In this document: piece by piece, positions 1-64,000 of the stretch
Layout: every line of letters starts with the position of its first letter
Numbering within the stretch: position 1 is the stretch's first letter
Assembly (NCBI GenBank): GCA_047495785.1
Contig: JBLDXI010000033.1
Location: 682,001 to 746,000 of the forward strand
Source: Lepidodermella squamata
Taxonomy: Eukaryota > Animalia > Gastrotricha
Length of the DNA: 64,000 nt
Reading direction: 5' to 3'
Made by a program: the position numbers and the translations under genes
Notes under the pieces: model-generated
Told to the model about the DNA's origin: nothing
Database searches by the model: none
The model's input: the letters and a program-made list of their open reading frames with translations, nothing else

Positions 1-916
1 CGTTACTACTTTCGCAACTTTCATTCGAATCGTTGTTGTTGTTAGCCGCGGCGTGTTTGCCTCGAGTTGGCCGTTGATCGGCTGTTGACGTCGACGGGCT
101 GGTTGAATTTGTACCGGCGGTCGCTGCCCGAGTTGGCGAGCCGCGTTTATCAGCTGCGCCGGGGCGAGATCGAAAGTTAGGCGAGGAACTAGGCGAAAAC
201 AACGAAGAATCGGCCTGATCGCAATTTTCTGAAAAAATAATCGAAAAAATTAGCAAAACTTATAAGTCATCAAGCCAAATCATGTAGAGCATAATTCATC
301 GGATAAATTTTGTTAGAGGTTTTTAATTACCGTAGAAAGGGGTAATTTTCGACAAAATCTAACAATAAGGATGAAAATTCTGAAATTTGAACGTGAAAAC
401 AATATTTACGAAGGTTGTCGAGATCGTCATCGAGCGTACGCCGCCGGGTTTCGACAATTTCTGCCATTCGATGCGCCGCTGCCATTTTCTGCTGAACAAC
501 ATCGCCCAGCTCTTCCATAGCCGCGGCTAGGTTTCGCTTCAACGCGTCGTTTTTCGTAGCCGTGCGTTTCGCATCAGAATCTTCGCCGTCGTCCCATGCG
601 CAACTCATCGACGATTCACTCGTTTCTTTCATGCTCATACTGCTGGTGTTGTTAGACTTGCCATTTTTCGAAGCATTCGCTAGTTGAGTCTTCAAATGCT
701 CGATTTGTTTCAAAAGTCCTGCCGCCAAAAAATTGATAGGATAAAGTTCAAATTTGAACGGTAAAAATTACTTGCAACATCGACGTCCAATTCACGTATT
801 CGACTAAGGTAAGGTTGAAGTTGATTCGGCAAGTTTTGCATACAATCGAGGTAGTCATCCAGGTACGAAGCTGCGCATAGCTTTTGCACAGCTTCCCGAT
901 TGACTAAATTAGCCAT
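1..916 (-). CDS. ING-family (inhibitor of growth, ING1/2-like) chromatin protein, 5' exons; gene runs off the window start
   Basis: N-terminal YLDDYLDCMQNLPNQLQPYLSRIRELD matches the ING N-terminal coiled-coil domain; GT-AG introns; PHD finger not in window. Confidence 0.8.
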
Positions 917-998
917 CTTAAAAACCTAAAAATGCAAGGCGAATTATCAAAACCAATGCATATTTCATCAAAAACTAATAAAAGAACAAAAATTCTCT

Positions 999-2960
<1,962 letters not shown>

Positions 2961-4222
2961 GATGTTCGTTCCCTAATCCGTCAAGCTCTAATTGAAAAAA
3001 AAACAAAACTGTAAAAATTATCCTGGCAATATAGTGATACTAGACAATTTACGGCTGTGTACTCGCCAATAGCGAAAGCGCAACTTACAATCAACGATAA
3101 CAGACGACCAACTAAGGTGCTATCAGCTTTCACAAGCATCTACATAAAATGCAGTCAGCGCTCAGACTAAGTAATTGATGCCAATATTTGTATTAAGACT
3201 ATGAGGCACTAAGAAACACTACATTGAATTATCTTACTGCGAAGTAATGCTGAAACTAGGAGCCATATAAAATAACATGGGAAGTAGAAAAATCGAAAAT
3301 CAGAACTGCGCAATCAGTAAATCTACAGCACACAATTCATACCACACATAATGTAACACAAACACACCGGCTACACAACCGATAGCCGCAAGGACAACCC
3401 CACTGCACTCTCGCCCGTTCGTCGGCCAGCATCTTGGCTTTGAAAGCCACAGGATTTCGCGCGGGAACTCAAATTCAAAACTTAAAATTAAAATTACAGT
3501 TAACGCAAGCATGAATTAAATTAATTGTTAGAAATATGTTAGCATTTTTAAACTTCAAAACCAAAATTTGAAATAATGCGCGTTTGTGTTGCCTGATTTT
3601 TGTTTCGTTTTCCCCACACCTACATGTCTAGTGAGTGTTTGGTGTCTCGTTTCGTCCCTCCTTCATCCTGCATGCTTCAAACCTGTCTCAAAATAATTCT
3701 TTTGTGTAACACAATCAAAAAACTTGTCGACAGCGCCTTGTCTTTTCGTGAAGAGGTAGTGGCAAGAAAATTGCTAGCTTAGGTTTTAGGTCTGAGGTCT
3801 TGATTAGCTATTAGCTCAAGTGAAGTTGAGGAATAGGGAATAGGTATTTTTTCATCGGCTTTTATCGCCCTGGTCCCTGGTATTCCACTTATTGTTGATC
3901 ATGTGACGAGGACCCAGTTATTTTTGCCCAGTTTTCAAATAGCTCTTCCTAGCGGCGGGTTAAGAAAGCGATCAACAACTGTTTTAGATTGGCAATTCCA
4001 TCTTTTCCTTTGGATTGCCGTGAATTAAATATATGACATGTAACTGACAACATCTTAGCAACCATAACCAAACTAACATACTTCATATTTTTAAGATTTA
4101 CGCTGTACATCAAGGTTTATATGGGTGTTTGGTCTTTATATTTTATGGTCTCTCATCTGAAATAGGCAGATTTTGATCAAAATTCTTTTGTTTAGTAGGT
4201 TTTACCATTTTTAGCTCACCCC

Positions 4223-6638
4223 ATGGCAGTAAATTCGTCAAACGGTTGCTCTGCATTAGCCGAGCTTGACTATCTGAAACGTAGCTACAACGGCGTCATA
4301 GACTACGTCAACAATGGCTTGCTTGGCGATATGGACAATCTCGCTCTTTGGCTAATGCGCTTCAGTGAAGATAAGCGGAAACTCCGCGAAGAAAATGCAG
4401 CACTTCGCTCAGAAAACGCATCTCTTCGTTCGGAAAACGCCGAGTTCCGCGAAAGCAATCGCAAGCTTCAGAATCGTATTCATGAATTCACGCAGAAGGA
4501 GTTTGAAACGAAGAATCAAAAGAAGAAAATGGAACGCGAATTTGCTGCTTATATCAAACGTGTTCGGATCGCACTTGGAATCATCGATCAAGAACGCATT
4601 TCAGGTCTTCCTGCTCGTGAACAAGAATGCATACGCGAGTTGAGCAATGTCACCAACAACTTCAACTCCGCAGCCAGCGTTCGCCGAGCGTCGACTAATG
4701 TCGCTGATTTCGACGAGTCACAGGAAGCCTCGTGGATTTACAATGAGGGCGATCGCGATGCTTCTCGCGACATGATTTGCGACGTTAGCACTACATTTGC
4801 TCCGACCAGTTTGAATCAATCCCGAACCAGATCCGGCCGTCCTTACAGCCGAGCCCCTCAGGGTGATAACTACCAGCAACACCCTATTGTTTTCCCGTCT
4901 GAGGATATTCCAATTCAGCTCCCGCCCAAACCGCCACGTTCCCCTAACAATCGCAGACGGTCCCGATCTACCGAAAACAAGCTGTCCCAGCACGTTGATC
5001 TGAATCCGAATCCGAAGGAAGGCCGTCCGTTGAACCTGGGCCGTCGATCCCGGTCTGAAACTCGCGTTCTGGAGCCTCTTGCCTCCCTGACAAGATCACC
5101 GAGCTCAAGCCTGGCGAAACCTCACGTTTTCGTCCAAGACACTGTTGTTAAATCTCACACCTGCGCTACTTGCCAGAGAAAGTCACGATTTGGCCAAGTT
5201 ATGCTTCGTTGCGGCGAATGCGGGTAAGTAAAAATCTTTGTTATGACTATTAAATGATTTCATTATTCCCTGATGTTTTGTTTCTTATCAATCATCATTC
5301 TTTTGCCTTTATCAGTCAAATGGTTCACACTGAATGCCGTAATGATGCGCCTATGCCTTGCTGGGGCAAACGCGTCAACTCACCAGCCGCGATTTCAACG
5401 CCTCGAATGCGCTGGGGCAATCACCAGGACGAGCGAAATCTGACTAGCTATGTCAATGAACTGCCTCCCTTCGTACCGCCTGTCGTCATTCAATGTGTGA
5501 ATGAGATCGAAACTCGAGGCCTTACCGAGTCTGGGCTGTACCGACTCAGTGGCTCTTTGGCTGAAATTCGCGACTTGAAGAAACAAGTCTACCAGGGCAA
5601 GGCTCCGCCTAATTTGTCGCTCATTCGCGATATCAACGTCATCACCGGGTTGTTGAAAGATTTTTTGAATAATTTGCCCGATCCAGTTATTCCTAACGCT
5701 GTTCGTCAGGAATTTGTGAATGCTCTTGGTAATAATTAAATTTAATCGTAACATTAGTTTTTAATCGATTGATTATTTCGTAGATCTTGATGCCAACCAG
5801 CAGACTAGTCGTTTCAAGGACCTTGTTAAGAACATGACCGATGCTCACCATGATACGCTGGTTTACCTTCTTCTGCACCTTCAACGCGTTGCTGCTGCTC
5901 CGGCGACGAATATGCCGGTGAAAAATCTCGCCCGCGTTCTGGCGCCGACCCTCTTCGGGCCTTGCTCCAACCAAAACTCAGTTGCTGCTACTCGAGATGC
6001 CGAACTTATTTCTGCGGTAAGGATTCTCCTTTTGACTTCTTCTAAGCCACATTTCAGCATATAAAGGGAACAAAATAGGGACTCAAATGTGTAACAACTT
6101 TGTCAAATACAATTGAATTATTTACTCAATCTTATATTCTTGGCTATTCGAAGATTCACCAGAAAGGAAAATTATTTTTGATTTGCCTTGGGTTGGATAA
6201 AAATGAATCATTCGGTCGAAAATACAGTGTTTGTCACCAATTTGTCACCAATTCGTACTTTTAAAAATTGTGAATTTCTTGATGCAAAATTTTTGATTTT
6301 TTAATTTTTTAATTTAAAAATAACAGCGTAATTAAACAATTTTTTACTCTTTTTAGGCTCTTGAGATTTTGCTGAGTATTCCTAACGAGTACTGGCTGAA
6401 GCAGTTGCGCCTCGAATCGAAGTCCCTGTACCCTAAAACCCCGACAGGTGCCCGGCCGCCGCTCGCCGAAACCGAAAGCAGCAGTTCAAACGGCGAAGAG
6501 TACACGCGGAACAACTCAACAAACAGCGCAGTTGGCCACACGGTGCGTTCGTTCTTCTCCCGGCCAGAATCGTCGCAACAAACTCGCATGTTTTCATCTG
6601 CAAATCCGTCGAAAAAATCGCGGAAAGAAAACCGATGA
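4223..6638 (+). CDS. RACGAP1: Rac GTPase-activating protein 1 (CYK-4/tumbleweed-like): coiled coil, C1 domain, RhoGAP
   Basis: N-terminal coiled coil; C1 motif HVF..CATC..C.EC..H.EC..C; RhoGAP EIETRGLTESGLYRLSG, LLKDFL, NMPVKNLARVLAPTL; three introns. Confidence 0.85.
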
Positions 6639-6950
6639 AACGCGTAGTCATTGTTCATTTTTTAGTAAAAAAACAACAAAAAACAGGCTTGCTTGCTTTT
6701 CTCTGATTGTTAGCCGATTTTTTGTATGCTAGACTGCCTTAGCCACCTTTACTTATATTATACCGCTTTTTTGTTTTTATTTATGACATATACTTATACC
6801 CGATACTAATTGCTTTGAAGCGCCAAATAAAGTGAAGCCTGCTTGTAATCTAAAAAATTTTTTATTATAAAATTCGTTTAAAAAAAATGGGTGATACGAG
6901 ATTATAAAATTCACCGGAGACAAATAATGATTCATCATTAATTTTGATGT

Positions 6951-8342
6951 TTAAATGTGCCCACTCGCACATGTTGTTGGGCAACTGTCGTCTTTTGTCG
7001 AGTCACTTTCGCATCGGCATGAATTTCGTTTTGCGGAGAACGTGCTGAGTCTAGCGACGGTTAATTCGAGTTCCGGGTAGGCCGGTTCATGGCCGTGAGC
7101 TTCGTCCATTCCGATTTCTTCGGCGTCGTTATTCGCTCCGTCGAATGATGGAAGAGTTTTTGGAATGGGCGACGTCATTCGGAGTAGCTTGAAGTACCGC
7201 AGAATGGCGCATATGACCAGGGTGTGTACAAATGACCAGGCGAAAATGACCACAGCTCCGACTATTTGCCAGCCCAAGAACTGAAAAAACACGAAACAAT
7301 AAAATCCTCGGAAAATGTGTTTCCACAAATTGTCAGAAAAATTCGCATTTTCAGGAGAATTAATTTGATTTTGATAGATAAGAGTCAAAATGCTAAAATG
7401 GTGGATTGAGTTGGGTGCCGTTGGATAGCCTGTGCGAAAAGCGGATAGCCCGAGCTTTTTGAAAATATTTTATTTCCTCATGATTCTTGCTTCAATTTAG
7501 GCCCAGATGCATCGTTTTAGCAGCAGATCGATGTCTATTATAGACAACCAGGTTTGCCTTTTCTTGGGCTTTCCAACAGTACCCCACTCAAAGGGTCTTT
7601 ACTGAGCCACCTTCGTGATTTGCCATGCCTGATTCGCCTCATTTTGACAGTTCAAAGTAATTAAACTTACGAGTGCAGATCGAATGTTCCAATGATAAAA
7701 TATTCCAATTCCAGGGTGCAGCAAAGCCGTAGCGATCAGACCGGTTAGTCCTCCACCGAGATGAACTATAGGGCATTTTTTAGATTTTTCCTTAAGATGT
7801 GATTTTCCTATCATACCTCCAACAGCATCAACAGGATCGTCCAGTTTCATCTTGGCAACGAGCCAAGACACGAAAATGTAGACTAGGCCAGCAACGCATC
7901 CGATGGCTACTGAGGCCCAAGTTGTCAAAACATCACACCCAGCACATATCGCCACCTAAATGTATTATTTCTTCAATTTTTAACCTCAAATAAAGTTGGG
8001 AAGAAAACCATACGTTTCCGGCTAAACTGCCGCACAGCGGCGGTAATAGTGGGAATTTCCGCGTTCGCCTTTCGTAAGATAAGTTTAATAACTCAATTTG
8101 CGTGGCGCGGTGAAAAAATTACCAGAATGCAAAAATGGCTACCGAGAGCATTCCACCAGCTCCAGCCAGCCTATTTTTGGAAAATATGAGACATATATCG
8201 AAAAATGGCAATGACAAACATGGTATTAGTCGCGGCGTAACCAATAGCATAAGAATCTCCCATCGCATCAACGTGAAGCTGCGAACCAGCGTTGAAGGCC
8301 ACAAAGCCTGTTGATAGGATTAAACACCCTAGCGCTGCTAGC
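6951..8342 (-). CDS. Ammonium transporter (Amt family), 3' half only; 5' half missing at the element junction
   Basis: GFVAFNAGSQL, AICAGCD, DDPVDAVGVHLGGG (spliced), EEIGMD..HGHEPAY; the upstream intron is cut at 8372. Confidence 0.85.
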
Positions 8343-8394
8343 TGAAAATGTATTAAAAATTCAGATTTGTTCAGTAGTAAGGATGGGAACTTTG

Positions 8395-8560
8395 GATCAG
8401 TAATAGCAGTACGGCGATTTTTACTATAGCCGTTTGGTATAAATATACGCAATTTGCGATCAGTAATGGCAGTACGGCGATTTTTACTATACCCGTTTGG
8501 TATAAATATACGCAATTTGGGGATGAGTAATAGCAGTACGGCGATTTGTACTATAGCCGC
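8395..8560. repeat. Subterminal tandem repeat, 63-64 bp unit x ~2.6 (left end)
   Basis: GAT(C/G)AGTAAT(A/G)GCAGTACGGCGATTT... starts at 8395, 8458 and 8522. Confidence 0.95.
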
Positions 8561-8825
8561 TTCTTGTCAATATACCTTCGTTTTAACCCACTGCTATGAT
8601 TTCACCTAACTAAAATAAACAAATCTTCGTTTTTTCACCTGTTATGAGCTAAACTAATCATTTTTACACTGCTTCTTTAGTGCAGCTGCAATAGAGCCCT
8701 TTTTCATTCACACAAACACTTTTTATTAGTCTTAACGTTTCAAGCAATGAATTTATAGCTGGGATAAGTCTTATCAGTTTTTCTATTCATTTGTTCAGAG
8801 ATTTGTAGCGGCTTGATTGGAGGGG

Positions 8826-9329
8826 TTAACGTCCAGATGAACCGAATCCGTTATCGCCACGGGTCGAATTTGCTGCTAGAGCGTTTTTCAATGGCCCCGT
8901 TACCGTTACTGCAGATTCTAAGCGACCATATTTTAAACACACCAACTGGGTAATACGGTCGCCTATTTTAATCTTGTAAGGTGTTTTGCTGTTGTTTGCA
9001 AGGCAGACTACGATTTTTCCGGTGTAGTCGGCGTCTTTAATTCATGAAAAATACAGATATTCATTAGTAATTTTCATTATTATTTGCTTCTTACCTATTA
9101 CTCCAGCGACCGTATCGATTCCATGGTTGATGCTCATTCCTGATCGACTGAATAGTTGTCCATAATATCCTCGTGGTAAACAGATTTTAATATCAGTTTG
9201 AATCAGTCCCCTGGTTCCAGGTTGCAGTGTCGTCTCTTCTGCTGAATAGATGTCCCAACCCACAGAGCCTTTAGTATGCTTTGTCGGTTCTTTAGCTTTG
9301 TTACTTGTTAGCTCTACCTTCAGCTTCAT
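8826..9329 (-). CDS. dut: dUTPase (trimeric type), 2 exons, intron 9035-9094
   Basis: GWDIYS, SRSG, spliced GVIDADYTG, GDRITQL, RGDNGFGSSG. Confidence 0.93.
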
Positions 9330-9763
9330 ATTTTATAATTTATATTGTTACTGAGGTTCGATTTTTATGTGAGCGGCTACCTCCTTTCAGGCATATTGTT
9401 TTTGTAATTCAATCTTCCTTAAAAATGCATTAGGGCCTTTAGCTCTGTTGACCCCTCAGTGCTGGCTTTAATGCTTTTCATCAAAGATTCTTGGTATTGT
9501 ATACATCCTCCTTAATTGCTGTCGGTAATTCAATAAGAAAACATCATGTCAATAAATCTTATACATCCTCCCTAATTAAACAATGCGATTTTTTACTTAT
9601 CAAAATAAAAAGCAATTAGGATTTTTTACCCTTTACGGTGTAATTACCTTAAACAATTCAAACAAAACATCTCCCTGTTTTTTCCTTTTATGGAAATATC
9701 ACTCAGACTATTTAAGAGAGATGCTTCAAGAATACACTTAGCATATTTCTTGAAGCAAGCTGG

Positions 9764-10528
9764 ATGCATCCTAAAGTCTACCATTTCGGCATAGTCGGCA
9801 ACATTGGGGCGTAAGTCTCATATACTCCACCGAATAGAATTCTATTTAAAGTCTCTTGTTTTAGCGGGAAATCAACCTTAATCGAGGGTCTCACTAATCT
9901 ACCTTCACTCAACCGTAAACTTCAGGGATATACCGCGTGGCCAATTTGCGAGCCTGTTCATCGTTGGGAGTCCTTTACTGATGACGATAAAACTAACATT
10001 TTGAAAGATTACTATCAGATGAAAAATGCGTTCAACTTTCAAATTGTAGCCACGAGTGATATGTGCGGCCTTTATTCAGCCCCTAACCACAAACCTGAAA
10101 TCTACGGGGCGCATACTATCGTTCTGCATGATCGAACGCCCTTCTGTTCTAAAAACGTCTTTATCCCATGTGCGTATGCATCCAAGCGCATAAATTCTAT
10201 CGAATATCACGCTCTCATGAATTTGTATGATAATTTCGAGCCGAATTTTGTAAAAACTGAAGCTATTATTTACTTGCGCTCCTCTCCCCAAATAGCTTGT
10301 CAAAGAGCCGTAGCTAGAGCTCGGGGTTCTGAAATGCTATTATCACTGGATTATTTACGCCTCGTACATGAGTTTCATGAAAAAATGTGTACTGTTGAGA
10401 CTACAAACAAATCCCTACCATGTCCCGTGCTTGTTATCGACACTGATAATTTGAATGCCTCTGAGGTTCTAAAGCAAGCTTCTCAGTATGTTGCCTCTCT
10501 TATCACGCCTGTAATCTCTCAGACTTGA
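9764..10528 (+). CDS. Deoxynucleoside kinase (dNK/TK2 family), 2 exons, intron 9811-9864
   Basis: Spliced P-loop GNIGAGKST, EPVHRW, FNFQ, DRTPF, IYLRSSP, R..AR.RGSE, YLRLVHEFHE. Confidence 0.9.
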
Positions 10529-10538
10529 ATCCTCATTG

Positions 10539-10901
10539 ATGGATCCAACAAGACTTGTGCTCTCGAACAGCCAGATTTTAGACGCTGAATCTTTGCAATG
10601 TCCAATTTGTTTATCTATCCTACTTAATCCTATTCAAACGCGCCCCTGTGGCCATTTATTTTGTACTAAATGTGTTCTCGCTATTTTTCAAAATTCAGCT
10701 CGAACAGTATGTTGCTGTCCACTTTGCCGCGAATCATTAACAGGGAAAGATTTCGTTAAACCCCCTGTAATTTTATCGAACATTATCTCGAATTTGATTT
10801 ACAAATGCCAATATTCTGATAAAGGCTGTCCCATTACTCTAACTTATGACCTCATTTTTGGGCATGAAAAGTTATGCCAATATAAAGAACCCATCCCTTA
10901 A
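10539..10901 (+). CDS. C3HC4 RING finger protein with TRAF/SIAH-like Zn finger (putative E3 ligase)
   Basis: CPIC...CGHLFCTKC...CPLC followed by C....KGC.........HE..C. Confidence 0.88.
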   Translation: MDPTRLVLSNSQILDAESLQCPICLSILLNPIQTRPCGHLFCTKCVLAIFQNSARTVCCCPLCRESLTGKDFVKPPVILSNIISNLIYKCQYSDKGCPITLTYDLIFGHEKLCQYKEPIP

Positions 10902-10943
10902 AGTTTTACATTCTTATTTCATTAGATTTAATTTTCAATAATC

Positions 10944-11465
10944 ATGGCTGAGGCGATAGTAGAATCTGCTAACCAGACAGTCAATCATCACATGTCTAGT
11001 AACTTGGTCATTCAACAGCATCCTCAGGATTCTAATCTCATCTACATAATGACTGATCGCAAAGATAAGAACGATAAGCCTAAAAAACTCGCCTTTAGAC
11101 AAGACGAATTTCTTAGCCAGTTCGTTCCTTATTTTCGACCGCCGAATGATGCTTGGGTTGCTCAGGCTCAACTTGCCCTGCTATCTCACAACACAGGCTT
11201 TAAATTTTCGATGCATGAATGCAAAATTGAAGTCTGTGTCTTTGTGCCATCATTTTCACCGATTCTTATAGATATACGCAGGTTTTATCTGGATGCTAAA
11301 GGTATTTACTTCAAATTTACAGTAATAGCAATCTTTTTATGATTTAACTTTTTAGGAAATAAACAACCCTCAAGACAAGGAGTCTCTCTTGATGCAGCTC
11401 AGTTTCAAGACCTTGCAACTGGGGTGTTAACTGTTGCAGCGATGATTGAAACAGCCAATGAATAA
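10944..11465 (+). CDS. PC4/Sub1-like ssDNA-binding protein, 2 exons, intron 11302-11355
   Basis: Spliced ILIDIRRFYLDAKGNKQPSRQGVSLDAAQFQDL resembles the PC4 core LIDIREY..D..G..KP.RKGISL...Q...L. Confidence 0.8.
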
Positions 11466-11582
11466 GCTAACACAAAACTTGACTAAAATGACTTACTGAA
11501 TATTTATTTCAATCTATCCTTGTAATAAAGTTTTACCTCTTCCCAAATTCGATCAATTTTAAATTTTTAATCTTAGATTGTT

Positions 11583-13747
11583 ATGGATAACTATAGTTTA
11601 CAATACTCATTTATTCGAAGTAATCGCCTGATTCATTCTACAAAATTCAAAATGTTTTCTGTGGAGTACTTCATTCAGCCCGTAACATCCGACTTTGCCT
11701 CAACCTACATCAACAGATATGGCCAATCTTCTAGTTCGCTTGGGCCGATGATTCAATTGTCTGGTGGCGCTGATGAACCTCGACTGGATAATATTCGATC
11801 ATTTGTGCAGAACGTACCAGCCGACCAGGTGGCTAATATTGATTTGGAGACCCGCTTCAATATTCTGGCCAACTTCCTGTTCGATATTGTTGTAAATATC
11901 CATCGTGATTTACCTGTGAATTCCTTCTGCCGGCTAACACTGTACCACCCCGACTTGAAGATGCCTCTTAGCCTACCCTTCATGAAACGCGATCGGTTGC
12001 TGGAAATTTCAATTTTTGATCAACTGAGAAAAATATTACAGAGTAATGAAGAACTCTCATTTGCTGGTCGGTGGACAATTCGTCTCTGTGTCATTGATAA
12101 CCCCAATGCAGATCTAGGTCAAATTGTTGGTGGTTCTCGGGCAGAGCGGGCTATAAACGAAACTTTGGACAAATTTTTTCTTCGCTCCAAATCGATCGTT
12201 AGAATCGGAGCGCGCAAGAATGAAACGAACAATCTTTGCATGGGCAGAGCTCTCATCACTGGAGTGGCTTTGGCTCACATGAAGGCGAATCCTACGGATC
12301 CATCTCTTCAAGCAACCTTCAAATCGATACGTAGTACGCGAACCAATCGTCAATTTCGCGAAGCCACGGCGCTATATCAGAAAGCGGGCTTACCTCTCAA
12401 CCTTCCAGCCTACAATCTAGATGATCATTACTCAGCCCTGTGTTCGGCTATCGATCCTGAACATAATACTTACAGATTCGTAGTATACTCGTACGAATCA
12501 CAGGATGTTATTAGGGAAATCCCAGAATTTGATCATCGCGTAAGCCTTGGGTTGCTTCCTGTTGTTCTACTGGTTTATCGCAACGACGTCTCTCAGCCCA
12601 ACAGTCATCATTTTCATGTCATTGCGAATCTCAACTTTATGAAGGCCACTCTTAGCAATGCACAACGAATATGCCCCACTTGCTTTCAGACGAAAACGAG
12701 TACGGCTGTGCACAGATGCAAGTTGGCATGCTCTTCCTGCCGTAATTTTTACATGAAAAACCTGAATTTCACTTCTTTTATCATTAATATTATTTTAGGT
12801 GTATCAGGGAGCATTTGCCGTGTGATTTCCAACACAGACCAACAAAACTACACGCGGTGTCCGCAATGTCGTGCAGGTCTGATGTTTTTAACCTTTTCAT
12901 TATTATTCAGCTCTTTTTATGTTTTTAGTTTTGTATAGCGAACGTTGTAAGCAAAACCACAAATGTGCTAAAAAGAATCCATGCTTTAAATGCGGGAGGA
13001 AATTTGTACATTTTCTCAAGCATGAGGCTATGTGTCCCGGGCGGCGCTGTCACATTTGTCAGGAGCCTTTGAAAGCCAGCGACGAAGAAAATGGCACACA
13101 CTTCTGCTTCATGACTCCCTTGGTATACTCATTTTTTTCAGTCCAGCTTTTTTCAAAATACTGTGGTTGGTGTATTTTTAGCCCTTGAAACCGGCGAATA
13201 AACTGGAACGTTATCGTAACCTAGTTTTTTGGGACACTGAGACATTTTCGCCATCACTTGCTGATAACAACAATGAGTTCCAAGTATGCCTTATCGTTGC
13301 AAAGGTCGTATGCATACCTCACTGCATCGAAGCGAGGATTCAGCGATGCCATTCTAGTTGTGGACTTCATATTTTTTATGGAAGTCGTCCTCTGGAGGAT
13401 TTCGTAAACTGGGTGCTTCTACCTATGAATTACCAGTCGATTTATTTGGCTCACAACTCAGCCAATTTCGATTCCTTATTATTACTGAAAGAAATTCAAA
13501 CACGATGTTCTAAAGTGAAGATTCTTCAAAGGCAGGGATCTCTACTATGCATTGATTTCAAACAACAAAAAATCAGATTTTTGGATTCATATCTCTTTTT
13601 TCAATGCAGATTAAGGTAGGTTACCTAAGAAACACTAAGAAACTACATTGCTTACAGGTATTTGTTCAACAACAGGGATTTACCAGCAACAATGGGAATC
13701 CCAGACAAGAAAACCTTCTTTCCTTACGTCTTATGCACTAAAGAAAA
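11583..13747 (+). CDS. Protein-primed family B DNA polymerase (Polinton type), N-terminal part through exonuclease; truncated by the fold-back; introns 12742-12798, 12877-12928, 13123-13181, 13616-13675 and a donor at 13748
   Basis: NNLCMGRAL, Cys/His-rich region ending HFCFM, ExoI FWDTET, ExoII AHNSANFDS, RFLDSYLFF..LRDLP.TMG...KTFFPY after splicing. Confidence 0.88.
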
Positions 13748-13781
13748 GTAAGTACATCATCAACTTCTTGAGCTATTGTGA

Positions 13782-15698
13782 TTGAATTTCTTTCAGTAAT
13801 AATAAGGAATCGAAATTGGCTGAGTTGTGAGCCAAATAAATCGACTGGTAATTCATAGGTAGAAGCACCCAGTTTACGAAATCCTCCAGAGGACGACTTC
13901 CATAAAAAATATGAAGTCCACAACTAGAATGGCATCGCTGAATCCTCGCTTCGATGCAGTGAGGTATGCATACGACCTTTGCAACGATAAGGCATACTTG
14001 GAACTCATTGTTGTTATCAGCAAGTGATGGCGAAAATGTCTCAGTGTCCCAAAAAACTAGGTTACGATAACGTTCCAGTTTATTCGCCGGTTTCAAGGGC
14101 TAAAAATACACCAACCACAGTATTTTGAAAAAAGCTGGACTGAAAAAAATGAGTATACCAAGGGAGTCATGAAGCAGAAGTGTGTGCCATTTTCTTCGTC
14201 GCTGGCTTTCAAAGGCTCCTGACAAATGTGACAGCGCCGCCCGGGACACATAGCCTCATGCTTGAGAAAATGTACAAATTTCCTCCCGCATTTAAAGCAT
14301 GGATTCTTTTTAGCACATTTGTGGTTTTGCTTACAACGTTCGCTATACAAAACTAAAAACATAAAAAGAGCTGAATAATAATGAAAAGGTTAAAAACATC
14401 AGACCTGCACGACATTGCGGACACCGCGTGTAGTTTTGTTGGTCTGTGTTGGAAATCACACGGCAAATGCTCCCTGATACACCTAAAATAATATTAATGA
14501 TAAAAGAAGTGAAATTCAGGTTTTTCATGTAAAAATTACGGCAGGAAGAGCATGCCAACTTGCATCTGTGCACAGCCGTACTCGTTTTCGTCTGAAAGCA
14601 AGTGGGGCATATTCGTTGTGCATTGCTAAGAGTGGCCTTCATAAAGTTGAGATTCGCAATGACATGAAAATGATGACTGTTGGGCTGAGAGACGTCGTTG
14701 CGATAAACCAGTAGAACAACAGGAAGCAACCCAAGGCTTACGCGATGATCAAATTCTGGGATTTCCCTAATAACATCCTGTGATTCGTACGAGTATACTA
14801 CGAATCTGTAAGTATTATGTTCAGGATCGATAGCCGAACACAGGGCTGAGTAATGATCATCTAGATTGTAGGCTGGAAGGTTGAGAGGTAAGCCCGCTTT
14901 CTGATATAGCGCCGTGGCTTCGCGAAATTGACGATTGGTTCGCGTACTACGTATCGATTTGAAGGTTGCTTGAAGAGATGGATCCGTAGGATTCGCCTTC
15001 ATGTGAGCCAAAGCCACTCCAGTGATGAGAGCTCTGCCCATGCAAAGATTGTTCGTTTCATTCTTGCGCGCTCCGATTCTAACGATCGATTTGGAGCGAA
15101 GAAAAAATTTGTCCAAAGTTTCGTTTATAGCCCGCTCTGCCCGAGAACCACCAACAATTTGACCTAGATCTGCATTGGGGTTATCAATGACACAGAGACG
15201 AATTGTCCACCGACCAGCAAATGAGAGTTCTTCATTACTCTGTAATATTTTTCTCAGTTGATCAAAAATTGAAATTTCCAGCAACCGATCGCGTTTCATG
15301 AAGGGTAGGCTAAGAGGCATCTTCAAGTCGGGGTGGTACAGTGTTAGCCGGCAGAAGGAATTCACAGGTAAATCACGATGGATATTTACAACAATATCGA
15401 ACAGGAAGTTGGCCAGAATATTGAAGCGGGTCTCCAAATCAATATTAGCCACCTGGTCGGCTGGTACGTTCTGCACAAATGATCGAATATTATCCAGTCG
15501 AGGTTCATCAGCGCCACCAGACAATTGAATCATCGGCCCAAGCGAACTAGAAGATTGGCCATATCTGTTGATGTAGGTTGAGGCAAAGTCGGATGTTACG
15601 GGCTGAATGAAGTACTCCACAGAAAACATTTTGAATTTTGTAGAATGAATCAGGCGATTACTTCGAATAAATGAGTATTGTAAACTATAGTTATCCAT
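13782..15698 (-). pseudogene. Mirror copy of the truncated protein-primed PolB (ends just after ExoII)
   Basis: ORF translations identical to 11583-13499. Confidence 0.88.
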
Positions 15699-15815
15699 AA
15701 CAATCTAAGATTAAAAATTTAAAATTGATCGAATTTGGGAAGAGGTAAAACTTTATTACAAGGATAGATTGAAATAAATATTCAGTAAGTCATTTTAGTC
15801 AAGTTTTGTGTTAGC

Positions 15816-16337
15816 TTATTCATTGGCTGTTTCAATCATCGCTGCAACAGTTAACACCCCAGTTGCAAGGTCTTGAAACTGAGCTGCATCAAGAGAGACT
15901 CCTTGTCTTGAGGGTTGTTTATTTCCTAAAAAGTTAAATCATAAAAAGATTGCTATTACTGTAAATTTGAAGTAAATACCTTTAGCATCCAGATAAAACC
16001 TGCGTATATCTATAAGAATCGGTGAAAATGATGGCACAAAGACACAGACTTCAATTTTGCATTCATGCATCGAAAATTTAAAGCCTGTGTTGTGAGATAG
16101 CAGGGCAAGTTGAGCCTGAGCAACCCAAGCATCATTCGGCGGTCGAAAATAAGGAACGAACTGGCTAAGAAATTCGTCTTGTCTAAAGGCGAGTTTTTTA
16201 GGCTTATCGTTCTTATCTTTGCGATCAGTCATTATGTAGATGAGATTAGAATCCTGAGGATGCTGTTGAATGACCAAGTTACTAGACATGTGATGATTGA
16301 CTGTCTGGTTAGCAGATTCTACTATCGCCTCAGCCAT
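15816..16337 (-). CDS. PC4-like ssDNA-binding protein (mirror copy)
   Basis: Reverse complement of 10944-11465. Confidence 0.8.
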
Positions 16338-16379
16338 GATTATTGAAAATTAAATCTAATGAAATAAGAATGTAAAACT

Positions 16380-16742
16380 TTAAGGGATGGGTTCTTTATA
16401 TTGGCATAACTTTTCATGCCCAAAAATGAGGTCATAAGTTAGAGTAATGGGACAGCCTTTATCAGAATATTGGCATTTGTAAATCAAATTCGAGATAATG
16501 TTCGATAAAATTACAGGGGGTTTAACGAAATCTTTCCCTGTTAATGATTCGCGGCAAAGTGGACAGCAACATACTGTTCGAGCTGAATTTTGAAAAATAG
16601 CGAGAACACATTTAGTACAAAATAAATGGCCACAGGGGCGCGTTTGAATAGGATTAAGTAGGATAGATAAACAAATTGGACATTGCAAAGATTCAGCGTC
16701 TAAAATCTGGCTGTTCGAGAGCACAAGTCTTGTTGGATCCAT
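16380..16742 (-). CDS. C3HC4 RING finger protein (mirror copy)
   Basis: Reverse complement of 10539-10901. Confidence 0.88.
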   Translation of the reverse strand: MDPTRLVLSNSQILDAESLQCPICLSILLNPIQTRPCGHLFCTKCVLAIFQNSARTVCCCPLCRESLTGKDFVKPPVILSNIISNLIYKCQYSDKGCPITLTYDLIFGHEKLCQYKEPIP

Positions 16743-16752
16743 CAATGAGGAT

Positions 16753-17517
16753 TCAAGTCTGAGAGATTACAGGCGTGATAAGAGAGGCAACATACTGAGA
16801 AGCTTGCTTTAGAACCTCAGAGGCATTCAAATTATCAGTGTCGATAACAAGCACGGGACATGGTAGGGATTTGTTTGTAGTCTCAACAGTACACATTTTT
16901 TCATGAAACTCATGTACGAGGCGTAAATAATCCAGTGATAATAGCATTTCAGAACCCCGAGCTCTAGCTACGGCTCTTTGACAAGCTATTTGGGGAGAGG
17001 AGCGCAAGTAAATAATAGCTTCAGTTTTTACAAAATTCGGCTCGAAATTATCATACAAATTCATGAGAGCGTGATATTCGATAGAATTTATGCGCTTGGA
17101 TGCATACGCACATGGGATAAAGACGTTTTTAGAACAGAAGGGCGTTCGATCATGCAGAACGATAGTATGCGCCCCGTAGATTTCAGGTTTGTGGTTAGGG
17201 GCTGAATAAAGGCCGCACATATCACTCGTGGCTACAATTTGAAAGTTGAACGCATTTTTCATCTGATAGTAATCTTTCAAAATGTTAGTTTTATCGTCAT
17301 CAGTAAAGGACTCCCAACGATGAACAGGCTCGCAAATTGGCCACGCGGTATATCCCTGAAGTTTACGGTTGAGTGAAGGTAGATTAGTGAGACCCTCGAT
17401 TAAGGTTGATTTCCCGCTAAAACAAGAGACTTTAAATAGAATTCTATTCGGTGGAGTATATGAGACTTACGCCCCAATGTTGCCGACTATGCCGAAATGG
17501 TAGACTTTAGGATGCAT
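16753..17517 (-). CDS. Deoxynucleoside kinase (mirror copy)
   Basis: Reverse complement of 9764-10528. Confidence 0.9.
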
Positions 17518-17951
17518 CCAGCTTGCTTCAAGAAATATGCTAAGTGTATTCTTGAAGCATCTCTCTTAAATAGTCTGAGTGATATTTCCATAAAAGGAAA
17601 AAACAGGGAGATGTTTTGTTTGAATTGTTTAAGGTAATTACACCGTAAAGGGTAAAAAATCCTAATTGCTTTTTATTTTGATAAGTAAAAAATCGCATTG
17701 TTTAATTAGGGAGGATGTATAAGATTTATTGACATGATGTTTTCTTATTGAATTACCGACAGCAATTAAGGAGGATGTATACAATACCAAGAATCTTTGA
17801 TGAAAAGCATTAAAGCCAGCACTGAGGGGTCAACAGAGCTAAAGGCCCTAATGCATTTTTAAGGAAGATTGAATTACAAAAACAATATGCCTGAAAGGAG
17901 GTAGCCGCTCACATAAAAATCGAACCTCAGTAACAATATAAATTATAAAAT

Positions 17952-18455
17952 ATGAAGCTGAAGGTAGAGCTAACAAGTAACAAAGCTAAAGAACCGACAA
18001 AGCATACTAAAGGCTCTGTGGGTTGGGACATCTATTCAGCAGAAGAGACGACACTGCAACCTGGAACCAGGGGACTGATTCAAACTGATATTAAAATCTG
18101 TTTACCACGAGGATATTATGGACAACTATTCAGTCGATCAGGAATGAGCATCAACCATGGAATCGATACGGTCGCTGGAGTAATAGGTAAGAAGCAAATA
18201 ATAATGAAAATTACTAATGAATATCTGTATTTTTCATGAATTAAAGACGCCGACTACACCGGAAAAATCGTAGTCTGCCTTGCAAACAACAGCAAAACAC
18301 CTTACAAGATTAAAATAGGCGACCGTATTACCCAGTTGGTGTGTTTAAAATATGGTCGCTTAGAATCTGCAGTAACGGTAACGGGGCCATTGAAAAACGC
18401 TCTAGCAGCAAATTCGACCCGTGGCGATAACGGATTCGGTTCATCTGGACGTTAA
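17952..18455 (+). CDS. dut: dUTPase (mirror copy), intron 18187-18246
   Basis: GGA GTA ATA G|gtaag...aag|AC GCC GAC TAC ACC GGA restores motif 3 GVIDADYTG. Confidence 0.93.
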
Positions 18456-18720
18456 CCCCTCCAATCAAGCCGCTACAAATCTCTGAACAAATGAATAGAA
18501 AAACTGATAAGACTTATCCCAGCTATAAATTCATTGCTTGAAACGTTAAGACTAATAAAAAGTGTTTGTGTGAATGAAAAAGGGCTCTATTGCAGCTGCA
18601 CTAAAGAAGCAGTGTAAAAATGATTAGTTTAGCTCATAACAGGTGAAAAAACGAAGATTTGTTTATTTTAGTTAGGTGAAATCATAGCAGTGGGTTAAAA
18701 CGAAGGTATATTGACAAGAA

Positions 18721-18886
18721 GCGGCTATAGTACAAATCGCCGTACTGCTATTACTCATCCCCAAATTGCGTATATTTATACCAAACGGGTATAGTAAAAA
18801 TCGCCGTACTGCCATTACTGATCGCAAATTGCGTATATTTATACCAAACGGCTATAGTAAAAATCGCCGTACTGCTATTACTGATC
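18721..18886. repeat. Subterminal 63-64 bp tandem repeat (right end, inverted copy)
   Basis: Mirror of 8395-8560. Confidence 0.95.
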
Positions 18887-18950
18887 CAAAGTTCCCATCC
18901 TTACTACTCTCATTGACCAAAATCGAAAAATTGACTCACAATTATGTTAG

Positions 18951-19955
18951 GGTTGTTTTGCCGGTCTGCGTTATAGCATTCATACCGAATCCTCAGTGGC
19001 ACTTTTTGGGATCGAGGTCTTTCGCAATCTCCACAGATTCACATACGTAAGCCATTATTACAAGCGACTCCACATTATGACGTCTTTTTCATATCAGGGT
19101 TCAATTCGTCTTATCGAGGAAGCCACTTTTCAACCTGTTAAGGTCAGTTATTCAAGTTAAATTTTGCGCGACAATCGCTAGGTGGTTGGTGCGCTCAAAA
19201 GGATCTTACCTTTAGCTGAAGCTAATTTCTAACTACTTCAATAATGAAATCACTGAAATTCACCAAGAAGCTTGAATCTTAATTACTATTTCAGTCTCAT
19301 TGTGCCATCTATACTTTTGGGCGTATCGGGAGCCGCCATGTTCATCATTCCGCGTAAGCTATGAGATGATTTTTAAAAAGTTTTTAACTCCGCTGTTTTC
19401 TCATGTCATTCTAGCTGATAGCGGCGAAAAGATGGGAGTGTGTTTTGTTGTCCTTCTCACCTTCTTCTTCATCTTCTCGACAGTCATCAGCTCGTTCCCG
19501 CCGAATTCAACAAATATCCCCTATTTGTACTACGTAATTTCCATTAAAATAGCATTTAAATTTATTTTATGATTTCCATTTTTCCTCAGTACTTGCTGTC
19601 GTTATTTGCTCTGACTATTCTCGGCACAGTTGTAGCAGCCTTAATTTTGAATTTCGCCGCCAAGGCCAAGTTAATCGAAGACAAGGAGAAGCGGCTGAAA
19701 GTATTTAAAGTCACAATTTGGGCCAATAACATTTCGCTTTTTATTTACTTATTGGGTGTCAGTATTGCTAACGTTCTCTTCATTCTTGCTATTTGCGAAG
19801 AACTTGTTTCTGAAACCGGAGGATGGGACGATGGGACGGAATTCATAACTGTTCGGAACGAGCAATATATCAGGCGGAAAATTGACGACAAATGTGACAG
19901 TTGCTACGCTTTTGATTCAGAAGGGAACTTGTACAACAATGGGCCATGCAACTAA
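18951..19955 (+). pseudogene. Cys-loop LGIC subunit type A, copy 1; 5' half missing at the element junction
   Basis: PNPQW, M2 SGEKMGVCFVVLLTFF, PPNSTNIP; paralogous to 24775-27239; begins mid-intron at 18909. Confidence 0.85.
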
Positions 19956-20018
19956 TTCTATTAATGTCTAATCTCATAAATGAAATAAACATTACTAATC
20001 ATTTTTTTTCAAAATTAG

Positions 20019-21799
20019 ATGAATATTTATTTGAATTACTTTGTTGTTTTTTGCTGCATCGCGCAAGTTGATTGCGAAATTTCATCTGTCATTCAATTTG
20101 TCGATGGAGCAATCAAGTGCTTATCAATGGAGCCAAACGTCGATCCGGTTAACGAAAATGGCACTGTCAATGTCTCCGTCGATATCGTGCTGATGTCGCT
20201 GAACAGCGTCGACGATCAAGCCAGTAAACTGATCCTGAATGCAAATATTTGGCTGCAATGGGCGCTACCTGAGGGTTACATCAATATCACGCAGTTTATG
20301 GGACTTAACACTTCAATCATAACGGACACTGGCGTGTCAAAATGGAAGCGGCGATTTTTCACTATTTCGAAACCTATGGACAACATGTGGACCCCAGCTA
20401 TAATTCCATTCAACAGCCTTAACTTGAAATGTTAGTCGTCTTTTAATGAAATTTTGTCGCTAAAATAATGTTTTAATTACATTTTAATTTTACGAAATAT
20501 TTTAATTATCATTTTCAGCTTGGCGAGATGCTATGGACAAAACTGCCGTAAATGTCAAAGCTAGTGAAGCATATTGGCCTCTTTACACCAATTTAGAAAT
20601 TTATTGCCAGTTCGTTCTCTCCTATGTAAATCATGAGCAGTAATAATATTCAACCCCTGCTCCTATAGGTTTAAATTGGAAACCTACCCTTTCGATCTCC
20701 AAGTATGATGAATTCATAACTCAAGTTCCGTTTTAAATCTAGTCATTTGCTAGATTTGCATGATTTCCATTGGGACACTGAATCCTACGATTAAGTTGAC
20801 AAAACCTACCGATCAAAGGCCTTGTGCAATGGTAAAATTATCCACAGCTTTATTTTCATTTTCGCATTTATGATAGCATTCATCTTTCGCTTCCAGGGAA
20901 GGGTCAGGGACAATCCACAATGGCGGTATTATGGAATGAGGTTTCACAAGGTTGAGCTAACCAATGAAGTGCAAATTTGGATAGCGTTTGAAAGGCGCAG
21001 CCAGTTTCCTGTCCTAAGTCTCATTTGCCCTACAATTCTGCTCGCAATTTCCGGCCTGGCAATTTTCTTGACTCCGCCCAATTCGGAGGAAAAAATGAAC
21101 ATCGCATGCACTGTGTTGTTGTCATTTTTTGGTATTTTTCTAATAATAATTCGGATTGTTGAGAGAAAAACGCTTTCATTTAGTCATTTTCGACAGCGTT
21201 TCCGACTCTTTACCTGCCATATCGAATCCGGATGGCATGCCGCTTATTTACTGGGTATGTCAAATGGAAAATGTTTAGTAAGGATTCGTAAATTCAAATT
21301 TTCAGTATCTTTTTGCCCTATTTGTGACGACATCAATCGCAACGGCAAGTCCGTAATCGAGGTCATTTCTAATTAAAATTTATCAATTTTCTAGATCTAT
21401 GCGGCTATTTTACTCCGTTACGCTGACCCGGTCGAGAACACTCAAATCAACCCCAAAGGCTCGCCACTGAAGTGTTGCAGAAAACTCCGCATCGCTCCTG
21501 GTCTGGGCAAAAAGCGCCGCTCAAATTCGATAATTGATGCGAGCAATGTCGAGGAAAACAGAGAAATAAATCGAAGGCGGGTTGAAATTGCCAACAAAAT
21601 CGGTATTATCGGCTATACCGTTATGGTCAACCTCATCAGCTTCGTTATTTTCGGTCTCTACTCTGCTAGCAGTGTCGAGAATAAGCCTATTCTTGTTGGC
21701 GAAGGCGCACATAGCGATGGAAATCTAAATCTCAACGGAACTTATAAAATTTATCGAATCAACGGTGAAATTTATTACGATGTTGATTTTTGTCGCTGA
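20019..21799 (+). CDS. Divergent Cys-loop ligand-gated ion channel subunit, type B copy 1
   Basis: Signal peptide, MWTPAI, spliced Cys-loop CQFKLETYPFDLQIC, ERR..F, EEKMNIACTVLLSFF, four TM segments. Confidence 0.88.
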
Positions 21800-21844
21800 C
21801 GCATTTTTCACATGCTAATAGAGAGAAGCTGTAAATAAAATTAT

Positions 21845-23275
21845 AGAAAAAAAAGTGCAGCCGCTAGTTTTCGTGCAGAGAGCCATAGTCATTCGGAGCC
21901 GTTTCAGAGGTCGTTAAACTTTGTTCGAAAAACACATAGGCGCATTAAGCAGTTCATTGTATGTTAGTTGTCGGCAGCTGTTGGCCGTTTTAGCGTTCTG
22001 TGTTTCCCACGACAGGTTGTTGAAGAGCACTGCGCCTCGGTATGCCAGTGTTTTCTGCCCATGCTTAGATCGTAGGCATGGAACGACGAGGGTGTTGTTG
22101 AACACGCTTCGCGTCATTGGTTGGTCTGGGTCAAATTCTTTCCGGACGAACATTTCGCACAGATATTCGGGAGCCTCACCGTTCACGCACCGCCAGACCA
22201 AAGTTGATAGGTGTACGTTGCGCTTTTGGTGCATCGGGAGCCATCGTAACTTCTTGCGCAGCGGTTCGACGTCTGCGTGTTTCGGAGCTTTCATGATAAT
22301 CCTGATTGATTGATCTTGTATCGTTTGCAGTGGTTTCAAGTTCGTGTCAGCTGATTGAGCCATGACATTGTCAGCGTATCCTAGGTAACTCAATACAATG
22401 CCGTTCGCCATCATTTTCAGAGTATTTCTATCCATGTATTTGGAGGCCAGTTTCAGTGCATACAAGCCGCGACGCGCTCGATTTCTAATCGCATTAATTT
22501 GCTCTTTGAAGAGAAGCTTTCGGTCAAGAACAAATCCGAGAATTTCCATTTTTTCAGCTGGTAATAGCACCGCTTCGTTGATGACTATCTTGAGACCTGT
22601 CACGACTTCTTCGCCGAGTATCATAAGCTGAGACTTCTTTGCATTAACCATCAGGCTGTTGTTGCCCAGCCATTTACTGACCTTATCGATATCAGCTTGT
22701 AACTTGTTTAGGGCGACTGATAGATCGCGGTCGGCACAGTAGATGGTCGTATCATCCGCGTATAGAATGATCGCTGAGTGCAGTGCAACCGCGGCGATGT
22801 CGTTCACGTAGATGGTAAACAAAAGCGGGCCAATGACGCTACCTTGTGGGACACCATACGCTATTCTGTTGCTGGACGAAATAGAGCCATTCAATTTTGT
22901 GATTTGATATCTTTCAGAAAGAAAACTTCCCATTAGCTTCACAGCGTGATCATCAAAACCAGCGTTTCTCAGTGTCGCATGAGTGATATCGCCTGAATCC
23001 AAACTGACTAGGCGAAAAGAAGCGTGTTATCTGTAGATGAGACTTGATCTGTTCGACAATGACCCTTTCAAAGATTCGAAGAATCGGTGAGAGGATCGAT
23101 ACAGGCCGGTAGTTGCTGACTTCGTTAAAAGGGCCGCTTTTGTGTAAAGGAGTAACAACCGCCGTTTTCCACACACGTGGAATATTTCCTTCGAATAAAA
23201 TCCTGTTAAATAATGACACGAGATGCCAAGAGATAGCTCGTTTCGATAATTTAAGCACACATTCCGGAATTTTCC
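21845..23275 (-). mobile_element. 5'-truncated, internally deleted non-LTR retrotransposon (CR1/L2/Jockey-group RT)
   Basis: WKTAVVTPLHK, NYRPVSIL, QFGFR, GVPQGSVIGPLLF, YADD; the D..KAFD motif segment is missing, with a frameshift near 22975. Confidence 0.88.
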
Positions 23276-23323
23276 ATACTGCACTCAGCAGAGAGCGAAG
23301 TACCGCTAGGGATATGGTAGGGA

Positions 23324-23732
23324 CATAGAGAAAAAAATGACCAGAGTAAGCACTCAAGCTAAAATATTGACCTCCATTATTATAGAAGTGCGTTCTCAAA
23401 ACGGATATCTCCGTTTTCTACCAAATTTTGCATGCCTATAGAACGCGAGCTGCTCTTTCACGTGGTATAAGATTTGAGGTGGGCAATTGCTGCTCAGTAT
23501 TGATATCATCAAAATAAGTAAAACCATAGTGAAAACGAGGTTTTTGTATCGTAACAACGGTTGGGTTGCCCATCTCAAATCTTATACCACGTGAAAGAGC
23601 GGCTCGCGTTCTATAGGCATGCAAAATTTGGTAGAAAACGGAGATATCCGTTTTGAGAAAGTCAACTTTGAATTAAAATGAGGATTTAGAAATTTTAGCT
23701 TGAGTGCTTTCTCTGGTCATTTTTTCTCTATG
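23324..23732. mobile_element. Fold-back MITE (hAT- or P-like), CATAGAG...CTCTATG termini, 8-bp TSD GGTAGGGA
   Basis: TSD at 23316-23323 and 23733-23740; ~42-bp outer and ~90-bp inner inverted repeats. Confidence 0.9.
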
Positions 23733-24329
23733 GGTAGGGATCATCCCTACCAGTTCCATCAATCCGTACGGTGAGCTTATTCACAGATCAAAGGGGGCGC
23801 CTTATGTCAATTTTTCCAGTCCCTACCAGTTCCGCAGTCCTACTTCGCTCTATGGCACTACTCAGTCGGACTTTTTCCGAAATGCGAGGTCTTCCGCGAC
23901 GTGAACTACATCGTAGCTTGTTTTATTCAGTTGATCAAGTCGGGTTTAGGTTTGTTTGCAAGATTGTCCGCCGTTAAAACTTTATCAGACTATAAACTTT
24001 CCCTATATGATTCTCAATGTTGAAGTACTGACGATGACACAGGCACCGATTGAGCCTTTTGTACAGCGATCGGCTTCGGCTTCGGTGATCTTCAGCGCTA
24101 GCTAACCGCAGCTAGAAATACGGATCATAATAGCTTTCCGCGCTTTTTTCAGCATTGCCTAGTGACGAGCAAGGCAGCGTGGCATCGTTCACCACTAAGA
24201 AATCACGTGTCGGCAAGCTGCCTGTAGTTGGAGGTTGGAGGAGACTGCAGAAAGGGCAGTCTGATTCTCGCAGCGACGTGATGTAGCCTGTGGCTGAGCC
24301 GATTCCAGCAATTTTTTTGCCTCAAAGAG

Positions 24330-24700
24330 GGGACTTCGCATTCATATCATCCACGAAATCTCAGTGGCATTTCCAAGCTCCTATTATATATGTCGTAGTT
24401 TCGTCGCACAGGTTTTTTTTAGGGCAATGCGGCAGTAGGGGGCATATGAAAAGAGTTATTATTTATATTTGTTATTCAAGTATGAATCAGCTACACAAAT
24501 CGCAATTTGCCGCAGAATTGATTTCGTCAACGATGTTGAAATTATTGCCTACGGTTGCGCTTGTTTGGCTGGTTGTTATTGGCTTTTACGTATCTTATAA
24601 CTCGAAGCTGATTCCGACGCCGACAGGAATTGACGATGGAATATTCACGATCAACGGAACGCAATATCACCCGCCAAATTACAAATTCTGGCAGTGTTGA
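24330..24700 (+). pseudogene. Relic 3' end (M4 plus tail) of another LGIC-like paralog
   Basis: Hydrophobic helix then DDGIFTINGTQY resembles the type B tail; a second decayed copy at 29790-30197. Confidence 0.5.
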
Positions 24701-24774
24701 CGCGGAAATTAAAGAAAAAAGAGAATAGAAACATGACTTCAGCTTTCAGCTTCGTTATTTTTCCAAAAACTAAC

Positions 24775-27239
24775 ATGATTTTTGTCCGAATTCTGACACT
24801 TGCTGTGATAATTACCGACGTCAAGGCTGATGGCCTTAATTGTTCGAGCAAAGGCCTAGCTAGCATAAATGTGAGAGAAAAATTGATGGAAGACTTGAAG
24901 GAATCAACCATGTCGAACATAAACGTTCCTCCAATCAGTCCTGACGGCAAAATGGTAACGCTCATTTCATCCTTTTACCTTGTCTCCCTTCAAGGCATCA
25001 ACGAACAGGACAATTCGATTTCAAGTTTGTTTGTCTCAATTTCGTAATTTTTAAAATAATATTTTTAAATTCAGTCACCGGAGGCTTTGGTTTGATTTGG
25101 AATGCTGAATCCCTGGGCTATTCATGGAATCCCAACGATTACTGCAACATAACGACGATAACGCTGAATAAAGGACAGGCGGGAACTTGGACCCCAAAAA
25201 TTGCAGTTAAGAACATGATTAATATGGATGACTTGAGGGATTTGATGGAAAAATCGCCGGTTTCGATCGCTTGCAATGGCCAGGCTATCATGTGGTTGTA
25301 CTCAACTTGGGACCTGACATGCAACTTAATACTACGCCCTTTCCCTTTTGATGTACAGGTAAGGCTTAACGCATAGCAGCTTTGATAGGTTTTGATATGA
25401 AATCTAAACAAGGTATGTACAGCAAACATGACACTACTAGGCGAATTTCAATCCGTGGGATTTATGGAAGGGTGGGATTTTAGCCATCTCACTAACCAGA
25501 TTCGATATTTGTCTCGTAATTTTATCAGGATTGTTTTGCCAGTTTGCGCCATAGATTTCATTCCGAATCCTCAGTGGGACTTTTTGGGATCGAGATCATT
25601 CGCAACCAGCAAAGAAGCACACACGTAAGTTATTTTATTTTACAGTGTGATTCAGAAAGGCCGCCCCAACCACGATTAGTATTTTTTTCCTATTGTTCTT
25701 TCCCCACAAAATTTTCTAAGTCCGCGCGTGCCGACACAAAAAAAAATTTCGCAAAAAATAATAATAGGCAAGAATCAAAATAATAAATCTAAAACAACAG
25801 ATACGACTATGATGAAACAAGAATAGATAGGCAGGATGAAGAAAAATCTGAACAGGGAACAGTTTAGTTTTTGACAGAAGAAGCAAAACTACCATTTCGC
25901 ATTTTGAAATTCCGAAAAACTACCATGGGAAATCGATAATTAAATGCGGACTATAACTCTAAAAAGCTAAAACTTTCGTTAGACAAATAAGTGAAACGCA
26001 TGGGAGCAGTGCTTGCTGTTCTTAAAAACACTGAAAAAGCTGTGGAGAAACCTGAAAACAGCTTAAAATAGGACCGAAATTTGATTGATTACTGCAAGCT
26101 TTTTTTGCTATCTGTCGTGGTTGGCGTGATCGAGTTGATGCTCATGATCGGCGTGATCGGCGTGATCGGCGTGATTTGTGTGATCGTCATGAAAAAAACG
26201 CCAAAATTAACGATAATAACACGCGTTCATTCATCACAAAAAACTAGAAAAACTGTCCAATTTTTTCTACGGCCGTGTCAAACACGTGCCTGTTTATGAT
26301 GCGCTCGGGCGCCCTTTCTGAATCACACTGTACGAGCCACTCCTTATGCCTTATTTTTTCACATCAGAGTTCAACTCGTCTTATCGAGGAAGCCGCTTTT
26401 CAACCTGTTAAGGTCAGTTATTCAAGTTAAACTTTGAGCGACAATCTCTTGGTGGGGTCAAAAGGATCTTACCTTAAGCTTAACATAATTTCTTCTAATT
26501 ATTTCAATAATGAACAAGCTGAAATTCACCAAGATGCTTGAATCTTTCTTACTATATATTCAGTCTTATTGTGCCATCTATACTTCTGGGCGTATCGGGA
26601 GCCGCGATGTTCATTATTCCGCGTAAGCTTTTATACAAGCAATGCTCCAAATTATTTGAAAACTGCGATGATTTTTCATGTCTGCCTAGCCGATAGTGGT
26701 GAAAAGATGGGAGTGTGTTTTGTTGTCCTTCTCACCTTCTTCTTCATCTTCTCGACGGTGATCAGCTCATTCCCTCCGAATTCAACAAACATCCCTGTTT
26801 TGTACTACGTAATTTCCACTGAAATAGCTTTTAAATTTATTTTCTGATTTCCATTTTTCCTCAGTACTTGCTGTCTTTATTCGCGTTGACCATTCTCGGC
26901 ACCGTTGTAGCTGCCTTAATTTTGAATTTCGCCGCCAAGGCCAAGCTCATCGAAGACAAGGAGAAGCGGCTGAGAGTTGTTAAAATGACCATTTGGGCAA
27001 ATAACATTTCGCTTTTTATTTATCTATTGGGTGTCGTTGTAGCTAACGTTCTGTTCATCCTTGCTATTTGTGATTTACTTATTTTTGAAAACGCTTCGGA
27101 CGATGGGACGGAATTTATCACAGTCAGGAACGAGCGATATATCAGGCCTAAAGTGAACGATGAATGTGCGAGTTGTTATGCTATCGATTTGGAAGGCAAC
27201 TTGTACAACAATGGGCGATGCAACTTCAGCTATTTCTAG
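24775..27239 (+). CDS. Divergent Cys-loop LGIC subunit, type A copy 2
   Basis: Signal peptide, TWTPKI, Cys-loop CNLILRPFPFDVQVC, GEKMGVCFVVLLTFF, very short M3-M4 loop. Confidence 0.88.
25643..26330. mobile_element. Non-autonomous Tc1/mariner-type element in an intron
   Basis: TIR CAGTGTGATTCAGAAAGG / CCTTTCTGAATCACACTG flanked by TA; absent from paralogous introns; internal GGCGTGATC repeats. Confidence 0.88.
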
Positions 27240-27431
27240 TGAAAAAACTCATAGTTTTAGTAAAAATGACTGGGACTACTCCATAACAGTCAAAGATAAC
27301 GATAGAGACCTAAACAGCCGAAACCTTTCGATTGTTCTCGTTGCGCAACAATCGAAAGGTTTCGCTGTTCTAAAGACACTAATCTCATATAATTGTAATG
27401 AAAATGGTTAATAGATTTTTTTCAAAATTAG

Positions 27432-29176
27432 ATGGAAATTTATTTGATTTATTTTGTTTTATCTTGCTGCATCGCGCGTGTTGATTGCGAAATTCCACAT
27501 GTCATAAAATTCCTCGATGGAGCAATCAAAACCTTGTCTATGGAGCCGAACGTCGATCCGGTTGACGAAAATGGTACCGTCAACGTTTCAGTCGATATAG
27601 CGCTAATGTCGCTGAACAGCGTCGACGATCAAGCCAATAAACTAATCCTGAATGCGAATATTTGGCTGCACTGGGTGCTACCTGAGGGTTATATTAATAT
27701 GACACAGTTGTTGAGTCTGAACACTTCGATTATAACGAATGACCTGCCGAAATGGAAGGATCGATATATCACTATTTCGAAACCTATGGACAACATGTGG
27801 ACGCCAGCTATAATTCCTTTCAACTGCCTGAATTTAAAATGTTGGTTTTTATGGCATTTTTGTCGCGAATTTATATTTTGATTAGCCCAATTTTTATGTT
27901 AATATATATTTTCAACTATAATTTTCAGCTTGGCGAGATGCTATGGATAAAACTGCCGTCAATGTCAAAGGCACCGACGTGTATTGGCCTCTTTACACAA
28001 ATTTAGAAATCTATTGCCAGTTCGTCATCTCTTGAAATATATCTGCAGGAATATGTTATCCCTGTTCTTTCAGGTTTTCTTTGGAAACTTATCCGTTCGA
28101 TCTCCAAGTATGGAAAATTCATAATATTAAAAGTTCCTAATTTAAACTGAGTCATTTGCAAGATTTGCATGATTTCCATTGGGACGCTGAATCCTAGTAT
28201 TCAGCTGACAAAACCTGCCGACCCATGGCCTTGTGCAATGGTAGAGTTTTCCATATATCTTCCCGTTTATTACTCGTACATTTCAGGGAAGGGTCAGGGA
28301 CAATCCACAATGGCGGTATTATGGAATGCGGTTTCACAAACCAGAGCAACTCGACGAAGTGCAAATTTGGATAGCTTTGGAAAGGCGCAGCCAGTTTCCT
28401 GTCCTAAGTCTCATTTGCCCTACAGTTCTGCTCGCGATTTCCGGCCTTGCAATTTTCTTGACTCCGCCCAATTCGGAGGAAAAAATGAATATTGAATTTT
28501 TCGGTATTTTTCAATATTATTTTGGAATTTTTATTAAAAAGCCTTATTTTATTAGTTATTTTCGACAGCGTTTCCGACTCTTTACCAGCTATATCGAATC
28601 CTAATGGAATGCCATATATTTACTGGGTTTGTCAGAATGGAAAACGTTTATTAATCATTGAACAATTCAAATTCTTAGTATCTTTTCGCGCTATTTGTGA
28701 CGACATCAATCGCAACGGTAAGTCCGTAGTTTAAGGCGAGTTTGCTCGATTTAACATAGAAATTAACCGTCCGCCAGATTTATGCAGCTATTCTACTTCG
28801 ATACGCTGACTCGGTCGAAAGCCCTCAAAGCAACCCCAAAGGACTGACGCTATTGTGTTGCAAGAAACGCCGCGTCGCACCTAGTCTCAGCAAAAAGCGG
28901 CGCTCAAATTCGATAATTGAAGCGAGCAATGTCGAGGAAAACAGAGAAAACATGCGAAGGCGGGTTGAAATCGCTAACCTAATCGGCATTATCGTTTATA
29001 CTGTTATGGTCACCCTCATCAGCCTTGTTATTTTCGGTTTCTACTACGCTAGCAATGTTGAGAACAATCCTGTTCTTGTTTACGAAGGCGGATATAGTCT
29101 TGCAACGCTAAACGGAACCTTAAAATCTTATAACATCAGTGGTCAAATTTATTACGATGGTGATATTTGCCTTTGA
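27432..29176 (+). CDS. Cys-loop LGIC subunit type B copy 2 (in-frame 6-codon loss in M2)
   Basis: Paralog of 20019-21799; EEKMNIEFF versus EEKMNIACTVLLSFF. Confidence 0.8.
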
Positions 29177-29489
29177 CATTTGACACATTTCTTATGTTGA
29201 GAGAAAACTTCTGAATAAAAACTGTTCATCACCCTATACCTATGCCGAATTGATATCCTGAGTCCTTGGATCCACGCTGTCAGTAGTCAGGAGGTTCGAA
29301 AGTTCGCGCCGACTGAAATCGTTTCGGGACAAGGTTTCGGGTAATTTCTACCGTTGCTCGTCATTTTGGATCATCGAATTTTCGCGTATTTGGGTCATCT
29401 TCTATCGTCTGCCGCCGAATTCGGTTACATCGCTATGTGTCATCTAAGTTCCATCAACTCCTAGCTCGTCGTTGAAAATACCTGGATAG

Positions 29490-30197
29490 AAGAAAAAATG
29501 CGAAGGCGGGTGAACAAAATCGTCATTATCGGCTATATTGCTTGATTTACGGTCCCAGAAACGCAGAAGAAAGCTGACGTTGTGCGGAGACGCATGATTG
29601 ACGTTGTGCGGTTCTGGGGAATGAACCCGTGCGTCATCGCAGCCAGTGAGACGCTGTGACCACTCGACTACTCGCTCCCCTGTTGGCGAAGGTACACATA
29701 GCGATGGAACCTAAATCTAAACGGAACTTATAAATTATATCAGATCAACGTTAAATTCATCACCCTTTGAAGTCGCTACAGCTCAAGTATTCCATTCCGA
29801 AATATAAGTGCGCGGGGCTTTTCAAAGCAGTTCGGCTAAACAAAAATCAGCAATGGTTCACACGCCGCAGTCGTCCCGTGATTATACCGCGTCGTAGTTT
29901 CGTAAGGCATGACGACATTAAGGGGGCATATAAAAAGAAATTATTTATCTTGTTTAGCTATGAATCTGCTACACGAATCGCAATTCGCCGCAAAATCGAT
30001 TTTGTTAACGATGTTGGAATTATTCTTGAATTATTGCCAAAGGACTAGCGGTTACTCTTGTTTTGCTTGTCGTTATTTGCCTTCACGTATCTTATAACTC
30101 GATTTTTCCGACGCCGATAGGAAAAGACGACGGAAGATGGAACGCCATCGACGGAATGCAATACCACCTGTCAAATTACAAATTCTAGCTATGTTGA
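29490..30197 (+). pseudogene. Decayed fragments of a type B tail and of the relic paralog
   Basis: 29490-29760 aligns in pieces to 21580-21770; 29790-30197 aligns to 24330-24700 with stops and frameshifts. Confidence 0.6.
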
Positions 30198-30271
30198 TAA
30201 ACAATTAACAAAAGGATAAAGAAACCGATTTTAGCTTTCTCATTTTCGTTGGTTTTCTTGAAACTAGCAAA

Positions 30272-32160
30272 ATGATGTTTGTCGCAATTCTGAGACTTGC
30301 TGTGATACTTACCGGGGTCAGAGCTGATGGCATTGATTGTTCAAGCAGAGGTTTAGCTAACATGAATGTGAGAAGAAAATTGATGGATGACTTGAAGGAC
30401 TCAACCGTGTCCAACATAAATGTTCCTCCAATCAGTCCTGACGGCAAAATGGTAACGCTCATTTCAAAATTTTACCTCGTCTCCCTTCAAGGCATCAACG
30501 AGCAGGACAATTCGATTTCACGTTTGTTCAACTTATTTTCCTTTCTGTTAACAGCATTTTTTAATCCAGTCACTGGGGGCTTTGGTTTGACTTGGAATGC
30601 CGCATCCCTGGGTTATACGTGGGACCCCAGCGAATACTGCAACATAACGTCGATAACACTGAATAAAGGACAGGCCGCAACTTGGACCCCGAAAATAGCG
30701 GTTGAAAATATGATTAATATGGATGACTTGAGGGATCTAATGGAAAAGTCGCCGGTTTCAATCGTTTCCAATGGCCAGGCTATCATGTGGTTGTACTCAA
30801 CTTGGGACCTGACATGCAACTTAATACTACGCCCTTTCCCGTTTGACGTACAGGTAAGGCTTGACACATATCAGCTTTGATTGGTTTTAATACAAAATGT
30901 AAATAAGGTTTGTACAGCAAACATGACTCTGCTCGGCGAATTTGCATCAGTGGGATTCATGGAAGGGTGAGAATGTCGCCCCACACTTGATAATGACCGG
31001 AATCGTAATTTTTCAGGGTTGTTTTGTCGGCTTGTGCTATAGCATTCATTCCGAATCCTCAGTGGGAATTTATGGGATCGAGATCATTTGCAATCAGCCC
31101 AGATTCACATACGTAAGCCCTTCGAACAGCGACTCCATCTGACATCCATCTCCATTTGATCTTACTTCACATCAGAGTTCAATTTGTCTTTTCGAGGAAT
31201 CCACTTTTCAACCTGCTAAGGTCAGTTCAAGTAATAATCTTGTGCGAAGTAATCCCTTAATGCTTAGTGGTGATTTTAGTGAATCCTCACAGTTTCAAAT
31301 GCTGAATTGTCCCAAAAATCCTTTAATAATGTTAATTTAATGTCATAAGGCCCAGTTCCAGAACAGGAAAGGAACATGCAGTAATCATGAGTTTTCAGGA
31401 ACAAATTCGATTTGTTTTAAACCATTTTTTCGGTTAAGAAATGTATAATATTATTAATCTTACAGCACGTTGAATCTTCCTTCCCATTCTCAGTCTTATA
31501 GGGCCAACTATACTTCTGGGTGTATCGGGAGCCGCTATGTTCATCATTCCGCGTAATCTTCACAGAAATTTTTCTTTTTGTTTTATTCACCTGTTCTTCA
31601 TGTGGTTCTAGCTGACAGTGGCGAAAAAATGAGCGTGTGTTTTGTTGTCCTTCTCACCTTCTTTTTCGTGTTCTCGACGGTCATCAGCTCGTTCCCGCCG
31701 AATTCAACAAATATCCCCTATTTGTACTACGTAATTTCGATGAAAAGCCCTTGGTGATTTTTTCTGATTTCTATGATGTTTTCTTAAGTACTTGCTGGCA
31801 TTATTTACGCTGGCCATTGTTGGCACCGTTGTTGCAGCCTTAATTTTGAATTTCGCCGCCAAGGCCAAGCTCATCAAAAGCATGGAGAAGCGGCTGAAAG
31901 TTGTAAAAGTCACCATTTGGGCCAATAACATTTCGCTTTTTATCTATCTACTGGGCGTCATTATTGCTAACGTTCTGTTCATTCTCGCAATTTGGGAAAT
32001 ACTCATTTCGGATACCGGAGAATGGGACGATGAGGCGGAATTTACAACTGTAAGGAACGAGCAATATATCATACCTAAAGTTGACGACAAATGTGAGAGT
32101 TGTTACGCTTTTGATTCAGAAGGGAACTTGTGCAACAACGGGCCATGCAACTATTTCTAA
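30272..32160 (+). CDS. Cys-loop LGIC subunit type A copy 3
   Basis: Same exon structure and motifs as 24775-27239. Confidence 0.88.
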
Positions 32161-32218
32161 TGCGAAATCTCTTAAGTGTAGGTAGTAAAAATGACTAATT
32201 AATTCTTTTCTAAATTAG

Positions 32219-34094
32219 ATGAACATTTATTTGAATTATTGTTTTATTTTTTGCTGCATCGCGCGAGTCGATTGCGAAATTGCACATGTCATTAAACTCA
32301 TCGATGGAGCAATGAAAGCCTTATCAATGGAGCCGAACGTCGATCCGGTTAACGAAAATGGCACTGTCCATGTCTCAGTCGATATCGTGCTAATATCGCT
32401 GAACAGCGTCGCCGATGAAGCCAGTAAGCTGACACTGAATGCGAATATTTGGCTGAACTGGGCGCTACCTGATGGTTACTTTAATATCACGCAGCTCATG
32501 GGACTGAACACTTCGCTTTTGAAGGGCGATCTGTCGCAATGGAGTAAGCGATCTTTCACTATATCGAAACCTATGGACACCATGTGGACACCAGCTATAA
32601 TTCCATTCAACAGCCTCAATTTGAAATGTTAGTTTGTTACATTTTTTCGCGCCTAATTCAAAATGAGGTGGGGGGGGGGGGGGAGTTTTCTGCCACTAAT
32701 TTTGGAATCCCTGCCACCAAATAGAAAAATCTAAAAATTGCCAACAAAGTCAGGTTTCTTGACCCTAGAATCTAAAACAAAGCTTGCCACCAATTTTTCA
32801 ACTGTAATTTTCAGCTTGGCGAGATGCTATGGATAAAACTGCTGTCAATATCAGAGGCAATGGAGCATATTGGCCTCTTTACACTATTTTAGAATTATAT
32901 TGCCAGTATGTCGTCTCGTATATTAACATCAAAAACATGCAGTTAATCCCTGTTTTCAGATTTAACTTGGTAACTTATCCGTTCGATCTCCAAGTATGAA
33001 ACATGCATACTACAAGTTCATATTTATACTAGTCATTTGAAAAGGTTTGCATGATTTCGATTGGGACGCTGAATCCCAATATTTGGCTAACAAAACCTAC
33101 CGATTCAAGGCCTTGTGCAATGGTAACATTATCCACATATACTTTCATCTTCGCGTTAACTTCAAAAATTTTTCGCATTTCAGGGAAGGGTCAGGGACAA
33201 TCCACAATGGCGGTATTATGGAATGAGGTTTCACAAGGTTGAGCTAACCAATGAAGTGCAAATTTGGATAGCGTTCGAAAGGCGCAGCCAGTTTCCTGTC
33301 CTAAGTCTCATTTGCCCTACAGTTCTGCTCGCAATTTCCGGCCTGGCAATCTTCTTGACTCCGCCCAATTCGGAGGAAAAAATGAGCGTCGCATTCACTG
33401 TGTTGTTGTCATTTTTCGGTAATTTTCAATATTATTTTGGAATTTTTATTAAAAAGCCATATGTTATTAGTAATTTTTGACAGCATTTCCAGCGCTTTAC
33501 CAGCTATATCGAACCTGGATGGCATGCCGCTCATTTATTGGGTTCGTTAAACAAATATACTGATTAAATTCTTTAAATTAGCAGATTGCAATTTCAGTAT
33601 ATTTTTGCCCTATTTGTAACGACATCAATCGCAACGGTAAGTCCATAATCGAGGTCATTTCAAATCTGATTTGCTTATGTAATTTCCAGATCTATGCTGC
33701 CATTGTACTTCGATACGCCGACTCGGTCGAAAGCACTCAAAGCAACCCCAAAGGATCGTCACTAAAGTGTTGTAAAAAACACCACATCGCACCTGGTATA
33801 GACAAAAAGCGGCGCTCAAATTCGATAATTGATGCGAGCAATGACGAGGAAAACAGAGAAAAATTGCGAAGGCGGGTTGAAACTGCTAACAAAATCGGCA
33901 TTGTCGGCTATGCTGGCATGGTCACCCTCATCAGCCTTGTTATTTTCGGTCTCTACTCTGCTAGCATTGCCGAGAATAAGCCTATTCTTGTTGGCGAAGG
34001 CGCACTTCACGATGGAAATCTAAATTTAAACGGAACTTATAAATTATATAAAATCAACGGTGAAATTTATTACGATGTTGATTTTTGTCGCTGA
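32219..34094 (+). CDS. Cys-loop LGIC subunit type B copy 3
   Basis: Same structure as 20019-21799; EEKMSVAFTVLLSFF. Confidence 0.88.
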
Positions 34095-34127
34095 CACCTT
34101 TTCACATGCTATTATTAGAAACAAGTT

Positions 34128-36405
34128 ATGAATAAAATTATTCTATTATTTTTGCCGAATTTGCAACACCTCGTTTTCAGCATTGACTGCTCGAATAAGA
34201 GCGCTTTCGCCGGCGATCTGGCGAACATGACGGCGGAAAATGGCGGTGTGGATAATTACTACGCTTTTTTAAGGCGGAAGCTTCGCGCCAAAACCGAATC
34301 TAACATCAACATCATGCCAATCGACTACTTCAAGGGTATTCCGATGGGTATGCCGCTGACCGAAATTTCTTTCTACTTGAATTCGATCGAGGATGTTGAT
34401 GCAAGTGGTAATAGTATTACTGTGAATGGAGTCGTCGAAATACGATGGGATGCTTCACCTCTCGGCTATGAATGGGTTGATGACCCACTGGCTTGTTACA
34501 TTGACCGAATAACTATTAATAAGTTGGTTAATTTCACCACGAAATCAAATGTTATTAATGTTTTTTTCGAAAAGGGGTCAAGCAGAGATGTGGACACCGA
34601 AAGTTGCGTTGACGAATATGTTGAACTTGAACGATTTTCGCGATGCTCTCGAGGCCAGCCCGGTAGAACTAAACAAATTCGGAAAAGCGAAATGGCGCAT
34701 CTATTCGACTTATGAACTCAGCTGTGAGTTTATCATGGTCAATTTTCCGTTCGATTATCAAGTCTGCGGTGAGAAATAATCTTTTTTCGTCGAAAATGTA
34801 GTCGATTTTTTCGATGCAGGATTCAACTTGTCGCAAGTCGCCGAGTTCGGAGTTGTTCAATTCAACGCGTCATTTCAGAAGCCCATTTGCACGGCCATGT
34901 ACTTGGAGAACCCGCAATGGGACTTTATCGGCAGCCGGCATGAAAATATCAACCTTCAAGATAGAACTATCAGCTTCGAACAGTAATAATTCAAATTTCG
35001 GTCTCACAATTGAGCGATTTTTTACCATTTCATTGCAGGGTTCGGTTCATCATTAGCCGCAAGCCGTTGTTCCATATAATCACGTAAACCCTCACAAAAG
35101 GTCACCGAATTTATTTTGAATTGTTTTGAAAGGCTGATCACTCCGACCATTTTTCTCGGCATCGCGGGCAGCACTATTTGTATGGAAGAATTTCCCCCAA
35201 TTTTTTTCTACTTTTTCCTAACAAATTTTGAGCAGTTATTGTCGGAGCCGGGAGCACTGAGAAAATGGGCGTGTCATTCACGGTTCTGCTCAGCTTTTTC
35301 CTGATATTATCAACTGTAGTCGACAATTTGCCACCAAACTCTGAAAACATGTCGCTGTTCAATCACGTAATTTTATTTTTAGAATTTCATTTCGAGGAAA
35401 AGAATTTCAAAAGCTTGGCAGCAAACGCGAACTAATAAAAAAGGTCATTTTGATTAGGTATTTTTCCTGAATGATGAGGTTTGTACACAAAATGACGCCT
35501 AATTTTATGTAATAAATTTTAAAAATTTGAAATCAAAATTATTAAAAAATATGAAAGTTAAATATTAATTAAAAAAACTAAATTCTTAAATTTAAATTAA
35601 ATTAAATCAGAAAATTCTAGAAAATTTTGAAAAACCACATCACGCAACTCGCTAATAATTATTCAAAATGTTGCGCTATTTTTTGTCTGATTTCTTAAAA
35701 ATTCTTAAAAGTTCTTCAGCCAAAAAATTGAAATTGATTGAACTTGAAAGCCAAATTATATCGTTTTAAATTTAATTTTCAAAATTTTCTCAGTATGTCT
35801 TGAGCTTATTCTGTCTCGCCATGGCTGCCACCCTGTACTCGGCCGTAATTCTCCACTTCGGAACCCTAATGAAGCGTGACGAGTTTCGCAAGGTCATCAT
35901 CGACGTTATGGAGCGCAATGGCCTAGCAATGCCATCAGCAGATCATGAAGCTCAGTCTACTAACGCTATGGGGGCGATTCGCAGCCGAGCCAACTCTCAA
36001 GTCGGTCCCGAAGATGCCACCCCTCGTCGGCCTTCAATCGGCGCAGCCTTGCGACGACGCCCTAAGGTGACAGGGTTGTCTGTAGCACCGCGTCATTTGT
36101 ACCTGGCTAACAATATCGGTCTAATCCTATACATCAGCGGGGTCGCAATCAGCACGGTGACCTTTGCTATCGTAATTGGATACTGTCGTTACAAACAAGG
36201 CCCGGTACCGATTAAGGACGGCATAATGAAGGGCATGTTGAATTTGGGTAACAAAACGTTTTTCCCGCCTATGACTGGAAGTGATTGGGACGACTGTTTC
36301 TGCTGTAAAATCGACGCGAAATCGGAAACGCTGTTCGAAGCGACCAAATTCTGCTGCAACGTTCTGACAATCAAAGCTGAAAACTATGCTAACTATGATT
36401 ATTAA
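34128..36405 (+). CDS. Cys-loop LGIC subunit type C
   Basis: MWTPKV, CEFIMVNFPFDYQ, ENPQW, TEKMGVSFTVLLSFF, longer M3-M4 loop, Cys-rich C-terminal tail. Confidence 0.85.
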
Positions 36406-37444
36406 GTGATTACTTAAGTCTGTTGATATTTCCCGCCATAATTCTAGTAAATTTTCGCCTAAAGCGATCTGTGTCTTTTTTCCCTGGCGTGGCTTAATTG
36501 CATCGAGGTTTCACTAATCCAGGCACGAGAAGAATCTATTTTTTGTCTCTATATAATCATCACTGTCACTCGTCGAGAAGTAGTCGAAAAAAAACAAGCC
36601 GGTAATCCTTATAGCCAGTCAACAGCTCAAGGTAAGCTTGTAAATGTCACTTGCATCTGGAACACGCGCTTTACGACTTCAGCGAGGCGGAAATGACGCA
36701 AATATATTTATAAAACGCATTATGCGGTGGTTTGGCGGTGCGCCAAGGCGGCTAACAACACGACTGCAGGGCTTTTAAATTTGTATAAAAAAAACATTAT
36801 ACCTATCAAATCCTTGTTTTTGAAATTATTAATTTAGCACTAACCTGGATTTTTACGACTCTATATAAATTGAGCACCAGGCACGCAAGAATAATCAATT
36901 AGTTTTACCGCAGCCGGATGTGCGACCTTGAATCATCGGCGGACGTGTCTTAAGTGTCGAGTTAAGTTTGGAGTCAAGGCCCAAAATGTTGATTCACTCT
37001 TCCTATTTCGCATCCGATAGAGAACTTATATTGGACAACTTTTTGCAGCATTATAACGATCGAGCGATTTTCATTCATAATTTGATAGATAAGCAGATTA
37101 ATGAAGAGATGAAATGTACGATTACCCTTAGAATTGCGTTTTTTTGTGTCATCCTAATGCCAAACACGTGCAATTAGAATGTTGCGAATAATCCTCTTCA
37201 ATTTAACAAGGTTAGTTACGGAGCAACTAAGAAGGTGATTTCGCACAGTATCGCGACATCATGTCACATGCAATTAAATTCTGTCCTTAGACTCGGAAAA
37301 ATTGTTGATCAGCCGGGTAATTAATTTAATCGCAAATATGTACAACAAACGCGTTCTTTATATTTTTTAAGTTCATTCGGCTTGGTTGTGCTTTCAAATG
37401 ATTTTTCAACTTACAATAATATAGAGAGAAAACATTAATATATT

Positions 37445-38103
37445 ATGATTGCGTGCCTTTTACTTGCCGCGATTTCTTCTGGAGCGAGCTCTGTTATAGC
37501 TCAGCAGCAGTCGTTGGTTACGTCAACGGACCTGCCTGTCGTCTCAGCTCAAACTGTCTCACCTCTTGCAAAGCCATTCACCATACAATTCCAGCAACAA
37601 CTTTCAAATGATTCGCTTAGCTTCACATTAAAACGTTAGTTCAATTATTTTAAGGAGGAATTTTTATTTATTTATTTTTGTTTTCTTTAGTGAAAATGCG
37701 TGAGTTGCTCATTCGCCATTCATCGAAGGATAGTGATCCGAATTCACAAAATAAATGGCTGTTGGCAATTATCCAGCAATTGGCTCAAATATTAGGCGAC
37801 TGGAGGCGGCGGAACGACTGCGTTAATACTCCGATTGTCCTACATCCAAACAGCAAGCAAAATTTGACGAATCTAACGCACGCCGAACTGAGATGTGTCC
37901 AGGCGTCGCGAGTTGTCAACCGATATCTACGCGCTATCATCAACAAGCACGTGGCAAACGTTAAGCATGAACGGCATGAGCGGTGCTTGAAAATTTTCGC
38001 AAATTCGCGATCAGTCTGCGAACAGAATTCAGCCTTCTACGTTTGGGCGAAAATTTTGGCCGGCAAGATAAAAGACGGGAAAATTGTGAAAATTCGTCGT
38101 TGA
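37445..38103 (+). CDS. Small secreted protein of unknown family, 2 exons (intron 37635-37690)
   Basis: Signal peptide, in-frame splice, 4 Cys in a helical-looking domain, AATAAA after the stop. Confidence 0.6.
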
Positions 38104-38251
38104 AAATATAATCGTATTTTTTTTATAAACAATGAAATAAATTTTCTTTCATTCCATATGTATTTATTGGTTTTTTTTCATTCGGCACAGAATACGCGCG
38201 ACACAAAAGCTTTTGATTAATCATATGAGAGAAAGAGCGATTTTTTTGCGA

Positions 38252-51096: not shown

Positions 51097-54000
51097 ATGA
51101 AACAAATAAAGTTTGCGATCCTACTAATTTGTTCCACGTTGCATTTTCCGTCCATCTTGAGTGGAACTTTCTTCTCTCGATTAACAGCGAAAAAAGTTCA
51201 GCCGATCTCAGGCAGCGGCCTATCTGATTTGTCATCTCTGACTTCTCGAACCATCAACTCAGTCAGCGAGCCGAATGTTTGCGCTGCCCATTGCTCAAAG
51301 GACCAGAGTTGCGAAACGGCAATGTTGCAAATTTCAACGAAAAAGTGTACCCTGTTAACGGCACCGGCTACAGGCTCGAGACAGGTCGAAACTGTCGATA
51401 ATGCTGATTTTATAACCTTCAGCGTTGCACCTGCAAGCACGGCCTCTCGAACAGCCCAATACACTAGCTTGCAAAATGTTACCTACTACTTTGGGGCGAT
51501 AAAAGAAGCATCCAGAAAACGTAAGAGCTATTAATGCAATGTTGGGGATTTTTTCAACATTTTCGTCGTAGCGAGTTGTTGGGACATGTACGATCCTAAT
51601 GCCCCCAACTTTTATGTGGAGGAACTTGGAGTAAGCAACAACAACCTTGGCGACCTTGCTTTTAGCTCGAGTTCGACCAAGGCGAGTACAATGGCCGCGT
51701 TCAGCAATCCAGCTCCGATGGCACGACTAGGCTCGGCCACGTTCTTCTGCTGGAAAGCAAATGTCACTAATTTGGCGAATGAATGGCTGAAGTTCGACAT
51801 GCAAAGCTTTGTCTGGGTCACTTCGATCAGCTACCGAAGCCGCGGTGCTAATGAATTTTGGCAGTCAATAAGACTTGAGTACAGCTACGACGATTACTAC
51901 TACAAACGCTTGTTCACAGGATCAGGCTTAGACAAAGTTTCTTTTAATAGCTGAAATTTGACTTATCTATTAACTCTGAAAATTCTGCAGATATTAGACA
52001 CGTCGACATCTGGAGCTTCAACTATACGAGTGGATTTGCATAGGCCTTTCCTGGCAAAGTTCATTCGAATCATTCCGAATGCAGATACTAACCCGGTTCA
52101 ACCTTATCGATGCATGCAGTTTTCGTTTTCTGGCTGCTCAGCCACTTGCACAGGTATGCTTTTCATCTAATCATAATGATTACTGAACATCCATATTTCA
52201 TGCAGAACTCTTGAGCGACGGTTCGGTGGAGCTGCAAAATGCGTTTTCGTGGGATACGTCTAAACAGATGACATCATTGGGGGAAACTTTGAGAATTGGA
52301 TTATTTGACCTTGGAAAACCAACTTTGGTTAACGGCATTCAGATCGAGGGCTGCACGCAAGGAAATCTTGTCAGTCAGTTCTCTGTGCAATACAAAATCT
52401 CAGCTACAGATCAATGGATCGATGCGGCAACCGACGCCGGTTCACAGGTTAGAAAAATATTTCTTCTTCATATATTATTCATTTCGAACCAATATACCTA
52501 AAAAAGACATTCCCCGGGAATCCTGACGCTATCAGTCCAGTGACTTCCTTTTTCCAAAACCGTCCATTAGCCGCGCAATATTTCAAAATAATTCCGGCGC
52601 TTTTTTCGGGCTTTGTCTGCTATGAAGTTCGACTGCTCGGTTGCAAGTCGAACCGGGTTGGCGGATTCATGAAAAATCTTGCTCGCGGGGCTCCGGTAAC
52701 GTTCTACCCTCAAGCGGAACCGGCCAACACTCCGATGACCCTCTCGCCGCCCTCGGCTATAACCACCCCTCGACGTGGACCTGCGATGAGCAATATCCAA
52801 AACTGTTCGAAATTGGCAATCAATGTCACTCAGCCAGTAACAGCTGATCAATTTATGGCAACAATCGATCTTGGCTCTAGTCGGACATTCAGTTCGGTGA
52901 CAATAACCACAGTCAACCAAGCTATCCCTGCGATACTATGTCCGGACAGTCTCTGGCTATTCTCAATACTAACTGGCGGGGATGACTTGTCGATGAACGG
53001 AAACCATGCGGTCATTGGCGCAGCTATTGGCTACGGAGACGGGCCTGATGGTAGGCCCTATGGATCGATATCATTTCCAGGCGGGTTAACTCGCAATGTT
53101 TTGCTACCCCTGCAGGGTTTGGAGATCGATTTGACAAATGGATGGTCCTGGTTTACTTGGGCTTACATACTGCCAGCGACTGCAGAGTCAGCGTTATTTC
53201 AAACCAACGTTGGACCGTGAGTTTCAATAACTATTTTAGATTAACGATAATTAGTTATCGAGTAATCTTAGTGGCCTCTATGGTTGGCGAGCAATTATCT
53301 ACTCCGGAGGGATCTTGTCAGTACAATACATAACAACACCTGATCTGCAGTGGACAACCAATGTGACAGTTCCACTCTCTCGTTGGTCTTTTATTGGCTT
53401 CACTTTAGATTGCCGCAGTGGCATAGCTCGAGTGTATGTTGATTCTTTGCCGAGCGATGTGCGATACGTTGGATGCGGAGCTAATACGGTGCCCACGGGA
53501 CCTTACGCTTTAATCGGGAGGCGAGGGCCATTAGCTGGGAGAATCGCTTGCTATCAAATTTATCGAAGACCGCTCGATCAGTCGGAGATCGTTGAGGCCT
53601 CTCTTTGCGCCTGGCAAGGTAAAAAATAATCTCTAGATAATCGACCCCATTTTTGACCAAGTTATCTTATTCAGCTCCACAGCCATTCGCCTTGTTCCCG
53701 CTTAACTGCGCTACCACTGAGCTTCTTCGAGGTACCTTAGTGATGACTGCAACTGGATCTCCTGCTTGCTCGTCAATGGATGTTTACCCATCTAGGTAAG
53801 TACATAGTGAAGTCATCAGTTTTACAATTAAAATGAACAATTCTCAAGCGCCTACACGCTAGCCCCTTCGGATACTCTTTCAATATCGAATTCTGGGTCT
53901 GAATTGGATCTTCAATACTCTTTCACAATATTGCTGCACGTGATGACCCCGGCCAATCAAACCGGCACTGTTTTTGGATGGTGGAACGGGGCGACTCCCG

Positions 54001-57000
54001 TAGCTTATTTCTCGTTGTGTCTACCGCCTTCCTGCTCTCCTGGATTTTACTTCAAATGCCGGTCGAATGCAACAGCCGTTACTGTTACTGGGCCAACTAT
54101 TCCATATAGATTCGGTCGGTGGTATCAAGTGGGCGTAATGCTGGATTACGGAACTAGGACTGGGGTGAACTTGATTTTTGAGGGTGAGATGCTAGCAAAA
54201 GCCGCTGCGGATTGCCCTCTGCAGCTGGACACATCTTCATTTCGAATTGGGAGCTCGACTTTTGGAGGTTCAGTTGCTTGCTTACTGATATTCAAACACG
54301 GGTTGACTGAACGGCAACTTCTGACTGCTCGGCGCTGCCCTATGACCAGCATCCCAGCCATGGAAGCTGGTCTGTATAACACTTATGATAACATGCTGAA
54401 TTTCGATCAGCTAAATGATAATGCTAATCTCTACACGGTAAATGGCGTGCCTATTACGAATTTATATGCCATGCCATTCTTGAAAAACCACTCAGTCGCA
54501 ACATTCAACTCCCAGCCCTCTACCCGCTTAGAGGGGCCTTTACCACTAGCCGGGACGTACCAAGCACTGTCCTACACTATGGCCGCCTTTTACTATCAAG
54601 TATTCACCGGGGACTGGCGACTGTTCCTGGTATCTCAGTCGGATGCTGGCGGGCTGAAGATGTATACTTTCGGCACTGATCGCGTCAATATGCGCTATTG
54701 GACCTCATGCGTTGGCGAGCAGAATTGGGATGTTGCTGGGTTGGTAGTCACTAATGAATGGAGACACTATGCACTAACCGTGGACCAAGTCGGCAATAGT
54801 CAAAGGCATAAGTTTTACGTGAATGGCGCCCTGCGATATTCGCAAAACATTACATCGCCCTATTGCCCAAACACGACTAACCCCGGGCGGATCTACGTTT
54901 CAGTAAGCTCATTTACTGTATAAAGCGATGTGATTGAAAAAGTCCGTATCCTTGAAAGGACACAACGTACGACTGGGCTGCGGTCTGCGGCGGTATGGCC
55001 TATGTCATTGCCTATCAGTCCACTTTGGAACAGATGCTTGTCAGCGAAATTTACTCTCAGAGTCCGCCCCCTTCGAGGCGTAATCAATCGTGCAATCTTT
55101 CTCTTAAATTATTCTTTGAATTCTGTTCATAGTTCAAGGACATGCCTGTTTCAATGATATAACATCAATAAGCGAGGGTACCTACACTTTTTCTTCGATA
55201 CAAAATATCGGGGGCTACAATCGGTCGAATTTCTGGTTGAATAGTGATGGCCCTGCTGCTAGTTGGATTCCTAACACCAATGACGATAGTGAATACTTCC
55301 GCGTTTACTTCTCCGAGGCAGTTGTGTTCACTGCGGTCGGAACCCAGGGAGATTCAAGCACTGGAAGATATGTGACAAAATTCAAAATTGCATACGCAAA
55401 TGATTACCGCACAGTTTGGAACTATCAAGGAGATCGATATACCGGGACCGCCCAGAAAACATTTACTGGTAACAATGATACTGACACAATTGTGTGGAAT
55501 CACTTCCGACCATACATCGTCGCCAGATATATCAAGTTGATTCCACTGGATTGGTCATCTGCAGGAATTGGCTTGAGGATTTCCATAAGGGGCTGTCACA
55601 GTAATTGTTTGCGGTAAAAAAATAATCCTACGCAATTCTTGTTTTTCACACAGACATGTTTTGCAACACTAATCTCATGGACGATACTGTGGTATTTTCC
55701 GCCTCATCAGCTGTAGATACATTAAACTTTATAAGGGGCTGCTATATCAACTCGCCATACCCGTGGACAGCAACCCCTGATGACCAATCACCTTTCATTC
55801 AATTCCAATTTCCAAACTTCAAGCTAATCACGGCTAGCGTCGTCCAGGGTGGAGTTTCTGGTTCTTGGATTCGTAAGTATCACTTGAGAACCACATCAGA
55901 CCGGATTTTCAACTGGAAAGGCTACACCTGGCAGAATGGTTCTTTGCGAATTTTCGATGGGCCTAATGTCACGAATGGCATTCAAACGAATTACATGAAG
56001 CCAGCAGTACCGACTAAAGGCATTCGGTTGGTCGTAGAAGATTACTTCACGTCCGTGTCTGGTCGCTTTTGGTTTCTCGGCTGCTGGCTGACAAATTTTG
56101 AACAGCCACGGCCATTCGTTGCGATTAGAAGCGGGGACACATTCCCAACTAACAACCAAGTGGTTGCTACTCATCCATTGCGAGGATCAGGCATGTCGAT
56201 GATGTTGGGTAGCGGTATTTTCAATCAACGGCTGGTTTTACTGCAATCGCCGGCCACCTCTAGATACATCACCATTCTGGCTGATCGGCCTTATACCGAA
56301 CTAACACTCTGCCAAGTCAGCGTAAATTATGACAACGGGACAAATTTGGCTTTGTATCAAAAGGTTACTGTTTCCCCTGATGTGACAACCTATAGCAATG
56401 CTTCTCTGACTGATGGACTCATCACGTCAGCTGCGGCTGTGCTCAGCGCGACGTCATCGTGGTTCTATGTCGATCTGGGCGCGCAAACGCCAGTGTCGAA
56501 AGTCGAGTTACTAGGCCAAGCGAGCGGGAATTGGATAGCCAGCTATGCCGTCAGCATTTTGGGAGCTTCGGGATGTTCACCGACGAGTCTGAATATAACC
56601 TGCTCTGGTACGAGAGTAATCTATCCCCAAATGGCTTATTGGGGTACATCGACTGACTGTGGGGGGCCAAATGGAGCCTGCCCACAAGTTAACAATCCAA
56701 CGCTTTTCGCAGGGATTATGGATGCCTGCTACAAGAAGCAGAGCTGCTCTGTTGCGAATAATGGCACTGTTTTCGGCAGCTACGCCGTTGATCCCTGCCC
56801 AGGATTAGCGAAATATAGCACCATCAGATATAGTTGCATGGAAGGTGAGTTTAAAGTTACCGTTCAGACAAAAATCGAAAAATTCCTCATTTATGCAGAT
56901 GAGGATGAAAACCCTGGCCTGGAAGTTAGGGTTGGAAATAACGTCAATGACTTCACCTCAAATGCGATATGCAGTTTCCATTCCTTGGCTGACAATTATG

Positions 57001-57119
57001 TTCTTTTTGCTTTCACAAATTTTGAATTGTACTGCACCCCGCCAATCACGGGGCGTTATGTTTTCGTTGCTAAAAAATGGAGCACCGCTCTCGCATTAAC
57101 CGAAATTCGAGTTTACTAG
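51097..57119 (+). CDS. Large secreted mosaic lectin-like protein: PAN/apple, several F5/8C (discoidin), LamG/pentraxin-like, F-type lectin-like and SUEL-like domains
   Basis: Signal peptide; CAAHC....SC (PAN); AVGTQG...YVTKFKIAY, ARYIKLIP..W...LR (F5/8C); WRHYALT...FYVNG (LamG); C..KQSCSV.....FG...DPCPG..KY....YSC (SUEL); EVRVGN...C, GRYV (F-lectin-like). Confidence 0.8.
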
Positions 57120-57872
57120 CTTAGCCTCAGGAATATTCTTCATCTACCAAATCTCCTTTTGGGTGGGATTATAATTTCTGAAATCGACCTGTTGCTCACC
57201 TGTGCAAAACATAAATTGACAATTTGTTGACCTGCTTCTGGGACATTTTGTTTTTCGAAATTTCTGAGCTTCTAGATTACCCATTCCCTTTCGTAAAAAT
57301 TATTGACGCGTTGCCCATGATGAGGCGCATCTTTTGACACCGAGCTTGCCTAGTCTCGTGAACACCTGCCACAGGTGAGATTTTCCTGTGTGAAAAAGGC
57401 ACACCTGGCTCGGCTCCCTGAGTCATTTTTCTATTCGAGTTAGTAATTGTGTCAAATGAAATGTATTGGCCCACAAATATTTTGAAAGTTCCGAACCGAG
57501 AGCTACGGCAAGAAAGAATGTCTCTTTTTGATTATACCTAGACATTTCTACTTCAATCGACAATTGAAAATTGGCAATTGACTTTCGATTGCTGCTTTTC
57601 TATTTATTGCTGTGGATCTGAAAATAAAACGTTACTATACTCAATGGTAGGAGTTCTGATACATTAAAATCATAATAAAAATTTAGTTTAATATTCATTT
57701 AATTCCTTTATTATTGAAAATAATAATAATGGTGTGCAACTCAAGTTGAAGCTGTCTTGAACTTCAATTTATTATTGTCTCGTGAATGAAGACTTCGGCT
57801 GACCATCGTAGATGATTGAACTAGACCTTAATCTCAAAATGGATCTATTTTAAGGCTGCGGCTTCGGATGGG

Positions 57873-59731
57873 TCAAAATATTAAAACTTCAGTGTAATTA
57901 TAAATCCAGGCATCCGTTTCGGCTTGTTCGCTCCTGATTTTCCAAGTTGCCATCGACAGCCATACGTAATTCAGCCCCAGAACCGTGATGTAACTTTTCA
58001 AAACAAATTTCAGGAAAATATAATAAATAACGAAAAAGCATTATACCAAGCGAGAAATCCGTCGTTTAACTGCTGGGATGAAATGCTGAATCTTGACCAA
58101 CAAGTTCGATTTTTCCAAACTGCCTGCAGGTCAGGAATTATAGCTTCGGTAAGGCGACGTTTGGTTTTTTCATGAGCCGCTCTTCTCTCAATAACCGCGC
58201 ACATAACACTAGCTATTATGCCCGTTGCTATGACAACGACGTAGAAAATGGTCAACAACGGGATGTTCTCACTAGCTTGGGGTGTGACATCCGTAAAATT
58301 GAGGAGCAATAAAAAATACGACAAAATCCCAGTGAGGATGGTTTGAAGCTTCTCCGACGAATGGCTAGGCAAAACGAAAGCCAACACCGTTGTTATCGAT
58401 ATTAAAAACGTGGGAACAATCAGCGTCCAAATGTAGAAACTAGGCCGCCGTTCTAGTCGGAAGCCGATTTCGATGCCGGATACATTACGAGAATGAGGTA
58501 TTTTCCCGAGCTGGCCTGTTAGAGACCACAAAGGATGGGAGACATTCTCATTCCAGAGGAGAAGAGCCTGGTCAGGGCCGTAGACGTAATATTGAAGCTC
58601 TTCGAAAAAATAATGAGGGGACCTAAAAATTTAACATTTTAATTTGCTCAATTTTTTCAATTTTTCTAATACCTAATGGAGATTTTGCAGTTCTGGCTGT
58701 CGAACGGGAAGGCTTGCATGTTAAACTGGCACTGTAATAAAGCATTTGACCTAATTTGAATACGAGTATATTTCGTCCTCACATTAATAATCATTCTGAA
58801 GGATGTGACCCAATTAATCACGCTGCGATTATGAACGACGATAGGGAATTTTTCCCAAGCCTCGTAGTAGAGCGTTCGATCGGCGCTGTTTTCGATCGTC
58901 CACAGCGGGAACCAGACGAGGTCGGAAAAATGCGGAACGGTAAATACAACCTCGGCGCAATCGTCCTTAGTCGCATTCAACAACCGCCGATCTCGCCAAC
59001 TATAAGGCATAATTTCTGGAAATATTCTGGAAATAAATCGATAAATACCTCATCTCAATTACACTGCTCAAGGTAACAGTTTGATCGCGCTCGTTCACTA
59101 AAAATCACAGAAATTAATCCGAATTACCAAAGGTAACGACCTTACCTTCGTAGATATTGGTAACAAGGAACATGACAGATACTTTGACGGGTAAATTCGG
59201 CAGGGTTTTCGAGAAAATTTCCTTATTTTCCTGAAGAAATTTCGCGAATTCTAAATTGCACTTTTTGATATGATCCAGTCGCTCTAGCTGCTCGGCATTG
59301 GGTTCTGTGAAATCCGAAAATGGCATGTAACCCTGGCGGAATTCTTCCTCGTAGCTCAAAACCGGCTCCTCGGGATTTTCTGGTTCGCCTGTAAGTGCTG
59401 CATACACTGTAGGTTCAGGCGTATTCACGGTCGCAACAAGACTGGACAAATCGATCGACTTCTTATCAGAATTTTCCTGAATTTTCGTTTGGTTAGTTGG
59501 GGCAGGTTGGTTTCTAGTAGTTGGAACGTCCTCAATTTGACTCGGCTCTTCTTCATCGAAGTCGTAAAATACGATTGTAGGCACCGATGTACTGGTTGTA
59601 GCATTCTCGGACTGGGATTTTCGCGAATTTTTACCGCAAACCAGTTCGTTGAAGTCGATAAATAACGCTGCTAAAAACAGCCAGCTTAAAGCGAGCATGG
59701 CTAAAATAAAAAAACATATCTCTAATTTCAT
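57873..59731 (-). CDS. Cys-loop LGIC subunit type D copy 5
   Basis: CQFNMQAFPFDSQNC, SSEKLQTILTGILSYF; start may instead be 59698. Confidence 0.88.
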
Positions 59732-60405
59732 CGATTTCTCAGTTTCTAAGGGAGCAAATTCAAGTTGTCTAATCAAGTTGAGAAAGTTTTAACACCCAAG
59801 GCAGCTTTTAAACTGATTGATCCAGCTATAAGTTGAGTGATTTTTTCCAGATTTTGTCTTAGATGAAATAAAATAGAGCGTTGAGCAATTTTATTCTGTA
59901 ATCTTTTCATTAAATTAGCAACTACATTTTCCCGATGATAATTCGATTCCAGTTGACTGCTTGAGCGTTGTTATGGACGTCATTGTATTAAAAAAGAATC
60001 GTATCAAAATTTTGCAAGTCAGAACAAGTGATTTCAGTGGGAGAATTCCCGCGGGGCGTGTCCATTTTTTTATGCGCATCGAATGATTATTAGAGTCTGC
60101 TACTTATGTATCATCGAAAATGAACTGAAGGTCGGCCGAAAATCGCTGAAAAATCTGGAGCGCGATGGCTGCGGAATTGAATACAAATTTAAACTCATAA
60201 ACCAAATATAATAAAAAATTGAAATTAATCATCTTCTCCTTTTATTATTTTCCTGTAATTTGAGGTGACAAATCGATGCAAGATAAATTCGTTCAATTAT
60301 TGAATAAAAAATAGTAATTAACGACTGTAATTTCACCTATCAGCACTAAAATAACGTGAGATGATGAACGCAGCTTGAATCGGTCATAAAAATCTGTGTT
60401 TACGA

Positions 60406-62071
60406 ATGATGGTTCCTATAATTTTTTGCTATTTATTACCTACGCATTACCTTCAGTGCAACAGCAGCAATCCGCCTGCCGAAATGGCACCTGATGACAC
60501 TTTTCCAATCCAAAATATCCGAATCATCGGAACTAAACTATCCAACTTCGATAAAATCAGCCCCGATCTGGCGAAGACGACTGGTGCTGAATCGATTGAA
60601 GTTATTACGACGCGATCCAGGGATGAAGAGCACGAAAGCAGCTGCGATATAGCTGTCGCTGAATTTTTGGAACTGAATAAATTCAGGCTTTCAAAAACAC
60701 AACCATCGTTTCCAATTCTTATCAGTGCCGAATTTACAATCAGAAATTTAAATTCAGGTTGAAATTCAAGGAAAAAGATAATTTGTTTATCTACTAATCT
60801 CCTATTTATTCTTGAAGTGAATGAACTGGAGCAAACAATTTCGTTGTCGGTTTTCGTCGACCTCAGGTAGAGGCTGGCATAGTTAGACTCTAATCGATTT
60901 TTTTTTATTTTTACAATGTTTAGGTGGGAGGATCGCCGTTTAAAAAATGCAACCGGGAGACTGGAAAAATGTATAGCAAAGTCCTATACAGTGCCGAATT
61001 TCGATAAATTCTTGTGGTTCCCTTATTGGACGATCGAAAACAGCGTCAAACCTACTTCATTCCACGAAGCCTGGGAAAAATATCCTGTCGTCATTTCAAA
61101 TGTAACTTCAATTGCTTGGGCTAGCAGATTTGACGTTGTGCTCAATGTAAGCTTTTCATCAGCGAATTTTTCGTAAAAAAATTTAAATTTTCAAGTGCCC
61201 ATCGACCAACACTGACTTCTTTCCTTTCGACTACAAGGTGAGAAAAATCTGATTTTTTGTATGCGCCTGTCATTTTTTAACTTAATTCATCCATAGGACT
61301 GTCCTATAATTTTCAGGTTGGAAATTATTTTTTAACCTGAAAACTTTGAGAGTTTACCCCTAGATCTCTCATGGCCGAATCGGTTCAATTTTTGCCTCGA
61401 GATAATAAAGAAACTATCGAGTTTATCTCGCATCCTTACTGGACTATATCGATCCTTTCTTCAAAATCTATACTGGAAAAATCGTTCAAGCATGAGATTT
61501 GGCTTCGATTCGAACGCCGCTCAAGCTTCTTTATGTTCGCAATCTTCCTACCGTCATTCCTCGTATCTTTTCTCCCTATTCCAGCTTTCTATCTCCGAAA
61601 TTCGATCGCAGAGAAATTGATGTTCCCAATTGCCACAATTTTTCTCCATTTTTCATCGATGATGATTTTCAATTTTTTACTTGCGGTACCATCCAATGCT
61701 GGAGTTCCGATTATAACAAACATTTTCGCTGCCAATTTATTTATCGACATCGTGTTGGCTTTACTATTCGCTGCTATTGTCCGGTTGGATACCGGAACAA
61801 AGAAAAATCGAGATTATTCGGGTGGAATGGGGAATCGAAGACTTATCCATTTACCTGCGACACTGCTCCGCCGAATTTTGAGAGAGCGACGACTGAACCA
61901 AATCTGCTTAGTCTTGTAAGAATTTTCAATGATTATTATGGCTTTCAAGATAATGCAATTCTGACTTTTAGGTACTTATTGGCTGTGTTAGGCTTGCATT
62001 TCTGGCTGTTTTTCGATCTACTTTTGAGTCGGAAGAGCCGAATGGAGTTGGACAGCAATACAATCGTGTGA
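60406..62071 (+). CDS. Highly divergent Cys-loop LGIC subunit type E (related to D)
   Basis: WEDRRL, WFPYWTIENS, EAWEKYP, FPFD, ERRSSFF, AEKL. Confidence 0.82.
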
Positions 62072-63174
62072 AATTAAATGCCAGAAGAAACAAACGTTAT
62101 AAAATTTCAAAAGCAAAGAATAGGTTTATAGGTGCTCTAAAAATAGGGCTGTGAAAATAAAAATATGCCTCCCAATTGCACGTGTAACCGCTGGGTTCTT
62201 TATCCAACAAGTCAACTCTAGTGTTTCGTCTCTACGCTTTATTATCAGCAATTATTATAACTCGACTCTAGCAATGCTACTACCTGAACTACTAGCGGTG
62301 TAACAAAGCTAATGTTCATGGTGTTTATATAGTGCTGTACCAAGCTGTTGTCTTGTTAGCGCTGCCCATAAAAGGATAGATCGGATTACCATATACGGCT
62401 TGCTTTGATCCATCGATGTTACCAAATATGGTGAGCTGTATAATTAGCTGTCGGTATCGATAATGCGAGTTGTTACCGTGTAGATTAAGCGTAGTGCGAA
62501 TGATTGACAGGTGTAGGTGCGTCGGTGCCGGTGCATTGCGTAATGCACGCACTCACAAGATATGGCTAAGTACATACACACCAAGAGCGGTAATGTTATG
62601 TCATGCGTAACAAGGTGTAAGAGAGTGTATCAAAAATACTTAGCGCGCTGAGGTTATATTCAGCCGCTACAGCTTTCCCCTTAGATGCAGCAATACTCCG
62701 CTATTGCCCAAAGGTAAGGTAAGCTAAAACGTGTAGTCAATCAAACGGGATATCATGCCAGTACTTAGTATACCATAACTCGCTTATCGTAACACACATT
62801 TCAAAGTACTTACAATACACATAAGGAGAATCATTGCGCTTTCCATCGAGGTACCGTTACTAACTTATTTCCCGGTACCATACCATACGGAGGCGTTGTG
62901 CAGACTAGGCACAAGTTATACCAACCCGATGATATGCGATCCATTGCGAACCGCCCGGAGGTCGAGCGTAGCTATAGTAGCGATTATCGGTCGTATGCCG
63001 TTGCCAAGTTTGTCAGATACCACCTGGTTGGACTAGATGCGAGCATTGAGGATGACGTTTCGCTCCTGCAAACTGAGGTATCCGAACCGAGCCCTCATTG
63101 CCTCCGCATTCGACTTCAACACGATTTGCATTTCTGTTCGCTTACTTGCTTCCGCCTCTCATTTCGGTTCCAGA

Positions 63175-63726
63175 ATGTCTGCCTTCGATCACAAGGACGA
63201 GCCCTTTGTTGAATCCTTTCCCGAGATCCTTCCCGTCTTCGCCCCGCCGCCTATCATCATCTCTAGCGGTTCTTCCTCCCCAGCGCCGGTTCCGTTGCTG
63301 ACCCCCTTGGCTGAACCACGAACACCAACGCTCGAGGTGCTGTCGCCGCCGTTGGTCGAACCTCCGACCCCGGAGTTCGAACCGACGTCGCCAACGCCTG
63401 TTTCTTCACCGATACTGCCGGTTACAACGTCGCCTACGCTGTCTCCTTCATCCGTTCGGCTTGAGGTGCGCGGGTCTACTCGCTACCCAATTGCCACAAT
63501 CGGACGTCGTGACGAGCCATTGCGTACCATCCGCCGGCAGTTGCGCCGTCAGCGCCTTGCGATATCGTATTCTCGACGGGCCGCCGCTCTTCGCCATGGT
63601 GTGCCCTATAACGAGGCTTTCACGGCGGAGGAGTTATTTCGAGCCTTTGACTCGTTGCTGACGCGGCGTGTTGGATCCCGAGCTCCTGAACCTGCTCCTC
63701 CTCTGACTCAAGACGCTGAAACCTAG
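63175..63726 (+). CDS. Intronless Pro-rich/Arg-rich hypothetical protein
   Basis: ATG at 63175, GC-rich open frame, A-tract at ~63790; no recognisable domain. Confidence 0.4.
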   Translation: MSAFDHKDEPFVESFPEILPVFAPPPIIISSGSSSPAPVPLLTPLAEPRTPTLEVLSPPLVEPPTPEFEPTSPTPVSSPILPVTTSPTLSPSSVRLEVRGSTRYPIATIGRRDEPLRTIRRQLRRQRLAISYSRRAAALRHGVPYNEAFTAEELFRAFDSLLTRRVGSRAPEPAPPLTQDAET

Positions 63727-64000
63727 ACCGAACCTATCTATCTTACCTCTTTCCGGCGCATATGATCCTTCTTTTGTGTTAACAAAACAAAAAAAAAATT
63801 CATTAGCTATTTCCACTGCATTTCCTTGTTAAAATTTTCAACTGTGTATCATGCTTTCACGGCAAATTACTGAGTACTTGTAGTTATTAATAAACACTCC
63901 ATGCAGGCATTTCAGTCTTTTATTATTCACATCGGGTTTTTAAAACGAGGTTTCTTTTACGAATTTCGCAACGAGTTGCTTTGCTGAAATGCTGCCGTCG

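Follow-up and report, generated by a model that had tools for sequence, protein, structure and literature searches.

A probable Polinton in a gastrotrich genome with spliced, host-sized introns in its polymerase and helper genes

Polintons and the introns of related elements

The closest described systems are the animal Polintons/Mavericks of adintovirus type (PMC8097293, PMC11161782, bioRxiv 10.1101/2023.08.22.554363), multi-copy, near-identical elements with which the present locus shares the order of terminal protein (TP), vOTU and exonuclease in the polymerase (pPolB), the active-site residues and the (AGT)2 terminus, given alongside (AG)3 as a Maverick terminal motif in the available part of PMC8097293. 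Intact Maverick core genes are described as intron-free in the available parts of PMC8097293 and bioRxiv 10.1101/2022.07.12.499685, whereas here the first half of pPolB alone holds at least five introns, its sequence is distant (best match 37%) and the element is known from its left 5.4 kb. In nematode Mavericks (bioRxiv 10.1101/2022.07.12.499685) intron-containing accessory genes likewise adjoin the left terminus; their core genes are called intronless and their introns arrived with host cargo, whereas our element also has introns in its polymerase, a gene without a host counterpart. Spliceosomal introns also occur within full-length maverick-polinton-like elements of dinoflagellates (PMC11957031), but these have protist hosts and carry introns copied from active introner families, for the most part as secondary insertions, while those reported here sit in an animal host, are mutually unrelated, common to copies, and spliced. 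Intron-rich mirusviruses are active DNA virus-like genomes in which short GT-AG introns are read as a sign that they reproduce in the nucleus, although, according to the part of PMC12768974 considered, they belong to a different realm (Duplodnaviria), infect protists and have introns enriched in morphogenesis genes.

The window analyzed here, a stretch of 64,000 nt from Lepidodermella squamata (contig JBLDXI010000033.1), contains only the left 5.4 kb of the element, mirrored into a 10.5-kb palindrome (8373-18908; Table 1). We consider, with a probability of about 0.75, that a Polinton-type polymerase and three nucleotide/DNA helper genes with spliced, host-sized introns likely represent a young multi-copy Polinton family that would copy its introns with its DNA.

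Table 1. Features of the element and its flanks (window positions)
Feature	Position	Strand	Details	Skipped by
Left flank, host ammonium transporter (Amt), 3' half	6951..8372	minus	Pfam positions ~193-381	
Element terminus	8373..8559	+	starts AGTAGT, then 63-bp tandem repeat, 2.6 copies (8394-8559)	
dUTPase	8826..9329	minus	exons 9329-9095, 9034-8826	
dUTPase intron	9035-9094	minus	60 nt, phase 1	X2
Deoxynucleoside kinase (dNK)	9764..10528	+	exons 9764-9810, 9865-10528	
dNK intron, inside P-loop	9811-9864	+	54 nt, phase 2	X2, X3
RING-finger protein	10539..10901	+	single exon; RING and weak Sina-type zinc finger	
PC4-like protein, likely ssDNA-binding	10944..11465	+	exons 10944-11301, 11356-11465; weak Pfam match	
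PC4 intron	11302-11355	+	54 nt, phase 1	X2, X3
pPolB, N-terminal half	11583..13747	+	exons 11583-12741, 12799-12876, 12929-13122, 13182-13615, 13676-13747	
pPolB intron	12742-12798	+	57 nt	X2
pPolB intron	12877-12928	+	52 nt	X2
pPolB intron	13123-13181	+	59 nt	X2
pPolB intron	13616-13675	+	60 nt	X2
Eighth intron, 5' part	13748..13788	+	rest, including acceptor, cut off by breakpoint; ~58 nt in other copies	
Strand-switch breakpoint	13778..13788		10/11 nt microhomology to reverse complement of 13493-13503	
Mirror arm	13778..18908	minus	5131 bp; one mismatch to 8373-13503; ends ACTACT	
Right flank, host Cys-loop ion-channel paralog, 3' part	18909..19955	+	cut inside sequence aligning to exon of paralog at 25.5 kb	

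Splicing of the element's genes

Eight short, host-sized introns cut the polymerase and three helper genes, and seven of them were seen spliced. All seven complete GT-AG introns are skipped exactly by contigs of the public run X2, and two (dNK, PC4) also by contigs of X3, a run from another study. X2 was called RNA by guess, none of the matching runs being recorded as such; splicing and poly(A) argue for RNA, and five junctions were seen in X2 only. The eighth donor, 13748, is in use, with an X2 contig leaving at 13747 and a contig of the DNA-like run X1 departing at 13788. A loose scan of 8373-13790 listed 46 GT..AG candidates, from which X2 uses exactly the seven predicted ones, so the splice pattern is not chance; among the matches listed, it skips no other GT-AG stretch within the element. 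The first-pass annotation had proposed at least eight host-sized introns in replication genes, five of them in pPolB, with removal restoring the frame, and had asked for spliced transcripts; all of this is borne out, and every exon is stop-free when spliced. Retaining an intron would cause a stop or a frameshift for six of the seven complete ones, the exception (12742-12798) being 3n and stop-free. Element introns measure 52-60 nt, compared with mostly 50-58 nt and one of 92 in the host (50, 50, 55, 55 and 92 nt by eye; 54 and 58 nt by contigs). One X2 contig of 4731 nt spans four pPolB introns, is spliced from the fifth donor and extends ~2.9 kb past the breakpoint, long enough to hold the half of the polymerase that is missing (full-length relatives have 1276-1433 aa). 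In the six long X1 pieces listed, the introns are crossed with no joints and not one differing letter; no intronless DNA copies occur among the listed X1 joints, which says nothing about their absence. Run X4 yielded almost nothing.

The dUTPase exons match Pfam PF00692 (positions 2-70 and 69-129), and the transcript contig of this gene terminates at 8561 with a non-templated poly(A). Searching with dNK exon 2 returned one protein among 251 candidates (29%, a cockroach hypothetical protein). PC4 is the weakest gene call: exon 2 by itself gives a putative match to PF02229 (positions 33-49 of 52, E 0.33, under the cut-off), and exon 1 carries what, by eye, we take to be a PC4 motif. The proposed split of a PC4 core stands for the intron, while the PC4 identity stays tentative. 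It had also been suggested that ORF-based screens would miss the element; this applies to pPolB, whose exon 1 has no Pfam match and exon 4 a borderline one, but not to dUTPase, dNK and RING, which were found from plain ORFs.

The polymerase and its relatives

The proposed Polinton-type polymerase is supported. Its N-terminal half has the Polinton layout, with catalytic residues intact: TP, vOTU, a Cys-rich zinc region and the exonuclease follow one another until the gene is interrupted at 13788. OTU folds align with residues 193-352 (best Z 8.7, rmsd 3.3, 124 aligned), and Y-family little-finger folds with residues 23-175 (Z 5.0-5.4). The vOTU Cys219, present in 75 of 76 relatives, and His343, present in 44 (30 gaps), both occur in the window protein, and the exonuclease motifs D-x-E, H-N-x-x-x-x-D and D-S are retained. 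The locus thus shows both the N-terminal OTU-like domain that marks adintovirus PolBs in the Starrett/Buck definition, which also names a recognisable hexon and an rve integrase with chromodomain, and the TP-vOTU-exonuclease N-half of Polinton/Maverick pPolBs, and it departs from the intronless core ORFs of described intact vertebrate and nematode Mavericks. Among viral folds the nearest are those of adintovirus/MELD and bidna-like PolBs; Foldseek against PDB gave no match at E<=0.001, and the single-sequence fold model was unusable (pLDDT 42.5).

The closest relative, P0001, a singleton, shares 37% identity and, judged on its protein sequence only, runs uninterrupted over four of the intron positions, while the remaining 75 matches have E 1e-9 or weaker; PF03175 was present in 20 of the 23 long relatives scanned. 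In a quick tree (26 rows, relatives >=480 aa, cut at 900 aa, midpoint root, without named references) the window groups with P0001 at 99%, both as long branches, and the lineage is assigned to no described group. In a word-index search pPolB exon 4 gave no match, and no related loci were recovered with P0001 in viral contigs or with pPolB exon 1 and the terminal 23-mer in metagenome contigs. Clustering with an already described intron-containing family would have counted against the first-pass reading; no such Polinton family appeared among the pPolB relatives or in the literature searched.

Palindrome, copy number and origin of the introns

The (AGT)2 motif at 8373 is mirrored at 18908, so of the AG...CT termini claimed earlier the left end holds, while the 'CT' is the mirror of that end and not the element's right end. 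The runs X1, X2 and X3 share one divergent continuation after 8449/8512, which hints at a second TIR or a subfamily. On the left the element ends 31 nt upstream of an acceptor in the Amt gene, whose 5' half was not found in the window. Reading both flanks as one Amt intron (minus-strand GTGAGT in the right flank) was rejected, as the right flank aligns to ion-channel paralogs. The palindrome ends belong to different insertion sites and therefore no single insertion is readable. The window copy is defective, probably made of two opposed copies, one in the Amt intron and one in the ion-channel gene, joined at the microhomology by deletion or by the assembler; a mis-assembly and a genuine deletion joining two inverted copies seem to us equally probable, each at slightly under even odds. 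A single defective genome of snap-back type, produced by the element's own polymerase and integrated whole, would account for element termini at both ends, identical arms and microhomology at the junction, but we regard it as improbable, given that no target-site duplication of 5-8 bp surrounds the palindrome (the left flank ends TTGTTC, the right begins CTCATT) and that one insertion would not leave halves of two unrelated genes.

X1, which may be the window's own source, covers the element at a depth of 1835-2186 compared with roughly 100-145 on the host flanks, i.e., ~15-fold, although depth taken from contigs is a weak guide to copy number and does not separate integrated from free copies. 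With all introns nearly unchanged in this DNA-like run, a young multi-copy family is likely, and the depth supports many near-identical copies. This weighs against an endogenous viral element in decay or domesticated, now immobile, that took up introns after integration through host assimilation: the window copy is truncated, its introns are of host size, and introns in endogenous giant viruses are taken as a sign of decay in the part of PMC12768974 considered, yet the exons are stop-free, catalytic residues and terminus are intact, the arms are identical over 5.1 kb, all introns are kept at ~15-fold depth, and another haplotype still has the invaded host genes in a state fit for transcription (X2 contains Amt junctions), which leaves decay a poor prospect. 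A capsid-less relative (a transposon-only Polinton, or a linear-plasmid-like or bidnavirus-like segment) instead of a virus-forming Polinton is less remote, though still unlikely. The top fold matches include bidna-like PolBs, genes for thymidine kinase and dUTPase can occur on bidnavirus segments (according to the available text of PMC11071296), and no integrase, ATPase, protease or capsid genes were seen; however, with just the left 5.4 kb in view this absence is uninformative, the terminus is the Maverick motif, and the vOTU Cys and His are both intact, whereas bidnavirids, with their inactivated vOTU, replace at least one of them (PMC11161782). As for the introns, they could be host introners that jumped into the element, for which dinoflagellates provide a precedent (PMC11957031). 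An exact 6-nt direct repeat lies in both exons flanking 13123-13181, possibly an insertion scar, with a tandem 6-mer at 0 of 2221 exon positions, and the Cys-to-Asp spacing is 23 versus a mode of 21 (weak: 6 of 16 relatives, range 20-47). Against this, the seven introns lack family likeness (1 of 21 pairs at p<0.05), six have no direct repeat, no further copies occur in the window except the mirror arm and a single AT-rich 14-mer, and direct repeats equally mark intron gains by break repair (in the part of PMC4202315 considered), so that we hold an introner origin to be doubtful.

In the favored reading of a young Polinton family, the host's RNA polymerase II and spliceosome, the latter defining introns by their ~55-nt length, would make the element's mRNAs. 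The vOTU would free the terminal protein, which would prime strand-displacement synthesis from the AGTAGT ends (the model of PMC11161782), while dUTPase and dNK would supply nucleotides, PC4 would bind displaced strands and the RING protein could adjust host ubiquitination. Replication would copy DNA directly into DNA, without reverse transcription, and gained introns would therefore be kept. As pPolB has no host ancestor, its introns were presumably gained in the element's own lineage, singly, likely by break repair or small insertions, and before the recent expansion. A more ambitious version, in which an animal polintovirus lineage, active and equipped with a full capsid module, has core genes intronised to host density (~2 introns per kb coding), is still gaining introns and replicating, contributes free linear genomes to the 15-fold depth and represents a broad intron-rich Polinton branch hidden from ORF surveys, is tentative and in our view falls short of probable.

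Introners in dinoflagellate polinton-like viruses were already known (PMC11957031); here a likely animal Polinton has an intron-split, spliced polymerase. Polinton surveys filter on ORFs, with intron-free core genes as a working assumption, and ORF-based gene-finding would under-call this family, which implies that animal Polinton diversity is under-counted. The pPolB introns, gained in the element lineage and one of them with a possible insertion scar, offer a dated setting for how spliceosomal introns arise, and a young family with a spliced polymerase mRNA means that introns in such elements need not signal decay.

Layout of the element and its host flanks

Seven complete GT-AG introns (52–60 nt, 65–81% AT) were found in the genes for dUTPase, deoxynucleoside kinase (dNK), a PC4-like protein and the protein-primed polymerase (pPolB), as the first-pass annotation had proposed. 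Four of them lie in pPolB, while of the fifth split claimed for this gene only the donor falls within the window. The spliced frame is free of stops in every exon, both dUTPase exons tile PF00692 (positions 2–70 and 69–129), and the pPolB exons, joined with X at each junction, behave as one domain against their relatives. Counting eight introns, the roughly 3.9 kb of coding sequence carries about 2 per kb, and the claim of host-sized introns also held, as host introns measure 54 and 58 nt (by contigs) or 50, 50, 55, 55 and 92 nt (by eye).

The left part of the element forms a 10.5-kb palindrome, a mirror overlooked in the first-pass annotation, with arms of 5131 bp that differ by one mismatch and flank a 274-bp spacer. 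To its left lies the 3′ half of a host ammonium transporter (Amt) gene, whose expected N-half motifs were not found in the 64-kb window; to its right lies an ion-channel paralog, represented by its 3′ part. As these are parts of two different host genes and no target-site duplication surrounds the palindrome, we infer that two oppositely oriented insertions were joined, either through a deletion at the microhomology or as an assembly error. The compact genome of the host is that of an animal: a RecQ5 exon has animal matches at 50–57%, the best being an annelid.

Coordinates of features in and around the element
Feature	Position	Remarks
Amt gene	6900–8300	two strongly different host haplotypes in X1 (27 differences plus 7 gaps over 343 nt); X2 transcripts fit the one differing from the window's
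Element genes, terminus inward	8373–13788	dUTPase (minus strand), dNK, RING protein, PC4-like protein, first half of pPolB
Palindrome	8373–18908	arms 8373–13503 and 13778–18908
GT..AG candidate	11522–11576	55 nt, immediately upstream of the pPolB start; contains a likely PC4 poly(A) signal; skipped by no contig
pPolB intron	13123–13181	exact 6-nt direct repeat in flanking exons
Fifth pPolB donor	13748	
pPolB interruption	13788	10/11 nt match the opposite strand at 13493–13503
Cys-loop ligand-gated ion-channel genes	18909–62000	large tandem cluster of divergent genes, paralogs 75–85% identical
RVT_1 ORFs	21914–23730	reverse transcriptase, minus strand, within the channel cluster
Inverted repeat	23324–23732	~400 bp, adjoins the RVT_1 ORFs
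Extracellular gene	51000–57100	long, multi-exon; PAN-, LamG- and discoidin-like stretches (by eye)

Splicing and depth in public sequencing runs

Contigs of four runs were matched to the window, and the spliced junctions predicted earlier were recovered: all seven complete introns are skipped in contigs of the transcript-like run X2 and two of the seven in X3, a run of a separate study. Among 46 GT..AG stretches from a loose scan, none inside the element was skipped besides these seven. X2 is RNA by the matching tool's guess, not by record; we read it as such because a poly(A) without a template in the genome follows 8561 and one loose end looks like cDNA adapter sequence. The element is transcribed and spliced, and at least one transcript is polyadenylated. 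One X2 contig, 4731 nt long, extends across four of the pPolB introns, exits the window at 13747 and continues for about 2.9 kb. Since this loose end overlaps that of X1 at 13788, other copies of the element probably carry an eighth intron, about 58 nt long, judging from two 30-letter ends.

X1 behaves as DNA: its contigs read through the introns, and none of the seven is skipped at a joint. The six long element pieces listed carry no differing letters at depths of 1835–2186, against about 100–145 on the host flanks outside one small repeat; near-identical, intron-bearing DNA is present at high depth. We read this as roughly 15-fold over the host, integrated or free, contig depth being no copy count, and X1 may be the source of the window's own assembly. 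Depth drops steadily inward from the terminus (8493–13576: 2186, 2104, 2050, 1939, 1961, 1835, about 1790), which could reflect deleted copies retaining their ends or replication from the ends. At the 63-bp terminal repeat, three runs share the same divergent continuation after 8449/8512, which hints at the other, true second terminal repeat or at a subfamily; two X2 contigs have different sequence before 8372.

Identity of the polymerase

A search of 1.84 billion proteins with pPolB exon 1 gave 76 matches at E ≤ 0.001, one of them at E ≤ 1e−10. The closest relative, P0001, matched exon 1 alone at E 6e−29 and the joined exons at 4e−75 (residues 150–640), values that are not directly comparable, the former coming from a far larger library. 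PF03175 was present in 20 of 23 long relatives scanned, and one cluster among 20 relatives looked up was sea urchin. The P0001 ORF (Logan, contig of 7213 bp) stops only a few residues from the eighth intron position and may itself be intron-bounded.

In a structure model derived from the 77 sequences (pLDDT 77.7), residues 193–352 match OTU folds (best Z 8.7) and residues 23–175 modestly match Y-family little-finger folds (Z 5.0–5.4). A viral fold library gave six matches at E ≤ 0.001, including adintovirus/MELD and bidna-like PolBs. The polymerase follows the terminal protein–OTU-like protease (vOTU)–exonuclease order described for Polintons (PMC11161782). Sequence comparison found the vOTU catalytic Cys and His and the exonuclease motifs intact. 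Polinton membership is based on the polymerase and the terminus only.

Origin of the introns and propagation of the element

The seven introns do not resemble one another in sequence (p < 0.05 for only 1 of 21 pairs). The repeat flanking 13123–13181 has no comparable exact 6-nt counterpart at 2221 exon positions, and repeats at the other six introns reach 0–1 nt. It may tentatively be read as an insertion scar, with the linker length weakly in favour (two residues above the relatives' mode of 21, seen in 6 of 16; range 20–47); in Daphnia, newly gained introns are reported to come with direct repeats (PMC4202315). The introns of pPolB, a gene for which the host has no counterpart, were probably gained within the element lineage; the protein sequence of P0001 is continuous across four of the intron positions. 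The dUTPase, dNK and PC4 introns could instead have arrived with host cargo.

Following established Polinton biology, the element would be transcribed in the nucleus by host machinery, replicate by protein-primed strand displacement and integrate via an integrase lying outside the visible part. Introns, once gained, would be copied along with the DNA, since such replication has no RNA-to-DNA step. We give this mechanism of a spliced, DNA-replicated Polinton-type element a probability of about 0.75; that it additionally makes particles seems only slightly better than an even bet.

Intact vertebrate Mavericks are reported to have no introns (PMC8097293), and nematode Mavericks to have intronless core genes and intron-bearing cargo (bioRxiv 10.1101/2022.07.12.499685). 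Where introns are mentioned in further sources, the passages deal with group I/II introns or with different subjects (bioRxiv 10.1101/2023.08.22.554363, PMC8502044, PMC12220804, PMC11071296, 10.64898/2026.10.13.758929, PMC6431247, 10.64898/2026.07.28.741278, PMC12721341), and accounts of mirusviruses (PMC12768974) and polinton-like elements of dinoflagellates (PMC11957031) provide intron-bearing and introner comparisons, respectively. Searches of openly accessible articles and preprints turned up no description of a polymerase gene split by spliceosomal introns in an animal Polinton. The RNA-supported introns described here contradict the field's stated rule that Polinton core genes are intron-free.

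Follow-up and report, generated by a model that had tools for sequence, protein, structure and literature searches.

A palindrome of two copies of one Polinton end

The window analysed here, 64,000 nucleotides of a Lepidodermella squamata contig, contains a palindrome whose left arm (8373–13499, forward strand) and right arm (13782–18908, reverse strand) are exact reverse complements, with 0 mismatches in 5127 nt by self-BLAST and base-by-base comparison. The arm-to-arm alignment reaches 7 nt further, with 2 mismatches, and a single-copy spacer of 282 nt (13500–13781, forward strand) lies between the arms. At the outer ends, the first flanking bases beyond both termini are unpaired, and the symmetry ends at an (AGT)2 terminus (8373–8378, forward strand) and its mirror, (ACT)2 (18903–18908). 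Both the identity of the 5127-bp arms and the end of the symmetry at the element termini had been described in an earlier sequence-only reading of this DNA, and both hold. The terminal motif is a known one, (AGT)2 or (AG)3 being given as the Maverick end motif in PMC8097293.

The arm corresponds to one end of a Polinton/Maverick, a virus-like transposon, and carries genes for a dUTPase, a deoxynucleoside kinase (dNK), a RING-finger protein and the 5′ part of a protein-primed DNA polymerase B (pPolB). The left arm is covered by contigs of a public DNA run, and the right arm, its exact inverted copy, holds mirror copies of all arm genes. Polintons/Mavericks are typically 13–25 kb long, with terminal inverted repeats (TIRs) of about 100–1500 bp between two different ends; in the window copy, the same element end is found at both sides. 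pPolB and the (AGT)2 motif are present, and a target-site duplication (TSD), which measures 5–8 bp in published accounts of Polintons, is absent. The missing TSD argues against the window copy as a single insertion, not against its assignment to the Polinton family.

Genes and expression of the element family

The element family is real, uniform, transcribed and spliced. Four public runs were examined, all as Logan contigs, and the element was found in X1 (DNA), X2 and X3, with X2 taken as RNA because of its spliced joints; X4 gave 0 placements, a result without weight. Among the contig placements, 24 of 186 pieces and 13 of 18 loose ends are listed, and neither the junction of Amt gene and element nor that on the right is among them; 13831–18908 and the right flank lay outside the comparison. 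The depth of the family in the public runs is 33–42 times that of host DNA, and the 8 listed X1 pieces over the left arm, where depth is 1835–2186, contain 0 other letters.

Close to the terminus lie three 63-nt subterminal direct repeats (8388–8577, forward strand), followed by the dUTPase gene on the reverse strand (8826–9329, one intron at 9035–9094), which matches Pfam PF00692 in both exons. An RNA joint and a poly(T) end in the contigs show that this gene is transcribed and polyadenylated near 8561. The dNK gene (9790–10528, forward strand, start approximate; PF01712, E 1e-21) has an intron at 9811–9864, supported by an RNA joint in X2 and X3; a search with dNK returned no related viral locus. 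Downstream on the same strand are the RING-finger gene (10536–10901; PF00097, E 4e-7) and a small two-exon gene (10944–11467) whose intron, at about 11300–11353, is supported by an RNA joint. Apart from a sub-threshold hit of its second exon to Pfam PC4 (E 0.33), the small gene had no match in the Pfam search of the window or in a further search; from a motif, and as a lead only, we take its product to be possibly a PC4-like single-stranded-DNA-binding protein.

The 5′ part of the pPolB gene (11583–13788, forward strand), identified by Pfam and RNA contigs, comprises an N-terminal region, a Cys-rich part and the start of the exonuclease. PF03175 (DNA_pol_B_2) matches 13182–13616 with 25.8 bits, at the cut-off; the N-terminal ORF has 75 relatives, and PF03175 is present in 19 of the 24 that were scanned, mostly long ones. 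In RNA contigs, four pPolB introns are spliced out before the contigs leave the window sequence at 13747, the donor site of the fifth, and a spliced contig of 4731 nt continues past the window's part of the gene and past the turn of the palindrome. The spacer thus carries pPolB on in its native form, covering the end of exon 4, intron 4, exon 5 and the start of intron 5, and the gene is cut inside intron 5, as the sequence-only reading had proposed on both counts; the polymerase core is absent from the window copy. Across the element genes, the spliced introns measure 52–60 nt.

In the 5.4 kb of element present, no genes for a retroviral-type integrase, packaging ATPase, protease or capsid were found. 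Two pPolB ORFs gave no match in word-based protein searches, none of 10 window ORFs occurs in an exact-match protein collection, and the exonuclease exon has no sequence match in PDB. Atlas matches fall in unnamed eukaryotic clusters of low recognition value and serve as a lead only. Patterns of the terminus gave 0 matches in viral and metagenome contigs.

Loose contig ends within the subterminal repeats, at 8449 (X1, X3) and 8512 (X2), suggest that the normal TIR of the family ends there, at a length of about 77–140 nt. Long TIRs and internally deleted copies are known in DNA transposons, and the window might on that account be an internally deleted copy from a family that normally has 5-kb TIRs. 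We regard this as most improbable: in all three runs the contigs part from the terminal sequence at 8449/8512, beyond 8585 the depth corresponds to one contig and is not doubled, both DNA and RNA carry the normal continuation of pPolB, and there is no TSD.

Flanks from two different host genes

On the left, the palindrome is flanked by the 3′ half of an ammonium transporter (Amt) gene of the host, cut in an intron (6951–8372, reverse strand) and matching only positions 191–381 of the 399 in Pfam PF00909; tblastn found no other Amt piece in the window. On the right lies a Cys-loop channel-like gene of which the 3′ half is present, cut in an exon (18909–19955, forward strand), as established by paralog alignments and tblastn. 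This gene is the first unit of a tandem array, with a paralog at 30272 that contains Pfam Neur_chan_LBD, and its 5′ half is absent from the window by the same two methods. The host is an animal with short introns, and among the at least 120 RecQ5 hits the listed identities reach 63% at most. No TSD is present at the element ends (TTGTTC on the left, CTCATT on the right). Because the TSD is missing and each flank holds the 3′ half of a different host gene, the locus is not one clean insertion. Neither the missing TSD nor the two half-genes had been reported in the sequence-only reading.

The turn of the palindrome

At the turn, the 3′ side of a self-priming site (13775–13788, forward strand) is complementary at 12 of 14 nt to its 5′ side (13493–13506, forward strand), and 13782–13788 pairs perfectly with 13493–13499. 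The overlap is thus 7 nt, at a distance of 282 nt and with a loop of 268 nt. Among 4997 3′-end positions, this is the only one with 7 perfect plus at least 12 of 14 pairs within 400 nt. The normal element matches the window up to 13788. The right arm therefore begins with 7 nt of native sequence, and the switch point, earlier placed at a single position, lies somewhere in 13782–13788. A native intron 5 ending at AG 13796, which would extend the microhomology to 15 nt, is ruled out because the native strand departs at 13788.

In X1, a single 510-nt contig leads from 13463 across 13499 and 13788 and on along the normal element; the last bin, with a depth of 1309.5, is accounted for by this contig alone. 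The fold-back junction is absent from the contigs of X1, X2 and X3, a weak negative since Logan contigs are simplified graphs in which rare paths, and with them possibly a one-copy junction, are dropped; the junction pattern also gave 0 matches in metagenome contigs. Depth in arms and spacer, a comparison suggested by the sequence-only reading, shows no step in X1 (1720 observed, 1727 ± 47 predicted), which still allows for one junction copy, whose expected drop is only 34–67. X1 depth declines steadily from the terminus inward, from 2186 to 1720 (Spearman −0.96), and GC bias as its cause was not supported (rho 0.18, n = 7). Six X1 contig breaks along the arm were considered as further fold-back junctions and rejected, with microhomology of 0–1 nt versus 7 for the control.

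The palindrome has the layout of a snap-back genome, with the same genome end twice, complementary arms and the core genes lost. The element's own pPolB would have switched template at 13493–13506/13775–13788 and returned to the same end, yielding a 10.5-kb molecule, free or integrated, that has two origins, lacks the polymerase core and depends on helper copies; the mismatched flanks would stem from an assembly misjoin via the 5-kb arm or, alternatively, from recombination with a further copy at a later stage. We consider such a natural defective genome rather unlikely. Both ends are exact element termini, the junction chemistry fits, the X1 depth gradient runs from terminus to interior, and helpers exist, since this young, deep family produces a long, spliced RNA of pPolB. 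A precedent is offered by phi29, for which PMC4974454, citing Murthy 1998, describes the accumulation of subgenomic molecules of 1–8 kb, mainly from one end, through template switching. However, the missing TSD and the two half-genes require an extra event, and the molecule is not abundant in X1, given the missing junction and the absence of a depth step. The six breaks in the arm give no sign of a molecule family, and we found no report of snap-back Polintons in the literature. Of the earlier proposal, a template switch on displaced single-stranded DNA is supported as chemistry, with an inverted repeat of 7 perfect or 12/14 imperfect pairs that is unique in the stretch, whereas the integrated in vivo defective genome is not supported, given the lack of a TSD, the flanks from two genes, the (weak) absence of the junction from run contigs, and a spacer and overlap at the peak for chimeras of multiple displacement amplification (MDA). 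That an active, intron-bearing animal Polinton makes two-origin 10.5-kb snap-back genomes that parasitise intact copies, turning at the 14-nt inverted repeat in intron 5, is unlikely.

Origin of the palindrome

A real chromosomal rearrangement might have produced the locus if a break in the copy at one locus was repaired by fold-back priming, followed by homologous recombination into the matching end of a copy elsewhere, or, in a variant, if two copies fused at the microhomology, in either case with both 5′ gene halves deleted or displaced. One known pathway would then explain the junction, the missing TSD and the two half-genes. Within a chromosome, instability would be expected of a perfect palindrome of 5.1 kb, which counts against this origin, as does the lack of a reciprocal product and of the 5′ gene halves in the window and of the junction in the contigs of X1–X3. 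PMC7467729 describes yeast foldback inversions that become stable through secondary rearrangements, mediated by homology, at repeats, but with median hairpin loops of 5–35 nt versus 268 nt here; a C. elegans host locus rearranged by Polinton copies is described in 10.1101/2024.01.15.575659. On balance, a rearrangement seems quite improbable.

We favour a fold-back chimera combined with an assembly misjoin through the repeat, and the palindrome is probably an artefact; this alternative, a phi29 chimera plus an assembly path through repeats, had already been named in the sequence-only reading and is the better supported of its two. A real multi-copy Polinton would have been copied by a strand-displacing polymerase, likely the phi29 enzyme of whole-genome amplification, presumably in an amplified library. 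A displaced Polinton strand would fold back on itself at the short inverted repeat, at a distance of 282 nt. Through this hairpin the assembler would link two different insertion sites via identical 5-kb ends. The hotspot may have recurred often enough, in a family 33–42 times deeper than host DNA, to pass as a true path, and each flank would in reality adjoin an ordinary full element. According to PMC9984789, inverted MDA chimeras, which have short overlaps of 5–8 nt, peak at an overlap of 7 nt and a distance of 250–300 nt, and overlaps of 12–13 nt are the most chimera-prone; MDA palindromes are reported to favour misassembly (PMC13265396).

Several observations support the artefact. The 7-nt overlap and 282-nt distance fall on the published MDA chimera peak, the self-priming site is unique among 4997 positions, the normal strand runs unbroken through 13788 in X1 with no arm-to-spacer depth step, and the locus lacks a TSD and joins two half-genes whose 5′ halves are not in the window. 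A second error, the misjoin, is needed because a lone MDA chimera would also mirror its flank; since the arms are identical to a deep, uniform family, the flanks are interchangeable for the assembler. Besides the need for a second error, several points count against the artefact: amplification of the assembly's library is presumed, and the evidence comes from contigs, not raw or long reads; the element's own pPolB, of the same strand-displacing family, would leave the same junction; and the inward fall of X1 depth also fits real end-only molecules or truncated copies.

An artefact would make this a clear case of amplification fold-backs in a young multi-copy element mimicking a 'defective virus', and would mean that two loci are falsely joined and the contig is not trustworthy across 8373–18908. 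A real molecule would be direct evidence that, in an animal, Polintons replicate by strand displacement starting at protein-primed ends, a model based mostly on homology. It would also give a first trace, at the sequence level, of free replication of the adenovirus/phi29 type by an animal Polinton. Either way, the parent family is noteworthy: it is uniform, deep and transcribed, with host-type short introns in its polymerase gene and nucleotide-metabolism cargo.

Comparison with known systems

At the C. elegans eri-6/7 inversion, as described in 10.1101/2024.01.15.575659, Polinton copies likewise lie at a junction that splits host genes; there, TIR remnants occur in many strains and are read-confirmed, whereas here a perfect two-ended palindrome is seen in an assembled contig. 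The yeast foldback inversions of PMC7467729 share a hairpin-primed inverted duplication ending in a repeat common to another locus, but differ in loop length (medians of 5–35 nt versus 268 nt). Subgenomic phi29 DNA (PMC4974454) is similarly derived from one end of a protein-primed linear replicon, on a scale of 1–8 kb and through template switching. Its molecules are free and accumulate in the phage, in contrast to the one copy in a host contig seen here, undetected in contigs of X1–X3.

Polintons/Mavericks as described in 10.1101/2023.08.22.554363 and PMC8097293 share the (AGT)2 end, a pPolB with a long N-terminal region, short TIRs (probable here), many insertion sites and an animal host; the window copy differs in having one end only, twice, no TSD, and a cargo of dUTPase, dNK and RING. 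Intact vertebrate Mavericks are intronless, unlike the element here with its spliced 52–60-nt introns, and PMC11957031 reports introners in dinoflagellate Mavericks. Finally, a lone inverted MDA chimera as characterised in PMC9984789 mirrors its own flank, whereas here the symmetry stops at the element ends; the likeness lies in the intramolecular fold-back, the 7-nt overlap, the 282-nt distance and the extended pairing of 12/14 nt.

The palindrome and its surroundings

Self-comparison of the window shows that 13782-18908 is the exact reverse complement of 8373-13499, with no mismatch over 5127 nt. The arms are separated by a 282-nt spacer (13500-13781), and the bases beyond the termini do not pair, bearing out the sequence-only reading, which had described identical 5127-nt arms and a symmetry ending exactly at the element termini. 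The palindrome is real as a feature of the assembled sequence; as it stands, it is probably not a real feature of the genome. The whole 64-kb window contains no further pieces of the element and no further copies of its terminal motif.

Each arm opens at its terminus with (AGT)2, which is known as an end motif of Mavericks (PMC8097293); three 63-nt repeats come next. Pfam recognizes dUTPase, deoxynucleoside kinase and RING-finger domains and the beginning of DNA_pol_B_2. The 451-aa ORF at 11583 has no Pfam match; it has 75 relatives in a full HMMER search, and 19 of the 24 scanned (mostly long ones) carry DNA_pol_B_2 further along, which by homology makes it the N-terminal region of a protein-primed polymerase (pPolB).

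The host is an animal, and its genome is compact with short introns. ING, RecQ5 and RacGAP-like genes occupy 327-6100, and tandem arrays of Cys-loop ligand-gated channel-like genes extend over 18909-35900 and 38000-61100, with two types alternating on the plus strand and more copies on the minus strand; these genes are divergent (72-84% alike at the DNA level). A PAN/LamG/F5-8/SUEL-lectin multidomain gene region lies at 51091-57119. The channel array also contains a minus-strand reverse-transcriptase remnant (21914-23399; Pfam RVT_1), possibly Penelope-like given a weak GIY-YIG hint (E 0.057), and, adjoining it, a 409-nt imperfect palindrome (79%; 23324-23732).

The parent family in public sequencing runs

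Three of the four listed runs, from three studies, contain part of the stretch, all as Logan contigs; comparison over 8000-13830 gave 105, 56, 8 and 0 matching records in X1, X2, X3 and X4, respectively. The contig pieces and loose ends described here come from 24 of 186 piece rows and 13 of 18 loose ends. In X1, a DNA run, element depth is 1720-2186 versus 52 for the only host-flank contig listed, a 33-42-fold ratio that is not a copy number. The eight listed element pieces in X1 contain no other letters, and additional flanks are present at the element terminus. X2 behaves as RNA, judging by its spliced joints: introns are removed from the dUTPase, deoxynucleoside kinase, small two-exon and pPolB genes, and a 4731-nt contig follows pPolB from 11682 and exits the window at 13747, where intron 5 has its donor site. 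Two of these splices recur in X3. Thus, the parent elements form a real and uniform family that is expressed, and in its normal form the polymerase gene extends past the turn of the palindrome. Contigs from three runs diverge near the terminus at 8449 or 8512, from which we infer a normal terminal inverted repeat of ~77-140 nt instead of 5 kb.

Four element genes (8826-13747) together contain seven spliced introns, each 52-60 nt long, and an eighth lies at the turn. The family carrying them is apparently active, and its host-type spliced introns are notable: intact vertebrate Mavericks are described as intronless (PMC8097293), whereas introners are reported in dinoflagellate Mavericks (PMC11957031).

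Some contigs show additional variation. One X1 contig shares only ~33 nt of the terminus (8373-8405) before diverging, possibly representing a non-autonomous relative or second subfamily. One X2 contig has an opposite-strand joint at 11579-11670, close to the start of the pPolB transcript, likely a library fold-back. X1 contigs also break along the arm at 9862-9887, 10241-10270, 10662-10685, 11451-11474, 11870-11921 and 13433-13463, explained by neither fold-back microhomology nor window repeats; variant copies are perhaps involved.

Two insertion sites

Polintons are reported to make target-site duplications of 5-8 bp (10.1101/2023.08.22.554363), whereas the window copy has none (TTGTTC on the left versus CTCATT on the right). 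On the left, the element adjoins the 3' half of an ammonium transporter (Amt) gene that is interrupted within an intron (191-381 of 399 Pfam positions), and the window has no further Amt pieces; on the right, the flank begins within an exon of the array's first channel gene, whose paralogs carry 5' exons absent from this copy. The two ends of the palindrome therefore derive from separate insertion sites. This point, missed by the sequence-only reading, weighs most heavily against a single integrated defective genome. A loose end in X1 at 8346 leads into an element-free version of the Amt intron (8342-8372; by eye, 18 of 26 nt agree), from a paralog or diverged allele.

Origin of the fold-back

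One 510-nt X1 contig (record 8) runs from 13463 across the arm/spacer border to 13788, after which its remaining 184 nt do not match the window. The right arm consequently begins with 7 nt of native sequence, which are also complementary to 13493-13499. The sequence-only reading had placed the inversion point inside polB intron 5, at 13781/13782; the RNA contig leaving at 13747 supports the intron, but native sequence continues to 13788, which puts the switch within 13782-13788. At the turn, 12 of 14 nt can pair. Of 4997 candidate 3' ends across 8373-13788, 163 find an exact 7-nt complement no more than 400 nt away, and the one at the turn is alone in reaching 12/14 pairing. The turn is a self-primed fold-back at the most favourable of these sites.

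Record 8 fully accounts for the X1 depth in the last bin (1309.5); hence, no X1 contig compared over 8000-13830 crosses the junction. Over the same region, the contig joint table lists no joint across the turn for any run; Logan contigs are described as simplified graphs in which rare paths are lost (PMC12424806). Spacer depth in X1 is 1720, against a prediction of 1727 +/- 47 based on six arm pieces, with no step between arms and spacer. The expected drop is 34-67 for a palindromic class at host depth and 134 at twice that depth, disfavouring an abundant palindromic species in X1 and compatible with one copy.

A natural snap-back genome, the original proposal, seems unlikely to us, whether as a free molecule or as an integrated copy whose flank is wrong. 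The element's polymerase belongs to the same strand-displacing family as phi29 and would give the same junction, and phi29 is reported to form one-end subgenomic molecules in vivo by template switching (PMC4974454). A further hint is the inward depth gradient in X1 (Spearman -0.96, n=7); however, the six other contig breaks along the arm lack fold-back signatures, a hint against it. Among the matches listed, there is no published report of snap-back Polinton genomes. The gradient itself falls from 2186 to 1720 over 5 kb (8493-13788), ~100 per kb and unrelated to GC, with up to 5% encoding error in each value, and could stem from truncated copies, from molecules derived from the ends or from replication that starts there. 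Still less probable is a fold-back in the chromosome that was resolved when it recombined with another element copy. This has a precedent in yeast, with loops of median 5-35 nt (PMC7467729), and a Polinton-linked rearrangement is reported in C. elegans (10.1101/2024.01.15.575659).

We consider it probable that the palindrome combines a fold-back chimera from multiple displacement amplification (MDA) with an assembly misjoin through the repeat. A phi29 chimera or an assembly path through repeats had been mentioned only as an alternative; the spacer and overlap values and the two loci now favour it. The fold-back geometry, microhomology, two loci and deep, uniform family are observed, and the agent of folding would be library amplification. 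The amplification polymerase would fold a displaced element strand back at the short inverted repeat; in a family ~35x deeper than host DNA, such a hotspot chimera could recur often enough to resemble a true path, and the identical 5-kb arms would let the assembler enter from one locus and exit into another. Palindromes arising in MDA are described as favouring misassembly (PMC13265396), and fold-back reads amount to ~0.6% in unamplified nanopore DNA (PMC12870357). Against the chimera and misjoin, two separate errors are required, and the element's own polymerase would leave an identical junction. According to a review of MDA chimeras, distances between inverted segments peak at 250-300 nt and overlaps at 7 nt, with 12-13-nt overlaps most prone (PMC9984789); the window junction has values of 282 nt, 7 nt and 12/14, respectively.
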